Sequence record: PP174317.1
Reading direction: 5' to 3' (one strand)
DNA: 64,000 nucleotides
Source: Acinetobacter phage vB_AbaSt_W16
Notes under the pieces: generated by a model
Database searches by the model: none
Told to the model about the DNA's origin: nothing
What the model saw: only the letters and a program-made list of their open reading frames with translations
Shown: piece after piece, positions 1 to 64,000 of the stretch
Layout: every line of letters starts with the position of its first letter
How positions within the stretch are numbered: position 1 is the first letter of the stretch
Position numbers and translations under genes: made by a program

Positions 1-68
1 AATGTGTGGCCAGGGCATACCATCATGAGAACCAAATGCAGTGCCGCAATGCGCAAATACAAGTTGAA

Positions 69-455
69 TCATTTTAAATATCCTTTTTGTTCAAAATATG
101 TTTCCGGTTCATTTTTACAAGAAATTTTATAATGCCAAATATTATGCACACGCACACGTGTAATTTTATATCGATCATGCATTTCATGGCCTTTCAAATC
201 AAAACAATATTTTAAAGCCATACAAATAAGAACACGCTTAGGCATAATTTTCAAAATAATTTTACTAAGAAAATCTAATTTGTAACCCATCGCATTAAAA
301 ATTTCAATAATCCAATCTCGGCTTAAACGCGCAAATGTTTCACGTTCTGCTGAATTTTTTAACTGTTGTGCGCGGTTTAAAAACTCTTGACGTTGTTGCT
401 CTTTAGTATCACTAACTAACTTTGCAATTGCATCTAAATGCTTTTCTGTTTTCAT
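69..455 (-). CDS. hypothetical protein
   Basis: 128-aa ORF from the six-frame track, packed tail-to-head with neighbours; no recognisable motif. Confidence 0.35.
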   Translation of the reverse strand: MKTEKHLDAIAKLVSDTKEQQRQEFLNRAQQLKNSAERETFARLSRDWIIEIFNAMGYKLDFLSKIILKIMPKRVLICMALKYCFDLKGHEMHDRYKITRVRVHNIWHYKISCKNEPETYFEQKGYLK

Positions 456-781
456 TTCAATTTCTCCATAAATTTTAGAGTTGCATCTTTATCAAATTTT
501 GTAAAAGACTTAACTTTTACAAAGGGCTGTTTTTCTCGACGTAACATAACTTCATGATTTGATACCCGATGTAACACCCAATCATCTTCAATTTCATAAA
601 TTACAAGATAGTCATATCGATTAGGTTTAAATTTGGAATTATTAAAATTTCCATCTTTAACCCGTTTTAAAAATTCTATTGTATCAGTAAACCATTTAAA
701 GCGGCTTTGCCATGCAAAAGGTTGAAATTCTGATACCTTATTGAATTCATCTTCACACATTAAACGATATAAAGTAATCAC
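452..781 (-). CDS. hypothetical protein
   Basis: 109-aa ORF with a 4-nt overlap onto the neighbouring gene, typical phage packing. Confidence 0.35.
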   Translation of the reverse strand: MITLYRLMCEDEFNKVSEFQPFAWQSRFKWFTDTIEFLKRVKDGNFNNSKFKPNRYDYLVIYEIEDDWVLHRVSNHEVMLRREKQPFVKVKSFTKFDKDATLKFMEKLK

Positions 782-815
782 TTAGATGTACCCAAATTTG
801 TAACCAAATAATTTT

Positions 816-1274
816 CTAAATGACCAAATTTTGACGTAATGTTTGTGCTACATTAAGTGCCTGTTGGATTTCATCACGACTTTTGCTCTCTAATGAAGAT
901 GTCACCAATTTAGTTAACTTTTCATTATTTTTTGCAATTGCAGTAGTTAGACGGAGTTCCATTGGCGGCAGCTTATCACTAATTAAACGTAAATTTTCAT
1001 TTAGAATATCATAGCTATTAAAGAAACACCACATACCAAAAATATCAATATCTATCGTATATACGGCTTTTGTTTCAATGTCTTTAATCATTGTTACACC
1101 AACAGTAATACCATTACGATCATTAACTTCTATAACTTCAAATTTAGCCCCAGGAACAAAGGCTGGAACATAATGACTTATAGCCGCATTAGATGCTGTA
1201 GTATGATTCCAACGTTCTAATACTTCATAAATTTCGCCTACACGAATTTGTGGATAATTACTCATATCATGCAC
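816..1274 (-). CDS. hypothetical protein
   Basis: 152-aa ORF of unknown function. Confidence 0.4.
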   Translation of the reverse strand: MHDMSNYPQIRVGEIYEVLERWNHTTASNAAISHYVPAFVPGAKFEVIEVNDRNGITVGVTMIKDIETKAVYTIDIDIFGMWCFFNSYDILNENLRLISDKLPPMELRLTTAIAKNNEKLTKLVTSSLESKSRDEIQQALNVAQTLRQNLVI

Positions 1275-1323
1275 TCTTTAAAAGTATTTTGAAAATTATA
1301 TCACAACTGAAATAAAAATGAAA

Positions 1324-1348
1324 TAAAAAAAGAGGACCGAAGTCCTCT
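1324..1348 (-). terminator. rho-independent terminator downstream of gene 32
   Basis: GC hairpin agaggac-cgaa-gtcctct preceded by an A7 run on the plus strand, giving a U-run on the minus-strand transcript. Confidence 0.55.
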
Positions 1349-1354
1349 TTAAAA

Positions 1355-2275
1355 TTATAAACCTTTTAACAAGTCATCTAAACCAGGATCAGCAGCCGGA
1401 GCAGCTTTAACAGGTTCAGGTGTTGCAACAGGTTCTACATCAGTTTGAGCGGTAGCAGTGAAACCAGCCATTTGCTCTTCAAAATTATCAAGTTCATTTG
1501 CAATATTATCAGCATGAGTTGCGGCTTGTGCTGCTGCACCACCCATAACAGCAGTACCCATAATACGTTTAAATGTTTCTTCATTTTTTTCAAAACTATT
1601 GAATTGATCTTTTGCAGTTAACACATCAATATCAACCATATTATCGATTAATTGTTTTTGATATGCTTCATCTTCAATATTTTGAATCTTAGATTGACCT
1701 AAGAATTTACATTCGTCATAGTTGCTAAAACCACCAACTTGCTTAACTTTAAGAATAAAGTTTGCGCCTTCGAATGGACATGTTACATCAACAGGAATTT
1801 CACCCATATCAGCATTTACTTCAATCATCGCATTGATCTTATCCATAACTTTTTGACCAAAACGATATTTAAACACTTGACCTTCATTTTTAGGATTAGC
1901 TGGGTCTTTAATAACCAAGATGTTACACCAGAAAGAAGTTTTGCGTTTAATTTTACCATACAATTGATTGTCTGTATTATATAAATCATTATCAGAAATA
2001 TATTTACATACAGGGCATGATTCAAAATCGCCATGAGTAGATGTACAGTTTTCGATATACCATTTACCGTTATTTTTGAAACCGTGGTTTACAAGTTTAA
2101 CAAATGGGATTGATTCGGGTGTACGACCAGGCAAGAAACGAATTACAGCAGTACCATTTTTTGCATTGTCTAGCTCAAGTTTCCATTCTTTACCATCGGC
2201 TTCATTAAATGAACCTGCACCTTTCATTGCTTGAAGTTGAGCGGCTAATTGAGCTGGGTCTTTACGTTGAAACAT
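1355..2275 (-). CDS. 32: single-stranded DNA-binding protein gp32
   Basis: [14 protein letters not shown]... aligns along its whole length with T4 gp32 ([28 protein letters not shown], zinc-finger Cys/His, acidic C-terminal tail). Confidence 0.95.
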
Positions 2276-2405
2276 AATTTATTTTCCTAACAGTTGGTGA
2301 TACACCTTGGATATTAAACTCACAAAAGCTTGTGTACCTAAGCTTCAGGAGAGATTTTATTTTATCATTAAGATTTTGAAAAGCATCTTAACAATATTAT
2401 TTATA

Positions 2406-3056
2406 TCAGTATTTTGCAGCCTTTATTGATGTTTTAAATGCCTCACGGCACTCATCAGCATCAACTATAAACAATAGTCTATAGGCTTTTAATCGTACCG
2501 AATAATTCGACCATATGATGTTGTCATATTGATCATGCTTTTCAATAATATTCAAAAAGCTATCAAGCATAATAAATGTTTCAAATGAAATTATTCCACT
2601 CTGTAAAAGCTTGAATATATAAGACATTTGAGTTGATTCATTATAACAAAAGATATCGTTAAGCGAGTTTACATTAACTTTCTTTGCAAAATAATAAATG
2701 TTTCGAACATCTGCGTCATATCGAGACTTAACTTGACGAAGTCTAGCTAAATAAGTCTGATAAAAGTTGACGGCATCTGCATCAGAAATATCGCCAATCC
2801 AAGCATCTTGGTTGGCAACCAAATTACTAATGAAGATTAAAGACAATTCTTTAAGAGTAAATTTTTTAGACAATTTTTCAAAGAAAAATTTATCTTTGCG
2901 TTTGGCGTATGCAGAGTCAGAAACTTTCATACGCCAATCGGATTTAATGACATCTCGACGACCATTAAAATGATTTTTCAATTGAAGATACAAGTTATAT
3001 ACACTTTTGCCGTCAATTTGAATGTTATTGTTTGGAGGCAATAACAATTTAACCAT
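2406..3056 (-). CDS. 59: helicase loader gp59
   Basis: 216 aa; IDGKSVYNLYL, KLSKKFTLKELSLIFISNLVANQDAWIGDISDADA and IFKLLQSGIISFETFIMLDSFLNII match T4 gp59 almost colinearly. Confidence 0.9.
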   Translation of the reverse strand: MVKLLLPPNNNIQIDGKSVYNLYLQLKNHFNGRRDVIKSDWRMKVSDSAYAKRKDKFFFEKLSKKFTLKELSLIFISNLVANQDAWIGDISDADAVNFYQTYLARLRQVKSRYDADVRNIYYFAKKVNVNSLNDIFCYNESTQMSYIFKLLQSGIISFETFIMLDSFLNIIEKHDQYDNIIWSNYSVRLKAYRLLFIVDADECREAFKTSIKAAKY

Positions 3057-3351
3057 ATAAAAAGTCCAATGTACTATGGGTATTTTGTTTAGTTAAAGAA
3101 GGTTTTAAAATATTATCTTCAATAACTTCAAGCTTTAATTGCTCAATAATAGCCTCTGGTATATACCTGGCAAATTGCGATTCAGGAATTGATCGTTCTT
3201 CCATCCACCAAGTCACAGCTTCAAGCACAGACAATCCAGTTGCGACAAGATCATCGATCTCTGCCGCAGTGGTCTGTTTATCATATGCTTCTGCAACTAA
3301 CTTAGTTGGATTCCCCGTAACCGGGGTTTCTTCAGTTAGTAAACAATGCAT
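3049..3351 (-). CDS. 33: late transcription co-activator gp33
   Basis: The C-terminal half (LSVLEAVTWWMEERSIPESQFARYIPEAIIEQ...TLDFL) matches T4 gp33. The track ORF runs to 3396, but the start is more likely the internal Met at 3351. Confidence 0.75.
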   Translation of the reverse strand: MHCLLTEETPVTGNPTKLVAEAYDKQTTAAEIDDLVATGLSVLEAVTWWMEERSIPESQFARYIPEAIIEQLKLEVIEDNILKPSLTKQNTHSTLDFLYG

Positions 3352-3598
3352 CGTAGGCTTCCAAAGTTTCTTCAGATTCATTTTCAAAAGCTTCACGACT
3401 ATCTTTATGATACATGCTCAAAAGCTTATTAAATTGTTTCGGTTCAAACCCAAACTCATCTTGTGCGCGCTTACGAATTTCTTTAATCGCATCATTTGCA
3501 CCTTCAATAATAGCTTTATGATTAGAACATTCTTTAATCATTGATTTGATCATGTCGCCATGTGCAGCTTGATTGTATTCAACTTTAGTTTTAGCCAT
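3332..3598 (-). CDS. dsbA: dsDNA-binding late-transcription protein DsbA
   Basis: 88 aa; MAKT..., IKEIRKRAQDEFGFE..KQFNKLLSMYHKD resemble T4 DsbA (89 aa), and the position between rnh and 33 is the same as in T4. Confidence 0.8.
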   Translation of the reverse strand: MAKTKVEYNQAAHGDMIKSMIKECSNHKAIIEGANDAIKEIRKRAQDEFGFEPKQFNKLLSMYHKDSREAFENESEETLEAYDALFTN

Positions 3599-3657
3599 TT
3601 CATTTACCTCATTGATTTGGTATGTGTTTATTTTAACATTTATTCCCGGAAAGCGTC

Positions 3658-4728
3658 TTAAAACGCATTGATATCCGGGAGTAATTTAGTTAAACCTGAT
3701 TTTACAAAATAAGAATAAATCTTACCTCGTGGCGCAGGTGTTGATGTTTTATATGCTTCCAAGATTGCATCTTGGATATCCTGACGGATATAATTAAAAT
3801 CAATTAAAACACGGTTTTGTGTAAAGCGATGAAATTGTATTTTTGCAATGCGTTCTGCCATTATTTCAATATCACCATTAAATGATTCAATAGCTTCTTC
3901 TGACATACCTTGCAGCATTAAAAGATTTTTTGCACGCTCAAGACCTTTCTTTTTATCTCTAACTTTATTTTGCACATCTTCTAAGTAAATTTGATAAATT
4001 TCATCATCAGTTTTGCCAACACATGCTTTAATAAATGCTTCATAAGTCGGAGGCGTACGCTCAATAGATGTATCAGCAGTTAAGAAATAATCGCCTCGTA
4101 CTTTTGTTGATGCAACACAGTCCTTTTTATCACCTTTAATAATTTTTGTTAAACAATCTTCCTCAGGTGAACCTGTTTTATGTTTAACGAATTTCTTTTG
4201 AATTGGTGAATATTGATCAACATTTTCAATAGTATGCAACTGCGTAAAGTCACCATCTGATGAAATAATACGAACTTTATAACCAAGTGAACTAAGATAT
4301 TTTGATAATACCGCAATACAGTCATCGGCCTCTGCAAATTTAACATCAATTACATGATAAGGCATATTATCTTTTAACTCTTGAATAACAATATTAAGAG
4401 CTTCAAAATATCCTTCCCAGTCAAATGATTCTTTTTCTTTATCAGCATCGCGTTTAATAGCACGATTTCGCTTATAATAATCTTGGAATTGTCTGCGCCA
4501 ATATCCAAATTTCGCATTATCTACTGTAATAATAATTTCGGTAAAACCTTCAGCTTTAAATTTTAAAGCATTTACTTTTAAAGTAGATAAAACTAGTTGT
4601 CGTACTTTAGGAACAGTAAATTTTTCACCTGGATCATATGCTACTGCAACAGTTGCTAATGCAATTTGAGACAAGTCAATAAGAGCAGCACCTTTTTCAG
4701 GTTCACCCATCATAAAATCTAAACTCAT
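3658..4728 (-). CDS. rnh: RNase H / 5'-3' flap exonuclease
   Basis: IDLSQIALA, NAKFGYWRR, WDWEGYFE, ISSDGDFTQLH, KGDKKDCVAS and PPRGKIYSYFVKSGLTKL are colinear with T4 RNase H. Confidence 0.9.
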   Translation of the reverse strand: MSLDFMMGEPEKGAALIDLSQIALATVAVAYDPGEKFTVPKVRQLVLSTLKVNALKFKAEGFTEIIITVDNAKFGYWRRQFQDYYKRNRAIKRDADKEKESFDWEGYFEALNIVIQELKDNMPYHVIDVKFAEADDCIAVLSKYLSSLGYKVRIISSDGDFTQLHTIENVDQYSPIQKKFVKHKTGSPEEDCLTKIIKGDKKDCVASTKVRGDYFLTADTSIERTPPTYEAFIKACVGKTDDEIYQIYLEDVQNKVRDKKKGLERAKNLLMLQGMSEEAIESFNGDIEIMAERIAKIQFHRFTQNRVLIDFNYIRQDIQDAILEAYKTSTPAPRGKIYSYFVKSGLTKLLPDINAF

Positions 4729-4957
4729 AATATAATCTCTCTAAAAGAAGTTGTACCCATCATATAATATAAATATTAAAAGCATCTAAATTGCACATTT
4801 ATGTGCTGGGCGAAGCCCTATATCTATTCCGGCTTAAATAGTAAAAGCATAGGGGGTAGGGGGTAAACCCATTATAACATTTAGATTTTGTAAAGCAAGT
4901 TTACTCAAATTTTAAGTGGTCAAAATACATACAGTATAGGTCCACGGAGACGCTTTT

Positions 4958-4965
4958 TATAAATA
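4958..4965 (+). promoter_or_regulatory. T4-type late promoter (TATAAATA) upstream of gene 34
   Basis: Exact TATAAATA about 40 nt upstream of the gene 34 ATG; a second copy lies at 4768..4775. Confidence 0.55.
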
Positions 4966-5003
4966 CAAGATATAATATCTTTAATATTAAAGGATAAATT
5001 CAA

Positions 5004-8000
5004 ATGGCAGAAATAAAGACAAGTTTCCGTGCCACATACGGAATTGATGCGGGTGGCGAAAAAGTTATCAATGTCAAAAAAGCAGATAAAACTGTAATGA
5101 CTGATGGCGTAAACGTTGAATACCTAATTCAAGAAAACACAACTCAAATGTATGACCCTGAACGCGGCTATCCAAAAGATTTCGCGGTTTTATTTAATGG
5201 TCGTTTATGGTATGCAAAACAAGCTACACCAACTCCAGCTGGGCCTTTTAATGAAGGTTACTGGTCTCCTGCACGTACTGACCCTAAATGGTATCAAGTC
5301 GCGGGTAATCGTACAATGCAAGTTGGTGAATATCTAACTATTGATACTCTTTCAGTTCGTAATCTTGAATTAACATTACCATCAAATGCACAAGAAGGCG
5401 ATAACATTACTATTCGTGATGTAGGCGGTGAACCTGGTTATGCAGATATTTTAATTAAAGCCGGAACTCAATCTATTATAGATAAGGGTGAACGACTTAA
5501 AGAAATTAAAATGACAATTCCATTTTCAGAATGGACTTTCATTTATGTTAATAAATTATGGACATTGTACAATGGTTCAGAAGCAGATTTAGCAAGAACT
5601 CTTAGACCGGCTGATACTCCATATAAAATTCAATCGGGTGAAACTATTTTACGCTCATATGATAGAGCAAGTCCGATTAAAGTTCAGTTTCCTAAAAATG
5701 CTAATAACGGAGACATGATTCACTTTGTTGGTATGGATGCAGCAACATCAGCCCCGTATTTTCATTTAGAATTAAATTCTTTTGACGCAAATACAAGTAT
5801 TATTGCACCAAATACGCCAAAAGTTGTATTACAACGTTCATTATCTGGTTATTTTATCTATAATGCAACGACTAGAATCTGGATGTTATTTGATTCTGAT
5901 ATGACTGATCGTCTTCGTACAGTTAGTTCAGATACAAACCTATTTCCGAATGAAACTGTATCTGTTGTGGGTACATCAAATGCAACTGTACCTGCATTTA
6001 CACTGACTTTACCTACTCAAGTGTCAGATGGTGATCAAATTACGGTGGCATTGAATTATATGCGTAAGGGTCAAACAGTTAATATTACGGCTTCGGGACG
6101 TGATATGATTTTGACCAATAAAAATCTGACACAATTTCCAAAGCGTAAAGACTACCCAGAAGAAGGTAATTGGGTTAATACAAAATCACTTCAATATAAT
6201 GGTGCTAGTGATTATCCTCCGGTAATTACGTTTGCATATATTATCATGAATCCAGATCCAGACCCAACCAAATTCCTGGCACAATGGATGGTTGTTGATA
6301 ATAATCCTATGATTGAACGCGTTGACCCTACTAATCCAGCACGTTTGGGTGTTATAGCTTTAGCAACTCAAAATCAAGCCAATTTAGATAAAGGTCAAAT
6401 TGCAGCTAACCCAATTGCAAAAGAACTCGCAATTACTCCTGAAACATTGGCAAATCGTACTGCTCTTGAAAGTAGACAAGGTATTGCGGCAATTTCAACT
6501 AAAGATCAAAACTCTTTGCCTACGGATAGTGCAGCTTATGATGATTTAACGATTGTTACACCATTAAAGTTGAATCAAAAACAAGCAACAGAAACTATGC
6601 GAGGTTTAGCCGAAATTGTAGATGATACTGAGATAAAGAGTAATACTAATGATACTCATATTATTACACCTAAGAAATTAGATGCTCGTCGCGCGACAGC
6701 TTCATTATCTGGTGTGGCAATGTTAGTAGAAACAGGTGGTGTTTCAGCAACTGCTCGTAATGCGCCAGGTACTGGTATTTTTAACTATGCCGATAATGCA
6801 CGTGTCATTACCCCTACAACATTGCGTGAATTTAAAGCAACTGAGACCCAACAGGGTGGCGGTTTCTTAGCAATGGACTCAGAAGTTATCGCAGGTACAC
6901 CTAATCCAGCTGGTATACCATTATTGGTTACCCCTGAACAACTTCATAAAAAGACAGCAACAACAGGCCGTATTGGTTTTGTTCAAACTGCGACCGAAGC
7001 TGAAGTTTTAGCCGGAACTGATCCATTGAAATATGTTTCGCCATTTACTTTAGCTAAACGTGTTGCTACAGATAGTGCGACTGGTCTTGCTAGATTTGCA
7101 AAACAGACTGAGTTTAATGCAGGCACAGCTGGTTTAATTTCAGACCCTGCTGTAATTAAAACATTCTTTAGTGATGCAACTAGAACCGAGGTGGATAATA
7201 CTTCAGGACTTACACAAAGTGGAAATTTATGGACTTCTACAGTGTTTAATATTGTTGCGCCAACTGATAAACAACGAGGTACAGCTAGATTATCTACTCA
7301 AGCTGAAGTGAATACTGGTACAGATTATACTACTATTGTTACACCTTTAACACTACATAATAAGAAGTCGACTACAACAGCTGAAGGTATTATTCGTGTC
7401 GCAACCGATGCAGAAACTAATACCGGTACATCTACTAATACTGCAGTTTGTCCATTAAGTTTAAAAAATATGATTCAAAAACAAGAATCATGGGCTGCAA
7501 GTAATATAGTACGAGGCCCAGTATTACTATCCGAAGGTGCAATGACTTTTGCTGGGAATGATGTGACAGGTTCAACTGCTGCATTATTACCTACATACAA
7601 ACAAGTTGGATATGCAATTTCACCATATGAATTGAATAAAACTTTAATGAATTTCTTACCGGCTAAAGCTAAAGCAGTAGATTCTGATAAGTTGGATGGA
7701 TTTGATTCAACTCAATTTGTGCGCAGGGATATTGATCAAACAGTAGCAGGCTCAATTACATTTACAAAACCTATTGTTGTAAAAGATGCGGCTACTGTTG
7801 AAGGTTTATTGCTTGCAGGTACGCCAGGTGCAAACGGATATGATAAACCTGCTGTACCGGTTTTAGGGTTAAAAGCTATTGTAAATGGTGCAAATTGGAT
7901 ATTTGCATGCGATGGTACAAGCAAAGCCCCAGCTTCGCCTAAAATTCATTTTGGTTACAAGTACAATGGCGCATCTGATGCTGCGATTGATATACAAGCC

Positions 8001-8852
8001 TTTGAAATTAATCATAATGGTGAAACATCATTTAATTCAACTTTGACTGTGGCAGGTGCATCAACATTCAAAAGTAGTTTGAATGTATCTGACATTATTA
8101 ACACAGATTTAGGTTATCGTATTGATGGACGAGACGCCATTACTGTGGTAGACAATATAACTAAAGTAGGTACTATTGCTAGACCATTAGATTTAATTGG
8201 ATCAGATGCTGGAAATATTCGAGCATTAGATAGTGGAACAGTATATCAGGTCTTAACTACAAAAAATAGAGCATCCATTTTAGATCCTCTTTATGTTAAG
8301 AAATCTGGCGATACAATGACTGGTGCTCTAACTTTGCAACAAGCATCAATTAGAGCAATACGTACAGAATCGGCAACCTTTGCAACTGCTGCGCCGACAG
8401 CAACTACAGCGGGTAGCTGGAGTTCAAATATTGTAACTGCTGCAATTTATAATTTATTCCCTGGATATTTGGTTCCAGTTTTTGATAAATTAAAACCGAC
8501 TATTATTGAAAGTTATACTGAAGTTAAAGGGCCTGGTATTTTATCACAGGTTGGTACAGATAAAGTTGAAGGTACTTATCAAATTTGGGCTCCGCGCCCG
8601 ACAGTAGCGACTGCCAATCATAATGCAAATACAATTTATACTCGTATTTGGAATCCGGTTAAAAATGCATGGGAAGGTTGGTCTTACGCCTTTAACTCAA
8701 GCATTAGACCTACTGCTAGTGATATTGGTGCAATTCCTAATAATGGGTCTGCATTAGATAACTTAACTATCCGTGACTGGATTCAAGTTGGTAATTTGCG
8801 CATTTATGCTGATCCATTAACTAAAAATGTCCGTTTTGATTGGATTGAATAA
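5004..8852 (+). CDS. 34: long tail fibre proximal subunit gp34
   Basis: 1282 aa; the N-terminus MAEIKTSFRA..GIDAGG.K.INV..AD.TV.TDGVNV.YLIQENT and the internal ATETRxGxA-type repeats match T4 gp34 (1289 aa). Confidence 0.95.
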   Translation: MAEIKTSFRATYGIDAGGEKVINVKKADKTVMTDGVNVEYLIQENTTQMYDPERGYPKDFAVLFNGRLWYAKQATPTPAGPFNEGYWSPARTDPKWYQVAGNRTMQVGEYLTIDTLSVRNLELTLPSNAQEGDNITIRDVGGEPGYADILIKAGTQSIIDKGERLKEIKMTIPFSEWTFIYVNKLWTLYNGSEADLARTLRPADTPYKIQSGETILRSYDRASPIKVQFPKNANNGDMIHFVGMDAATSAPYFHLELNSFDANTSIIAPNTPKVVLQRSLSGYFIYNATTRIWMLFDSDMTDRLRTVSSDTNLFPNETVSVVGTSNATVPAFTLTLPTQVSDGDQITVALNYMRKGQTVNITASGRDMILTNKNLTQFPKRKDYPEEGNWVNTKSLQYNGASDYPPVITFAYIIMNPDPDPTKFLAQWMVVDNNPMIERVDPTNPARLGVIALATQNQANLDKGQIAANPIAKELAITPETLANRTALESRQGIAAISTKDQNSLPTDSAAYDDLTIVTPLKLNQKQATETMRGLAEIVDDTEIKSNTNDTHIITPKKLDARRATASLSGVAMLVETGGVSATARNAPGTGIFNYADNARVITPTTLREFKATETQQGGGFLAMDSEVIAGTPNPAGIPLLVTPEQLHKKTATTGRIGFVQTATEAEVLAGTDPLKYVSPFTLAKRVATDSATGLARFAKQTEFNAGTAGLISDPAVIKTFFSDATRTEVDNTSGLTQSGNLWTSTVFNIVAPTDKQRGTARLSTQAEVNTGTDYTTIVTPLTLHNKKSTTTAEGIIRVATDAETNTGTSTNTAVCPLSLKNMIQKQESWAASNIVRGPVLLSEGAMTFAGNDVTGSTAALLPTYKQVGYAISPYELNKTLMNFLPAKAKAVDSDKLDGFDSTQFVRRDIDQTVAGSITFTKPIVVKDAATVEGLLLAGTPGANGYDKPAVPVLGLKAIVNGANWIFACDGTSKAPASPKIHFGYKYNGASDAAIDIQAFEINHNGETSFNSTLTVAGASTFKSSLNVSDIINTDLGYRIDGRDAITVVDNITKVGTIARPLDLIGSDAGNIRALDSGTVYQVLTTKNRASILDPLYVKKSGDTMTGALTLQQASIRAIRTESATFATAAPTATTAGSWSSNIVTAAIYNLFPGYLVPVFDKLKPTIIESYTEVKGPGILSQVGTDKVEGTYQIWAPRPTVATANHNANTIYTRIWNPVKNAWEGWSYAFNSSIRPTASDIGAIPNNGSALDNLTIRDWIQVGNLRIYADPLTKNVRFDWIE

Positions 8853-8862
8853 GGAGACTTAA

Positions 8863-10899
8863 ATGGCTAAAGAGACATTCATTGCCTCATTTGCAAAAGA
8901 TGTAATTGAGGCGAGTGTCTTTTCAGAAGCTGATGCTGTAGTATATCAGTTTAAAATTGGAGGGGCAACGGATTATTCGACCCCTCCTTATCTGAAAAGA
9001 AATGATGAAGATTTAACGGGTACAACTTTAAAAGGTTTAAATCTTAGAGGATTTAAAACGGCCAATGGTGTTCCAGAAATTAAATCTTTTGAATTAACGC
9101 CAACAGATTCAACAATGAATACTGGATTTACTTCATATATGAATAGCTCAGGCAATCCATATGTTGTTATTATGAGTGGCCCTGGACTAAAATCATCACC
9201 TTCTGTTGATACTTGGTTTAAGACTGTTGGTTCAGTAAATTGGCCAGGTACATTTTTGGCAAATAATTATTCATGTGGTTATGTTGGCATTTATAATTCA
9301 GCCCGTAAAAAGATTGTATCTGAAGTTTTATTATCAACTGACGGTACCGATAAAAATTTAGCAGAACTATCAGTAGTTTTTGATGAACTTAATGATATCG
9401 GTGCAGTTGGAATGCCCTCTAGAATTGTGTATGATACCGAAGAATATGCAACGATGAATGGGTATGAATATAAACGGTTTCCGACAAATAACGCTATTAA
9501 TAAAATGTCAGATTATGGCTTATTGCCGGGCGCCGTTGTAGAACTATCTGCAGATTTATATGCCGATGCTGTTATGACGTCTTCTAATATGAAAACCAGA
9601 GTAAATTTACGTTGGTATAATGCATCAAATGCTTTAGTAGATTCATCCACAATATTAGAATCTAACGGTACAGGCTGGACTTCAATTGGTAAATACTCAA
9701 CTGCACCAGCTACAGCAACTGGATTTACAGTTGTGGTTTCAAGATTTCCTCGTAATGATGCTGTAACTGGTAAATCATCTATTAAAAATATTGTTTTGAC
9801 CGAGACTTCTCGAGACGGCAGTAAGAAGAATGGTAATGCAATTATTGGTATTCACGGTATTAAAGCAGGTCGTTTTGTTGAACAGCAAACAGCAAATCAT
9901 TTAATGGATTTGGGTATTTTTACAACAAGCGAAACTAATACTGTTCCAATTGTTGGTATTCGTGAAAATAATGGTACCTTTGTTTCAGAAGAAATTGATT
10001 TTACTATTGATCAAAAATTACCAACATTTTTATTGTTCAAACGAAATTCATCGGGTTCATATCATAGCGATGGACTATCAATGAATATGTATGAGGTCGG
10101 TCCAAATATTCCTAGATTTGATACTGGATATGATGCGACTACTCGTAAGGCTTATAATAGGGGGTTGTTGGTTGAAAAACGTGCTACTAATTTGTTAGTT
10201 AATAGTAATTTTGATGTTCTAGACCCTGTTCCATGGGGTGCTACTAAACCATTTACAACTACACGCAATGCAAATGGCACTATTAAAGTTGCAGTAAATA
10301 CATCAAGTAGATTAGACTTTCAAAATCACCCTACATTGCGTAAATTAAATCTTGCTGCAAATATTGATTATACCACATCTCATTATTTGAATGGTAACTA
10401 TCCAAATAGTTATATGTATTGGTTAAATCCGAATGGTGCAGGTGCTCTTTATTTGGGCACAATTGGTGATATAACGCCACTAGCTACAACTAATGCATTA
10501 ATATCTCGTACTTTTACTACTAGACGATTAACAACGCCTTTAGCTAATGGTGATTTAATGCGAGGGTATAATGCCAATGAGGTAACCGATGGTTGGTATA
10601 ATGTTGGTTATTCACAAGTTGAAGCCGGTTTATATCCTACTTCATGGATTCGTACTCTTGAAGAACCTGCAACAAGAGAGCCTGATATTTTAATATTAAA
10701 CGTTGATAATTATACAGGGTCTGTTTTATTAGAATATGAGCGACAAGACAATAATAAAATAGAGAAAAAATGGGTTGATTTAACAAATGCTAAACAACCT
10801 GAGTTGTCATCTTATTTGGATGTTGGTGTATGGATGCGTTCTGTTAAAATGTGTAAGTATATATTATCAGATGCTCAAAAACAAGTGTTTACGGGATAA
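8863..10899 (+). CDS. 35: long tail fibre hinge protein, gp35-like (enlarged)
   Basis: It sits between 34 and 36 and follows the gene 34 stop directly with its own RBS. At 678 aa against 372 in T4 it is larger; similarity to T4 gp35 is weak, so the call rests on position. Confidence 0.55.
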   Translation: MAKETFIASFAKDVIEASVFSEADAVVYQFKIGGATDYSTPPYLKRNDEDLTGTTLKGLNLRGFKTANGVPEIKSFELTPTDSTMNTGFTSYMNSSGNPYVVIMSGPGLKSSPSVDTWFKTVGSVNWPGTFLANNYSCGYVGIYNSARKKIVSEVLLSTDGTDKNLAELSVVFDELNDIGAVGMPSRIVYDTEEYATMNGYEYKRFPTNNAINKMSDYGLLPGAVVELSADLYADAVMTSSNMKTRVNLRWYNASNALVDSSTILESNGTGWTSIGKYSTAPATATGFTVVVSRFPRNDAVTGKSSIKNIVLTETSRDGSKKNGNAIIGIHGIKAGRFVEQQTANHLMDLGIFTTSETNTVPIVGIRENNGTFVSEEIDFTIDQKLPTFLLFKRNSSGSYHSDGLSMNMYEVGPNIPRFDTGYDATTRKAYNRGLLVEKRATNLLVNSNFDVLDPVPWGATKPFTTTRNANGTIKVAVNTSSRLDFQNHPTLRKLNLAANIDYTTSHYLNGNYPNSYMYWLNPNGAGALYLGTIGDITPLATTNALISRTFTTRRLTTPLANGDLMRGYNANEVTDGWYNVGYSQVEAGLYPTSWIRTLEEPATREPDILILNVDNYTGSVLLEYERQDNNKIEKKWVDLTNAKQPELSSYLDVGVWMRSVKMCKYILSDAQKQVFTG

Positions 10900-10901
10900 A
10901 G

Positions 10902-10922
10902 AAAGGGCTTCGGCCCTTTTCT
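10902..10922 (+). terminator. rho-independent terminator after gene 35
   Basis: aaagggc-ttcg-gcccttt hairpin followed by a T-run. Confidence 0.6.
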
Positions 10923-10927
10923 CTTTT

Positions 10928-10935
10928 TATAAATA
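10928..10935 (+). promoter_or_regulatory. late promoter TATAAATA upstream of gene 36
   Basis: Exact TATAAATA directly after the terminator, about 22 nt upstream of the gene 36 ATG. Confidence 0.55.
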
Positions 10936-10957
10936 TCTTTAAAGAGGATAAATTGAT

Positions 10958-11671
10958 ATGGCAGATTTAAAAGCCGGTACAACGATTGGCGGGACACTCG
11001 TTTGGACTCAGGGTAATTTCCCATTATTCCCGACAGGTAATACACTTTTATATAAAACATATAAAATATATTCTGAAAATGATAAACCTCAAGCTGATGA
11101 TAATGACTTTGTATCAAAGGCCCAAGGAGGTACTTATAACTCGACAGTCGTTTTTAATAAAAATATTGTTTTACGAGCTGCCGGCGGCACATCAGGCAAT
11201 TTGACATCTATTAATCTTTATGGAGGCCTTGGCGATGGTGCTATGCCAACATATGGCTTTTATGTCGGAAGTACGGTTGATGAGTCAAACGGAAACCACG
11301 GCTCTGTAGTAGGTAACTGGGCCGTTTATAATGTTGCTGCTAATGGCGGATGGATTTTTAGAACACAGTCAAGGAACGTGGCGTCTATTAACACTGATGG
11401 TACAGGCACATTCAACGCAGTTAACATTGACTTAAATCCTACTATAGCGTCACATGCTACACGCAAAGACTACGTTGACAATTTAATAAATACCGTTACG
11501 GATAACGCAAATAGTAAAGTTTCTAAGACAAATCCTAATGGCGATACAATGGTAGGCCCATTAACTGCTCCAAACTTTATTTCAACAAAGGTCGCTACTG
11601 CGCCAGCACAAGTTCCTCAATTAGGACAAGTTGTTCAACGGGGCGTAATTCTAGATTATGGAACATTTTAA
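10958..11671 (+). CDS. 36: long tail fibre distal connector gp36
   Basis: MADLKAGTTIGGTLVWTQGNFPL..YK.YKIYSENDKPQADDNDFVSKAQGGTY is almost identical to the T4 gp36 N-terminus; RKDYVD..INTVT.NANS.V is also shared. Confidence 0.9.
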   Translation: MADLKAGTTIGGTLVWTQGNFPLFPTGNTLLYKTYKIYSENDKPQADDNDFVSKAQGGTYNSTVVFNKNIVLRAAGGTSGNLTSINLYGGLGDGAMPTYGFYVGSTVDESNGNHGSVVGNWAVYNVAANGGWIFRTQSRNVASINTDGTGTFNAVNIDLNPTIASHATRKDYVDNLINTVTDNANSKVSKTNPNGDTMVGPLTAPNFISTKVATAPAQVPQLGQVVQRGVILDYGTF

Positions 11672-11683
11672 GGAAATTATCAG

Positions 11684-14600
11684 ATGGCATTAGATCCAAA
11701 TATTAACAGAATTAAATTTTTACGATCTTCTACTGCTGGAGCTAAACCTACTACTGCAGCGATTCAACCAGGCGAAATTGCTATCAATTTGGCAGATAGA
11801 ACTCTTTACTCAACCGATGGTAATGCTATTATTGATATCGGTTTTGGTTTGGGTGGAAGTGTCAATGGGCCAATAAATGCAACAGGGCAAATTAGTACCA
11901 ATGACTTTTTATATTCAAAGTATGGATTTTCTGTAAATTCAGAAACTGCAGATGGACGCGGTATTTCATTATATGGCAATGGATATACCGCATCAAACGG
12001 TCTGCCATCATATGGTCTTGCGATGGCTGCTACAAGTAAATACGGTACATTTGGTGCTGTGTCAGGTTCGCACGCAACTTACCTTACTACAAACTCAGGT
12101 ACTGACCGTGGTTGGATTTTTAACTATAACGGAACTACCAATGTAGCTTCAATTTCGGGAACCGGCATTGCGACATTTGCACGTGTAGATGCTCCGTTAA
12201 ACGGTAATGCTAATACAGCAACTAAACTTCAATCAGCTAGAAACATTAATGGCGTGTTGTTTGACGGCACATCGGATATTAATACACCAGCTATCACTGA
12301 CGTCGTTTCATTTGATAATAGAACTGTTAAACCTTCTGATGTTAGAAATAAAGCCATGGGTGTTTATTTTACTTCAAAGGCAGGTTTAAATGGCGCGGCT
12401 GATACCAATTATGGTGATTTTTTATCTCTAAGCACCTATCAAGATGGCTCCGGAGGAAAGGTAAACGGTTTATATTTCAATAAATTAACTCGAGAAATAT
12501 TACATTACCAGACAGATTTAAATTCAAATTCGTGGGGAACTCCGAAAACGATTGCGTATACAGATAGTTCTATTACCGGTAATGCTGCATCAGCAACACG
12601 CTTACAGACAGCAAGAACTATCAATGGTACTGCATTTGATGGTACTGCGAATATCAATGTCAATGCTACATATTCGGAATTTATTCCTGATGGTGCGAAT
12701 TTAAATGATTATAAAACTCCAGGGCTATATTATTGTCCTACTGATGCTGGTGCAGCGACTCAATTAAATTTACCGTTTAGTAATGCGTATTCGTTGTTTG
12801 TTGAGAGACATGCTGGAATTAAACAGACTATTACCCAATATGCGACAAATAAAACTTTTATTCGTAAATTTTATAATGGTTATTGGGATAATTGGCGTCA
12901 ATTAGCTTTCTTAGACCCAAGTGATCAGAAATTTACAGAAAATATCACTTTGGAAAAAGCTTCTTCTGACGTAGCAATCAACATTAAAACTACTACTGAT
13001 AATACTTCTGAACTTATTTTAAGCAATAGAAATAAAACAGCGTCTGTAAGTCTTGTATCAGACGGTACTTTTTTATTATGGGATTCAAATAGACAAACAT
13101 CATTCATGTCATTTACACCAGATGGTGTACAATCGACATTAAATTCTAAGTTGTTGATTAATACTCCAGCATCGCTAAATGTTACAGGCGGAGAAACATT
13201 TGCTGTTACGGGTGGAGAAAGCTCTCCGATTAGATTTAAAATTAACCGCGGTGGGGCAATCACTACTAACTCGCCTGTTACTGGTGTTTCTTCTATTCCC
13301 CATGCTATATCATTTAACTGGTATAATACAGAATGGCAAATAGGTAACGTTCGTGATGGTTCTACCGGTACCGTTGGTTTTGGTATTACTAAATTCAACG
13401 ATACGTTAGTATGGCGCCATGATGGTAATACTATGACCAACTACGGTAACATTAGTAATACAGGTTCGATCAGTACGCAAGGAAATATTTCATCTAATGG
13501 TAACTTAAGTACTGCAGGTTCAATCAGCGGAGATAGTTTAATCACTAGAACTGGTCGTATCGGTGCGCCAACATCTACGTATCACTATCTCGATATCGGT
13601 AGAGATGGTACAGATATTACTACAGTCGGTCAATATGGAGGTGCATTTAGAGTTGTTGATACAGCTATCGGCAAAAATACATTCAGTGTTGACGCAAATA
13701 CAGCTATTTTCGCTGGAAGAATTGTCACAAAGCCTGGTGCATTTTATCAAAATATAACAGACTTGGGTAATGCGACTGCAGCTATTACAGTTCCAGATGT
13801 AGTGGCTCCACAAAATACTACAGGATATGTTCCGTTCATTCATGGATCAGTTCAAACGAATGGCTCTGGCTATAGAACTAACGTATCTATTGGTGCTTTG
13901 AGAGGTTCTAATACTTGGTCATCTTCGGGTGCTTATATCGCTATCGGTGGAAATGATAACTATACGACAGAAGATTTTAGATTCATGCCTGGTGGTTATA
14001 TTGGTACAAGTCGCGGTACTTTAAATATCTTAGGTACTTTAAATGCACCTACTTTAACATCTACAACTGGATCTTTCACTACCGTTAATACAACAAATAT
14101 TAACGCCCAAGGCAGTATTGTGATGAGTGCTGCGCCTGGTGGATCTGGACGAAGCGGTATGTATACAGGAAATGGTGACGGTGCGTCCTTCTCTACCTGT
14201 AATATGGATATAGGTTCTCATTGGGGCTTAGGATTCAAAGATAATTTAGGAAACAGAAATATTTTCTTTGATACCCGTGCAGGTAATGCGTCGTTTAAAG
14301 GATCTATTAGAATCGGTGCATCTTTTGCTGATGAGACTCAATTATTACCTATGTCAAACCAACTTCAAATATTAACTTCAGGCGGACAAGCTAGAAATAT
14401 TTCGACTGGTGGTGTATTGGCTTCTGATACTTACGCCGATGCTAGTAAAGTTCCTGTAAACGGCATCTACTCAAAAGGTGATATTAAAACATCTACATGG
14501 GTATATGCATCTAAATTCACTGGTCCTACTGGATCAGGTGATGGTATGTTTGACGGTAATGCCAATACAGCTACTAAACTACAAACTGCTAGAACTATCG

Positions 14601-15535
14601 GTGGTGTGTCTTTTGATGGTTCTGCAAACATCAACTTACCTGGTGTGAATATCACCGGTAACCAAAATACAACTGGTAATGCAGCTTCTGCAACTTGTTT
14701 GCAAACTGCAAGAACTTTCCAAATTACTGGTGGCATCACAACAAATGCAGTATCATTTGACGGACAACAAAACGTTACATTGACCGCATCTAATGTCGAT
14801 GGTTCAAAAGTTACAGGCAAAGTTCCTGCAGCCGCACAAGCCGATAATGCAACAAATGCTACTAAGGCAAACACATTAGATATTGCAGGACAAAAGGAGG
14901 CCAAATTAGTTGCGACTTGGACTGGTGGAGTTTATGTTGGATATTCACAGACAGCAAAATATTATTCACCTACTCAAATTCAGATTGAACTTGGCTCGGG
15001 TACAGTAGTACAAGATCGAATTTCCCAAATTAAAGTAGGATCTTTATTACATGGTGTGTTTGCTGGTTCTACCGGGTGGTCTAATGGATTGTCTACCGGA
15101 AGAATAATACAAGTAACAACTAATCGAGTATCCGGTGTTATTGATGCTATTGTTGAAATTCCTCATTCTATTAGCCCGGGTAATGTGACTTCGTTTAATG
15201 TTTTAGCTGTGACATATAACTCATCTAATTGTAGTTTTATTGGTAATATTGCAGCATACGCCAAACAAGACCTAGGAGCAAATTCAGGTTGGTCTTGGTT
15301 ATTACGTACATCTACTGCTATAAACAATCCATCTGTGTCAATAAGTACCTCTGGTGATACTGCAACTATAGATGCTCGCCTTGATTTAGGTTGGTTCTTA
15401 TCAGGTAAAAATCCAACAGCTGGTTCTGCAACTATGATTAACTCGAACACATGTAATTTTATTGTGTCAGATAATAATACTGATACCGCATCAAGTTGTG
15501 GTTATATATCAATACAAATTTGGGATGTTGTATAA
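11684..15535 (+). CDS. 37: long tail fibre distal subunit gp37 (receptor-binding, extended)
   Basis: 1283 aa; the N-terminus (I.F.RS..AG..P......GEIAINL.DRT...D..GNIID.GF) matches T4 gp37. There are four internal copies of an ATKLQTARxIxGxxFDGxANIN fibre repeat. No gene 38 follows. Confidence 0.9.
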   Translation: MALDPNINRIKFLRSSTAGAKPTTAAIQPGEIAINLADRTLYSTDGNAIIDIGFGLGGSVNGPINATGQISTNDFLYSKYGFSVNSETADGRGISLYGNGYTASNGLPSYGLAMAATSKYGTFGAVSGSHATYLTTNSGTDRGWIFNYNGTTNVASISGTGIATFARVDAPLNGNANTATKLQSARNINGVLFDGTSDINTPAITDVVSFDNRTVKPSDVRNKAMGVYFTSKAGLNGAADTNYGDFLSLSTYQDGSGGKVNGLYFNKLTREILHYQTDLNSNSWGTPKTIAYTDSSITGNAASATRLQTARTINGTAFDGTANINVNATYSEFIPDGANLNDYKTPGLYYCPTDAGAATQLNLPFSNAYSLFVERHAGIKQTITQYATNKTFIRKFYNGYWDNWRQLAFLDPSDQKFTENITLEKASSDVAINIKTTTDNTSELILSNRNKTASVSLVSDGTFLLWDSNRQTSFMSFTPDGVQSTLNSKLLINTPASLNVTGGETFAVTGGESSPIRFKINRGGAITTNSPVTGVSSIPHAISFNWYNTEWQIGNVRDGSTGTVGFGITKFNDTLVWRHDGNTMTNYGNISNTGSISTQGNISSNGNLSTAGSISGDSLITRTGRIGAPTSTYHYLDIGRDGTDITTVGQYGGAFRVVDTAIGKNTFSVDANTAIFAGRIVTKPGAFYQNITDLGNATAAITVPDVVAPQNTTGYVPFIHGSVQTNGSGYRTNVSIGALRGSNTWSSSGAYIAIGGNDNYTTEDFRFMPGGYIGTSRGTLNILGTLNAPTLTSTTGSFTTVNTTNINAQGSIVMSAAPGGSGRSGMYTGNGDGASFSTCNMDIGSHWGLGFKDNLGNRNIFFDTRAGNASFKGSIRIGASFADETQLLPMSNQLQILTSGGQARNISTGGVLASDTYADASKVPVNGIYSKGDIKTSTWVYASKFTGPTGSGDGMFDGNANTATKLQTARTIGGVSFDGSANINLPGVNITGNQNTTGNAASATCLQTARTFQITGGITTNAVSFDGQQNVTLTASNVDGSKVTGKVPAAAQADNATNATKANTLDIAGQKEAKLVATWTGGVYVGYSQTAKYYSPTQIQIELGSGTVVQDRISQIKVGSLLHGVFAGSTGWSNGLSTGRIIQVTTNRVSGVIDAIVEIPHSISPGNVTSFNVLAVTYNSSNCSFIGNIAAYAKQDLGANSGWSWLLRTSTAINNPSVSISTSGDTATIDARLDLGWFLSGKNPTAGSATMINSNTCNFIVSDNNTDTASSCGYISIQIWDVV

Positions 15536-15548
15536 TTCAAAACACCGA

Positions 15549-15576
15549 AAACAGGAGCCATAAGGCTCCTGTTTTC
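15549..15576 (+). terminator. rho-independent terminator after gene 37
   Basis: aaacaggagcc-ataa-ggctcctgtttt hairpin followed by a T-run. Confidence 0.65.
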
Positions 15577-15577
15577 A

Positions 15578-15585
15578 TATAAATA
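15578..15585 (+). promoter_or_regulatory. late promoter TATAAATA upstream of holin t
   Basis: Exact TATAAATA between the terminator and gene t. Confidence 0.5.
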
Positions 15586-15612
15586 TCTCTATTAAATCAT
15601 AAATGACTAACT

Positions 15613-16344
15613 ATGAACACTTCAATCAAAGACCAACAACCCTCAGCACAGGCTGAAGATAGCACACTTACACCTGAAAAAAATGGAAATGCTTCACATC
15701 GTAGCTCTCTACCAGTGTTTGATTTTATATTTGGCTTATTGAATATACTATTCAAGGATGGAGCAACAGGAAAACTTCTCGCATCTCGAGTAGCAGCCCT
15801 TTTTGCAGTGTTTATCATGATAATGATTTGGGTGAAAGCTGATGCTATAGGAAAATTATACGTAGAGGCGTCATATGAATCATATGCGCATGCATTGCAA
15901 GTAGAACGTAACAAAAGATTTGATTTAACTATACAAGAACAAATCCAAAGCGTTCATGTCGCAACGGGTTCTGATTTTTCTGGTGTTTACGTATTTCGTC
16001 CAAAAAATTTAAATTATTTTGTTGACTTAGAAGTATATGAAGGGAAAATACCAGAATCGGTCGATCCTAAAAATTTAGGTGGATTTCCTGTAGATAAAAC
16101 ATCTAATGAATATATGGCACATCTTGCCGGTCGATCATTTGATTCTGAGACTGAATTTGCATATTTACCTAGTACAGAAGATAATAAAGGCCTTGCATAC
16201 ATGTATTCGTGTCCATATTTTAATTTGGATAATATCTATTCTGGTTCTGTTGCGATGTACTGGTATGGTAAACCCCATATAACAAAAAAGCGACTTGAAT
16301 CAATTTGTAATCAAGCCGCTCGTGCGATAGGTAGAACTCGTTAA
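15613..16344 (+). CDS. t: holin (T4 T-type)
   Basis: LFKD.ATGK.LASRVA, RPKNLNYFVD..YEGK.P, GG.PVDKT, YMYSCPYFNLDNIY.G...MYWY and RLESIC.QAAR are colinear with T4 holin T. Confidence 0.9.
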   Translation: MNTSIKDQQPSAQAEDSTLTPEKNGNASHRSSLPVFDFIFGLLNILFKDGATGKLLASRVAALFAVFIMIMIWVKADAIGKLYVEASYESYAHALQVERNKRFDLTIQEQIQSVHVATGSDFSGVYVFRPKNLNYFVDLEVYEGKIPESVDPKNLGGFPVDKTSNEYMAHLAGRSFDSETEFAYLPSTEDNKGLAYMYSCPYFNLDNIYSGSVAMYWYGKPHITKKRLESICNQAARAIGRTR

Positions 16345-16619
16345 GCTAACTTAGCCGAGTTCATTACCATTGTTAATTTTCTATAAATCGGTTCATGACC
16401 AGAAAGAAATTCTTCGATAAGAGCTTCTTTCTGACGATTTGTAATATCTTGAGTTAAATTCCAAAGTGACGTAGCAGTCACTTTTTTATTACCAATAGTA
16501 ATCCCAAGTTCATTTAAGAATGCAATGAATAACGCTTTATTTTCTAAAATATCATCATGACCAAATTTAATTAAGATTGATGCTACTGCGATAATTTCTT
16601 GTAAAGTTTCAAACAACAT
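16341..16619 (-). CDS. asiA: anti-sigma70 factor AsiA
   Basis: ETLQEIIAVASILIKFGHDDILENKALFIAFLNELGIT matches T4 AsiA (REIITVASILIKFSREDIVENRANFIAFLNEIGVT). The start is probably the internal Met; the track ORF extends to 16661. Confidence 0.85.
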   Translation of the reverse strand: MLFETLQEIIAVASILIKFGHDDILENKALFIAFLNELGITIGNKKVTATSLWNLTQDITNRQKEALIEEFLSGHEPIYRKLTMVMNSAKLA

Positions 16620-16632
16620 GATATTTCTCCAA

Positions 16633-17256
16633 TTAAGCTTTAATATATTTGATAACGGCATTTACTAAAATTTCAAGATTTTCCATTGTGCGTGGTAAAT
16701 CCATATAGGTTACGGTTGGAGTTACTTTATGAACTACCATACCGATAGTTTTAAAATATTCAACTTGACCCTCTTCAGGTTTACGAATACTAATTCGTAA
16801 TAAGTCTGCATTGCGGATTTCAATACTTGCAATACCCTTTAAACGCTTTGTGAAATGTACAAATAAATTACTACGATCTTCTGTATAATCAGGTTTCGTA
16901 TCAATATTATTTTCTAACATTGCAAATGTGCGTGATACCATTTCTAACATTTCATCATTAATTTTTCGCTTAACTGTACCACGTTGTTTAATGTTTAAAT
17001 CAATATTTTCGCCTTTAATCCACAATTCTGCTGCAAGTTCAATTAATTCTTGACCTTCAGGTGAGATTGTAATTTTATCTGCAGACTCATTAATATAACC
17101 ATATTCAATTAATTGATCTATAATAACCGGAACAAATTCAATACGTTTAACGTATGTTTTATTGTAAAGATCTTCTAACAATTCAAGACCTTCAGACCAA
17201 GGCGTTTGTTTATGAAGTTGTTCAGCGGCTAATTGATAATATTCAATCTTATTCAT
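16633..17256 (-). CDS. motA: middle-transcription activator MotA-like
   Basis: 207 aa against 211 in T4 MotA, the same position next to asiA and gene 52, and a weak C-terminal match (IEIRNADLLRISIRK against FEINNNGNMRIFGYK). Confidence 0.5.
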   Translation of the reverse strand: MNKIEYYQLAAEQLHKQTPWSEGLELLEDLYNKTYVKRIEFVPVIIDQLIEYGYINESADKITISPEGQELIELAAELWIKGENIDLNIKQRGTVKRKINDEMLEMVSRTFAMLENNIDTKPDYTEDRSNLFVHFTKRLKGIASIEIRNADLLRISIRKPEEGQVEYFKTIGMVVHKVTPTVTYMDLPRTMENLEILVNAVIKYIKA

Positions 17257-17326
17257 AATTTAAAATAACTCACATTTCATTTGTTAAGGGTATATTAACA
17301 ATTATCCCTTATTTTGTACAATTAAG

Positions 17327-17348
17327 AGGGGCCATTTTAGGCCCCTTT
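17327..17348. terminator. hairpin terminator downstream of gene 52
   Basis: gaggggcc-atttta-ggcccctt GC hairpin just 3' of the gene 52 stop. Confidence 0.45.
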
Positions 17349-17352
17349 TTAA

Positions 17353-18699
17353 TCAAACGAGGCGTTCTAATGCATCAAGGTCTAATTTATATTCAGTTTG
17401 AGCAGTTGTGGTCTGCCAATACTCTAAATCTTTTTTAGCTTCATGTGCACGAGCTTTTAAGTTTTCAATTTCATCATCTGTCATATGATAGATGTTCATT
17501 GATACTAATTGATCTTCAAAACCAACAAACGGCTGATAAGTAGACAATTCGTCCTTAAGGGCCGCTTTAGTTTTACCCTTAATAACAATATTTCCACTAT
17601 TAACTTCTTTAATGAAAAGTGCTTTTGCCAATGCAAGTTTAAAAGTATGTTCACTTTTAACTTTCATATAGTCAATACGTTTATCAACATATGTTAAGCG
17701 AGCTTTAACAAATGCATTAATTAGTTCCGATGCATTTTCAAATTTATCGTTTAAGCGACCTTTATCATCAATAACTACAATATTTTGTGAGACCTTTTCA
17801 ATTAATTTAAAGTCTGACATAATTTTTGCATGTTTTGCTGCTTCGTCTTCTGGGAATCGATAATCTTTACGGAATTTAATTTTAAATCCAAATCCTGCTT
17901 TAGAGCAGTCATCTTCGTATGTAATTAAGCCTTTATCTTCAAGATCATCTAAAACCTTTTCAACATATTTTGCACGATCAAATGAATATGGAATTTCCGT
18001 AATATGCATTTGGGTTCGAGATGTAAAAGTGTATTTTCCATGCAATTCATATTTGCCCGGCTCATCAAGTTTAATCACTTCTCCTTTAAATTGAGGGAAT
18101 GACACTAATGGTTCTTTGTCAAGCTTACCCTCAAGCGCCAATCGAGTACATTCTAATACACTTGCAAAACTATGAGGTAAAATATTTGTTGCATATCCTG
18201 TAGCAATACCCTTAACACCATTTAATAATACTGTAGGTACTACCGGCAAATAAAAACGAGGAGGTAAATGCTCTTCATCTGGATGCTTCGGTGCAATTTC
18301 AATATCTTTATAAACCTTTCTAAAGTTTTCAGAGATACGACAAAATACATAACGAGATGCAGCAGCTTCTTGTACAAGACGCGAACCAAAGTTACCTTGA
18401 CCGTCTAAGAATGGCAAATTATTATTCCAAGTATTTGCCATTAATGCCCCTGCTTCTTGTGCGGATACTTCACCATGATGGTATCCAGCATCGGCCACGC
18501 CGCCTGCAACAGACGCTAATTTATGAAATTTTGCATGATTGCCTTTAGACATTTCTAAAGCACGATAAATCATAAAACGTTGAACGGGTTTAAACCCATC
18601 CATCATATTAGGAATTGCACGGTTTTCAACTGTATATAAAGCATACCCTTTAGCTTCATTATTAATAATATCAACTAAATCACGATTGATATTCTGCAT
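17353..18699 (-). CDS. 52: DNA topoisomerase II medium subunit gp52 (GyrA-like)
   Basis: YTVENRAIPNMMDGFKPVQRF, HKLASVAGGVADAGYHHGE.SAQ.AGALMANTWNNN.P.LDGQGNFGSR and TGYAT.ILPHS are near-identical to T4 gp52. Confidence 0.95.
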   Translation of the reverse strand: MQNINRDLVDIINNEAKGYALYTVENRAIPNMMDGFKPVQRFMIYRALEMSKGNHAKFHKLASVAGGVADAGYHHGEVSAQEAGALMANTWNNNLPFLDGQGNFGSRLVQEAAASRYVFCRISENFRKVYKDIEIAPKHPDEEHLPPRFYLPVVPTVLLNGVKGIATGYATNILPHSFASVLECTRLALEGKLDKEPLVSFPQFKGEVIKLDEPGKYELHGKYTFTSRTQMHITEIPYSFDRAKYVEKVLDDLEDKGLITYEDDCSKAGFGFKIKFRKDYRFPEDEAAKHAKIMSDFKLIEKVSQNIVVIDDKGRLNDKFENASELINAFVKARLTYVDKRIDYMKVKSEHTFKLALAKALFIKEVNSGNIVIKGKTKAALKDELSTYQPFVGFEDQLVSMNIYHMTDDEIENLKARAHEAKKDLEYWQTTTAQTEYKLDLDALERLV

Positions 18700-18732
18700 A
18701 TTAACTCCTCTATAATTTTAAATACACAATTA

Positions 18733-18924
18733 TTACTTAATTAATTTAAAACAAATAATAATTGTAATAACTGAAGTGATTGCGAGTTTAACCAAATAAA
18801 TTGGGTCACTAAAATTAACAACTTGCATTGTTTTATGTATAGTAGCATATACAAACAATAACACTAAAGCTAAAAGTTGATTAGTACTCATTTGACATAT
18901 ACCCCTTAGTATTTTTGTGCCCAA
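18733..18924 (-). CDS. small hydrophobic protein
   Basis: 63 aa with two predicted TM helices. Confidence 0.3.
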   Translation of the reverse strand: MGTKILRGICQMSTNQLLALVLLFVYATIHKTMQVVNFSDPIYLVKLAITSVITIIICFKLIK

Positions 18925-19385
18925 AATTTAAAGTTATCATTTAACATACGATTCTGTTCTTCCAAATTTTGGAAATCATCAGAGTATTGCGCTGTAAATG
19001 CCAAAGCAAGTTTACCTTTACCAAACCCATTTGTTAAAACTTTTAATTTATCAAGACTTACAAAATAAATGTCAAATGCTTCAAGTGTAGAACATAATGC
19101 CTCACCGGTTTTTGTACGTCGACGACGAATTTGTGAAACAATATTACGAAGACCCGATTTTGTGCGTTGACGTCCTACATAAAAACGAGCGTATACTTCA
19201 CCTCGCTTAACATGTACAAAGAAATAAAACCCTGGAGCATTTAAATTTGACACTGGCGGTTCATCGGTAAAAGGCTCATATAAATTACCTTTAGCCGTTA
19301 AACGCGCGATATGTTGTGCCTTTGCCAATTTTAAATCTTTTAGATACATGTGGCTACGAGTTGTGTTCAATTTCGATTTTTTCAT
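18906..19385 (-). CDS. hypothetical protein
   Basis: 159-aa basic protein at the T4 stp/ndd position; no recognisable motif. Confidence 0.4.
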   Translation of the reverse strand: MKKSKLNTTRSHMYLKDLKLAKAQHIARLTAKGNLYEPFTDEPPVSNLNAPGFYFFVHVKRGEVYARFYVGRQRTKSGLRNIVSQIRRRRTKTGEALCSTLEAFDIYFVSLDKLKVLTNGFGKGKLALAFTAQYSDDFQNLEEQNRMLNDNFKFWAQKY

Positions 19386-19433
19386 ATCATTAACCTTTGT
19401 TTGATGATGAGATTATTTTAACACCATTTAATA

Positions 19434-20057
19434 TTAATGTAAACCCTTATAAAAGAAATAATTTGAATTATTTTCAGAGGGTCGTTGCCTATCATTAATA
19501 TAATATCCGGTAAAATTGGATTTTTGAACAACTTCTTTTAAGCCTTCTTGATTTGCAATTAAAAAGGGTTCAAATGTCCATACACTTCTATGCAATTCTG
19601 TTGTTTTAAAAATAACAATTATATCTGGAATACCTGTAGTTAAAAATGGTTTTATATTAAGGCCAGTTGACCCAGGATATAAACCAGATTGGCCTGTATT
19701 TACGGATACCCATTTAGCACCAGATTGTTGTGTTTTAACTTCAATTCTCATACCGTAATATTCGGGTCCTGCTAACACATCAAATGCATACGTCCATGGA
19801 TCATTAATATTAACGTTCTCATCATTAATGCAATGTCCTTTCATGTGTTGTGCGATATATTGTTCAGCAAGCTGTGCAATAACACATCTTTGTAAAACAG
19901 ATTCAGTATCAGTTTCACCATTATATTCTAGGGCATGTTTGGTTGTATCAATAACCTTTTGTTTAGATTCAGGTGTTAGATCGCTAACGCCTAATGTAAT
20001 AGGTTTTAATGTAGTTAAATGTATCCACGCCTTATTTTCTTGCATCTTTATCTCCAA
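19434..20057 (-). CDS. hypothetical protein
   Basis: 207 aa of unknown function. Confidence 0.4.
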   Translation of the reverse strand: MEIKMQENKAWIHLTTLKPITLGVSDLTPESKQKVIDTTKHALEYNGETDTESVLQRCVIAQLAEQYIAQHMKGHCINDENVNINDPWTYAFDVLAGPEYYGMRIEVKTQQSGAKWVSVNTGQSGLYPGSTGLNIKPFLTTGIPDIIVIFKTTELHRSVWTFEPFLIANQEGLKEVVQKSNFTGYYINDRQRPSENNSNYFFYKGLH

Positions 20058-20083
20058 TGAAAAAGGGCCCGAAGGCCCCTTTA
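20058..20083 (-). terminator. rho-independent terminator after rIIB
   Basis: aagggcc-cgaa-ggcccctt hairpin preceded by an A-run on the plus strand. Confidence 0.55.
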
Positions 20084-20088
20084 TTTAA

Positions 20089-21426
20089 TTACATTTTAAC
20101 TTCATCTAATACAGTATATTCGCAGGTTCTCATCTTGGCGTTAGAATAATCTACTGGAATAGATACAACATCTTTTGGATGTACTTTAACACGTACAACT
20201 TTATTACCAGGTGTAGTACCATAATGATCCAAATAAGATTTTGAACATACATGTAGACCAGCTGAGCATGTTTGGTTATCATCTGAATTAACTAGGCCAC
20301 GCACCATTTTTAAGGTTTTACCCGGAGAGTTATCCATTGTACCAGTAAAGATATCCAAGAAATCTGAACGAACTTTCTTCCATGCAATAAAATGGCCATC
20401 TGCAGTAATTTCAATGTCATTGGCTTGTAAAAAGTCAAATAAACGCTCAATTGCGACATCGCTTGGGTTAAGCATTAAATTCTCTAAGAATGGCAAGAAG
20501 AACTCAAAATCTTCTCCTTTATTCATAGCTTCAATAATGCGACGGGTTAAACCTGATTTAATTTCAACGCCTTGATAAAATAATTGACCATTAGTAATAG
20601 TTACATTATTTTTAACATATTTTGAAACTGCATGCTCAATATTAAGAAGTTGAATAGCTTTATCAAATTCTTTTGCCACCAAAGCTTCAATTGCTTGTTT
20701 AAAATTCGGATGGCTAGAGTCAGCATTAATAGTCTTGCGACCTTCTGTAATGCTAATAAACTTATTTGATGCGGACCAAACAGGTTCAGCTTTATGCTCT
20801 TCTTTTTGTGCTTTTGCAATAGCTTGATTTGTACCCTCAATAATTGCTGCACTAAAATCTGGGCGTGCTTCAAGCTGCGCCTTTTCAATTTGCTTTTTGC
20901 TAAAATATTTGTGTAGCGTAATATGGTCTCGAATCCAAGTAGTATCTTGGCCATTATTTTCAAACTTATTACTCGGGTCATATACTACAGGTGTTTCGCC
21001 GTCATAGTCGTGAGTACGAACCACAATTTTTCCAATACGGAATTTACGCAGAACACCCATATCATGTTCATTGAAGAACCAATCACCAAAACCTTCTTTT
21101 GGATCAACGTCGTCTTCGGTTTCATCAGTAATATAAACGTCTTCACAAACAATTACACCATCCAATGGATTACCTGTAACTTCAAATGATTTTACAATAA
21201 AATCATCACGAACTTGTAAAATTGTTCCTGGCCAAGCAAGTTGTGCCACACCGTCTTTAATTTTAAACAATTTCAATGTAGCTTCAGAGCGCGGAGTTTT
21301 TAATGCACGAGTGATTGTATCAACATGGACACCAAAATCACGAGCAATTGAAACTTTAGATTGACCTGACAAGAATGCAATAATTACCGCATTAATATCT
21401 GCAATTGATAATTTACTATTTCGCAT
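20089..21426 (-). CDS. rIIB: rIIB protein
   Basis: It lies immediately downstream of rIIA; there is an N-terminal HTH-like segment (SIARDFGVHVDTITRAL); the C-terminal half resembles the conserved rIIB C-domain. Confidence 0.7.
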   Translation of the reverse strand: MRNSKLSIADINAVIIAFLSGQSKVSIARDFGVHVDTITRALKTPRSEATLKLFKIKDGVAQLAWPGTILQVRDDFIVKSFEVTGNPLDGVIVCEDVYITDETEDDVDPKEGFGDWFFNEHDMGVLRKFRIGKIVVRTHDYDGETPVVYDPSNKFENNGQDTTWIRDHITLHKYFSKKQIEKAQLEARPDFSAAIIEGTNQAIAKAQKEEHKAEPVWSASNKFISITEGRKTINADSSHPNFKQAIEALVAKEFDKAIQLLNIEHAVSKYVKNNVTITNGQLFYQGVEIKSGLTRRIIEAMNKGEDFEFFLPFLENLMLNPSDVAIERLFDFLQANDIEITADGHFIAWKKVRSDFLDIFTGTMDNSPGKTLKMVRGLVNSDDNQTCSAGLHVCSKSYLDHYGTTPGNKVVRVKVHPKDVVSIPVDYSNAKMRTCEYTVLDEVKM

Positions 21427-21535
21427 GACGACTTCCTATAAAAAGAGTTGTATAAAATTCAATAAATGGCCAGACTAACACGCCAATGCCTGTTAGTCCG
21501 AGTGTTACTGCAACATATATTTCAATAATACTCAT
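21416..21535 (-). CDS. unannotated 38-aa hydrophobic ORF between rIIA and rIIB
   Basis: MSIIEIYVAVTLGLTGIGVLVWPFIEFYTTLFIGSRHAK read from the reverse complement. Its ATG overlaps the rIIA stop (TAATG) and its 3' end overlaps the rIIB ATG. Confidence 0.35.
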   Translation of the reverse strand: MSIIEIYVAVTLGLTGIGVLVWPFIEFYTTLFIGSRHAK

Positions 21536-23739
21536 TAAGTACCCAATAGTTTAACGATGTCATTTATCATATGATCATCGAGTGAATATTTGTTATCCAA
21601 AACATAATATATTGTAGGGTGTTTTTCGCGGAAAGCGAGTAACTTTTTCTTATATGCATTTTCAGCCGCAATATGTCTTTCATTATATAAAACAATTGCG
21701 TCATTTAATCCTGGATAAGAAGACCCTCCAATTATACGAATATCTCTAACCTTTTTAAATAACCGATGCATTTCAACAGCTTCTTCACTGCGTGGAGCAG
21801 TTAATAAAGGTATAATAGATTTCACCAATTTTTCACTGCTTAACACATTTTGAATAAATGTTGATGTATTACTAAAAGAATATTTGCTTTCTGGAAAATC
21901 AGTTAGTAATTTAATCACAAGATCACACATATCTTTGAATGCGCAAATTAAATTACTATTAGCAGATACTCGTTTATAAATTGATGGTCGAACCAAATAC
22001 AATTTAGTAATACCTTGCTTCGCTAATATATCTCGTACGGTATATTGACTGAGATTATTAATCGTACTAAAATTAAATGATTTTGCTGAAACATTATCGC
22101 GATAAAGACCCAACACATAACCATTTAATTCTTTAATTTCATTACTAGTCAAATACAATAATTTAGTATCCCAAGATTTACGTTTTTCATTGTACTCCAT
22201 AACTTCCGCATTTGGAGATGCAGGTCGTTTTTCAGCCGGTGCAGTACGAGGTTTTTTAACGCCATATCCTGGAACTAATTTGCGAATATCTTCCATTTCA
22301 CTTGATTTATACACATGTACAATATCATCGCCCATTACCGACTTAATTTCATTAATAACATTAAGACCGGATGGTGAATTTTGCACCACTAATACATGAT
22401 CGTATTCTCTTAAAGCATCATCTTCTGTTGAATGACATAAACCTTTAATGGCAGCACGAGTTTTATGCATTGTTGTATCGCATATAATAATCCATGCCCG
22501 GCGTTTTGTATAGGTATAAATTCGATCTACTGATGTTTCAGATACCTTTAAACGACGATATGAACTTGGCTCTACCAATTTACGCACCTTTGGTGAGTAC
22601 TTATCGGCTATATAAACGGTTGAATGATTTACAATTGCTTCGCGTAAATGAGGCATCTCAACTGATTTATTCAATTCTTTAATTGTCATGCCTAAAAATT
22701 TGATGCCTTTAGACTCAAGAATTGAATATTGTGAACCTGGTAAATTATGCAACTTACGTAAAAGTTCACGACGATTTGTGATCTTTTGCAAAGAAGCAAT
22801 ATCTGCAGCCATTTGTTGCTCATTTAATGTGTTAACACGTGTTCGCACATTTTTAAGAGTTCGTTCGTCAAATTGCAGTTCCTCTCGTGAAGGCTGCGGC
22901 ATTAATTCACCTGATGCAAAGTGAATATATGTGACGTCACTTTTTGTGCGTAACCAAGATGCATCAACGCCATCGACACCATTTAATGGATATACAATTG
23001 AGCCATAAATTGCATATACACCATTCGGTTCAACACTCATACGTTTATTTTCAATAATATGGCATTGACGAGTTGCAAACCAATCATCATTATAACCACG
23101 TAAATCATATAAAGATAATATATCCAGATTTACGCCTAAAACCTGATACGCCGATTTTGGGAATGGTCGTAAAATACGAACAAGTTCATTATGCCATTTG
23201 GGAATATCATCAATTTTACAAGGTACAGTTACTTCAATACCATCTTTATCCCCTTCTTCATATGGTCCAGAATAAACTTTAACCAATTGAGGTTCGCCGC
23301 CAGATAACATTGCATTATAAATTGTACAAATTCCAGCATGATATGACGCCACAGTAAAGGTATCTGTGTATGAGAATGGAGATTTTGCACCCAGTCCAAA
23401 TGCACCCGTTTGTCTATCACAATCTGCTTTAGTTGATGCAAAGTATTGCGTGTAAATAGTGGTCATGTCTTCTTCATCTAGACCTGGACCAAAATCACGT
23501 ACTACAAATCGAGGATCAAGCTCATTTGGTGCTTTAATTATAAAAGGTGTATCTTGATTATTTGCAATAATATGAGCATCATTTGCATTGCAAATAACTT
23601 CACGCACAACAGCACGAATTTTATGTTTATAGATACCACTTGACAAAATTTGGAATGCTTTTGCATTTGCCGCAATAGTAAAACTTTGTGCTTTACCTGC
23701 ATTACCCAAAATAACTTCTTGTTCAACATGCATTTTCAT
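21535..23739 (-). CDS. rIIA: rIIA protein
   Basis: 734 aa; the N-terminal GHKL-ATPase-like region (AKAF.ILS..IYKHKIRA..RE...NA.D, VRDFG.GL, GGFGLG.K.PF.YTD.FTV.S) matches T4 rIIA. Confidence 0.9.
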   Translation of the reverse strand: MKMHVEQEVILGNAGKAQSFTIAANAKAFQILSSGIYKHKIRAVVREVICNANDAHIIANNQDTPFIIKAPNELDPRFVVRDFGPGLDEEDMTTIYTQYFASTKADCDRQTGAFGLGAKSPFSYTDTFTVASYHAGICTIYNAMLSGGEPQLVKVYSGPYEEGDKDGIEVTVPCKIDDIPKWHNELVRILRPFPKSAYQVLGVNLDILSLYDLRGYNDDWFATRQCHIIENKRMSVEPNGVYAIYGSIVYPLNGVDGVDASWLRTKSDVTYIHFASGELMPQPSREELQFDERTLKNVRTRVNTLNEQQMAADIASLQKITNRRELLRKLHNLPGSQYSILESKGIKFLGMTIKELNKSVEMPHLREAIVNHSTVYIADKYSPKVRKLVEPSSYRRLKVSETSVDRIYTYTKRRAWIIICDTTMHKTRAAIKGLCHSTEDDALREYDHVLVVQNSPSGLNVINEIKSVMGDDIVHVYKSSEMEDIRKLVPGYGVKKPRTAPAEKRPASPNAEVMEYNEKRKSWDTKLLYLTSNEIKELNGYVLGLYRDNVSAKSFNFSTINNLSQYTVRDILAKQGITKLYLVRPSIYKRVSANSNLICAFKDMCDLVIKLLTDFPESKYSFSNTSTFIQNVLSSEKLVKSIIPLLTAPRSEEAVEMHRLFKKVRDIRIIGGSSYPGLNDAIVLYNERHIAAENAYKKKLLAFREKHPTIYYVLDNKYSLDDHMINDIVKLLGT

Positions 23740-23892
23740 ATTAAAATTCTCATTGAATACTATCTAAGTACAACATATACAATATCATAAGTTGTTTGAT
23801 TTGTACAATCTTTAAGTCCTGCATTTGATTTGGATCAAGAAATGTATTCAATTCTTGATCCAATGCAATTTCATAATCTGTATATGTTTTCA

Positions 23893-24099
23893 TTACAAAC
23901 CATGGCGTTTAAGTAATTCAATTGCTTTACGTTCATCTTCTTCGGATGCAACGCCTGCTTCTAAACGAGCCGCCATTTCCAGGTTTAAATTACGTTCAAT
24001 TGCGGCTTCATGTACATCAAAAAAACGTTCAGTTGAATGATGTTGTCGTTTAATAGCTTCAGCAAGATTTTTTTTATTAATTACAGGTGGACAAATCAT
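23893..24099 (-). CDS. hypothetical protein
   Basis: 68-aa ORF upstream of rIIA. Confidence 0.3.
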   Translation of the reverse strand: MICPPVINKKNLAEAIKRQHHSTERFFDVHEAAIERNLNLEMAARLEAGVASEEDERKAIELLKRHGL

Positions 24100-24111
24100 T
24101 TCAATTTCCTC

Positions 24112-24438
24112 TTACATTGCAAGTAAAGTTACAGTAGCTTTACCATTTTCAAATTTAGATACTTCCATAATGAACTGTTCGCCGATGATTGATTTACATT
24201 CATATAAACCTTCACCTTTACGGATGTAGTTTACATTCCAGAATGCAATCATTGTATCATATTCTTCTTTAGAAGTTACATTAATTACAAAAGTAGACAT
24301 ACCTTTCTTATTAAAAACTTTCCAATCAATCTCACCAATTTTACCTTCCATTTTGTTTAAAGTGAAAGATACATCAGAAAGAATAATGTTAGTCATTTTA
24401 ATTTGAAAACGTTCTGCTTTTTTAGTTAATGTAGCCAT
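24112..24438 (-). CDS. hypothetical protein
   Basis: 108-aa ORF. Confidence 0.4.
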   Translation of the reverse strand: MATLTKKAERFQIKMTNIILSDVSFTLNKMEGKIGEIDWKVFNKKGMSTFVINVTSKEEYDTMIAFWNVNYIRKGEGLYECKSIIGEQFIMEVSKFENGKATVTLLAM

Positions 24439-24511
24439 GATAATTTACTCAGTGTTTGTTCATTTGATGTAGTTATTATATAAGAATTTAATAAGCATGT
24501 AAACCCTTTAA

Positions 24512-24546
24512 ATGAAAAAAGGTGCAAATAATGCACCTTTTTATTA
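24512..24546 (-). terminator. rho-independent terminator
   Basis: aaaggtgca-aataa-tgcaccttt hairpin flanked by A-runs and T-runs. Confidence 0.55.
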
Positions 24547-25173
24547 AAGTTTTAAAATAGTACCATATAAACGACGAACATATGTACGATAATCAACAAG
24601 AGTCTCTTCATCGACATAATATTGCGGAACATTTAACCAGTGTTCAGCACCCATATTATCAACAATATAAGGCACATTGAGTTGGTAATCATATTTGATA
24701 TTATGAACATATCGACGACGTTGGCCGTCTGTATAGTCTACAAGGATTTCAGCGCCAAGTAAAAATTTACAATCTCTAAAATATGGTGTTAGTTCAGGTC
24801 GTTCATATCTTTCATGTAAAACTACTTTTGCATTTACACCTTTTAAAACTAACATTTGACGACCATCATGTGGGTGTTCATCTACATAATAAGATTCGAG
24901 CCAACGATGTTCATTTGTAAATTCATCACCAAAAATTAAATCCAACCAAGTTGTACCTGGGTTAAGTTTAACATTTGCACGAACGTTTACCGTAATAATA
25001 TCAGTAAGATTATATTTATAATCAAGTTCAAAAATTTGGCCGTCTTTATAATTATCTAAACGCATCCAACCCAAACCTACAATATTAAGTAGTGCAATAT
25101 GAGTAAACTTTTCTGGGTTATAAACACCTGCATCCAAAATCAATTCACGTAAAGTATTCATATTAATCCTCAT
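24544..25173 (-). CDS. hypothetical protein
   Basis: 209-aa ORF. Confidence 0.4.
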   Translation of the reverse strand: MRINMNTLRELILDAGVYNPEKFTHIALLNIVGLGWMRLDNYKDGQIFELDYKYNLTDIITVNVRANVKLNPGTTWLDLIFGDEFTNEHRWLESYYVDEHPHDGRQMLVLKGVNAKVVLHERYERPELTPYFRDCKFLLGAEILVDYTDGQRRRYVHNIKYDYQLNVPYIVDNMGAEHWLNVPQYYVDEETLVDYRTYVRRLYGTILKL

Positions 25174-25284
25174 TTAAATGCTTTTTAAACTTTTCTTTTC
25201 TGTCATATTTTGACTTGTCTTTTACAACCTGCATCTTAAATGCAGGTGTTCTAACAGCTTTTGCAACTGGATTACGTTTATTTC

Positions 25285-25524
25285 TCATTTCTTCTCCTTG
25301 TATGATTGATACAATCGATATGGCGTCATGAGACCAATAAGTAAATAAATTAGTAGATATACTAATGAAGAAAATAGCAATCCTATAACTGGCATTTGAC
25401 CAATAAAATCGGTTTTGTTTGGACCGAATTTATGATCATGATGACCTTCATTAACGTATCGATTCCAACTAAATGTACCTTTCAAATTTGTCTTAACAAT
25501 TTTAATTAACTTTTTCATTTCCAT
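25285..25524 (-). CDS. small membrane protein
   Basis: 79 aa with a C-terminal TM helix (VIGLLFSSLVYLLIYLLIGL). Confidence 0.4.
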   Translation of the reverse strand: MEMKKLIKIVKTNLKGTFSWNRYVNEGHHDHKFGPNKTDFIGQMPVIGLLFSSLVYLLIYLLIGLMTPYRLYQSYKEKK

Positions 25525-26783
25525 AACTCCAAATATTTGGTTTCTAAATCTTCTGGCACAAAGAAATGGCTTGCAAAAAATGCGTCCATACCTGTGACAA
25601 GATTTCGATCTTCACGAATAGACATACCACATGCTTTGTCACCAATAATCCATGAGCCAATGATCGGATAATATCCATCGTGCGGTTGAATTTCATGCCA
25701 TTGTTGGTACATATAGCCCCAATGATCATATTCAGGTACTTTGTGAGAACCCGGAGCCAAATGACTAAGCTCTTCGCCAGAACAAAAATGCGAACGATAG
25801 ATGTTTGAACCTTCGCGGCCATGAATTGCTTTCTTAGCATATTGACCCGATTTTGGATGATGATTCCCATCAAAACTCGCCAATAAATTAGGGTGATTAG
25901 GGAACATTTCCCATAACTTAATAAGCATTGCTTTGTTTGAAAGCAGCATTTTCCATGCGGGTTCCATCCAACGAGTGTTAGTACAGTCAAGAATGTCAGA
26001 ACCAAATTTCTCTTCAGTCATCCATTCCCAAGGATAAAGTTTAAAACAATTTTTGATCTCTTGGTCTTGAAGATCGATAAACGATTTAGTTTCAGGGCCT
26101 GTGCCAATACGTTCTTTCAAAAGACCAATATCTTGCATTTGCAATTCTTTAACAGATAAACCAGCACGAAGTGCAGAATCCATCAAATAAACTAAATTAC
26201 CAAAGTCTTCATGACGGAATCCACCGCTTGATGCAAAATGAACTAATTCGCCTGGTTTAAATCGTTCCTGCCAAACTTCTTGAAGAGTTTCATCAATAAG
26301 ATTATATTGAATACGCAGATCATCTGGATAATCACGACCGTCTGGTAATTTTTGCATACTTTCAATATAATTCCATTGTGCTACAGAACATTCAAGAATT
26401 GAAACTGGAGTGTCGCCATTATACTCAAACATTTTTAATGAGTCATCAGAGCCAAAAGCAAGATCGAAACGTCCATATAATGATTTATCACCACGATTCC
26501 AAGATTGTTCAATTAAAGGAATCGAATTTTCATCCAAATTGAAGTACTCAGGATAATCACCAGATTTGATCATTTGTTCTACCATTGCATAAGACATATC
26601 GTGTAAGTCTTGTGATGCAGCTTGAATACGGTCAATTTCACTTTCTGACATTCCATATACAACGCCTTCTTGCCAATATGGTGCAGCATCAGGTCCAGAA
26701 GGGGCATTCCAATAATTGAAGCCAATTCCCTCTAAAAGTTCAATGTGATTAGGACGGATTTCGAAATTGCTATGGCGTTTCAT
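25515..26783 (-). CDS. glutathionylspermidine synthase-family ATP-grasp ligase (YgiC/YjfC-like)
   Basis: 422 aa; FDLAFGSDDSLKMFEYNGDTP, FIDLQDQEIKNCFKLYPWEWM, RWMEPAWKMLLSNKAMLIKLWEMFPNHPNLL, KKAIHGREGSNI and IGSWIIGDKACGMSIREDRNLVT are colinear with E. coli YgiC/GspS synthetase-domain motifs. Confidence 0.8.
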   Translation of the reverse strand: MKRHSNFEIRPNHIELLEGIGFNYWNAPSGPDAAPYWQEGVVYGMSESEIDRIQAASQDLHDMSYAMVEQMIKSGDYPEYFNLDENSIPLIEQSWNRGDKSLYGRFDLAFGSDDSLKMFEYNGDTPVSILECSVAQWNYIESMQKLPDGRDYPDDLRIQYNLIDETLQEVWQERFKPGELVHFASSGGFRHEDFGNLVYLMDSALRAGLSVKELQMQDIGLLKERIGTGPETKSFIDLQDQEIKNCFKLYPWEWMTEEKFGSDILDCTNTRWMEPAWKMLLSNKAMLIKLWEMFPNHPNLLASFDGNHHPKSGQYAKKAIHGREGSNIYRSHFCSGEELSHLAPGSHKVPEYDHWGYMYQQWHEIQPHDGYYPIIGSWIIGDKACGMSIREDRNLVTGMDAFFASHFFVPEDLETKYLELWK

Positions 26784-26845
26784 ACTTTACTCATTTTTTA
26801 AAGATTTCAGAAATTTTACACTAATAATAAAAACATGTAAACATT

Positions 26846-27130
26846 TTATCTAAATTTAGTGTATTCACATCGATGTTGTGGGATTTTCATATAACGATCG
26901 GCTAATGTTAAATTAACATATGTACCATCGGAATACCATGTAATAGAACTATCATTACCTGTATACGTGACAATCGAATCACCCGAAAGTGATAAACACT
27001 TAAGCGTAACTGTACCGGCAGGTGTATATTCTTGATTTGCTTTTGGGTGTTGCATTACAAAAATACTTAATGCAATAATAATTCCAATAATTAAACAGAA
27101 TATCATTTGACCATTATTTAATTTATTCAT
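26846..27130 (-). CDS. small membrane-anchored protein
   Basis: 94 aa with an N-terminal signal-anchor/TM segment (IFCLIIGIIIALSIFVM). Confidence 0.4.
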   Translation of the reverse strand: MNKLNNGQMIFCLIIGIIIALSIFVMQHPKANQEYTPAGTVTLKCLSLSGDSIVTYTGNDSSITWYSDGTYVNLTLADRYMKIPQHRCEYTKFR

Positions 27131-27140
27131 AAAAACTCCA

Positions 27141-27156
27141 AAGGGCCGAAGCCCTT
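27141..27156 (-). terminator. rho-independent terminator
   Basis: aagggc-cgaa-gccctt hairpin with a U-run on the minus-strand transcript. Confidence 0.5.
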
Positions 27157-27161
27157 AATTA

Positions 27162-27683
27162 TTAACCACCTGAAGATACTGCACCACCGAAACCACCACG
27201 AGAAGTTGACGTACTACGAGACACTGCAGCGGCTTTAGTTGAAACCGCACGTGATTCGGTTGCTCGATATGAATTTAACGTGTTTCGAGCCGGCGGAACA
27301 TATGCACTTGATCCCATTGCTTGTTGACGAGATTTAAATGAATTATATGACCCATTAGACATCATATTGCCGAGCATCATGCCCATTGCGCCAGCCATCA
27401 TCATATCCATGCCACTAAATCCTGAATTTGATGCAGCTTGTGTTGCGGCGGCAGGATCAGTTTTATGCAATTCAAGTAATTTTACCCAATCTTCGTATGT
27501 GCCGGTATAACCTTTAGCTTTGGCCTCTTCATATGATTTGCTTAAAGTATCAGCGACTTGAACAAATGCACCTTCAGGAGTTTGCGCTACATTTGATGCA
27601 ACAGCAACAGAATCATCTTTGGCACAGCCTGCTAATACAAAGGCAGGTACCATCAACATTACAATAGATTTTTTCAGTTTCAT
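27162..27683 (-). CDS. putative lipoprotein with Met-rich segment
   Basis: Signal peptide ending in the lipobox LAGC, a Met-rich block MDMMMAGAMGMMLGNMMSNG, and an S/T/G-rich C-terminus. Confidence 0.6.
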   Translation of the reverse strand: MKLKKSIVMLMVPAFVLAGCAKDDSVAVASNVAQTPEGAFVQVADTLSKSYEEAKAKGYTGTYEDWVKLLELHKTDPAAATQAASNSGFSGMDMMMAGAMGMMLGNMMSNGSYNSFKSRQQAMGSSAYVPPARNTLNSYRATESRAVSTKAAAVSRSTSTSRGGFGGAVSSGG

Positions 27684-27690
27684 TTTTCAC

Positions 27691-28032
27691 CTAGATATCA
27701 ATAGAAGAGAATTGTGCAATAATAGTCAAACCTACTGAAATGAAGATAAGACCGACCCATGCACCAAGGTCTAAATTTTGATTAAGCATTATTTTTGCAA
27801 GAAATGCAGTAGCAACGGCACCAAGGCCTGACCACATAACATACAATATACCAGCTTGCATATATTTTAATGCGATAACACAAGCAATAAATGATCCAGT
27901 GTATAATATTGCACCAATTATAAGAGGTCCAATATTATTAAAACCGTCTGCCTTTGCCATATAAATGGTTGATATTACATCAGTGGCTATTGCTACCAAT
28001 AGCCACATTACACCTATTTGACTAGATGTCAT
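27691..28032 (-). CDS. small multidrug resistance (SMR/EmrE-like) family transporter
   Basis: 113 aa with four TM helices; the pattern ...IATDVISTIYMAK..GF.......IGAILYTGSFIACVIALKYMQAGILYVMWSGLGAVATAFLAKIM.NQ.L parallels EmrE/SugE, with a charged residue in TM1. Confidence 0.7.
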   Translation of the reverse strand: MTSSQIGVMWLLVAIATDVISTIYMAKADGFNNIGPLIIGAILYTGSFIACVIALKYMQAGILYVMWSGLGAVATAFLAKIMLNQNLDLGAWVGLIFISVGLTIIAQFSSIDI

Positions 28033-28385
28033 TTGAATTCACCCAAAACATTATATGCCTTTTTAAGCCATTCATCACGAGTCAAATAAGGGCCAATATC
28101 CGATGTAAATAACTTGATGACTTTCCATGTACGTTCAGTATAACGAGAGTATGACCAATCAGCAAATAATCCAATCCCTGATTCATCCATATCTGGTTTT
28201 TTAATACCAAAAATACGACGAATAGTTCGGGATTCAGATACATCACCCCACTCGTCAGTAGACCATCCAAATGTTTTGCCGATAACACATGTTTTATATT
28301 CACCCATACTAAATTCAGTATCTTGAGGTAATTGTTCAACAGCTTCAATAGCACGGATAAGGCCGTTAATTAAATTAACTTTCAT
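28029..28385 (-). CDS. hypothetical protein
   Basis: 118-aa ORF. Confidence 0.4.
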   Translation of the reverse strand: MKVNLINGLIRAIEAVEQLPQDTEFSMGEYKTCVIGKTFGWSTDEWGDVSESRTIRRIFGIKKPDMDESGIGLFADWSYSRYTERTWKVIKLFTSDIGPYLTRDEWLKKAYNVLGEFK

Positions 28386-28429
28386 TTTGATTTGCTCATG
28401 TTATTTGGTATGTTCATATAATAATAAAA

Positions 28430-28454
28430 AATCCAGGCTATGTACATAGCCTGG
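28430..28454 (-). terminator. rho-independent terminator (TGTACA-loop family)
   Basis: tccaggctatg-taca-tagcctgga hairpin preceded by an A-run. Confidence 0.55.
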
Positions 28455-28469
28455 ACAAAAATATTTTAA

Positions 28470-29489
28470 TTATTCTACTTTATGCACAGCAAAATCTTGT
28501 TCAGTCCAATATTCACGCACATCAACTTGAACAATTTTCTGCAATTCGCCCTTAAGTTTAGATGGAGCTTCTGCTTGATTAATACTAATACCTTCACGTT
28601 CAGCTTCAGTAAGTAGATCGTGCATTGTCATACCTAAAAGTTTACCAAACATTTTTGGATTTAATTCACCAATATGTGAGGCGACATTTGAAATACGAGC
28701 TTTTGTTGAAAACTCTGATAACTTATTCAAAAGGTCTTTATCTGCTTCCGATAAAGGTACCGGAATTTTAGGTAATTTACCTTTACCCTTTTCTTTAAAT
28801 TTATCAGTTTTGTATTTGATGGCAACACGTGAACCGTTATTTAAAAACAATGGGTATACAGGTTTAATAACAAGACCTTCACCTACATTATCAGTTGGAG
28901 CTGGTTGTGCATGATAACCATACATATTGTCCCAAGTTAATGATGGTACAATTGTATTAAATTCAACAGGCAATTTAAGAAGTTGTTCCAAACTACCATG
29001 GGCAATTAAAGGCGCAATTTTTAAACCATGATGTTCACAAAATGCTTGCACACTACGGTCATCCCACCAACCATTTGAAATTCCTGCCGCCGGCGCATCT
29101 AAAAAGATATCGAAAACATAAAATGATTTTGGACCATAATCAACTTCTTTTTGAATATTACCACCAGCATATTCACCAAAGATTTGCATTGAATTCCAAC
29201 CGTCGCCATTATCAATAAGTAATTTTTGAACAGCTTTAAATACATCATCCAAATCTTTCATTACATCTTCATAACCAAAGAATTTTTCAGTTGGGCCGAT
29301 TGGCCCTGAACGTTTACAAGCTTGAATGTTGTCTTTAGTAATGATAATTGAGAAGTTTGTACCATGGATTTTTTCACGGGCCACAAATTCACATGCATTG
29401 CCACCATTTTGAGCAGCAACATCAAAACAGGCCTGGATGAATTTACCATTAGTATGATTTTCAAGGCTTGAATATTTTTTAAAAGTCAT
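28470..29489 (-). CDS. rnl2: RNA ligase 2 (Rnl2-like)
   Basis: MTFKKYSSLENHTN.KF, REKIHGTNFSII, FGEYAGGNIQK.VDYG.K.FYVFDI, NGSRVAIKYK..KF.EK and LSEAD..L match T4 Rnl2 (gp24.1). Confidence 0.85.
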   Translation of the reverse strand: MTFKKYSSLENHTNGKFIQACFDVAAQNGGNACEFVAREKIHGTNFSIIITKDNIQACKRSGPIGPTEKFFGYEDVMKDLDDVFKAVQKLLIDNGDGWNSMQIFGEYAGGNIQKEVDYGPKSFYVFDIFLDAPAAGISNGWWDDRSVQAFCEHHGLKIAPLIAHGSLEQLLKLPVEFNTIVPSLTWDNMYGYHAQPAPTDNVGEGLVIKPVYPLFLNNGSRVAIKYKTDKFKEKGKGKLPKIPVPLSEADKDLLNKLSEFSTKARISNVASHIGELNPKMFGKLLGMTMHDLLTEAEREGISINQAEAPSKLKGELQKIVQVDVREYWTEQDFAVHKVE

Positions 29490-29525
29490 TTTATGTCTCC
29501 AAAATAATTTAGGGATAAGATTAAT

Positions 29526-29903
29526 TTAAATGTCGCTTTCTACAATACCAAAAATTACACTGGTATCCACATCTTCAAGTTTATGGATGATAATTCTAAG
29601 GCCTTTAACAATTCCGGTAATTTGGTTAAAATCACCATCTGATAAGGTTTTAAAGGCATCTTGACCACCATAATGTACAATGAAAGGGTCGTCTAATTGA
29701 ATATAATGAGTTTTTAATGGATTTTTTGCGTATCGTTTAATACTTTCCAAATCGTATGATAGATTCAGTTTTAATAAATCGTTATATTTTGGAAAGCGTT
29801 TAAGAGCTTTAATAATTAATGATCGATCTTTAGGGTCCGCCAGTTTAATGGCATCATTAAAAGACTTAATGAATGTATTATAAACATCTGGAGTGAGAAG
29901 CAT
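29526..29903 (-). CDS. hypothetical protein (paralog of 30114..30578)
   Basis: 125 aa; the N-terminal YNTFIKSFNDAI...FPKYNDL is shared with the ORF at 30114. Confidence 0.4.
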   Translation of the reverse strand: MLLTPDVYNTFIKSFNDAIKLADPKDRSLIIKALKRFPKYNDLLKLNLSYDLESIKRYAKNPLKTHYIQLDDPFIVHYGGQDAFKTLSDGDFNQITGIVKGLRIIIHKLEDVDTSVIFGIVESDI

Positions 29904-29904
29904 T

Positions 29905-30138
29905 TTATTTTCCTTTACTTAAATTTGCCCGAACAAAACAGTCTTTTGCTTCTAATAACTTACGCAACCCCGTCTGTGTTTCTTCACATGCGGGCAAAGA
30001 TAAAACCATTTTCGCCGCAAGATCGCCTATACCTTTAGATACTTCTTGTAAGTGCGGTGGCAAATGGTCATATGCAAAATACTGTAAAATTGGATAAGAA
30101 TTTGCATAGAGTGTTAATTTCTCATTAGATTCAGACAT
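29905..30138 (-). CDS. hypothetical protein
   Basis: 77-aa ORF. Confidence 0.3.
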   Translation of the reverse strand: MSESNEKLTLYANSYPILQYFAYDHLPPHLQEVSKGIGDLAAKMVLSLPACEETQTGLRKLLEAKDCFVRANLSKGK

Positions 30139-30578
30139 TTTTCGCCTCCAGGTTTTTGTGGTTTTGGCGTACCGCGCACAACTAATCCAATTACTGGTGT
30201 ATTAGCATTAGTTGTTACATTGATACCTCGGGTAAAACGAATACAATAAACAACTTCAGCATCTAATATATTTGCAACACTATCACTACCTGTCGTTAAA
30301 CTACCCATCCAGCTTTTAACCGAAACAAATTCGCCCATGTCATTTACATATGTTGGGTCATCAACAAATTTAATGCCTGACGCTTTTAATTCAGCATATT
30401 TTGGAAATTCATTACGCATCTTAATAATCTGGTCTTTAAATTGACCCAAGTATTGATCATAGACTTTTTTACCGTCTCCAAACGTAATATAGCCGTTAAT
30501 AGCATCATTAAATGTTTTAATGAGATTATTGTAAATTTCGGCATTTAAAGGTACTGCACGTTTTACTACTTTAACCAT
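30114..30578 (-). CDS. hypothetical protein (paralog of 29526..29903)
   Basis: 154 aa; the N-terminal YNNLIKTFNDAI...FPKYAEL is shared with the ORF at 29526. Confidence 0.4.
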   Translation of the reverse strand: MVKVVKRAVPLNAEIYNNLIKTFNDAINGYITFGDGKKVYDQYLGQFKDQIIKMRNEFPKYAELKASGIKFVDDPTYVNDMGEFVSVKSWMGSLTTGSDSVANILDAEVVYCIRFTRGINVTTNANTPVIGLVVRGTPKPQKPGGEKCLNLMRN

Positions 30579-30599
30579 TTTAAATCTCCATAGTGGATG

Positions 30600-32426
30600 T
30601 CAAGAAGACATCCACTCTTTACGAAGTTCTGCATTTTTACCTAACAACATTTCAAATTGTGTTTCCCATGATTCTGGTAATTTAACAACTTCGAAATATG
30701 GTTCGTTAATAACGCGTTCATATTCACTTTCTTCAAGTGAACCAAGTCCTTTGATATATCGACAAGTATAACCTTTAAGACTATCTTTATCGGCATCATA
30801 TTCTTCTGATGTGTAATACCATTTTTGGTCTTTACCCTTTTGACAAATCCAAACAGGTGTTTTTACAAATTTAATTCGGCCTTGTTCAAATAATTCAGGC
30901 CAATTACTGAAGAATGCAAGCAACGACGGGTAAATTGAACCGGTACCATCAACATCGGCATCTGTCATAATCGCAACATTGCGATAATTAAGGCTATCAG
31001 CTTTTTCGCCAATAGTTAACCCCATAATCGCACAAATATCAAAGATTTCTTTATTCTTTAACATATCTGTTGCGGATAAGCCCCAGGTATTAAGAACTTT
31101 ACCGCGTAACGGATATCCGCCATGTAATTCACGATTACGTGTTGAAATTAAATAACCAATTGCAGAATCACCTTCTGTTAAAAACAGAGTTGTTTCTTTT
31201 TGATCATTACCATAACCATTTGCTTTAATATGCTTAGATACTTTGGCTTTAGCAGCAGCTTTATTTGCTTTGGTTTCTGCAGCCTTTTCTGCGGCAAGCT
31301 TACGTGCAAGAACAGCTTCAATAATTGGCATTAAAATATCTTCATTTGCCATAAACTGCTTAGCAATTTTCTTGATATCAATATCAATATGAGATTTAAC
31401 TTCACCCGCCGGAGATGTTAAACGTTCTTTAGTTTGTGAATCAAACCGTAAATTCTTCATATCTTTTAAGAATAATAATACGGTTACACATTCTTTAATT
31501 CTAGCCTTATTAACATCAATTTTATATTTGCGTTTAATTGACGGGATAAGTTCATTTGCCAATTCATCCATTACATAATCAAGATGTGAACCACCTACTT
31601 TTGTATGAATAGCATTTACATATGATAAGTGACGGAATCCATCTTCCGAACGACCAATTGCAAATTGCACATTATCAGTTTCTGCTGTAATCGCAGATTC
31701 ATCATATTGTTTTGCATATTTTTTAAAATTACCTTGAACTTTTTTACCATTAAATTTAAATTCAATTTCAGGGTAAACAACAGCCAATGTTTGCATTTGA
31801 TCTTCAATAATTTGAACAATTACATCATCGATCGCATCGCATTCAAAATGACTAAAGTCTGGAGTAAATTTAACTTCAGTACCCTGCGTTTGTTTTGCAT
31901 ATACTTTTTGTGTCCAATCAATATTGTCCATATTATTGACACAATGAACAATTAATGTTTGTTCCCCATCACATGTTGTACCAATAAATTCTTTTGAAAA
32001 AATATTAGTTAAAGATGACCCAACACCATTCATGCCTGAAGTTTTACGTTCAGAATCATCACCAAAATTACCACCGGCTTTTGTGCGTGTCCATGCTGCT
32101 ACAGCACCAGGAATTTCTGTACCTTCGGGCGTTGTAATCATTGCTTGTGGAATACCACGTCCATTATCTGTTACAGTTACCCAATTATCTTTAATTGTGA
32201 CTGCGATTTTATTTGCGTATTGGAAATTAGTACGAACCGCTTCATCAATTGAGTTATCACGAATTTCTTCAATTAATTTTACAATTGCCGGAACATATTT
32301 TAATTTTGTAAATTTACCAAATAAGAATCGATCATATTCTTCATTTGAGGTAGAACCTACATACATACCAGGTCGTTTTAAGACGTGCTCTTTATCAGAT
32401 AACATCTTAATTTCATTCTTGATCAT
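30600..32426 (-). CDS. 39: DNA topoisomerase II large subunit, fused gp39+gp60 (GyrB-like ATPase)
   Basis: 608 aa in a single uninterrupted ORF; a GHKL ATPase N-terminus (EHVLKRPGMYVGS, DNGRGIP) and a Toprim C-terminus (LTEGDSA.GY). Its size equals T4 gp39 plus gp60. Confidence 0.9.
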   Translation of the reverse strand: MIKNEIKMLSDKEHVLKRPGMYVGSTSNEEYDRFLFGKFTKLKYVPAIVKLIEEIRDNSIDEAVRTNFQYANKIAVTIKDNWVTVTDNGRGIPQAMITTPEGTEIPGAVAAWTRTKAGGNFGDDSERKTSGMNGVGSSLTNIFSKEFIGTTCDGEQTLIVHCVNNMDNIDWTQKVYAKQTQGTEVKFTPDFSHFECDAIDDVIVQIIEDQMQTLAVVYPEIEFKFNGKKVQGNFKKYAKQYDESAITAETDNVQFAIGRSEDGFRHLSYVNAIHTKVGGSHLDYVMDELANELIPSIKRKYKIDVNKARIKECVTVLLFLKDMKNLRFDSQTKERLTSPAGEVKSHIDIDIKKIAKQFMANEDILMPIIEAVLARKLAAEKAAETKANKAAAKAKVSKHIKANGYGNDQKETTLFLTEGDSAIGYLISTRNRELHGGYPLRGKVLNTWGLSATDMLKNKEIFDICAIMGLTIGEKADSLNYRNVAIMTDADVDGTGSIYPSLLAFFSNWPELFEQGRIKFVKTPVWICQKGKDQKWYYTSEEYDADKDSLKGYTCRYIKGLGSLEESEYERVINEPYFEVVKLPESWETQFEMLLGKNAELRKEWMSS

Positions 32427-32485
32427 TTTGTCTCCAAGTGTTCATGGGATAAAGTAATATTATCATTAAATTATGAAAAGCAAAT

Positions 32486-32506
32486 TGGGATCCTACGGAT
32501 CCCAAT
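32486..32506 (-). terminator. palindromic hairpin terminator between the lysozyme gene and gene 39
   Basis: ttgggatcc-tac-ggatcccaa, a perfect 9-bp stem. Confidence 0.5.
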
Positions 32507-32510
32507 ATAA

Positions 32511-33083
32511 TTATTTTGTTTCAAATACTTTGCGTTCTGCCTTACGTCTGTTGGCAAGACCTGGAATAACTTGTAACACACCTTTAACTCGGCCTTTATT
32601 CCATACTTCAAATTGTTCTGCTGCGCCTTTATAATCGCCAGCATTCAATTTTCTCAATAAAGTTGAATTCGCAAATGCCGTTTCGCCAATATTGTACATT
32701 AATGAAACTAAAGCATCAAATTGATTTTGATTTAATGGTACAGTAACTAACTTATTAACAGCAGATACAAATACTTTTAAATCATTTTTCATATACATTT
32801 TAGCCTGGGCTTCGGTGCATACATCGCCTTTGGTAACACGTTTACCACTTGGATATTTAATTGTCCCGTATCCAATAGTCCAAACATTAACACTATCGAG
32901 ATATGCACTTGTACGTAAGCCTTCAAAACCTCGAATTAAATCAACACCATAGTCAGATATATTTTTTTCTTCGGTATCAGGTGTAAGACGATCCACAACT
33001 TTGTTTAAATCATCTACTTGTGCTTGTGTTAATTTGCCGCCCGCGATTTCACGAGCAGCATCAAAGAATGGTTTAACGTCCAT
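32511..33083 (-). CDS. GH24 phage lysozyme (endolysin) with N-terminal extension
   Basis: FEGLRTSAYLDSVNVWTIGYG carries the E..D..T catalytic triad at T4 lysozyme / lambda R spacing, and the C-terminal lobe is conserved (NQFDALVS..YN.G); there is a roughly 45-aa non-hydrophobic N-terminal extension. Confidence 0.8.
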   Translation of the reverse strand: MDVKPFFDAAREIAGGKLTQAQVDDLNKVVDRLTPDTEEKNISDYGVDLIRGFEGLRTSAYLDSVNVWTIGYGTIKYPSGKRVTKGDVCTEAQAKMYMKNDLKVFVSAVNKLVTVPLNQNQFDALVSLMYNIGETAFANSTLLRKLNAGDYKGAAEQFEVWNKGRVKGVLQVIPGLANRRKAERKVFETK

Positions 33084-33116
33084 AATACTTTCTCTATAAA
33101 GAAAGTATTTATCAAC

Positions 33117-33632
33117 TTATGCCGCTCGAGCCGCGACCGCTTCTAATGACCAATCTTGACCAGGATAATGCTTTCTAAAAGCTTCTATTGGTGTAGGTAA
33201 TCGACGTTCAACCCCTTCAGTTGTTCCATATGTCATTTGCGGTGGATGATAAACAGGCGTTGAAACTACCATTACTCGATTCTTACGTGGAAACTGAATA
33301 ATGTTGTCATGAATTTCCTCAAATGGATTTGGGTTCGGGGGAATAGCTTCAATGCACATTGGTTCCGGTTCAATCGGAGCAAAAAATTTATGAGCATGTT
33401 TACTAATGATTTTTTCAATAGGTACACCTGTTCCAAGTCGTACTTGAATCGCATCGCCGCCATGCGAAACACGTAGGACTTCAACAGTCCCGCCCGCACT
33501 AATAATTTCTTTTGCATTAACCGGATATATATCACGATTACTAAATGATAAAGCATGTCTATTAAGAAATTCCTGATAACCTTTTACATCAATTAAACGA
33601 TAACTTAATTTGAAAAAACGATTAAAAGCCAT
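33117..33632 (-). CDS. hypothetical protein
   Basis: The track ORF runs to 33761. A start at the internal Met (MAFNRFF) carries an AAGAGG RBS and avoids a long overlap. Confidence 0.4.
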   Translation of the reverse strand: MAFNRFFKLSYRLIDVKGYQEFLNRHALSFSNRDIYPVNAKEIISAGGTVEVLRVSHGGDAIQVRLGTGVPIEKIISKHAHKFFAPIEPEPMCIEAIPPNPNPFEEIHDNIIQFPRKNRVMVVSTPVYHPPQMTYGTTEGVERRLPTPIEAFRKHYPGQDWSLEAVAARAA

Positions 33633-33849
33633 TTGGATATACCTCTTTCGTACAAAGATTTGATTTAATAGGATTTGCATATGATACTTTAGTATAAATT
33701 GCAACGATATTATCATTTTCATCAAACTCTGAAATGATTTCAACAAAATCATTACAATCATTGTGTGATTTTACAATAACATTTGGTAACGTACGAGCAT
33801 GTTCAAATAGTTCATCATCGATAACAACCGTAACAGTTTCAATATTCAT
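33622..33849 (-). CDS. hypothetical protein
   Basis: A start at the internal Met (MNIETVTV) carries a GAGGA RBS; the track ORF is 33622..33957. Confidence 0.35.
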   Translation of the reverse strand: MNIETVTVVIDDELFEHARTLPNVIVKSHNDCNDFVEIISEFDENDNIVAIYTKVSYANPIKSNLCTKEVYPNGF

Positions 33850-33889
33850 TTTAAAATCCTCATATAAGTTAATCTTATTATAAATTAAA

Positions 33890-33911
33890 AAAGGCCGTAT
33901 GTAAACGGCCT
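33890..33911 (-). terminator. rho-independent terminator after dexA
   Basis: aaggccgt-atgtaa-acggcctt hairpin preceded by an A-run. Confidence 0.55.
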
Positions 33912-33916
33912 TTTTA

Positions 33917-34591
33917 TTAAAATTTGCTTTTCTTAATTGAACTTGGGTCTGTATCATCAGGGTCAGGAACTTCTTCTAAACCTGCGGCGTAACGCTGGGC
34001 AGTTTTAAGCATGATAACATCTTTTGCACAATCGTGGATTGAGTCATGGGCAACAAATCCATCTAAGCGACCTTTACGTAAAGGTGTCATCGTCATACCA
34101 CGAGTCATTGAATACGCTTCAATTGCAGTACGAATATCACGTTGATTCCAAAATGCAACAGGTTCAAGCTTATTGGTTTCAAATACTTTATACGCTTCAC
34201 CAATCATATGCACAAAAATTGGAAAGTCAAATGATTGCCCACGACAATAACCAAATGACTTAAATGGTTTTACACCTTGGTCTTTTAAGTACTGAAGAAT
34301 TTCAGGAATAGCCTGTTCAATTGTCATATCTTCTGCTGAAGGGGCCAAGTTTTTACGGGCTTCTGCAGATTGGTCTTTCCACCATTGAACTGTAGACGGT
34401 GATACGGTACGAGTACCCTTTTGACTTGCAATACTTAATTTCCAGCGACGACCTGCTTTGATAAGTTCATCAATGCTTTCAACAGGCTGGGTATAATCTG
34501 AGTCAAATACTAAAACTGAAATATCTACAACAACCGAATCTGAACGACTACCCAATGTTTCCATATCAATAATAAAATCTTTATAACTCAT
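33917..34591 (-). CDS. dexA: exonuclease A (DexA, DEDDh 3'-5' exonuclease)
   Basis: FIIDMETLG, WWKDQSAEARKNLAPS, CRGQSFDFPI, KLEPVAFWNQRDIRT and DGFVAHDSIHDCAKD are near-identical to T4 DexA. Confidence 0.88.
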   Translation of the reverse strand: MSYKDFIIDMETLGSRSDSVVVDISVLVFDSDYTQPVESIDELIKAGRRWKLSIASQKGTRTVSPSTVQWWKDQSAEARKNLAPSAEDMTIEQAIPEILQYLKDQGVKPFKSFGYCRGQSFDFPIFVHMIGEAYKVFETNKLEPVAFWNQRDIRTAIEAYSMTRGMTMTPLRKGRLDGFVAHDSIHDCAKDVIMLKTAQRYAAGLEEVPDPDDTDPSSIKKSKF

Positions 34592-34866
34592 ACATCACCT
34601 TCATTTGCTTTGCCCGATAATAGCTCTTTAATCATAGTAATATTTGAAATTGTGCCTTCTGTTAAAGGATATGTAATTTCGCTATTAGTAATTTCAGAGA
34701 GCGCTTTCATTTGCACTTGGATTGATTTTAATTTTGCAATAACCCATTTAGCTGAGTTATGCGTATTAACCCGAGGGTTAATATTTAATACAACATTGGG
34801 ATTTTCCAAAGCATTCTCTGCAAAATCAATAATATCTTGTACTGCTTTTTGATTTACATAAATCAT
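34588..34866 (-). CDS. hypothetical protein
   Basis: 92-aa ORF. Confidence 0.35.
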   Translation of the reverse strand: MIYVNQKAVQDIIDFAENALENPNVVLNINPRVNTHNSAKWVIAKLKSIQVQMKALSEITNSEITYPLTEGTISNITMIKELLSGKANEGDV

Positions 34867-35150
34867 TTGTCATATACCTCATACTGTTGAAAAATAGAAT
34901 TAATTGTATGAAGTGCATTTTCTTCAGAAAGAAGAACTTTCATTTCATTTGTGCCGATTACTTTATTAAGGCGATTTGCTTTATCAATTTTACGCTCAAT
35001 ATATTCAATCATACGAGGAATAATTTTCTTTCCATATCCAACAGGATCGATCCAACGTTTGTCAAGTCGACCGCTTTCATTGATTTCAGTCAGCCTGACT
35101 ACAATAAGTTCAGCCGATTTTACAGATATACTTTGAAACATAATAATCAC
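34863..35150 (-). CDS. hypothetical protein
   Basis: 95-aa ORF. Confidence 0.35.
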   Translation of the reverse strand: MIIMFQSISVKSAELIVVRLTEINESGRLDKRWIDPVGYGKKIIPRMIEYIERKIDKANRLNKVIGTNEMKVLLSEENALHTINSIFQQYEVYDK

Positions 35151-35162
35151 CTCAAACTTTCA

Positions 35163-35411
35163 TCAATTTTGTTGGGTATGTGCGTGTTTTAAAACAATAG
35201 AGTTAATATCCATAGCCAAATCAAAAGGAATTATCACTGTTGCACCAGGACCGGCCGCCAAAAGAGTATTTCGCAAATTATAGAATGGCTTAAATGCATA
35301 CCATGTATTTCTGGCAAAATCATTCTCATGATTGCCAGACGTCCATGCATTATGAATTAATTGCATCAATTGAATTAAATTTTCATATGTTAAATTCATT
35401 TTAAGACTCAA
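35163..35411 (-). CDS. hypothetical protein
   Basis: 82-aa ORF. Confidence 0.35.
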   Translation of the reverse strand: MSLKMNLTYENLIQLMQLIHNAWTSGNHENDFARNTWYAFKPFYNLRNTLLAAGPGATVIIPFDLAMDINSIVLKHAHTQQN

Positions 35412-36736
35412 ATAAAATACACATTTGTTCTTGCTCTTGTGCAGCCAACATATAACAACTGTTGTGCTAAGGCGGCGTCTGCTTTATGCATGCAAGAAGT
35501 ATACAAAAATACAGAATCAACTGTTGAACCTTGTGATTTATGAACAGTTCCCACCGGTAACGCTTTAACTTTCAAGAAACTATTACGTAATTTCCACCAA
35601 TCTTTCCAATTTGGTTTTGGGCCGTGTCCTTTCATTGCTTTAAATTCTGATGCCGCACGGGATAAGTAGAACTGAAATTTATTTTGTTCTTGCTCATCTG
35701 AAATTACTTGGATTGTTGCGACCATATCAGAATCGACGCCTCTAACATCTAGGGCCCAAGCTTTAATTGGTAATTTTTCTGCAAAAGTTTTGATTTCCAG
35801 ATTAACTGTAATTTCTTTACAGTCATGAATGCGCGCTAATTCACCATTATTAAAAATAGTTTCTGTAAACTTTTTACCTTCAAATGAGTGTGTCTTAATT
35901 AAAGGTTCTTGCATTACTAAAACTTCATGTTTAATAAATGGCAATTCAGTTTGATATAAACGCTTACGAATAATAGCATTTAAAGAATCAACTGATTTAT
36001 TTGTATATGCTAACATACGATTATCAAAAAGCGCATCTGCGTCTGGAACAATTTCAAAATACTTTTGCATAAAGTTTGCAACAGATTTTCCAGGGGCATT
36101 TAAATTATGCACTCCGGCACCATCAACAAGATTTTCACGAATCCATGAACCATTACGAATTTCGGTCGCAACTTTAATAATTGGAGCATTTGAACGCATA
36201 ACTTCTGTTAAGTTTGCTTGAACAAAATGTTCATTAAAAAAGAATGCAGACAATTCAGGAATGGATGAACCTGGGGCAACCGGGCGGATTTGTGCAATAT
36301 CACCAAGTCCAATAATTGTACACCAACGTGGCACGGATGTCATTAAAATACGGAATAATTCACGATCATACATTGACACTTCATCACAAATTAATACACG
36401 ACATTCACTAAGATCAGGCGCATCAGATTGTTCAAATGATGTTTGATCTTCATAATTTGTCGGACTAATTTTAAGTAATGAATGGATTGTATGAGCATCC
36501 ATTCCGGCAAGCTTTGAAAGAATTTTCTTGGCCTGGTGTGTAGGTGCAGCAAGCATAACACCCTTTTCACCCGAATCAATTAAATGATTAATTAAAAATT
36601 TTGTTAAAGTTGTTTTACCTGTACCAGCTGGACCATTAATAGTAATATGCTTACCTTGCGTTTGCATTACTTCTAAAGCAGCATTAAATGCTTGTTTTTG
36701 TCCTTCATTCAAGTCATCAAATGTTAAATCGTTCAT
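35408..36736 (-). CDS. dda: Dda DNA helicase (SF1B)
   Basis: LTFDDL.EGQK.AFN, H.TINGPAGTGKTTLTKF, LAAPTH.AKKILSKL, CRVLICDEVSMYDR and QLLYVG.TR are colinear with T4 Dda. Confidence 0.92.
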   Translation of the reverse strand: MNDLTFDDLNEGQKQAFNAALEVMQTQGKHITINGPAGTGKTTLTKFLINHLIDSGEKGVMLAAPTHQAKKILSKLAGMDAHTIHSLLKISPTNYEDQTSFEQSDAPDLSECRVLICDEVSMYDRELFRILMTSVPRWCTIIGLGDIAQIRPVAPGSSIPELSAFFFNEHFVQANLTEVMRSNAPIIKVATEIRNGSWIRENLVDGAGVHNLNAPGKSVANFMQKYFEIVPDADALFDNRMLAYTNKSVDSLNAIIRKRLYQTELPFIKHEVLVMQEPLIKTHSFEGKKFTETIFNNGELARIHDCKEITVNLEIKTFAEKLPIKAWALDVRGVDSDMVATIQVISDEQEQNKFQFYLSRAASEFKAMKGHGPKPNWKDWWKLRNSFLKVKALPVGTVHKSQGSTVDSVFLYTSCMHKADAALAQQLLYVGCTRARTNVYFI

Positions 36737-36791
36737 AATAATACCAAATTAAACTTTAAAATTATTTTACAATATTAATTAGGAAAGCGTC

Positions 36792-37094
36792 TTAAATGAC
36801 GCTAACCTTTCTAACATGTAAAGTTTTTAATTGTTGGTTCAACTGCTTTCGTTGGTAATCGGGTAAAGGAAGAGGTTTAACTTCTTCAACAACTTTTTTA
36901 AAGAACCCTTTGCGCATTGTTTTATAAACAATTTTTGGATGAAGTATTGCGTCTATACTTTCTTTAAGTTCTTCCAAGCGTTCTTTTGCTTTACCTTCAT
37001 TTGGGTAAATGGTAAATTCACCATATTCAGTTAAAGGCAATTCATACCCATCTGTATCTTTATAATAAACAGTATATCCAATATGCTGTGACAT
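36792..37094 (-). CDS. hypothetical protein
   Basis: 100-aa ORF. Confidence 0.35.
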   Translation of the reverse strand: MSQHIGYTVYYKDTDGYELPLTEYGEFTIYPNEGKAKERLEELKESIDAILHPKIVYKTMRKGFFKKVVEEVKPLPLPDYQRKQLNQQLKTLHVRKVSVI

Positions 37095-37095
37095 A

Positions 37096-37461
37096 TTATT
37101 TCTCCTGGAACTGTGGAATATTATTTAAAGTAATTACAAAGTTTTCACGAATAATTTTTTCAACTTGACGTTGGCATTCTTCGTGCACCATGTCTTCGAT
37201 ACGGGTTTTATTAGAAGCCCAATGACCACGATCTTTATTAATTAAATCATTAAGATGTGATTTAATAGTTTGATTAACAATTCTATCAATTGTCTGATGA
37301 ATATTGTTAGCTTTAAACAATTGTTCTACACGTTTCTTAACTTGCTCGCGAGTAATTTCCTGGTACATTTCCATCATTTCACCGCGAGTAATATTATGAC
37401 CCGCCATAAGATTTTGAATGTGTCGTTTTACAATTGCAATTGTATCAATAGGATTAGTCAT
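37096..37461 (-). CDS. hypothetical protein
   Basis: 121-aa ORF. Confidence 0.35.
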   Translation of the reverse strand: MTNPIDTIAIVKRHIQNLMAGHNITRGEMMEMYQEITREQVKKRVEQLFKANNIHQTIDRIVNQTIKSHLNDLINKDRGHWASNKTRIEDMVHEECQRQVEKIIRENFVITLNNIPQFQEK

Positions 37462-37463
37462 GG

Positions 37464-37889
37464 TTATTTCTCCATCATTTCATTAATTTTGCGCCATAAT
37501 TCTGTTGTTTTGCCACCATTTTTATCTGGATGCATAACAAAACGAATTCGCTTAAGTTCATCATATGAAAACTCATTTTTACCAACAGGTTTAAATGAGT
37601 TTTCTGTTTTAATATACTCATCTTTAATGCCTTTATGAGATAACACTGCTTTATATTTTATAAGAAGCTTATTATAATCCTCTACATTTGCATTATGTTT
37701 TTTAACAATACGATTATTTTCTCGTAGAGACGCATTGTATAATTCCTTCAAAGCCTTACGATTACGCACAACATTATTGTATTCTTCAATTCGATACGCA
37801 TGCCGTTTACATTCATTCATATATAAAACATAAAATCCAGCAGCAATACCCAATCCAAGTACAAACATTAAACTACCAAAAACATCCAT
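37464..37889 (-). CDS. membrane-anchored J-domain protein (DjlA-like architecture)
   Basis: N-terminal TM helix (LMFVLGLGIAAGFYVLYM) and a C-terminal minimal J-domain (YDELKRIRFVMHPDKNGGKTTELWRKINEMME) with the HPD motif. Confidence 0.55.
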   Translation of the reverse strand: MDVFGSLMFVLGLGIAAGFYVLYMNECKRHAYRIEEYNNVVRNRKALKELYNASLRENNRIVKKHNANVEDYNKLLIKYKAVLSHKGIKDEYIKTENSFKPVGKNEFSYDELKRIRFVMHPDKNGGKTTELWRKINEMMEK

Positions 37890-37899
37890 ATCGATTTCC

Positions 37900-38880
37900 T
37901 CAGATGTGGTTATTGAGTAAATTATAACCTGTTTTATGTTTAAGCAACTTAACTATTGATGTAGATAATGGTAATCCATATGCAATCTTTTCATAGTCTG
38001 TTGCAGAAAGATTTTCAAACCGAATTAGCGCAGGCTTAATCAATTTTAAATCTTCAATAATCTCTCGTTGACGCTGAATGTCTGCATATAATTTATCAGA
38101 TTTGTCTTTATATGCATCAAGTTGTTTAGTTATAGTTTCAACTTCACTCATAGCAACGTCTTTATATGCAGCTGAGGTTGTCACACGTAACCCTTTAACA
38201 AACTTAGCTAAGAATGTTTTTTGTGCATTAATAATAACTTCTTGACTTTTCAACTTGAGTTCAATTCTACCATTGGCTTTAGTTAAGTGCTGCTTTTCAG
38301 CTTTAGATGTTTTAGGATGAAGAATTTTCATCGTATTCTTATCAATAAGGGCTTGACGTTCACCTAATTTTAGTTGGGCCGCAACTAAATTATTAATGGC
38401 ACGACGATATTTGTCACACTTATGTGCAGGAATAATATATTTTTTAATTAAAACTTGCTCTTTTTTACAAACATGTTTACTTTCATCTAATGAATTAAGA
38501 CGAATATTTGTATCATAAATTGTACGTTCAAGTTCCATTAGAGCATGTTCAATTGATGTAATTTTATCAATACGATATTGAATTTCATTATCAATAGTTT
38601 CACTTGTTAAATTATTACGCAATGAATTATATTTCTTCATCACAGGTACAACGTTACCATTAATATAGCCTTTATCATTATCGATACGTTCCATCGTCAT
38701 CTTTTCTTCTTCGATGGTATCAGAAAAAGGTAAACCTGTATAAGCACAATGAGTTTGCAATTTCATATTAATAAATGCTTGTAAAGATAAAGTAAACTCG
38801 AGTTTACGTCGAGTTGCATCTTTTTTCTTTGCAATATAGCATTCAGCGAATTTAATATTCTGTTCTACAGTAGTAAACAT
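37900..38880 (-). CDS. coiled-coil protein with degenerate HNH-like N-terminal segment
   Basis: The track ORF begins at a TTG; the ATG start is MFTTVEQ at 38880. The N-terminus contains ERIDNDKGYINGNVVPV..KYN, reminiscent of an HNH core lacking the His and Cys ligands; the rest is coiled-coil. Confidence 0.4.
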   Translation of the reverse strand: MFTTVEQNIKFAECYIAKKKDATRRKLEFTLSLQAFINMKLQTHCAYTGLPFSDTIEEEKMTMERIDNDKGYINGNVVPVMKKYNSLRNNLTSETIDNEIQYRIDKITSIEHALMELERTIYDTNIRLNSLDESKHVCKKEQVLIKKYIIPAHKCDKYRRAINNLVAAQLKLGERQALIDKNTMKILHPKTSKAEKQHLTKANGRIELKLKSQEVIINAQKTFLAKFVKGLRVTTSAAYKDVAMSEVETITKQLDAYKDKSDKLYADIQRQREIIEDLKLIKPALIRFENLSATDYEKIAYGLPLSTSIVKLLKHKTGYNLLNNHI

Positions 38881-39019
38881 GGCAATATACTCATTTGTTG
38901 ATAAAGCAATAATACACAAAAGATAAGATTATGTAAACCTTTAATAATTCGTTTGAATATTTTTTAACCAATCAATAAATGCAAAACTCGCTTTTCATAA
39001 AAAGTGTGTTATATTAGAT

Positions 39020-39025
39020 ATAATG
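39020..39025 (+). promoter_or_regulatory. candidate -10 hexamer (TATAAT) of a plus-strand mini transcription unit
   Basis: TATAAT lies 18 nt upstream of a GGGGGAG Shine-Dalgarno and a 15-codon ORF. Confidence 0.3.
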
Positions 39026-39056
39026 CCCGGGCGGCCAGCCCAGGGGGAGATTATAT

Positions 39057-39104
39057 ATGTCAGGAATGAATATAAGAGGCGTAGCCTCCGTCCGTAGGAC
39101 GTAA
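39057..39104 (+). other. 15-codon plus-strand ORF (MSGMNIRGVASVRRT) with strong SD
   Basis: GGGGGAG sits 7 nt upstream of the ATG; the island is GC-rich and contains two internal hairpins (gagg-cgtag-cctc, cgtcc-gta-ggacg). Confidence 0.3.
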
Positions 39105-39127
39105 TTTAATGATTTAAATGTAATAAA

Positions 39128-39150
39128 AAAGGACGCTCATGCGTCCTTAA
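39128..39150. terminator. bidirectional rho-independent terminator
   Basis: aaggacgc-tcat-gcgtcctt hairpin flanked by an A6 run and a T5 run. Confidence 0.6.
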
Positions 39151-39153
39151 TTT

Positions 39154-39597
39154 TTATAAGTATAAAACAACAATACCAACATCAGGTGTAACATCCTGGA
39201 TAATCTCCGCGATTTCTTCCCAGTTGCCACCTGCAATGCCAGCACCAATTTTTGGAATACCCAATACTTTCCCTTTATAATCAACGTTCAGCTTCGTGAA
39301 TAATTCACGAATGTTTGCATATAGCTGGTCACGTGGGCATTTGCCAGGTCGATATTGTGTATATCCATTAATAATGTCGCCATAAACTGTAGTGGCTACA
39401 GAGTAATCACCTAATTTACCCCAATCACTGTATTCAGTTCGTTTATCAGCCTCAACTGCAACTGGGAATCGTCTTGCTATTTCTCCTGCTATTCCGGCTC
39501 CCATTGTATGGAAACAATTACAACCGTGGACAATTGCATCAAAATCGGAATGTTCAAAAGAATCTAACAAATTATGTTGTACATAATACTTAATCAT
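39154..39597 (-). CDS. macro domain protein (ADP-ribose binding / ADP-ribosyl hydrolase family)
   Basis: 147 aa; FDAIVHGCNCFHTMGAGIAGEIARRFP and LGIPKIGAGIAGGNWEEIAEII correspond to the two glycine-rich ADP-ribose-binding loops of macro domains. Confidence 0.7.
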   Translation of the reverse strand: MIKYYVQHNLLDSFEHSDFDAIVHGCNCFHTMGAGIAGEIARRFPVAVEADKRTEYSDWGKLGDYSVATTVYGDIINGYTQYRPGKCPRDQLYANIRELFTKLNVDYKGKVLGIPKIGAGIAGGNWEEIAEIIQDVTPDVGIVVLYL

Positions 39598-39603
39598 TGT
39601 TTA

Positions 39604-39849
39604 TTATCCACCTAGGGCCAATAAACCTAATGCTTGTTTAATTAAATTAATCGCAACATCAGGTTCAATAGTGCCTGTTAATACACCAATAACAGCAGCT
39701 AAACCTGCAACACCAATTGCACCAAGGCTTAATGTTGCACGTGGGTTCTTGCTAAAGTTATCTTTTACTTTTTTAATAGCTTCTTTAGCCATTATATTCT
39801 TCCTCGTAAGCTTCACGCGCATCGGAAACTTCTTGACCTTGTAGTACAT
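39604..39849 (-). CDS. small protein with hydrophobic C-terminus
   Basis: 81-aa ORF; the likely start is the internal MAKEAI. Confidence 0.3.
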   Translation of the reverse strand: MYYKVKKFPMRVKLTRKNIMAKEAIKKVKDNFSKNPRATLSLGAIGVAGLAAVIGVLTGTIEPDVAINLIKQALGLLALGG

Positions 39850-39976
39850 TCAAGCATACACCTAAGTTAGCATATTCCTCTGAGTCATATGCATGTACTG
39901 CATCTAAAAGTGAACGCGCATGTTCAATTGTGACATGAAGAAATTCTAATTGTTCTTCGTTTAAATGAATAGACAT
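39785..39976 (-). CDS. hypothetical protein
   Basis: 63-aa acidic ORF. Confidence 0.3.
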   Translation of the reverse strand: MSIHLNEEQLEFLHVTIEHARSLLDAVHAYDSEEYANLGVCLNVLQGQEVSDAREAYEEEYNG

Positions 39977-39990
39977 AAGGTCTCTCCTAA

Positions 39991-40182
39991 TTATTTAACA
40001 CGTGAAAAATATTTGCCCAAAACTGCTTGGTTATTTGAATTAACAGGAACCCAAATTTGTGAACCAATTGGATGTACAATGGACCCTTTATAAATTAGTG
40101 GGGTGTGACATTCCCAACATTCTACAGTAATTGTTGAAAGACGAGTTATAGCCGCTCGCCATTCATCTTCAAGACTGCTCAT
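39991..40182 (-). CDS. hypothetical small Cys-containing protein
   Basis: 63 aa with a CWEC..H motif. Confidence 0.3.
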   Translation of the reverse strand: MSSLEDEWRAAITRLSTITVECWECHTPLIYKGSIVHPIGSQIWVPVNSNNQAVLGKYFSRVK

Positions 40183-40228
40183 AATTTAACCTTTTAAATA
40201 TAATAAATATTTTAAAAAAACTTAAAAT

Positions 40229-40636
40229 TTACCCATACCACCGATGTTTAATCGGAAGCTCTCCTGCCGATTGCGCAAGATATTTATTTAAAATATCGGA
40301 TACTTTCATTGTTGATCTTTCATGATAACACTCACGAAGTCGGCAAATACTTGCGCCTAATGCATCTCGCTCTCGAGTTTGTCTGTACAAAGTTTCAAAA
40401 GATTGTTGATGTTCATGCATAATCTTTTTCAATTGACTTTCAATATAAACACTATTACCTCGACGTAAACGGTAACGGTTTAATTCTGTAATCTTTTTGG
40501 CCAATCGAGCTATACGCACTTCTGTTTTATGAATTTCTTCCTTTACATTTTTAAGTTTAAATGTAAATCCATCAATCATTTCGCGGACCAAGAATTTTTT
40601 AGTGTCAATTTGAATCACATGAGCTTTATCAAACAT
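40229..40636 (-). CDS. hypothetical protein
   Basis: 135-aa basic ORF. Confidence 0.4.
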   Translation of the reverse strand: MFDKAHVIQIDTKKFLVREMIDGFTFKLKNVKEEIHKTEVRIARLAKKITELNRYRLRRGNSVYIESQLKKIMHEHQQSFETLYRQTRERDALGASICRLRECYHERSTMKVSDILNKYLAQSAGELPIKHRWYG

Positions 40637-41175
40637 TATAATTTCTCCAAATATTGCGTAAGAGTTTTAATTAGAAATTCTACATATTCCCAACGTTTAG
40701 GATTAATCCACAATGTTCCCGTTGCAGCATCAGCATCATAACAAGTTTCACCTTCAACAGGATATGATCGATTATATTCGATATTTTGTTCTACGGACCA
40801 ATCTTTTGCAATTTTGGCCCGCATATCATATGAAAGCTCAATTAAAGAGGCATAAAAACAAATACCTTCCATTAAGTCAAGTTCAGTTCCATCACTTAAT
40901 GCAAAATAGCCTGATTGATATCTTTCCCAATTTTTATGATTGAGTTCAATGTAATGAATGATATTTTGCTTATTTTCTAAAAGCATATTAAGGCGTTTAA
41001 TACACTCTTCTAATTGACTTTTTAAAGTAATATTCAAGGCAACAACAAGCTCTAAACCTTTAAACTCGCCTGTTAAAGGTACAACAACTGTATCACTAAC
41101 CCACTTGACTTCTTCAACATCCAAGTGAACATATACTTTTTCAGTTAAACCTAGTTTAGCTTTTGCTTTGTTCAT
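40636..41175 (-). CDS. YPxGG/LWxN-family protein (paralog 1 of 4), at the T4 modA/modB position
   Basis: 179 aa; shares the C-terminal motifs G[LI]C..., YP[IV]xG[GE]... and [TN][LI]W[LI]Nx.RW with the ORFs at 41177, 56345 and 57122. Confidence 0.45.
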   Translation of the reverse strand: MNKAKAKLGLTEKVYVHLDVEEVKWVSDTVVVPLTGEFKGLELVVALNITLKSQLEECIKRLNMLLENKQNIIHYIELNHKNWERYQSGYFALSDGTELDLMEGICFYASLIELSYDMRAKIAKDWSVEQNIEYNRSYPVEGETCYDADAATGTLWINPKRWEYVEFLIKTLTQYLEKL

Positions 41176-41176
41176 T

Positions 41177-41776
41177 TTAATCTTCCAATTTTTTAAGTAA
41201 GTTGGTGACGTATTCTAAACAGAATTCCACGTATAGCCAACGGTCTTGATTTAACCATAAAGTGCGAGTTTCACATTCTATTTCAAATTGCCATTGGCCA
41301 CCTGGAATTGGGTAAGACTCTTCAAATTCAATAGTTGTTTTCCGTTCAAATTCAAGATTTGAAACAAAATCTGCCGCCATTTTACTACGTAAATTTTTAC
41401 GTACACCATATAAGTCTACATTATCACAAAGACCTTCATCAAGACTAAATCGATACCATGCGTACGCATCAGGCTTTTCGTGAGGGCCTGCAGGCATTTG
41501 GATATCGGTCCATTGCGCAAGTTCTTCATCGGATGATTCATATGCATCTAATCCACTATCACGCCATGCAATAGCTTTTTCTTCAATTAAAGCCCGATTT
41601 TCTAAGACCCACTTTAGTTTGAAAATGATATTTTCAAGGTTTTCTTTATACGTAATATGACCATACGGAAGATAATCAATTTCGTCACTTGTAAACGATG
41701 TTGTGTCTTTAGGGTCACTTAAATATACGTCAATAATTTTAGTTTTGTAATAAACTTTGAAAGTTTTCTGTTTCAT
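41177..41776 (-). CDS. YPxGG/LWxN-family protein (paralog 2 of 4)
   Basis: 199 aa; carries YPIPGGQWQFEIECETRTLWLNQDRWLYVEF. Confidence 0.45.
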   Translation of the reverse strand: MKQKTFKVYYKTKIIDVYLSDPKDTTSFTSDEIDYLPYGHITYKENLENIIFKLKWVLENRALIEEKAIAWRDSGLDAYESSDEELAQWTDIQMPAGPHEKPDAYAWYRFSLDEGLCDNVDLYGVRKNLRSKMAADFVSNLEFERKTTIEFEESYPIPGGQWQFEIECETRTLWLNQDRWLYVEFCLEYVTNLLKKLED

Positions 41777-41820
41777 AACAATTCACTCACTATGGCTGAT
41801 GCTTATTATAATACGAAAAA

Positions 41821-41846
41821 AGGGAACCCATGTAAATAGGTTCCCT
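41821..41846 (-). terminator. rho-independent terminator
   Basis: agggaacc-catgtaaata-ggttccct hairpin preceded by an A-run. Confidence 0.5.
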
Positions 41847-41855
41847 AAAAATATT

Positions 41856-42377
41856 TTAATAAAATGGTGAATATTCGCCCGTATTTAAAAATAAACGAAG
41901 TTTCTTTAATACTTCAACTTCGCCTAATCGTGATCCCAGGTTGAAAATTGGAATATCATAATCAAATGCGATTCTTAAAGCCATTGCTGTACCACCGGTT
42001 AACTTTCCATCTGGTGTCCAACATACTACAAAATCTACTGGTGTTTTTAGATCATCGCCTAAAACAATTTGAGCATTCCGACCATGCATTTTACGAGCAG
42101 AGAAACTACATGCTTTCCAATTAGGATGATATTTTGCAGCAAAATCAATATGTCTTTGATACAATTCTGGTGTATCTGAATAAAATCCGTTATATCCTTG
42201 CCATGGTAACCATAAAACAGTAGATGACGGTGCACCGTCAAAGAAAGCTTTATCTGCGCCAATTGCACCGCCTGTATGACAAATGTGCCCCGCGGAATCA
42301 AGTTCTTTTGAAATTTGTCGCATGATTGCAAGAATATTCATTGGTGTTCGGCGACTGCCGATGCCAGCATAATTCAT
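41856..42377 (-). CDS. SLOG / DprA(Smf)-like Rossmann-fold protein
   Basis: GIGSRRTP...GHICHTGGAIGADKAF...LWLPWQGYNG...RNAQIVLGDD...VVCWTPDG..GGTAMALRIAFDYDIPIFNL follows the DprA/LOG nucleotide-binding core. A start at MNYAG gives an ATGA overlap with the upstream gene; the track ORF runs to 42461. Confidence 0.55.
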   Translation of the reverse strand: MNYAGIGSRRTPMNILAIMRQISKELDSAGHICHTGGAIGADKAFFDGAPSSTVLWLPWQGYNGFYSDTPELYQRHIDFAAKYHPNWKACSFSARKMHGRNAQIVLGDDLKTPVDFVVCWTPDGKLTGGTAMALRIAFDYDIPIFNLGSRLGEVEVLKKLRLFLNTGEYSPFY

Positions 42378-42634
42378 ACGATCTCCACATAAGTACACTT
42401 GTATTTTCGAGACCATAATCGCATCATTTGTGAAAGGTCTCTTGCACTCCATTTTCTCCAACTTGATGGCGAATTTAGTACAAAGTACATTTGGCCATTT
42501 TTATAATTTGAATATGAAGGATCACTTTTATGTAATTGAATTAATAAAACAGCAGAACCATCTGCATTAAGTTTAATACATTTACGATTCTTTTTACTTA
42601 ACATTGATGTAACACATTTCATAAACTTCTCCAA
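42374..42634 (-). CDS. hypothetical protein
   Basis: 86-aa basic ORF. Confidence 0.35.
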   Translation of the reverse strand: MEKFMKCVTSMLSKKNRKCIKLNADGSAVLLIQLHKSDPSYSNYKNGQMYFVLNSPSSWRKWSARDLSQMMRLWSRKYKCTYVEIV

Positions 42635-42638
42635 AAAT

Positions 42639-42662
42639 TAAAGGGACCAATTAGGTCCCTTT
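42639..42662 (-). terminator. rho-independent terminator
   Basis: aagggacc-aatt-aggtccctt hairpin; nearly the same sequence as the hairpin at 51411. Confidence 0.55.
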
Positions 42663-42664
42663 TC

Positions 42665-43168
42665 TTATAATACATCAGAAAGATATTGATATGGACCTAA
42701 AACAATTTTATCGCATTGTGTATCAAACTCACATGTATCAATAAAGTCGTCCCATTTTTCATCCATTAATTTAATAAAACCTTCTGGACTTCCGCGTCGT
42801 TTATAACGCTCAATGTATTCGCCTTTTAAAGATCGATCTGGATAAACAAGAACATATGGAATACCGACTTTTTGCATTTCCTCTCGGACTTCTGCATGGC
42901 TGGATACCATCACCAAATAATTATCGCCCGCGTGTCGATGAATAATTTCTCGCATGTGTTGGATATAATTGCCTGGAAATTCTGCTTTGTCAAAAGTTGA
43001 ACTATCCGAGTCATATACAAATGCATCGCCTGGGCCTGGGACCATACGGAAAATTGCTGTCCCATTTGCACGAACTGGATATAATCCATTCTTTGGTGCA
43101 TTACCATAAATTGATGATTTACCTGTACCTGGAAAGGCGCTAATAAATCCAATAGTTTCAATACGTTT
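42665..43168 (-). CDS. P-loop NTPase / kinase-like protein
   Basis: Walker A AFPGTGKSS and a candidate Walker B AFVYD. The start is probably the internal MKRIET; the track ORF runs to 43207. Confidence 0.5.
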   Translation of the reverse strand, partial: KRIETIGFISAFPGTGKSSIYGNAPKNGLYPVRANGTAIFRMVPGPGDAFVYDSDSSTFDKAEFPGNYIQHMREIIHRHAGDNYLVMVSSHAEVREEMQKVGIPYVLVYPDRSLKGEYIERYKRRGSPEGFIKLMDEKWDDFIDTCEFDTQCDKIVLGPYQYLSDVL

Positions 43169-43279
43169 CATATTATCCCCAAATCCAATAGCCGATACCA
43201 AGTCCAATTAAACCGAATGTCGAACATCCTGCAATAAATACCGCCAAACAAGCTGACGCAACACCGTCAATATTAAACA

Positions 43280-43468
43280 TTATGATGATCCTTTACGATT
43301 AATACCATATGATCGCAAAACTTTACTCGGGGTGACTTTCCATTCACGGGTTATACGCCACCCAAGACAAATATAAAGTTTCATAAATTTTCGAAGGACT
43401 AATGTTTTAACAATTAAATCACCTTCGGTTTTTGCCATTTCAACATATTCATTATCTTGCATAAGCAC
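43280..43468 (-). CDS. hypothetical protein
   Basis: 62-aa ORF. Confidence 0.3.
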   Translation of the reverse strand: MLMQDNEYVEMAKTEGDLIVKTLVLRKFMKLYICLGWRITREWKVTPSKVLRSYGINRKGSS

Positions 43469-43474
43469 CTCAAA

Positions 43475-43493
43475 AAGGGCCCGAAGGCCCTTA
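43475..43493 (-). terminator. rho-independent terminator
   Basis: aagggcc-cgaa-ggccctt hairpin preceded by an A-run. Confidence 0.5.
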
Positions 43494-43602
43494 TATCATT
43501 TTCCAAGTAAGCGCTTAGTGCGAGCAAAGCCTAATTCAAGAGACAACTTCATGGTTGCTTTTGGATCACGAATTTTACCGCGTTTAGAAGTATTAAATTC
43601 AG

Positions 43603-43905
43603 TTACTTGTACAGTTTCTTTCTTAGCCATGATTTCATGTCCTTTAAAATAGATTTAAGAGTAATTTCTCGAGATTCTAATATTTTATCAGAATAACGAA
43701 TAAAGATTTGTGTTAAAGATTCATTATCTTTAACGTCTAGGGAGAAACCCGCCTCCCAACCTGCGGGATAACTTACATCAAAAATATCATAAGAATTTTG
43801 AAGTAAATCATCAATTGCGTCATCAGTCAATGTTATTGTCTGATTTGAATTTTTCGAGTTCCGCATCTGCTTTTTCCTTAGCTCGCTGACTGTGCTCTTC
43901 AGCAA
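43603..43905 (-). CDS. hypothetical protein
   Basis: 100-aa ORF. Confidence 0.35.
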   Translation of the reverse strand: MLKSTVSELRKKQMRNSKNSNQTITLTDDAIDDLLQNSYDIFDVSYPAGWEAGFSLDVKDNESLTQIFIRYSDKILESREITLKSILKDMKSWLRKKLYK

Positions 43906-43974
43906 GTAGGATGCCTAACGCAATCGGTAATCCTATTATGCCACAAAGAAATCCAAAAGCGAGAATAGTGCCTA

Positions 43975-44283
43975 TCACAATTCAATTCCAAAAAGACCGC
44001 CACAACGATTATCGGAATTGAATTCTTCCAATTCGAAATACATATTTTCCCATGTAGGAATTTCCATTTGTAAATCGGCGACTTCAACCCATTCGCCTAC
44101 TGTATCCCATGCATCTCCATTTGGAAATACTGCATCACCTTTTGATGCAAATGCATGAATTTTACCATCTTTGTCAATTGCAACAGCAACTGTTTCTTCA
44201 GGCACATACAGCGTTTCAACCTCAAAAGGTTTAATGTAATGCATGTTTAACAAAATATGCGCAGGTTGAAAAGTTTTTAACAT
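43975..44283 (-). CDS. hypothetical protein
   Basis: 102-aa acidic ORF; its 5' leader is duplicated upstream of the next gene. Confidence 0.4.
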   Translation of the reverse strand: MLKTFQPAHILLNMHYIKPFEVETLYVPEETVAVAIDKDGKIHAFASKGDAVFPNGDAWDTVGEWVEVADLQMEIPTWENMYFELEEFNSDNRCGGLFGIEL

Positions 44284-44324
44284 GATAATTTACTCACATT
44301 ATGTTGATTTGATAAGATCATTTA

Positions 44325-44365
44325 TACACTTTGTGTTAATTATATAATCATTAACACAAAGTGTA
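44325..44365. repeat. 16-bp perfect inverted repeat with TATATAATC spacer
   Basis: tacactttgtgttaat-tatataatc-attaacacaaagtgta. Confidence 0.6.
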
Positions 44366-44384
44366 AATTATTTTAAAGACTTTT

Positions 44385-44741
44385 CTAAATGTCTTTCGAT
44401 TGCAACGTATCTGTCCAATCTAATGTATCAAAGTCCACGTTTACAAAAGTGAAAACACTATTTGACAGATCTAAATACTTGTCCACATCAGAGTCTGACC
44501 AAATACCTTCCGACAATATTGCCGAAGGCTCATTTTCATAGGCTCGCCATCCTCCCAATTGATCCATCGCTACAAAGTGATAATTTTCTGGAATTTTAGT
44601 CCAGTCAATCAAAATTTTAGAATTGTCCAATTTACATATAAAATTATTGACAATAAGTTCAACTTCTTTACCGTGAAAATTATTAAACTCACTTAATGTT
44701 TCTTCAAGTGATACTTTGATTTGTGCGATTGAAAATTTCAT
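44385..44741 (-). CDS. hypothetical protein
   Basis: 118-aa ORF. Confidence 0.4.
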   Translation of the reverse strand: MKFSIAQIKVSLEETLSEFNNFHGKEVELIVNNFICKLDNSKILIDWTKIPENYHFVAMDQLGGWRAYENEPSAILSEGIWSDSDVDKYLDLSNSVFTFVNVDFDTLDWTDTLQSKDI

Positions 44742-44811
44742 AACCTTTTACTCATCGTTGATTTGATAAGATCATTATATAATAGTTAAATTATAAAGTA
44801 CACACTTATTT

Positions 44812-45156
44812 TTAACTATTTTCCATTGCAATAATGGCGTTTACCCATTTTTTACACATTAAAGAATGACTTAATTTAGATAATTTTGTTTCTCTCCATC
44901 CGTCTCGTATATGTTTACGAGCATCACTTTTACGTACAACTCGTTCCATATAATTAAAACCTAAACCTTTACAAAGCTCAACATATTCATGTTTAGGTTC
45001 CCAATGTTTAGGTAAAAGAGTTGGATACACTTCAATATTATCCAAATACATCTTAACAAAGGCAGTATGATCCGCATCTTTAACTTCATCTACGGACAAA
45101 ATCATTTTATTAATGTCTTCACCAAGTAATTCTGCGAGTGATTTAATCTTGCTCAT
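44812..45156 (-). CDS. hypothetical protein (paralog of 45582..45857)
   Basis: EYVELCKG...RKHIRDGWRETKLSKLSHSLMCKKW is shared with the ORF at 45582. Confidence 0.4.
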   Translation of the reverse strand: MSKIKSLAELLGEDINKMILSVDEVKDADHTAFVKMYLDNIEVYPTLLPKHWEPKHEYVELCKGLGFNYMERVVRKSDARKHIRDGWRETKLSKLSHSLMCKKWVNAIIAMENS

Positions 45157-45580
45157 CTTTAACCCTTAGTATATCAAAATCAACTTGAACCTCGTATACA
45201 CCATTAGAATATTCATTGAGATATATGCAGTGATCTGCAGCATCTTGAATATTATCAAATGTTTTAACATGATTATATTCGCCATAATCAAATTCAACAA
45301 CATTATATTTAAAATTATGTGCGATTTTATGAACAATTTCTTCTTCTTTGTATTCAACAAATAATTTAATGTCATCGCATGTTAATTTTAAATGTGAATT
45401 TAAATGTGCAACTTCACGTTGACGCCAAATAGGCTCATTTGTTAATGAATACACAAATCCATCATCACTAATTCTTACAAAGGAAGTTTGGCATAAAGGA
45501 TGCGTTGCATGTAAAGGTTTTGTCGAATTACCCAATACTTTGCCTAAAATGTTACCTTTAATAACTTTATAAACTTTCAT
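45143..45580 (-). CDS. hypothetical protein
   Basis: 145-aa ORF. Confidence 0.4.
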   Translation of the reverse strand: MKVYKVIKGNILGKVLGNSTKPLHATHPLCQTSFVRISDDGFVYSLTNEPIWRQREVAHLNSHLKLTCDDIKLFVEYKEEEIVHKIAHNFKYNVVEFDYGEYNHVKTFDNIQDAADHCIYLNEYSNGVYEVQVDFDILRVKDEQD

Positions 45581-45581
45581 A

Positions 45582-45857
45582 TTATTGTTGCTCCATCATA
45601 TCAATTTCTGTGCGCCATTTCTTAATAACTAAAGATGGACTAACTTTTGAAAGGCTAGTAATGCGCCAGCCAGCTTCTATATGTTGTTTAACTTCAGACT
45701 TTAACACAATCTTTTCAATATAAGTATGATTTTCGCCACAATAAAGTTCAACATATTCCTTTTTAGGGCGGTTCTCAAGACTTTTAAGAAGACGCTTTGC
45801 AAAAGCACTTTCAGGTTTAGCTTTAAGTTCATTAACAAGATATGCAACTTTACTCAT
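45582..45857 (-). CDS. hypothetical protein (paralog of 44812..45156)
   Basis: EYVELYCG...KQHIEAGWRITSLSKVSPSLVIKKW. Confidence 0.4.
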   Translation of the reverse strand: MSKVAYLVNELKAKPESAFAKRLLKSLENRPKKEYVELYCGENHTYIEKIVLKSEVKQHIEAGWRITSLSKVSPSLVIKKWRTEIDMMEQQ

Positions 45858-45920
45858 AACAATATACTCATCAGATTATGCAAGTATTATATAATGAATT
45901 TTTTTAAATGTACACTAAAA

Positions 45921-45936
45921 AAGGCCCGAAGGCCTT
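45921..45936 (-). terminator. rho-independent terminator
   Basis: aaggcc-cgaa-ggcctt hairpin preceded by an A-run. Confidence 0.5.
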
Positions 45937-45939
45937 AAT

Positions 45940-46263
45940 TTATTTCAAAAATGTATTGAATCGTTTGATGTGATCTTCTGCCTCATCAATTGTATCAAAT
46001 GGTTCATAATTAAGAGTATGATCATCAAAACGAATTCCATCGCTAGTTGTAGTACATCCGACAATCATATAATACCAATCATCAAGATGTGATACTGAAT
46101 AAATCACATAGCTGTTAATTACAGGTTTACCGTCACGAGCGTCTGCCGTAATTTTAGTAATATGATTTTCAGCAATATGACGAAGGGCAATAAGAGGGAA
46201 ATGTTGTTTTAAAGCAGTAAGCAATTCTTGGTTTGTTGGAACATTGATAGTTAATGATTTCAT
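45940..46263 (-). CDS. hypothetical protein
   Basis: The start is probably the internal MKSLTINV; the track ORF runs to 46356. Confidence 0.35.
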   Translation of the reverse strand: MKSLTINVPTNQELLTALKQHFPLIALRHIAENHITKITADARDGKPVINSYVIYSVSHLDDWYYMIVGCTTTSDGIRFDDHTLNYEPFDTIDEAEDHIKRFNTFLK

Positions 46264-46345
46264 AATATTTTCCTCAAGTGTATCAGTGTATCTGATGTAA
46301 TCATTATAAACCAGGTTAAAAATAAAGTAAACTGTTAAATGAAAA

Positions 46346-46367
46346 AAGGCGCTCATTGAGCGCCTTT
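46346..46367 (-). terminator. rho-independent terminator after gene 56
   Basis: aaggcgctc-attg-agcgcctt hairpin preceded by an A-run. Confidence 0.55.
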
Positions 46368-46371
46368 ATTT

Positions 46372-46896
46372 TTAGTAACCCCGGTCTTGACGAGCAAAGT
46401 TTTCAGCATTTTTAATGAAGTAGCCTTCAAAAATATCTTCAGAAGTAAGACCTAACGCAATGTTCATGTTCAAGAAGAAATGCCATAAGTCTATAATTTC
46501 AAAGAAGATTTCACGACGATCATCAGCAGAAAGATCTTCAAGTTTTGTATTACGCATATCTAAGTTTTTGGCACGCCATGCTTTCCATACAGAAGTCGCT
46601 GCGGATTCGCCATTAGACATACCACCAAACGATGTAAGCAATTCACGGAATTCGTCACTCATTGAGTCCCATTGTGTACGCATCCAATCAACGGCTTGAC
46701 CTGCAGTTTCGATTTCATTTGGATTTAAGTTCATTTCAGGTTTTTCTTTTGCAAGTTTAACTTGTAATGAACGTTGCATTTGCATCATAATATCAAGATA
46801 TTGTTCGCCATTAGAACGGATGCCTTCAGCTGCATTACGCGCTTGTTGAGTTGCTTCGTCTGTAACTAATTGTGCGCAAGCGTTAAATTGTGCCAT
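46372..46896 (-). CDS. 56: dCTP pyrophosphatase (dCTPase) gp56
   Basis: MAQFNACAQL, MQMQRSLQVKLA, ETAGQAVDWMRTQ.D...DEFRELLTS, LNM..LG...E.IF..Y..KN.ENFARQDRGY are colinear with T4 gp56. Confidence 0.88.
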   Translation of the reverse strand: MAQFNACAQLVTDEATQQARNAAEGIRSNGEQYLDIMMQMQRSLQVKLAKEKPEMNLNPNEIETAGQAVDWMRTQWDSMSDEFRELLTSFGGMSNGESAATSVWKAWRAKNLDMRNTKLEDLSADDRREIFFEIIDLWHFFLNMNIALGLTSEDIFEGYFIKNAENFARQDRGY

Positions 46897-46949
46897 GTGT
46901 ATTTCTCCAAGATAATTTGGGTTGTTTATTTGATAAAGTTATAATAACA

Positions 46950-47264
46950 TTAAATTTTGAAAAGCGGTTTAAATACAATATTTCTATTTTTTAAACCATC
47001 TTCAGACACTGATTGTATTTCGAGGGGATCGCCATTTAAAATACGGCTAAGAATTTTAGTTTCTTCCGACCAGGACTCCGATTGAACTGGTAAAAATTCT
47101 AAGGCCCAATCAATCCAATTTCGCACATGTTTGGCATCAATGGACCATTCTAATATAGCATTATGGACAGTATTGCAAACTTGACGTTTTGATTCCGTCG
47201 AGTTATACATTAAATGTTTGCTATATTCAATTTCACTGGCTATAATTTGAATACGAATTGTCAT
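46950..47264 (-). CDS. hypothetical protein
   Basis: 104-aa ORF. Confidence 0.35.
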   Translation of the reverse strand: MTIRIQIIASEIEYSKHLMYNSTESKRQVCNTVHNAILEWSIDAKHVRNWIDWALEFLPVQSESWSEETKILSRILNGDPLEIQSVSEDGLKNRNIVFKPLFKI

Positions 47265-47470
47265 TTGTTGGCCTCAAACGGTATAAGTTCTATGCCTTCT
47301 CTTTTATACATCCGTAATGCATGGCGTAACCCTCTTGCATTACAAAGACCTGGATATATTGTGAATCCAAATATAGGAGATTGCTTATCCATCCGCATTT
47401 TCACATCTACTGTACCGTCTTCATTAAGTCTGACTAACTTTGCATCTTTTCTTGAAAGCATTGAAATCAT
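47261..47470 (-). CDS. hypothetical protein
   Basis: 69-aa ORF. Confidence 0.3.
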   Translation of the reverse strand: MISMLSRKDAKLVRLNEDGTVDVKMRMDKQSPIFGFTIYPGLCNARGLRHALRMYKREGIELIPFEANK

Positions 47471-47478
47471 TTTATTAC

Positions 47479-47808
47479 CTATTTTAATGGATGCATTGTA
47501 ACAGTAGCATGAGTTTCTGACGCATTGGTAAACACATATTTGGCTTCAGCTTCTAAGAATACATATGTATTCTTATCCGTTTCTACTGTTAATTTAGAAA
47601 TATTTTCATAGTCTAATGATATTAATTTATCTTGATGATCGGGCAAGTTAAGAAGATTTACAGTAAATTTCATCTCATCAAATCCATGAAATTCACCATA
47701 ATCACTCACATTAGTTGTGATATTTTTAATTGAGATTTCAGCTGGTTCAAATTTAACTGAGCCTTCATCACCCATATATCCAAATTCAATTTCAATTTGC
47801 ATCTTCAT
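47479..47808 (-). CDS. hypothetical protein
   Basis: 109-aa ORF. Confidence 0.35.
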   Translation of the reverse strand: MKMQIEIEFGYMGDEGSVKFEPAEISIKNITTNVSDYGEFHGFDEMKFTVNLLNLPDHQDKLISLDYENISKLTVETDKNTYVFLEAEAKYVFTNASETHATVTMHPLK

Positions 47809-48415
47809 TTACCATTTCATCAACAATTTCTGCAACGTGTTCACTCCACCAACGAGCAGTTTGTGGACGCTCTAATTTATCTGCAAATCGACGTAACTCA
47901 TCTGGTGTATATTCAATAAGAGGAATCCACTTATTATGCAAATGCTGACGTTTTTCTCTTTCAATCGTCTCTTTGTTTTTATTAACAAAAAGCGCTTTCA
48001 TTTGACCTTCGTCTTGATTAACAAATAAATCAAAAGGGATATTATTAAAACTGAAACGTTCAGTTTCATCACCTGAATAATCATCTTCATCTGGATCTTC
48101 AGTGCAGACGATATTTACCATAGGTTCACGTTTTTCAATCCAATTGAATCCTGTTGATTTCGCAATATTTTCAGGTGTATGTGGGGCCGAAGGGTCATAA
48201 TCTGGATTTGGTGGATATGTAACAACTTCATGATAATATGCTTCAATACTATATCCAGGATATCGAGACGTCATCCAAGACGGTAAAAGGGCTGTACAAA
48301 ATTTACCGTCTGTGTGCAACTGTAATAAATTAACAGCTTTAGCTACAAAGTGTTCAGCCGTTGAGCGAATATTTTGCTCTGCTTCATCTCTTAGTTTAAA
48401 GATATTTTTGTTCAT
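47792..48415 (-). CDS. hypothetical protein
   Basis: 207-aa ORF. Confidence 0.4.
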   Translation of the reverse strand: MNKNIFKLRDEAEQNIRSTAEHFVAKAVNLLQLHTDGKFCTALLPSWMTSRYPGYSIEAYYHEVVTYPPNPDYDPSAPHTPENIAKSTGFNWIEKREPMVNIVCTEDPDEDDYSGDETERFSFNNIPFDLFVNQDEGQMKALFVNKNKETIEREKRQHLHNKWIPLIEYTPDELRRFADKLERPQTARWWSEHVAEIVDEMVNEDAN

Positions 48416-48780
48416 ATTTCACCGCCCAATGAATTAATAAGATAAACAAATGCTTGAGATATTAAAGATAATGCAATTGCGGCAAATATACTATAATCTT
48501 TAAAAATTGCAACAGACGTAATTGTACAAATCGCTGTACATGTTATCCATACTAATGGTTTAACTTTATCCCAATGATTCATCCAAGACCATGTAGAAAT
48601 ACCCAAAATTACATAATATAAAATAAGCTCAAATACATTTGTATCAATTGCAAGGGATGTAAAAAAGAATGCGGACATTAAAGCCGAAAGTCCGCATACT
48701 TTATATAAAACTGTATTACCAACCATATGGATGCTCACCATGACGTAAGTTATAATAAGGGACATGTAAAATATTTTCAA
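48412..48780 (-). CDS. integral membrane protein
   Basis: 122 aa with three or four TM helices. Confidence 0.4.
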   Translation of the reverse strand: MKIFYMSLIITYVMVSIHMVGNTVLYKVCGLSALMSAFFFTSLAIDTNVFELILYYVILGISTWSWMNHWDKVKPLVWITCTAICTITSVAIFKDYSIFAAIALSLISQAFVYLINSLGGEI

Positions 48781-49186
48781 TAAAATCTTCTTTAATTAGT
48801 CGAAGTTTTATATCAGTAATACTTTTACCTAATGCATGCGCCCGATCATTTAAAGAAATTGCTTGTTGAATTGCTTTACCAACTGCGCGTTGTTTTTGCG
48901 CTAAGTTATAATCAATTTTTTCCAAAGATTCAATGCGAATTTGTGCTCTATCGACAATGTGACTTTGTGTACGCGCAAGATGCGTATAATTTTCTTCCAA
49001 AGCCCGTGTAATTTTATATTCAGCGTCTGTAATAAGCACATATTGCGCTCGAATATGTGCTTTTATACGTTCGCGGTCAAGTCGAATAGATTTACCTTGT
49101 TCACGAAGTTTTCGGATAAATTTAAAAATACCTAAACGCATATTATTTTCCTCTGTGATCACTATTTTCATATCATTCACATTCAA
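48716..49186 (-). CDS. hypothetical protein
   Basis: 156-aa basic ORF; the start is uncertain. Confidence 0.35.
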   Translation of the reverse strand: MNVNDMKIVITEENNMRLGIFKFIRKLREQGKSIRLDRERIKAHIRAQYVLITDAEYKITRALEENYTHLARTQSHIVDRAQIRIESLEKIDYNLAQKQRAVGKAIQQAISLNDRAHALGKSITDIKLRLIKEDFIENILHVPYYNLRHGEHPYGW

Positions 49187-49469
49187 TAATCAATTCATGT
49201 ATATAACCATTATCATCTTCGAATTTAAAAATCGTTTGATGATTACACATACTCCACACTGAGCTGACAATAGGTTTCATAAATTCGTCGCTGATTCTAC
49301 CTCCAACGAATTTATGGCCCATAACATTATGCAACGGGTGACGCAACGCAAACCCAAGCATTTCTAAACTTGGAACACAAACAGTAAACTTACTTTGCGT
49401 CACACGTTTTAATTTGCCAAACCAACGCTTTTTATATGTGTATTCTTGGATTCTAAATTTACGGCTCAT
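49173..49469 (-). CDS. hypothetical protein
   Basis: 98-aa ORF. Confidence 0.35.
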   Translation of the reverse strand: MSRKFRIQEYTYKKRWFGKLKRVTQSKFTVCVPSLEMLGFALRHPLHNVMGHKFVGGRISDEFMKPIVSSVWSMCNHQTIFKFEDDNGYIHELIIECE

Positions 49470-49494
49470 AATTATTTCCTCAAAAGAATATAAT

Positions 49495-49992
49495 TTATTC
49501 TATCGAGATTTCAAAGTCTTGTACACTGTTTTTAGAAATTTTATCTGTAATAAAATCTGCACAAATTTTAGCTATTTCTAAATCAGATTTCCCACGCACA
49601 GCTAATGCTTCATATGATTCCGTAATTGCCTGAATTAGCATAAAGTCGCTAGATGAAAATTCCTTTAAAAACTTTTTAGCTTTTGCAAAATTAGCTTGTT
49701 TAATAATTTGCAAGCACTTATCAAACCATTGCTGTTTAATATATTCTTCATCAATAGCAAGAGTTAAGTGCCGAGCTATATCAAATGAAACTCGAGGATT
49801 AACATCTTCAAAGTTCATAAGATTAAGAGTTACTTTATGCTCATCTTCTTTGCTCGGTTCAATTTCAAGTCGTTTAATATCCGATAATCGAATAATACCA
49901 AATGGGTCATTTGCTTCAAGAATCGCATAAACATTACGAGCTATTTGTTGAATTTGATCTTTTGATTCAACATACTGATTTAAAACGTCCAT
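49495..49992 (-). CDS. hypothetical protein
   Basis: 165-aa ORF. Confidence 0.4.
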   Translation of the reverse strand: MDVLNQYVESKDQIQQIARNVYAILEANDPFGIIRLSDIKRLEIEPSKEDEHKVTLNLMNFEDVNPRVSFDIARHLTLAIDEEYIKQQWFDKCLQIIKQANFAKAKKFLKEFSSSDFMLIQAITESYEALAVRGKSDLEIAKICADFITDKISKNSVQDFEISIE

Positions 49993-50351
49993 TAGATTAT
50001 ACCTGTTGTCATCATTGTAAACAATTGATCATTTGTGTAATGTTTCCACATTGGCCCAAGAGCTTCTTGAGTTTCATCATATAATTCATTAAATTCAGAA
50101 TTATATGTTTTACATAAAATTTCAAGTTGACTGTATTCAATACGCTCAATATCACCAGACTGCTGGCTCCAATTAAGATGAGCTTTATCAAATTCACTTC
50201 TATTAACATCTAATGCTTTACGCAAAAGAGCAGCAGATCGAGCTTTCCATGGATTATCATTAGATAATCCCGACTGATACTCTGCTTTTAATTTCAATAC
50301 GTCTGTATTGATTTTTTTAATAACTTCAAGATATTCAAAAATAGTATACAT
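49992..50351 (-). CDS. hypothetical protein
   Basis: 119-aa ORF. Confidence 0.4.
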   Translation of the reverse strand: MYTIFEYLEVIKKINTDVLKLKAEYQSGLSNDNPWKARSAALLRKALDVNRSEFDKAHLNWSQQSGDIERIEYSQLEILCKTYNSEFNELYDETQEALGPMWKHYTNDQLFTMMTTGII

Positions 50352-50352
50352 A

Positions 50353-51393
50353 TTAAATTTTCCTATATTTCATCATACGAACTTTAGCCATTAACCCTGA
50401 TGCATAGTTATTAAGAATATAATCTTCAATCTGTTCAGGTGTCGCACCATCTTTAACAATCATATCATTAATATCTTTAGATGGCCACGGCGCAGAATCC
50501 CAAAAACAAACGTTTTCTCCTGCATCAATAAGAGATTGCATACGTTTAAGAGTGTCTTCATGTCGGCATTCATTATCCATAACCCATATGCGATTGCCTT
50601 CATATGGGACCTGGTCCAGACTTAATTTACCACCTGTAATCGCACATGCATTTGATAAAAATAAACTGTCGAGTGGACCTTCTAACATTAATACTGGTTT
50701 CGATTCATCGACTGTATCTTGGCCATAAATTTTTGTCGATTCTTCATCGACTTTAATAGTTATATATTTTACGCGTGATTCTTTAAGTGCTCTTCCTTGA
50801 AAAGATTCGATTTGACCATCTTTATTAAAAATCGGAATGACTAATCGATACTCAGGCATTACTTTTGCAAATGTACCGGGTTTAACTTTATTACAAAGCT
50901 CTTGCCATTGCGATGTAAACCATAATCGATTATACTTTTCAGTGGGAATCTTTCGAGCTTCAACATACTTAATAATTGGATGGGATTTTGGTAAAGTATC
51001 CAATCGTTGACAATAATCCAATTTTTCAATATGTTTTACTACGTCAGCCTTTTTAGGCTGAACATATAATTCTTTACCTGGTTGTGTGTATCGATTATTA
51101 GTTTTATGTGCACCCTCTTTAAACTGCGCCATTTGGTAATTTTTAAATGCATCTTCATCATATTCACGTAAAAACATACCAAAGCTATTTGAATAATCAC
51201 AGTTATAGCAGTGAACGAATTTTGTACCCTTATGTTCATAATACCAAAATCGAGCCATAAAAGCATCTTTTGCTGAGTCCCCACACACAGGACAACTACA
51301 ATTTAATTTAAGGGGCATTGCTCCTACTTGTTTAAAGTTTCTCTGTAAAGAGAAATATTGCAATGCGTATTCATCATCAATAAAACTACTCAT
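50353..51393 (-). CDS. 61: DNA primase gp61
   Basis: Zinc ribbon CPVCGDS...HCYNC, Toprim (LEGP.DSLF), RVWVLDNE.RH.DT and NDMI..G.TPEQI are colinear with T4 gp61. Confidence 0.92.
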   Translation of the reverse strand: MSSFIDDEYALQYFSLQRNFKQVGAMPLKLNCSCPVCGDSAKDAFMARFWYYEHKGTKFVHCYNCDYSNSFGMFLREYDEDAFKNYQMAQFKEGAHKTNNRYTQPGKELYVQPKKADVVKHIEKLDYCQRLDTLPKSHPIIKYVEARKIPTEKYNRLWFTSQWQELCNKVKPGTFAKVMPEYRLVIPIFNKDGQIESFQGRALKESRVKYITIKVDEESTKIYGQDTVDESKPVLMLEGPLDSLFLSNACAITGGKLSLDQVPYEGNRIWVMDNECRHEDTLKRMQSLIDAGENVCFWDSAPWPSKDINDMIVKDGATPEQIEDYILNNYASGLMAKVRMMKYRKI

Positions 51394-51410
51394 CTCAACC
51401 TCAAATAAAA

Positions 51411-51430
51411 AGGGACCCTATTAGGTCCCA
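51411..51430 (-). terminator. rho-independent terminator
   Basis: gggacc-ctatta-ggtccc hairpin preceded by an A-run. Confidence 0.5.
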
Positions 51431-51445
51431 TTATATAATATAAAA

Positions 51446-51946
51446 TTAAAAAGCGTCCTCGTTATCCTCTTCAATTTCTGAAATAACGTCTTTTAATTTA
51501 GTACGTTTTTTACCAACTGTTTGTGGACCTGCTGAAGTCACTGCACCCGTAGTTGTACCTGACGCAATTTTTTCTGCATTTCCGCCTGCATCACCGGCCG
51601 TCATTTCTTCTGTAAGTATTTGAATACCTTCAGTCAATTCAGCAAGTTCAGACTCTGTAAGACCAAAGCGTGTGCCGATTGCCGATATAGAACTAGAAAT
51701 TGTAGCCCATGTGCTAGCGCCGGGAACAGTTGAAACCATTTTCTTAAGAGTACGCACAGCACCATGAAATGGAGTGTATGCACTTTTTTCTTCGTCTGTT
51801 TTTGGACGTTTAATAACATTTCCACGTTCATCAATTATACCAACCTGGAACGCTTTCCACTCGCTAAAATCTTTTTGCATTAAGCGGATAAATCTATACG
51901 CAAAGGCCGAATCTAATGCGGTTTTAGCCGCGCCTGCAATACTCAT
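51446..51946 (-). CDS. hypothetical protein
   Basis: 166 aa with a low-complexity A/G/T-rich C-terminal half and an acidic tail. Confidence 0.4.
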   Translation of the reverse strand: MSIAGAAKTALDSAFAYRFIRLMQKDFSEWKAFQVGIIDERGNVIKRPKTDEEKSAYTPFHGAVRTLKKMVSTVPGASTWATISSSISAIGTRFGLTESELAELTEGIQILTEEMTAGDAGGNAEKIASGTTTGAVTSAGPQTVGKKRTKLKDVISEIEEDNEDAF

Positions 51947-51977
51947 AACCTTCTCCTAAAGAAAGTATTTACCTTAA

Positions 51978-52328
51978 TTATATACGCCACCGTTTTGTGT
52001 ATGTTTCGGCAATTTGAAGTTCTTCTGGACCAAATCCAACTAATTTTAAATCATCTTTTTCCAGGCCAAAGAATTTCAAAAGATACTTCGATTCAAAAAT
52101 GGCACGATCGATACACTCTTCAATCGTTAAATCATGTTTTGTTTGATGACATGCATATTCTAAAATATTATCCGTATTAAAAATTGCCAGTTCTTTTAAG
52201 TCAGTGCGTACCGCACGTAAAAAGAACTGAGCGTTACCCGAACTTTCATATGCGCGTACAATCTGTACTGCTACTTCATTAATGCGCGGGTTCTTGTCTA
52301 CCATTTGAATTTCCTCAATTCTTTTCAT
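51978..52328 (-). CDS. hypothetical protein
   Basis: 116-aa ORF. Confidence 0.35.
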   Translation of the reverse strand: MKRIEEIQMVDKNPRINEVAVQIVRAYESSGNAQFFLRAVRTDLKELAIFNTDNILEYACHQTKHDLTIEECIDRAIFESKYLLKFFGLEKDDLKLVGFGPEELQIAETYTKRWRI

Positions 52329-53421
52329 ATTTGTTAATGCTACGTAAATAGTTTTCTACTTCATAATCTGTATAAGGTAGACCAGTATCTTTAATCAATT
52401 TAATTTCTTTCATGAAAGCAACATATGACGCATAACATTTAATTGGCGCTGCTGGTAAATGGCCATATTTGTGTGCTGCAACATTAAATTTTATGTGCAG
52501 ATCCATTACCTTTTCCATATGCTTAATTAAATTTTTATGACGCTTGGCGCGTTCGATCGATTTTGTCGCAAGCATCTCATTTACCCAATAAGATTCAAGA
52601 GAATCGATCTTTGTCCATTCGCTTAATTTTGGCGCACCACCTTCAATCGCACGTAAGAAGTCTTCGGCCAATTTAAACATTGATTCGTTTGATTCAAAAT
52701 AGTAAGGAATTCCATCATAAGAACGTCCTACATCATCACCATTAAAAGCTTTGCCTACGACCATTTCATTATATGTTTCGTCTTTGTATAAGCGATACAC
52801 ATTTATTTGTTCAAAATTAATTGAGGATTCCGATTCAATTTCAATTGCAATATTCTTGCTAACATAAATGCCTGGTTTTATGAATTCGGGATACGTACTA
52901 AACTCTATAACTTTACCAAATGGAGTCGGTTCGACTTTAATAACACCCGCTTTTATTTCTAATTCGATAGTATTAAGTACAGATTTAATTAAATCCGGCG
53001 AATCATTCCCATCGATAAGCATTGTATTGCTAGGCAAAAGCATAATAGTATGTTTAAAAGTTGGGCAAGAAATTGTAATTTTTTTCGCAGCATTTTTACG
53101 AGTAAAAATTTCAGGTGCAATGCCGGCATCTATTTCATACATCGCTGAGTTAAAAGTATACTCGGTTTTATTTGTAAATCGATGGAAAAAGTATTCAAAC
53201 TTTTCAACCATTTTTAATAGTTCTGACGGAGAAGGGCTTTTTACATTAAAGTCTGTGTCACGAGAGGCATCAATTGGAGTTGTAGATGAAACTACTTGTG
53301 CTTCGTCTGGTTTAAACCCAAATAAATTAGACCAAAATCCCATTTTAATATCCTCAAAAATTGCTGTAATTGCATGTTTTGCAGATACGATGATCTGCAT
53401 GGCCAGGTTTATTGTGATCAC
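52315..53421 (-). CDS. hypothetical protein
   Basis: 368-aa ORF; the start is possibly the internal MGFWSN. Confidence 0.4.
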   Translation of the reverse strand: MITINLAMQIIVSAKHAITAIFEDIKMGFWSNLFGFKPDEAQVVSSTTPIDASRDTDFNVKSPSPSELLKMVEKFEYFFHRFTNKTEYTFNSAMYEIDAGIAPEIFTRKNAAKKITISCPTFKHTIMLLPSNTMLIDGNDSPDLIKSVLNTIELEIKAGVIKVEPTPFGKVIEFSTYPEFIKPGIYVSKNIAIEIESESSINFEQINVYRLYKDETYNEMVVGKAFNGDDVGRSYDGIPYYFESNESMFKLAEDFLRAIEGGAPKLSEWTKIDSLESYWVNEMLATKSIERAKRHKNLIKHMEKVMDLHIKFNVAAHKYGHLPAAPIKCYASYVAFMKEIKLIKDTGLPYTDYEVENYLRSINKYEKN

Positions 53422-53533
53422 CGCACTTGTCTAATGACGATTGACATTTAGGACATTTTCTTAAAGGCGATGAAAACTTTTTAGAACTATTACGTTTAGC
53501 TCCTTTACCATCACGATTACTCATAACCATCTC

Positions 53534-54310
53534 TTATATAATTTTCCAATCAGACCATTCTGATTTATTTGAATGTAATCTATTATACATTACTTTTCGG
53601 GTAATGTGTAACTTTTCTCTTGCTTCTTTTTGCGTTGCGTATATAACGCCATCAATTGAGACTTTAGTGGCTTTTGGGTTACGTTCGGTAAATAACTTAC
53701 GAGCTGATTCTTTTTGCTTGTCGGTTGTAGTCCCGCCTTTATTCCAGTGGTTTTCTCCTGATAATGCTTTACTAATTTTTTCTTTGTGTTCTTCAGAACA
53801 CGGTACTCCTTTGCGCGGGTTGTTTTTAAGTTGCCATTGTCGATTCTTTTCAATAGATTCTTTAGAAATTACTTTACCTAAATTAGAAATTCTAATTTTT
53901 TCTTTATGTTCTTCTGACAACGGAATTCCTCTAGTAGGATGATTTTGTAATAATTTCAAACTGAGCTTTTCTTTTGTTTCTTTTGTATGACGTCTACCTT
54001 TAAACCCACCTCCAGCGGCTAAAGATATATTATACCCATTTTTATAATTTCGAGAATCATAAAAAGACACCCATTTATTTTCATGTTTAAAATATTCTGA
54101 TCTATTGTATTCGCCTAAACTTTCTAATATAACAAAATTGAATGATTTTTCACCATATTTAATGTAAGCTCTTTGCAAATGAACATTTATGTGTTTATTC
54201 ATTTGCAAATCTTTTAAATGACGTTTATAACGTTCTACAAAATTTTTAGCTGATCCAATATAAACTTTGTTATTAATAGTGTTCACTATTTTATAAATCC
54301 CGCCTGACAT
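53534..54310 (-). mobile_element. GIY-YIG homing endonuclease gene (Seg-like) with NUMOD3 repeats
   Basis: GIYKIVNTINNKVYIGSAKNF..R...H is the GIY-x10-YIG motif; there are two NUMOD3-like repeats (RGIPLSEEHKEKI, KGVPCSEEHKEKISKALSG) and a C-terminal DNA-binding tail. Confidence 0.8.
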
Positions 54311-54341
54311 ATATGTATACCTTTTAATTTATTATACATAT

Positions 54342-54656
54342 TTATATTGGATAGCAGAATGCCCATGACGCGTGATAAACAGAAGCGCCTTTAGTATCAT
54401 TCATACAAACCATATCAACAGGACATACTACGCGATAAATCTTTGGTTCACCGCCAAATTGATTACATGCACGTCCGGCATAAACTTTAGCCAAACCAAG
54501 ATCAGCAGTAAAAAATACTCGATCGAGATTTTTATTACGGCCTTTTTCTGATAAAGTATCAGACACAATAGGGGGTAACAACATGTTCTCAATCCCACAT
54601 GCACTTGAAGAGCCGTGATAAAACACTTTAACTTCAGCAGGAAATAAATTGACCAT
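54342..54656 (-). CDS. hypothetical protein
   Basis: 104-aa ORF containing a YHGSSS motif. Confidence 0.35.
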   Translation of the reverse strand: MVNLFPAEVKVFYHGSSSACGIENMLLPPIVSDTLSEKGRNKNLDRVFFTADLGLAKVYAGRACNQFGGEPKIYRVVCPVDMVCMNDTKGASVYHASWAFCYPI

Positions 54657-54706
54657 GATTGTTACCTTAATTAGTTGATGAGTTTATTATACACCAGCTT
54701 GGTTAA

Positions 54707-54904
54707 TTAAGTACACCACTTTTTGCACCCTTTTGCATGATAAACAGGTTCTTGAGGTACTCCATCTTTAATTATAAATCCCATTGCAGTGATTGGCGTA
54801 CCATTAACATCATTTAAGAATGCACTATGCACTTGAACTTCACCTTTACCATGAATAGTAATTGATTGATCACATTCTGACGATACGTATTTTTTAATTT
54901 GCAT
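54707..54904 (-). CDS. hypothetical protein
   Basis: 65-aa ORF. Confidence 0.3.
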   Translation of the reverse strand: MQIKKYVSSECDQSITIHGKGEVQVHSAFLNDVNGTPITAMGFIIKDGVPQEPVYHAKGCKKWCT

Positions 54905-55223
54905 TTTTCAATTCTCCGCATTTATATAAAAATTGTTCAATATTTGCATAATAACTTTCTTGGCCTGTAACATCAACACCACCATTCATAGTGAATGCTA
55001 ATGAGCGACATGTTTTTGCAAGTTCATTTGTATCGTTATATGTAACATCTCGATTTGAATTACCTTTCATACACATTTTAAAGTCTTCACGAATTTGAGC
55101 CCGATTGACAATGTTGTTTTTAACTAATACGCGATTTGAATCACCAATTTCGCATAAAGGCGTTTCAACCTGTTTTAAACACCCTGTGAATAAGATAGGT
55201 AATAAAAGAAGTACGTATTTCAT
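54894..55223 (-). CDS. putative lipoprotein (second copy of this class)
   Basis: Signal peptide with the lipobox LFTGC; a Cys-rich periplasmic domain of about 90 aa. Confidence 0.5.
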   Translation of the reverse strand: MKYVLLLLPILFTGCLKQVETPLCEIGDSNRVLVKNNIVNRAQIREDFKMCMKGNSNRDVTYNDTNELAKTCRSLAFTMNGGVDVTGQESYYANIEQFLYKCGELKNAN

Positions 55224-55225
55224 TT

Positions 55226-55483
55226 TTATTCATCCGCGATTAATTGAATTGTTGTTCCAGCAGGACAGATATCCCAACCCTGAACAGACGGCCAGGTTTT
55301 AGAATGATACCCAATTTGAAAAGAGGGTTCAAATGTCTTAGCATCAGCTTGTACAACTGTGCCCTCTTGGGCTGATGTAAACAAAACTGTAATACAATGA
55401 CTAGAATTAGGGTGCATACGACGTCTAGCCAATAATGGGAATTTGAGTTTTGTTGGACCGTTTAATTTAAGAATACATTTCAT
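55226..55483 (-). CDS. hypothetical protein
   Basis: 85-aa ORF. Confidence 0.3.
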   Translation of the reverse strand: MKCILKLNGPTKLKFPLLARRRMHPNSSHCITVLFTSAQEGTVVQADAKTFEPSFQIGYHSKTWPSVQGWDICPAGTTIQLIADE

Positions 55484-55489
55484 TTTTAA

Positions 55490-55765
55490 TCACCCAAAGC
55501 TAAGATTTGAACCGGTTAAAACTGCACATAAATCAGATACCGCTCCTTCAATATTGTTATTCCAATATTCATTTTCCCATGTAATAAATGTTACATCGCC
55601 TGTGCGTGTTTGAACAAGTAAAGTAATATCTTTATACTTGATTTTAACAACATACTTGTCATCGGTATGTTCCAATGTAATTTGACGCATTGAACCGCCA
55701 TTAATTACCCATAGTGAACCTGGATATTGTTGTGTAACAATCGGTGAAATTTTGTGCTTAATCAT
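55490..55765 (-). CDS. hypothetical protein
   Basis: 91-aa ORF. Confidence 0.35.
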   Translation of the reverse strand: MIKHKISPIVTQQYPGSLWVINGGSMRQITLEHTDDKYVVKIKYKDITLLVQTRTGDVTFITWENEYWNNNIEGAVSDLCAVLTGSNLSFG

Positions 55766-55822
55766 TTTAATTTCCTCATTTAAAATGCTTTATTGCATTT
55801 GATGTAGCCATTATAGTAAAAA

Positions 55823-55846
55823 AGGTTATGCTTGTACATAACCTTT
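55823..55846 (-). terminator. rho-independent terminator (TGTACA-loop family)
   Basis: aggttatg-cttgta-cataacct hairpin preceded by an A-run. Confidence 0.5.
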
Positions 55847-55860
55847 TGAATAATTTTTAA

Positions 55861-56334
55861 TCATTTAAACCATTTTGGTGGATTACGTTTAGACCACTTT
55901 GCAAGATGTGCTTTTTCATTTGAATACAAGCTACGATAATGTTTAACTGCATTTTGATAATGAATTTTGCCTGGCATAACTGCTACAAATTCAGTTAATT
56001 TATTTTTACCCCCGGGAATACGTTCGATTGAATCAATAAGTTCAGGAATTAAACGAGAACTCGCATGTACTTTTCCATAACGATGCGTGTATTCGGCAAA
56101 TAATTCAATAACCAAATTTAATAAGTATTCAAAATTTTGGCGAGATTCCATAACCCAAAGTACGCTTGGATGATTTTTATGTGTTGCTTTATATAAAGTT
56201 TCACTTTCAATTCCATTTAAACGACATACAGTAGAAAGAATTTGGCAATATTCGACACACATTTTAACAACGTGTTTATCACAATGTGCTTGTGCATTGA
56301 AAGATGGATTCACATCAAAAAGAAAAATATTCAT
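55861..56334 (-). CDS. hypothetical protein
   Basis: 157-aa ORF; the N-terminal MNIFLFDVNPSFNAQAHCDKHVVKMCVEYCQ looks like a conserved domain I cannot name. Confidence 0.4.
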   Translation of the reverse strand: MNIFLFDVNPSFNAQAHCDKHVVKMCVEYCQILSTVCRLNGIESETLYKATHKNHPSVLWVMESRQNFEYLLNLVIELFAEYTHRYGKVHASSRLIPELIDSIERIPGGKNKLTEFVAVMPGKIHYQNAVKHYRSLYSNEKAHLAKWSKRNPPKWFK

Positions 56335-56344
56335 ATTAAATTAC

Positions 56345-56887
56345 TCACTTAAATTTTGTAAATGTAATCAAACGGATTACACGGTCACATTCCGAGATTA
56401 GAAAATCAACTGCGTTCCAACGAGCGTTATTAAGCCATATTGTACCACGTCTTGATTCATGATCAAACTCTCTTTTACCTCCAATTGGATATGCAAGTTG
56501 GCCATAATGACAATTCCAACCGTCAAAAGCATCGCGAGTTTGTTTGGCTAAAGCTAATCGGTGCAAAGGAACTGCACCGCAAATACCGCGAGATAACGAT
56601 ACGGTATTTTCTAAGCTTTTAATATAAACGCGATATGATTTTTTATCATGTCTTACAGAGCATTCCTGTAAAATATCTTTAGCTTGAACTAAAGATACTA
56701 ATTGTGTTTTAAGAGCTTCCATTTCGGCAACTGTTATACAATCAATACCATATAACTTAATTTCCGTATTTCGCATTGTTTTTGCACGATATCGTGTATA
56801 TGAACCATCATATTTTTCAATGGATTGTAAAATATAAACTTCTCCACGGTACAAAACTTTTGTACCTAATGGTATTTTGTCATACAT
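56345..56887 (-). CDS. YPxGG/LWxN-family protein (paralog 3 of 4)
   Basis: RGICGAV...YPIGGKREFDHESRRGTIWLNNARW. Confidence 0.45.
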   Translation of the reverse strand: MYDKIPLGTKVLYRGEVYILQSIEKYDGSYTRYRAKTMRNTEIKLYGIDCITVAEMEALKTQLVSLVQAKDILQECSVRHDKKSYRVYIKSLENTVSLSRGICGAVPLHRLALAKQTRDAFDGWNCHYGQLAYPIGGKREFDHESRRGTIWLNNARWNAVDFLISECDRVIRLITFTKFK

Positions 56888-56925
56888 TTCAATTTACTCA
56901 TTATTAATTGATATAATCTATAATA

Positions 56926-56951
56926 CTAAAAAACCAGGGTTATGTACATAA
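56926..56951 (-). terminator. rho-independent terminator (TGTACA-loop family)
   Basis: accagggttatg-taca-taaccctggt hairpin preceded by an A-run. Confidence 0.55.
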
Positions 56952-57121
56952 CCCTGGTCCTTATTTTTAACCTAAAATATTGTATTTGGTTAACAATTGA
57001 TCAATAATCAAATACCATCCTATAGGAGGAAATAAAACTGCACCTAATGTCCACCAAAATCCTTTGGCGATAACAATACCTGCAATATAAACAATAAATG
57101 CAAAAAGTCTAACTAATGCGC

Positions 57122-57592
57122 TCATATTTTATCCCTTTTACGTAAAGTGTCGATTGTGCTTAAAACATTTTCCATTGACGCTTTCATATAACGTGCCAGG
57201 CTAATGCGACGAGGGTTTAACCATAAGTTTAGTTCATCTTGCGGTCGTGTACCATATTCATTTTGCCCGCCCACTGGATAAACCGGACTATATTCTGGAT
57301 TATATTCAGGCCATTCTGATATTAATTTATATTTTAATGTACCAAATGTAATATCGGCCGCATAACATAACCCATCTTCTTTGGGTTTAATTACTAAACG
57401 ACTTTCACCCAATACTACAACATGATGATTGGTATTTTGCAATTCATCTAAATTATCTAAGATGACATTAATTTTACGGATTGCAATTGGTAAATATTTA
57501 ACAAAATAATCCAAACGAGCTGGATCGTGATGCTGAAGATATTCAATGTATTCTGTTGAAGTCATTTTTTGTATATATTCAGGCATAGTCAT
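57122..57592 (-). CDS. YPxGG/LWxN-family protein (paralog 4 of 4)
   Basis: DGLCYAAD...YPVGGQNEYGTRPQDELNLWLNPRR. Confidence 0.45.
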   Translation of the reverse strand: MTMPEYIQKMTSTEYIEYLQHHDPARLDYFVKYLPIAIRKINVILDNLDELQNTNHHVVVLGESRLVIKPKEDGLCYAADITFGTLKYKLISEWPEYNPEYSPVYPVGGQNEYGTRPQDELNLWLNPRRISLARYMKASMENVLSTIDTLRKRDKI

Positions 57593-58548
57593 AACTGATC
57601 GTCCATATGCATAATAAGTTTATCTGAATCACGAGCAAGAATAAATTTATCAACATAAATCCCATCATACATTCGTGATACCAGGTCATAATTTTCCCAA
57701 GCAAACTGTCTAAACCAACCGCTTGTTATTGAAGTACAAACTTTTTCTAGAGCCATATCAAAAGCTTGACGCGGGTTAACTTTAAAGTCGCTTGGAATAA
57801 GCACACGTTCCAATGCAAGCACGTACGTTTCTTCTAACACACCAAGCAATTGAATCTCACGAGGTTGTGCAAAAAACTTTTCACGTGAACTTTTGACTTC
57901 TTGATTATATTCCATATAATGCGTATAAGCAGGTTTAGCTAAAACTTTAACTGCATCATGAAGTGAATCGTGATCATACACATACGCAAAATTTGAGGTA
58001 AAGAAATCTGCTTTACTTACATTCAGCTTAGGATGTGAATAATCATAAGTTTCTTTTTCGCGCAACTTTAACCAGGCTTCATCATAAACCTTTGCGCCAA
58101 TTTTTTGTAGATTGCGAATAGTCACCATCGTCTTTCTAAAGTGAGGTGAATTCTTAAGATATCGATGGGACCATTTCAACATGAACAACACATCTAATGG
58201 GGCAACTTTACAAATCACACCATTAATAGTTGTGTATTCTTTCCAATAAGATGAAATCAACAATAAATCTGATGTGCTTGTGTCATCGTTATGATCAAGA
58301 GGATACGTAATCTCAAAAATCTTGCCATCACATTTAAATGCTTTTGTATGTGTATTGAATTTTTTAGAGGTTATATTAACCAATGGTGTAATTTCAATCG
58401 CATTTTCTTGAATTACGCTACTGATACCTTTTGCATCATATTCATCTTGTACAATAAGATCATAATCTTTAGGCACAATATTATGCACAATTTCCATTTT
58501 ATCAAGATGGTATGCGAGTGCTGCAGAACCAATTAAAAGAGGTCTCAT
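57589..58548 (-). CDS. hypothetical protein, possible nucleotidyltransferase-like N-terminus
   Basis: 319 aa; the N-terminal LLIGSAALAYHL...DYDLIV loosely resembles the GS..D.D pattern of nucleotidyltransferases. Confidence 0.35.
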   Translation of the reverse strand: MRPLLIGSAALAYHLDKMEIVHNIVPKDYDLIVQDEYDAKGISSVIQENAIEITPLVNITSKKFNTHTKAFKCDGKIFEITYPLDHNDDTSTSDLLLISSYWKEYTTINGVICKVAPLDVLFMLKWSHRYLKNSPHFRKTMVTIRNLQKIGAKVYDEAWLKLREKETYDYSHPKLNVSKADFFTSNFAYVYDHDSLHDAVKVLAKPAYTHYMEYNQEVKSSREKFFAQPREIQLLGVLEETYVLALERVLIPSDFKVNPRQAFDMALEKVCTSITSGWFRQFAWENYDLVSRMYDGIYVDKFILARDSDKLIMHMDDQL

Positions 58549-58733
58549 TTTTTACGTCCTGTATTAATATTAAGAAGACGTTTAATGTCTTTTTGAATAC
58601 GGTTCAATTCATCATAATCGGACCGGTCAGTAATACATACCGTTGCAATACTTGGCCCAGGCCGCATGGTTTTCATTACACTTTTAATATTAGTGCGAGC
58701 CGCAATAATAAGTTGTGTTTGTAAATTATTCAT
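58545..58733 (-). CDS. hypothetical protein
   Basis: 62-aa ORF. Confidence 0.3.
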   Translation of the reverse strand: MNNLQTQLIIAARTNIKSVMKTMRPGPSIATVCITDRSDYDELNRIQKDIKRLLNINTGRKK

Positions 58734-58792
58734 GATATTTTCCTCTAAGACGTGTCAAATTATTTTAAACCAAAATACCTCTTATGTACATA

Positions 58793-59332
58793 TTATCCTG
58801 CTGCTTTGTTAATCATTTCTTCAATAATTGACACAACTTTAGGATTTTTTAACATTGTTGATGCAGTACCTTGTATTGTCATGTTAGTACCATCTTTAAT
58901 GTTTAACTGTTTAGGATCACCAGCCGCTTTATCCGCAGCAATTTCTAAATCATCTTCAGAAATAAAATATGCTTTTTTCCGATCATTTGGAGAAATTGCT
59001 ACATGCGCCCCATGCAAAATTTTGTTAACAATTGCAGGATTTACTCTATGGTATCCGGTACTAAATTTGTCAAGTGTGGCATACCACCCTTTAATTTCAA
59101 AGTTTACCGCATCTTTAAGAGTTTTACCATAGCCAAATTGATTTTTTGCTGGGGCAATAACAAGGGTAAGAGTAAAATGTTCACCTACTGCATAACCGGG
59201 ACGATCTGCATAAGAGTTGATATGTACTGCAATCTCATCGCCTGATTTTTCTGTATGCATATAATCCCGGTCTTTTTTAATTACAGTTAATTGAGGTTTA
59301 GACGCTTCATATAATTTACTAAATTTTGACAT
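58793..59332 (-). CDS. hypothetical protein
   Basis: 179-aa ORF. Confidence 0.4.
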   Translation of the reverse strand: MSKFSKLYEASKPQLTVIKKDRDYMHTEKSGDEIAVHINSYADRPGYAVGEHFTLTLVIAPAKNQFGYGKTLKDAVNFEIKGWYATLDKFSTGYHRVNPAIVNKILHGAHVAISPNDRKKAYFISEDDLEIAADKAAGDPKQLNIKDGTNMTIQGTASTMLKNPKVVSIIEEMINKAAG

Positions 59333-59397
59333 ATAATGCCTTCCAATAAAAGTGTTATTAACTATTTATGAAAATATTATAACAAATATTTTAATCG

Positions 59398-59772
59398 TTA
59401 GGTATAGAATTTTTTACAATTATCAAAAAGAATTTGTTTCCATTTAGTTTCAGTCATTTGATCTTCATCATCCCACATCATACTATCAAATCCGTATTTT
59501 AAATAATCGGCGTATGCAAATAATGGAATTTCATCATGAATAATTTCATAAATGTTGCGTACATACTCTTCAAAATACATACGTAATATACGAAGTTCAG
59601 TTTGAAATGATACACTAGTTAGTGCACCATTATATTTTTGATAAAGTAATTTGCATGCGATGTTTGCAAAAATTGCTCGGTCATCACGGACCTGTTCGGG
59701 TTCACAAAAAGTTCTAGTCATTGCTTGCATACCATGTAATAGTTTTACGACCGTATTCATCGGTAACTTCAA
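59398..59772 (-). CDS. hypothetical protein
   Basis: 124-aa ORF. Confidence 0.35.
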   Translation of the reverse strand: MKLPMNTVVKLLHGMQAMTRTFCEPEQVRDDRAIFANIACKLLYQKYNGALTSVSFQTELRILRMYFEEYVRNIYEIIHDEIPLFAYADYLKYGFDSMMWDDEDQMTETKWKQILFDNCKKFYT

Positions 59773-59980
59773 AATCTAATTCTGCCAAGTCACCATTATG
59801 TGTACGAAGATGATCATCTTCATAAATCATATCTTCGATTAGTTGTGCCTGTTCTTGGATATGAGCAAGAATTTCTTTAATCAATACAACTTTACGCCGA
59901 CTTGATTTAATCTTTATTTCTTCAAGCTGATTTTGTAAATCACGCTCGAGAATAGATGCACCTGCATGTTTTTTAGGCAT
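59714..59980 (-). CDS. hypothetical protein
   Basis: 88-aa ORF overlapping its neighbour; the start is uncertain. Confidence 0.3.
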   Translation of the reverse strand: MPKKHAGASILERDLQNQLEEIKIKSSRRKVVLIKEILAHIQEQAQLIEDMIYEDDHLRTHNGDLAELDFEVTDEYGRKTITWYASND

Positions 59981-60168
59981 TAACTATTCTCCGAAGATGC
60001 GGACCATTCACCAGTTTCATGGTCATATGTGCCACCCATGCCATATGCAGGACCCGAAATATAAAAAGTAAGCTTATGTTTATCTGCAAAAACTTCGGCT
60101 TCTAAAACGGCTGAATTAATTGCATCTTTTAAGCGTTTAAGTTCTTTTTGCTGTTCATCATATGTCAT
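59980..60168 (-). CDS. hypothetical protein
   Basis: 62-aa ORF. Confidence 0.3.
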   Translation of the reverse strand: MTYDEQQKELKRLKDAINSAVLEAEVFADKHKLTFYISGPAYGMGGTYDHETGEWSASSENS

Positions 60169-60225
60169 GTCATGTTCCTCAATTGGCTATTACTCATTCT
60201 AACATAAGTAATAGCCAAAGCAAAT

Positions 60226-61710
60226 TTAAAAGGTTAAAGATTCTGCCAATGCATCCAATTCACTTCGTGAAGCTGCTGCGACACGGTGCACTTTATCCAT
60301 TTCGACAGATTTGTGTAATTCAATAGATTCTTGTGTAACAGGCACTTGTTCTGCTGCACCAATACAAGCTTGAATAATTTCTTCTTCACTTGGAATAATT
60401 GGAGCACTTGGACCATCTTCTTCATGCCAACGCTGATTACCTTTCTTAACACACAAGTTAAACTTATTATTAATCATCTTATCACCATAACGCGATTTGA
60501 TTTGTTTCATAAGTTGAATACCTTGTGCTGCTAAATCTTCGGTTTCGATAACAGCTAAAATAAAATCGGCCGTGTGACTCAAGCCCGCAGATTCTGCAAT
60601 ATCTCCCATTGTAATATCAGAGTTATCCCACCCACCACGTGTTGTTTGTGCCGCGGTCCAAATTGGCACTTCCTCTTCAACTGCTAAAGCCCGAAGCTCT
60701 TCTGCAATTGCTTTTACTAAAGTATATGAGTTTTCACTAAACACTTTAATGCGAGAAGATGCACAAATACCTAAGTAATCGACAACAATAATATCAGGTT
60801 TAAACCCCTTCTTTAACTTCAATTCATTTAATAATGCCTTAAATGTTAAAGCGTGCGCACCACCGATTGGATATTGCTTAATATAAAGTTGGCCAAGTAC
60901 ATTGGATTTTCTCCAACGTTCCATTTTACCTTTATATTCTGCATAAGATACATGACCTTCATCCAGGTCATCCATTGTAACATCTAGTAAGTTGGCATCA
61001 ATACGTTTTGCTACAACTTCTTCAGCCATTTCCATGGAAATGTATAAAACATTTTTACCCATTTGTAAATAATCGGCTGCAAGAGAACACAGACCCAATG
61101 ATTTACCAACGTTTACACCCGCAAGTAAAATATTCAAAGTACCGGTTTCAACACCACCTTTTGTAATAACATTTAACTTATTAAGTTTAAATGGTACTTT
61201 ACGGGTTTTATTTTGATATGAAAGCCATCGGGCTTCGTAATCATCCATCCAAGAATGACCGATTGATGAGTCAAAACAAATAGATAAGGCTTCTTTCATA
61301 ATGTCTGGAATTGCACCAACATCAGGTAAATACTTATCTCGTTTTTCTTTTGGCTTTTCCGCATTTAATTGAATTTGGACAATGCGAGTGGTTGCATTAT
61401 ACATTGCAACATTTTTAACATATTGCTCTGTTTCAGGTACTAGCCAATCATTAGATTCTTTTTCAAGTTTCAAACGATTTAATAATTCCATTGCACCCTT
61501 ATATTCAGTTTCGGGCAGTTGAGAATTACCTATTGCAATATCAAGAGCTACTTTGCTTGGAACCCCATTATAAGCATCAACATGTTTTTTAATAGAATTA
61601 AAAATAGTACGAGCGGGACCTTTTTCAAAGTACTCGTCTTTCATATATGGCCATACCCGACCAAAATATTCCTGGTTGGATATCAGTTGGCCCAAAATTA
61701 CATCAATCAT
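60226..61710 (-). CDS. 41: replicative DNA helicase gp41 (DnaB-like)
   Basis: PDVGAIPDIM..ALSI.FDS..GH.WMDDYEARWLSY.NK.RKVPFKL, GGVETGTLNILLAGVNVGKSLGLCSLAADYLQ.G.NVLYISMEMAEEV and QIKSRYGDK are near-identical to T4 gp41. Confidence 0.95.
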   Translation of the reverse strand: MIDVILGQLISNQEYFGRVWPYMKDEYFEKGPARTIFNSIKKHVDAYNGVPSKVALDIAIGNSQLPETEYKGAMELLNRLKLEKESNDWLVPETEQYVKNVAMYNATTRIVQIQLNAEKPKEKRDKYLPDVGAIPDIMKEALSICFDSSIGHSWMDDYEARWLSYQNKTRKVPFKLNKLNVITKGGVETGTLNILLAGVNVGKSLGLCSLAADYLQMGKNVLYISMEMAEEVVAKRIDANLLDVTMDDLDEGHVSYAEYKGKMERWRKSNVLGQLYIKQYPIGGAHALTFKALLNELKLKKGFKPDIIVVDYLGICASSRIKVFSENSYTLVKAIAEELRALAVEEEVPIWTAAQTTRGGWDNSDITMGDIAESAGLSHTADFILAVIETEDLAAQGIQLMKQIKSRYGDKMINNKFNLCVKKGNQRWHEEDGPSAPIIPSEEEIIQACIGAAEQVPVTQESIELHKSVEMDKVHRVAAASRSELDALAESLTF

Positions 61711-61779
61711 AATGGCACCTCAATTAATATAAAAATTATATCATACCCTTATAAAAAGCAAAAAGACCCGAAGGTCTTT

Positions 61780-62106
61780 TTAAAAGAAGAATGATTTTTT
61801 AACGCGCCGTGGATTTGGTGCAGGCTCATTTAAGGCCAACTGAGTTAAAGCAGCTTCAACATGTTTTCCTAATTCATCTTTGCGATCCGTAGAAGGCGTA
61901 CTAAAGTCTAAAGAAATACGACCTGAGACATCAACATCGCACCCATGAATATAAACGATATGATGTGTATCGTCTTCAAGGGTGATAACCATTTCATGCT
62001 TAACATCTTTCATGGCATCTTTGATGATATCAAATGATTGATTGAATAAGTTATCACCCGGAGTATATGTATGCGTTTCTGTTACAATTTCTGAATCTGT
62101 GCTCAT
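61780..62106 (-). CDS. hypothetical protein
   Basis: 108-aa ORF. Confidence 0.35.
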   Translation of the reverse strand: MSTDSEIVTETHTYTPGDNLFNQSFDIIKDAMKDVKHEMVITLEDDTHHIVYIHGCDVDVSGRISLDFSTPSTDRKDELGKHVEAALTQLALNEPAPNPRRVKKSFFF

Positions 62107-62423
62107 TTATTTGTCCTTTTAATTGAAAACTGAATATAAGCTTTTTCATATACCACTGGGTGATCAAATTCATCATGAAAAATTACATCCAGTTGTGTTT
62201 TATTTAACTTAACAAAATGTTTTTTAATTAAGTTATACATTTCTTTTACTTCAGATTTAGGTCGGTATTTCTCCGGCCAATTTACACCCCAATATGATAG
62301 CTCAGGGTGCAACTGAATTAAATTCAATACTTGGTGTTCGGCATTATTTAAAACTTTTTCAGCACTTTCAATAGTTATAGATTTGTCTGGCAAACCCTTT
62401 AAAACATTTTTAAAATCAATCAT
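62103..62423 (-). CDS. hypothetical protein
   Basis: 106-aa ORF. Confidence 0.35.
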   Translation of the reverse strand: MIDFKNVLKGLPDKSITIESAEKVLNNAEHQVLNLIQLHPELSYWGVNWPEKYRPKSEVKEMYNLIKKHFVKLNKTQLDVIFHDEFDHPVVYEKAYIQFSIKRTNK

Positions 62424-62755
62424 ATTAAACGGTCCTTTCGTTCAATATAAAATTTAATGCTTGGTTCCCGGCTACGTGCAAATTGTTGGTCCGTATTAAC
62501 AAACTCAATTTGCATTTGGGTTTTTCCTGTTTTTACATAGTTGTCTCGAATATATGTAAAAGCGCGGCGAAGTAAATCCGGTGGTAATTCTATAGACGGA
62601 GCCTCAATTGAAACCCATTGATTTCGTGAAATATCTGCAGTAATTTTATCTTGTAAAATCTTTTCATTGGATTCAACTAAAGCTGCAGCTATTTTTTGCA
62701 AATTCTCTGTATCGGCAATAGTTAATGCCTGTATATGTGCGTGTAAGTCGATCAT
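62420..62755 (-). CDS. hypothetical protein
   Basis: 111-aa ORF. Confidence 0.35.
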   Translation of the reverse strand: MIDLHAHIQALTIADTENLQKIAAALVESNEKILQDKITADISRNQWVSIEAPSIELPPDLLRRAFTYIRDNYVKTGKTQMQIEFVNTDQQFARSREPSIKFYIERKDRLI

Positions 62756-62988
62756 AATAAAATACTCAAAATAATTATAAATTGAATGGATAATGTTATT
62801 GTAACACCTAATGATATATAAGCGGCTTTCTTATACCAAAGCTTACGTTTATACTCTTCACCTATACCCCACATTAAATCTGTAAAAACCTTTTCATTTT
62901 CACGTGTATCTAATGCAGAAAATGAGGCATAAGAAACTAATGATAAAATTATGCCGAGTACGAGTATATATCCGATATTAATTAACAT
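62752..62988 (-). CDS. small membrane protein
   Basis: 78 aa with two TM helices; it occupies the position of T4 gene 40, but similarity was not established. Confidence 0.35.
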   Translation of the reverse strand: MLINIGYILVLGIILSLVSYASFSALDTRENEKVFTDLMWGIGEEYKRKLWYKKAAYISLGVTITLSIQFIIILSILL

Positions 62989-63299
62989 TTAAGAAGACCC
63001 TTTAAAGTTTCAATACATTTATCGAGACGTTGAAATAAACTTTTCAAATCAACTTCACTTTCAAGAAGCTCATCTGTTGCTTTCCCTGGTACTACCGTTT
63101 CAATATGATCAATAATTATATCTGGTCCAGTGCAAGCAGGTTTCCATCCATTTGAATAAATGCGTAAGTCGGCTTGCTGAATGTGCGGATAGTATTGATA
63201 AAAACAATCAACTCCTTGATGTTGTAATTTAAAACATAAATCCAGGATTTCATGATTTTTATCTTGAATTTGCTTAGTAACAGTCGCTCGGATATCCAT
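62982..63299 (-). CDS. hypothetical protein
   Basis: 105-aa ORF. Confidence 0.35.
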   Translation of the reverse strand: MDIRATVTKQIQDKNHEILDLCFKLQHQGVDCFYQYYPHIQQADLRIYSNGWKPACTGPDIIIDHIETVVPGKATDELLESEVDLKSLFQRLDKCIETLKGLLKC

Positions 63300-63781
63300 T
63301 AGTATAAGTTCTCACTATAAAGAGTTCCACCTTTAGATGTGTCACCACCCACACGACATACAATTTGTTTTTGTTCGACGGCAATTTTCCATGCTTCTTG
63401 TCGATCAACAAATCGATGTTTATTTGTCAAAAAGCCTTGTACTTCAGTGCTACGATATAAAATATCTTCACCGCTATTATGACCTACAAATGAACTATGC
63501 ATAACACCACAGGCATGACGAACACCAGCAATAACAATCTTTTTACCATTGTGATCTTCATATTGATTCGCAGCGCAAACAATGCGTTCGGGTGCAATAT
63601 AATCACGGCCATCTGGTAAATTATTGATATTATATGTATCTCGATACCATACTTCACTTTTTGTTACATTAATATTCGGGGCGTGGTTATCAACACTCAT
63701 ATTATAATATCCTACATTTGGAAGACTATCAAGAGTTTCTTTAGTAATTACATCAAGTGGGTTAGTCATAAGAAATTCCAT
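63299..63781 (-). CDS. hypothetical protein
   Basis: 160-aa ORF. Confidence 0.4.
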   Translation of the reverse strand: MEFLMTNPLDVITKETLDSLPNVGYYNMSVDNHAPNINVTKSEVWYRDTYNINNLPDGRDYIAPERIVCAANQYEDHNGKKIVIAGVRHACGVMHSSFVGHNSGEDILYRSTEVQGFLTNKHRFVDRQEAWKIAVEQKQIVCRVGGDTSKGGTLYSENLY

Positions 63782-63977
63782 TAGATTTTAAACATGCGCC
63801 ATAAGATGACGTGTAAAAAGATGATTTGATATAACCAAATCGTAATTGTGCTTCTTGAATTGAAATTTGTCTACATGCTTCTGCAATTAATTCACGAGCA
63901 CCGGCTTTCGGTTGGTTTCGAATGATTTTATCAACTTCGCGTTGCTTTTCAACAGCCACATTAATTTGACTTTGCAT
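63762..63977 (-). CDS. hypothetical protein (possibly 5'-partial at window edge)
   Basis: 71-aa ORF close to the window end. Confidence 0.25.
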   Translation of the reverse strand: MQSQINVAVEKQREVDKIIRNQPKAGARELIAEACRQISIQEAQLRFGYIKSSFYTSSYGACLKSNGISYD

Positions 63978-64000
63978 CCACTTGCGATGACTTGCGATAT

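Follow-up and report, generated by a model that had tools for sequence, protein, structure and literature searches.

Does a minus-strand run of early genes in a T4-like Acinetobacter phage form a single ADP-ribose- or nucleotide-centred module in place of modA, modB and srd of T4, as an earlier note on this DNA proposed? The window analysed here, the whole 64,000-nucleotide stretch of Acinetobacter phage vB_AbaSt_W16 (PP174317.1), showed approximately 98% identity to Acinetobacter phage ZZ1/Henu6 across the region and is of the T4-like ZZ1 type; the locus belongs to the variable stretch of early genes that gp56 and srd delimit. With middling confidence, we read it as a loose cluster of independently inherited, separately transcribed accessory or counter-defence genes that includes an AdfM-type macrodomain gene, rather than as a fixed multi-enzyme operon. 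Folds, homology, gene distribution and gene order were observed; all enzymatic activities given for the phage proteins are those we infer.

Results

Locus layout and transcription units

The minus-strand open reading frames described previously were all present. Landmark genes were dda (35411-36727), gp56 (46375-46896) and gp61 (50356-51393). Neither modA nor modB was found within the window, and these two were the only members of the T4 set missing. The third gene said to be replaced, srd, has a homolog at 37900-38919 (-), directly downstream of the macro gene (phrog_1400 Srd, 1.3e-63; T4 Srd, 8e-21), which is annotated as Srd in ZZ1. Occupying the place of modA and modB within a variable region is no evidence for the functional analogy drawn from it, and ZZ1 retains three Alt-like ADP-ribosyltransferase genes at other loci. 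ZZ1 also encodes the RNA-repair enzymes RnlA, RnlB and PseT and the dNMP kinase gp1.

Terminator-like hairpins with U-tracts were observed on the minus strand just past the macro stop codon (39129..39148; -13.2 kcal/mol, z -6.3), at the boundary of the SLOG gene and two paralogous genes (41821..41846; -16.2 kcal/mol, z -4.7) and in the gap separating the kinase gene from the ORF that precedes SLOG (42640..42662; -15.3 kcal/mol, z -2.9). The second of these is overlapped by a promoter-like TTTACA-17-TATTAT. A further hairpin, upstream of the 62-aa ORF preceding the kinase gene (43475..43492 (-); -12.6 kcal/mol), had a z of only -1.6. The first and last had been taken as the boundaries of the run, and both exist; the run is nevertheless not one unit, as the two internal hairpins divide it and leave the macro, SLOG and kinase genes in three hairpin-delimited units. 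Hairpins of the T4 type may let some transcription through.

The macro and SLOG genes are 2.3 kb apart, separated by a hairpin and six ORFs and not by two paralogs alone as first described. The four-member paralog family itself is real, with the common motifs GLC, YPxGG and LWxNxxR, and two members do lie in this gap: a 179-aa protein (40636..41175 (-); phrog_11598/6323; phmmer against the other three copies, 1e-13 to 2e-6) and a 199-aa protein (41177..41776 (-); phrog_11598). The others, of 180 aa (56345..56887 (-)) and 156 aa (57122..57592 (-); phrog_6323, 3.6e-38), lie further along, and in sister phages paralogs are located at other places. Among the 1.84 billion proteins searched, 83 clusters at 50% identity matched the 179-aa protein, which had no match in Pfam or PDB.

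A small hydrophobic 62-aa ORF (39604..39792 (-); phrog_37935, 2.1e-37) is invariably the macro gene's upstream neighbour, and a 63-aa ORF (39785..39976 (-); phrog_4305, 1.6e-22) is a conserved neighbour in Acinetobacter T4-like phages. The order of this 63-aa ORF, the 62-aa ORF, macro and srd was kept in ZZ1, Kimel-like and AbTZA1-like phages and Acj9. Another 63-aa ORF (39991..40182 (-)), without a family match, was seen only in ZZ1 among the loci searched. A 135-aa ORF (40229..40636 (-)) gave weak, sub-threshold matches to coiled-coil-type families (CENP-F leucine zipper, SMC). An 82-aa ORF without a family match (42374..42622 (-)), whose stop overlaps the SLOG start, has a weak paralog at 47264-47545. 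We count both paralogs in the gap, along with the small ORFs, as bystanders.

The macrodomain protein

The 147-aa protein (39154..39597 (-)) belongs to the T4 Tk.4/AdfM macrodomain family (phrog_335, 4.8e-53; Poa1p-like/DarG-like). Its assignment as a macro domain was borne out by a Pfam Macro score of 29.5 bits (7.6e-7; cutoff 22) and by two readable glycine-rich loops, HGCNCFHTMGAGIAGE and PKIGAGIAGGNW. T4 has the gene too, as tk.4 at a different locus, and its product was 37% identical over the full length (E 1e-29). The two proteins have a YTQ motif in common, where the NARP1-linked clade has YGQ, and clustered together in a neighbour-joining tree. Identity to the NARP1-linked members of Cilsick and phage EM was 35-36%, compared with 39% to Tk.4 in the same analysis. 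DarG was the top match in both PADLOC (1.1e-7) and NCBIfam (antitoxin_DarG, 1.9e-6). Among PDB sequences, the yeast phosphatase Poa1p was the best match (2.7e-7), and the Mycobacterium tuberculosis DarG macrodomain was also matched (9e-5). The catalytic lysine of DarG (FPTK) is Gln at the aligned site in the window protein and in T4 Tk.4. Because of this substitution, and because the best solved-structure match is a phosphatase, DNA-glycohydrolase chemistry is not secured.

Tk.4 of T4 has lately received the name AdfM as a factor that counters DarTG2: knockout of tk.4 makes T4 sensitive to DarTG2, and the phenotype is DarTG2-specific (genetic evidence, preprint). AdfM of PhiKZ (gp104) strips DarT2-made ADP-ribose off ssDNA in vitro, and A. 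baumannii carries DarTG in defence hotspots. As regards the macro protein, the suggestion of counter-defence, DarT included, fits these later experiments on T4 and PhiKZ AdfM. By analogy with Tk.4/AdfM, the window protein may be a free-standing DarG-like 'orphan antitoxin' that would hydrolyse ADP-ribose off phage DNA modified by host DarT2, allowing replication to proceed. The main alternative substrate would be ADPR-1''-phosphate. Adpp, the phosphatase for this compound, forms a sister clade in the macro family; within NARP1 operons the role is filled by a Poa1p-like macro protein, and the activity is proven for the family member of Vibrio phage Gary. Neither the window nor the rest of the ZZ1-type genome contained an Adps or Namat gene, so a NARP1-linked Adpp role would be without its partners here. 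The macrodomain gene is the only gene at the locus for which a mechanism can be named, a putative one taken from its homolog Tk.4.

The SLOG and kinase proteins

A stand-alone DprA-like SLOG protein of 174 aa (41856..42380 (-); phrog_768) and a P-loop kinase-fold protein of 168 aa (42665..43171 (-); phrog_4182) complete the trio. The SLOG and Walker-A NTPase assignments held up in profile and structure tests; since all three folds survived such tests, the proteins do not resolve into unrelated folds.

The SLOG protein exhibited the DprA-like motifs GxGSR and SGGAxGAD and scored under the Pfam DprA gathering threshold. It consists of the Rossmann core only, without the accessory domains of DprA, and the LOG catalytic motif PGGxGTxxE, with its catalytic Glu, was not found in it. 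Stand-alone phage SLOGs of this DprA-like kind are common proteins. At 80 viral loci, their commonest neighbours, read from sequences, were SF1-type helicase-, DNA polymerase-, exonuclease-, dUTPase- and GMP-reductase-like, and Nampt/Namat-like genes lay within 10 kb at 8/80. Most viral SLOGs fall in a NAD-related clade (Iyer et al. 2022). For the window protein, nucleotide binding or processing is the most probable role, and our first guess at the ligand is one derived from NAD or ADP-ribose.

The 168-aa protein combines Walker A with a core fold of kinase type and lid-like Arg residues; its family is specific to phages, and we predict a small kinase. Neighbours at 80 loci included NAD-dependent DNA ligase (7/80), Mre11/Rad50-type genes and ThyX, and at one locus (L123) the ThyX stop overlaps the start of the kinase gene. 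The family is present in the uracil-DNA phages PBS1, phiR1-37 and S6. A kinase beside an RNA ligase in phage EM was rejected as a relative, as it belongs to a different family (AAA_33) and matches in Walker A only.

Distribution and order across phages

Macro genes were found in 91 Acinetobacter phage records, SLOG in 74 and kinase in 19. Among Acinetobacter T4-like phages, the three genes were gained, lost and reordered independently within the gp56–srd interval. Kimel-like phages have SLOG and macro without the kinase; in Ac42 the order of SLOG and kinase is reversed, with macro absent nearby; phage 133 has the kinase alone of the three; and in Acj61 macro adjoins kinase, with SLOG elsewhere beside a NARP1-like pair. 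Such independence, together with the three hairpin-delimited units, speaks against a fixed module.

In other phages the three genes are for the most part unlinked, with exceptions. Co-occurrence of macro and SLOG does extend beyond this genome, and the two were seen within ~1 kb on the same strand in 161 phage records (all three sampled were Pseudomonas phages). The order in Pseudomonas phage EM (Pakpunavirus) is Prs-like, NAPRTase-like (together a NARP1-like pair), Macro, a 49-aa ORF and SLOG; SLOG also adjoins a NARP1-like pair in L053. Macro and SLOG were adjacent in L208 and L219, macro and kinase in L129 as in Acj61, and SLOG and kinase, in both orders, in ZZ1, Acj9 and Ac42. In STP4-a, CF-SP2 and vB_VmeM-32, 46-70 kb lie between macro and SLOG. 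Macro/SLOG/NADAR neighbourhoods and Macro-SLOG fusions in viruses were reported by Iyer, Burroughs, Anantharaman & Aravind (2022), and the Macro/SLOG linkage has thus been known since then.

Neighbourhoods were counted within ±10 kb at IMG/VR loci, 80 each centred on SLOG, kinase and macro. SLOG-centred loci had macro in 3/80 and kinase in 2/80, and kinase-centred loci had macro and SLOG in 3/80 each. SLOG was present at 8/80 macro-centred loci, three of the eight from Acinetobacter phages; by our estimate, its occurrence within 10 kb of macro at 5/76 non-Acinetobacter loci is about that expected by chance. The majority of the kinase family comes from T5-like and jumbo phages, with neither macro nor SLOG within 10 kb. 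The shifting pairwise adjacency of the three families exceeds what we would expect from random placement and fits either a shared pathway or an anti-defence island.

Discussion

The view of the earlier note corresponds to an integrated ADP-ribose/NAD pathway. In one such scheme, kinase, SLOG and macro would act in sequence on one NAD-derived molecule or adduct, possibly phosphorylating it, cleaving or exchanging its ribosyl bond and then dephosphorylating it, so that an immune signal is destroyed or NAD+ rebuilt by a route not homologous to NARP1-3. Adjacency that recurs in changing pairs, the phage EM gene order, SLOG beside NARP1-like pairs in Acj61 and L053, the ADPR-1''P phosphatase role of Poa1p-like macro proteins in NARP1 operons and the division of labour predicted among Macro, SLOG, NADAR and Nudix domains (Iyer et al. 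2022) are all consistent with such a pathway. We nonetheless consider it quite improbable: hairpins and six unrelated ORFs part the window genes, sister phages retain any one or two of the three, most kinase-family members lack both partners within 10 kb, the phage EM kinase is of another family, the SLOG protein is without the LOG catalytic motif, and the tests made point to no single substrate. It is somewhat unlikely that only the macro gene concerns ADP-ribose, with proximity reflecting a shared variable early region. The SLOG protein would then bind ssDNA or mediate recombination in the manner of DprA, or have some other part in nucleotide metabolism, and the P-loop protein would be an extra (deoxy)nucleotide or polynucleotide kinase. 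The DprA-like motifs, the replication- and nucleotide-type neighbours of SLOG, the ligase, Mre11/Rad50-type and ThyX neighbours of the kinase (with the L123 overlap) and the occurrence of its family in uracil-DNA phages argue for this, whereas the bare Rossmann core, the NAD-related clade of most viral SLOGs, the macro and Nampt-like genes adjoining SLOG in several lineages and the gp1 and PseT already encoded by ZZ1 argue against it.

For the macro protein itself, an Adpp-type phosphatase rather than a DNA de-ADP-ribosylase appears unlikely. Such an enzyme would detoxify or recycle ADPR-1''P from RES-type NADases (aRES) or from RNA 2'-phosphate removal. The Poa1p match, the proven Gary phosphatase, the similar identities to NARP1-linked members and Tk.4, the Gln in place of the DarG lysine and the RNA-repair enzymes of ZZ1 all suggest this activity. 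On the other side, genes that would use the ADPR product, Adps and Namat, are absent from the ZZ1-type genome, and the closest characterised relative by YTQ motif and tree is T4 Tk.4, with its DarTG2-specific knockout. The two activities need not be mutually exclusive.

We return to the loose cluster of accessory genes. The SLOG and kinase proteins would each act alone, and their genes would tend to end up beside macro-type genes because the same islands gather genes of the accessory and counter-defence kinds.

Comparison with known systems

The window resembles the Macro/SLOG/NADAR/Nudix neighbourhoods of Iyer et al. (2022) in having the same macro and SLOG families on one strand of an early region, with a SLOG that is likewise stand-alone and DprA-like by Pfam. 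In Pakpunavirus, however, a single 49-aa ORF separates macro from SLOG and the genes abut a NARP1-like pair, whereas the wider gap in the window comes without NAD-salvage genes. Compared with the SLOG domains of DprA, ShosA, LOG, YpsA and ThsA, the window protein is the core domain alone, without the LOG Glu motif, and unlike ShosA or ThsA it has no ShosT or ThsB-type partner alongside. The 168-aa protein has Walker A, core fold and lid-like Arg in common with the C. thermocellum Pnk kinase domain, adenylate kinase, Trl1 kinase and the T4 PseT kinase domain. Adpp of NARP1-AP operons (Vibrio phage Gary; Cilsick-type arrangement) is of the same Poa1p-like macro family, but the NARP1-linked clade has YGQ and Adps/Namat partners, in contrast to the YTQ protein of the window. 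The T4 tk.4 gene adjoins vs/tk, whereas the window gene lies between small ORFs and srd, and neither product conserves the DarG catalytic Lys. Like T4 Tk.4 and PhiKZ gp104, the window protein is a single-domain phage macro protein of ~150 aa; it has PHROG 335, the loop motifs and YTQ in common with Tk.4, and its profile matches are DarG-like.

Position of the locus in the phage genome

Two T4-like Acinetobacter phages of the genus Zedzedvirus (Straboviridae), ZZ1 and Henu6, matched the phage at about 98% identity over 4.5 kb around the region 39154-43207. T4 landmark genes place this region among the early genes: dda (35411-36727), the dda.1/Y01A-like gene, srd (37900-38919), gp56 (46375-46896) and gp61 (50356-51393). 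From the positions of dda, srd, gp56 and gp61, the region therefore lies inside the 7.4-kb srd–gp56 interval, and its genes are on the minus strand, as the earlier note described. That note had placed the region in the stead of T4 modA, modB and srd. Searches of the window and of the rest of the ZZ1 genome gave no modA/modB homologs, but the next gene downstream of macro is srd, and ZZ1 keeps three Alt-like ADP-ribosyltransferase genes in tandem at 125770-130066 (125.8-130.1 kb). Replacement of the T4 ADP-ribosyltransferase genes was therefore rejected as a functional argument, since srd and the three Alt-like genes remain and the interval is variable among sister phages. ZZ1 also carries a vs gene, a gp57B-like gene annotated 'RNA ligase' and a Nudix hydrolase gene, and its ORF at the T4 tk.4 position, ZZ1p0139, is not a macrodomain; the ZZ1 stretches concerned, besides that of the Alt-like genes, are 67681-68405, 77205-77660 and 135288-135821.

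The region had also been described as a single run bounded by terminators. Hairpins do lie at its ends, but stable hairpins with U-tracts also lie inside it, at 42662-42640 and 41846-41821, and the macro, SLOG and kinase genes therefore fall into three hairpin-delimited units. The 234-nt non-coding gap between the macro stop and the srd start (38920-39153) contains three stable hairpins, at 39148-39129, 39089-39075 and 39044-39026 (GC-rich). A promoter-like sequence, TTTACA-17-TATTAT, was seen at 38937-38909. An Rfam scan of 37000-45000, including the macro–srd gap, returned nothing near gathering scores. The MotA-box middle promoter pattern had 11 matches in the window, compared to 8.4 expected, and none inside the region.

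The macro protein and its relatives

The 147-aa protein (39154-39597, minus strand) passed the Pfam Macro threshold (PF01661, 29.5 bits against a cutoff of 22; residues 23-133 over profile positions 1-118). Both glycine-rich ADP-ribose-binding loops, NCFHTMGAGIAGE and PKIGAGIAGGNW, can be read from the translation and are invariant across the family alignment, bearing out the earlier macrodomain call. T4 Tk.4 is a full-length homolog (37% identity, E 1e-29, residues 1-145 vs 1-149). In a comparison within the family, the window macro showed 39% identity to Tk.4 and 35-36% to members linked to NARP1, the Adps-Namat NAD-salvage pair. This family, phrog_335, was found in 2,534 phage records; in T-even phages the gene adjoins vs. 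DarG was the best match in both PADLOC (1.1e-7) and NCBIfam (antitoxin_DarG, 1.9e-6), over the macro part only, and the M. tuberculosis DarG macrodomain (5m3i) matched at 9e-5 in a PDB sequence search.

The catalytic lysine of DarG and TARG1 sits in an FPTK motif. In the window macro and in Tk.4 a glutamine (YTQ) stands in its place, in a local alignment that is modestly reliable. The NARP1-linked clade has YGQ instead of YTQ, and a simple tree groups the window macro with Tk.4.

Functions have been published for relatives of this protein. A 2025 preprint identified tk.4, by genetic evidence, as the single T4 gene required for DarTG2 resistance and named it adfM. A 2026 paper showed biochemically that PhiKZ AdfM (gp104) strips DarT2-made ADP-ribose from ssDNA. 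Anti-DarTG2 protection or ADP-ribose removal from thymidine in ssDNA is known only for these two proteins. Adpp enzymes, Poa1p-like macro proteins within NARP1 operons, dephosphorylate ADPR-1''P and counter aRES; the Adps-macro-Namat arrangement is exemplified by Vibrio phage Cilsick. The window macro is a member of this Tk.4/AdfM-Adpp family. Neither the window nor the complete ZZ1 genome yielded an Adps or Namat homolog, and the macro gene is neither in nor beside a NARP1 operon. An AdfM-like role is therefore favoured for the window macro, in line with its YTQ motif and its grouping with Tk.4. Glutamine in the place of the DarG catalytic lysine is a caveat to such a role, as is the best solved-structure sequence match, which was the phosphatase Poa1p (6lfu, 2.7e-7). 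Overall, this is very likely the gene in Acinetobacter phages that corresponds to T4 adfM. Because A. baumannii defence hotspots contain DarTG, the macro gene is relevant to phage therapy against this host and may influence host range.

The SLOG and kinase proteins

The DprA-like Rossmannoid SLOG fold proposed for the 174-aa protein (41856-42380, minus strand) holds. The protein is not a bona fide DprA: it scored 16.7 bits against a PF02481 cutoff of 29.6 and consists of the core only, without DprA accessory domains. DprA was matched weakly by 30 of 44 homologs. LOG phosphoribohydrolases carry the catalytic motif PGGxGTxxE. This motif was not found in the SLOG protein, whose equivalent stretch, LTGGTAMALR, has no glutamate; the homolog consensus is GGTGQAxRIA. 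An 82-aa ORF (42374-42622) ends across the SLOG start codon, and this overlap suggests possible translational coupling. It has a weak paralog (E about 2e-4) about 4.7 kb upstream, at 47264-47545.

The 168-aa protein (phrog_4182; 42665-43171, minus strand) has a P-loop kinase fold with Walker A, a kinase-type core and a lid, in agreement with the earlier call. No curated profile of a named kinase family (Pnk/AAA_33, dNMP kinase, NRK) matched it, and searches of NCBIfam and of PDB sequences gave no match; AAA_18, AAA_33 and AAA_24 matched below threshold in a minority of its homologs. Longer homologs of the kinase and SLOG proteins, searched for fusions, showed only DUF7220 and weak DprA matches. 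Members of phrog_4182 occur in phages with uracil-DNA (PBS1, phiR1-37 and Staphylococcus S6/PALS_2) and in T5-like Epseptimavirus; in one sampled viral locus (L123, 9336-10423) the ThyX stop overlaps the kinase start. The occurrence in uracil-DNA phages and the ThyX overlap hint at a nucleotide-kinase role. Two contigs of 395 kb and 594 kb with distant kinase homologs had no macro or SLOG gene nearby. On the 594-kb JGI contig (L248, 6001-8238) a DUF4326 gene lies 1.5 kb downstream of the homolog; Iyer et al. tied the DUF4326 family to SLOG, Macro and NADAR fusions.

The SLOG family was found in about 1,450 phage records and the kinase family in about 235. Both proteins are members of widespread uncharacterised phage families, loosely and variably associated with macro genes.

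Gene order in sister phages

In Acinetobacter T4-like phages, macro and SLOG share the gp56–srd interval, except in Acj61, where SLOG lies elsewhere, beside a NARP1-like pair. The two genes are separated by 2.3 to 7.7 kb, with differing genes between them. Macro was found in 91 Acinetobacter records and SLOG in 74, but the kinase in only 19. Read in the direction of transcription, the order in ZZ1 is 56, kinase, o86, SLOG, two paralogs, a 135-aa ORF, three small ORFs, macro and srd. Acj9 has 56, kinase and SLOG, then a paralog further on, and finally s63a, s62, macro and srd, where s63a and s62 are small ORFs of 63 and 62 aa. Kimel-like and AbTZA1-like phages have SLOG, other genes, s63a, s62, macro and srd, and no kinase. 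The order is swapped in Ac42 (56, SLOG, kinase, other genes, srd), with no macro nearby, and phage 133 (56, s63a, kinase, other genes, srd) has neither SLOG nor macro in the interval. In Acj61, 56 is followed at a distance by s63a, macro, kinase and srd. The presence, absence and order of macro, SLOG and kinase thus vary independently.

Neither SLOG nor the kinase is a constant neighbour of the macro gene; that place belongs to two small ORFs and srd. The order s63a (39785-39976, phrog_4305), s62 (39604-39792, phrog_37935; hydrophobic), macro, srd is kept in ZZ1, Kimel-like, AbTZA1-like and Acj9 phages (window 39604-39976; loci L002, L003 and L169-L172). The macro gene's real constant partners are s63a and s62. 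The small ORFs of the region had PHROG matches only, to families without assigned function. A 141-aa ORF at 37464-37889 carries a hydrophobic segment at its N-terminus, and its C-terminal part contains 'HPDKNGG', which resembles the J-domain HPD motif; it had no Pfam or PHROG match.

Two members of a four-member paralogous family were said to lie between macro and SLOG. The family is real (40636-41175, 41177-41776, 56345-56887 and 57122-57592), but that gap contains six ORFs, not two. The paralogs share a core of about 80 aa (GICxN...YPVGG...LWxNPxR) and no Pfam or PDB relative was found. An exhaustive HMM search of 1.84 billion proteins gave 83 clusters at 50% identity, a small family, and a word-based homolog search with the 199-aa paralog returned its own cluster only. 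In sister phages the paralogs are mostly upstream of gp61. The stretch 55861-58548 holds the other two paralogs together with a Pyr_excise (DenV-like) glycosylase gene (55861-56334) and a DUF7277/DUF7275 gene (57589-58548).

Co-location outside the lineage

Sets of 80 IMG/VR loci, each centred on SLOG, kinase or macro, were assessed with ±10 kb flanks. Across genomes, macro, SLOG and kinase were neither consistently co-inherited nor consistently co-located: a given partner lay within 10 kb in 2 to 8 of 80 loci. SLOG-centred loci had macro in 3 and kinase in 2; kinase-centred loci had macro in 3 and SLOG in 3; and macro-centred loci had SLOG in 8 (3 of them Acinetobacter) and kinase in 3. SLOG was present in about 40% of macro-bearing records, and 20 kb is about 13% of a 150-kb genome; chance co-location is therefore expected at about 5%. 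SLOG was observed near macro in 5/76 non-Acinetobacter loci. A distance of 46-70 kb separates macro and SLOG in STP4-a, CF-SP2 and vB_VmeM-32. The commonest neighbours of SLOG and kinase were replication, repair and nucleotide-metabolism genes, and neither had a constant single partner among the sampled loci.

Direct adjacency gave a different picture: it was more frequent than expected from random placement. A fused macro+SLOG query returned 161 phage records with both parts within about 1 kb on one strand, and the three that were sampled all came from Pseudomonas phages. The genes of Pseudomonas phage EM run RNA ligase, AAA_33 kinase, Prs-like, NAPRTase-like (554 aa), Macro, a 49-aa ORF and a DprA-like SLOG (L164, 7247-12639, minus strand). 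The Prs-like and NAPRTase-like genes are in our reading a NARP1-like pair, and the run has the look of a compact island of NAD/ADP-ribose and RNA-repair genes. In the EM record the Prs-like gene bears the annotation 'baseplate protein'. EM's AAA_33 kinase, next to the RNA ligase, was considered as a relative of the window kinase and rejected, as the match is at the Walker A motif only. Two metagenomic contigs (L208, L219) have SLOG directly before macro, and Acj61 and locus L129 have macro directly before the kinase. Nampt/Namat-like genes were within 10 kb in 8/80 SLOG loci, compared to 2/80 kinase loci.

Interpretation of the gene cluster

A fixed 'ADP-ribose module' replacing modA, modB and srd is not sustained: srd is present, the genes vary independently and hairpins lie between them. 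The expectation that they co-occur outside this genome was borne out in part, with pairwise adjacency of macro, SLOG and kinase in some lineages only and a loose and variable association overall. This adjacency pattern fits either a real biochemical link or counter-defence genes sharing islands. The best reading is a looser cluster of accessory or counter-defence genes, at about even odds in our judgement. An integrated ADP-ribose/NAD pathway of macro, SLOG and kinase draws on the above-random macro/SLOG adjacency, the macro-kinase pairs and the Nampt/Namat-like genes near SLOG. Iyer et al. 2022 also lend it support: for the Macro, SLOG, NADAR and Nudix domains of DNA viruses they reported co-occurrence at the genome level, gene neighbourhoods and fusions, and they predicted roles against diffusible ADP-ribose derivatives. 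With the three genes shifting independently among sister phages, we consider such a pathway unlikely.

Less probable still, and a long shot, is that phrog_4182 and the stand-alone SLOG form an undescribed two-enzyme unit, joined by a Tk.4-type macro in some phages. Such a unit would act on an ADP-ribose-derived molecule, in immune-signal degradation or ADPR/NAD+ salvage, and would not be homologous to NARP1, NARP2 or NARP3. Its footprint would be the kinase gene repeatedly moved beside SLOG or macro, both in T4-like phages of Acinetobacter and in one unrelated contig from a metagenome. The shifting adjacency bears on whether the families of SLOG and the kinase take part in the arms race over NAD and ADP-ribose.

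Compared with known systems, the looser cluster brings together a macro protein of a family whose counter-defence role is already published for its relatives and members of two widespread phage families. On present evidence the locus is a further example of known categories and reveals no new system.
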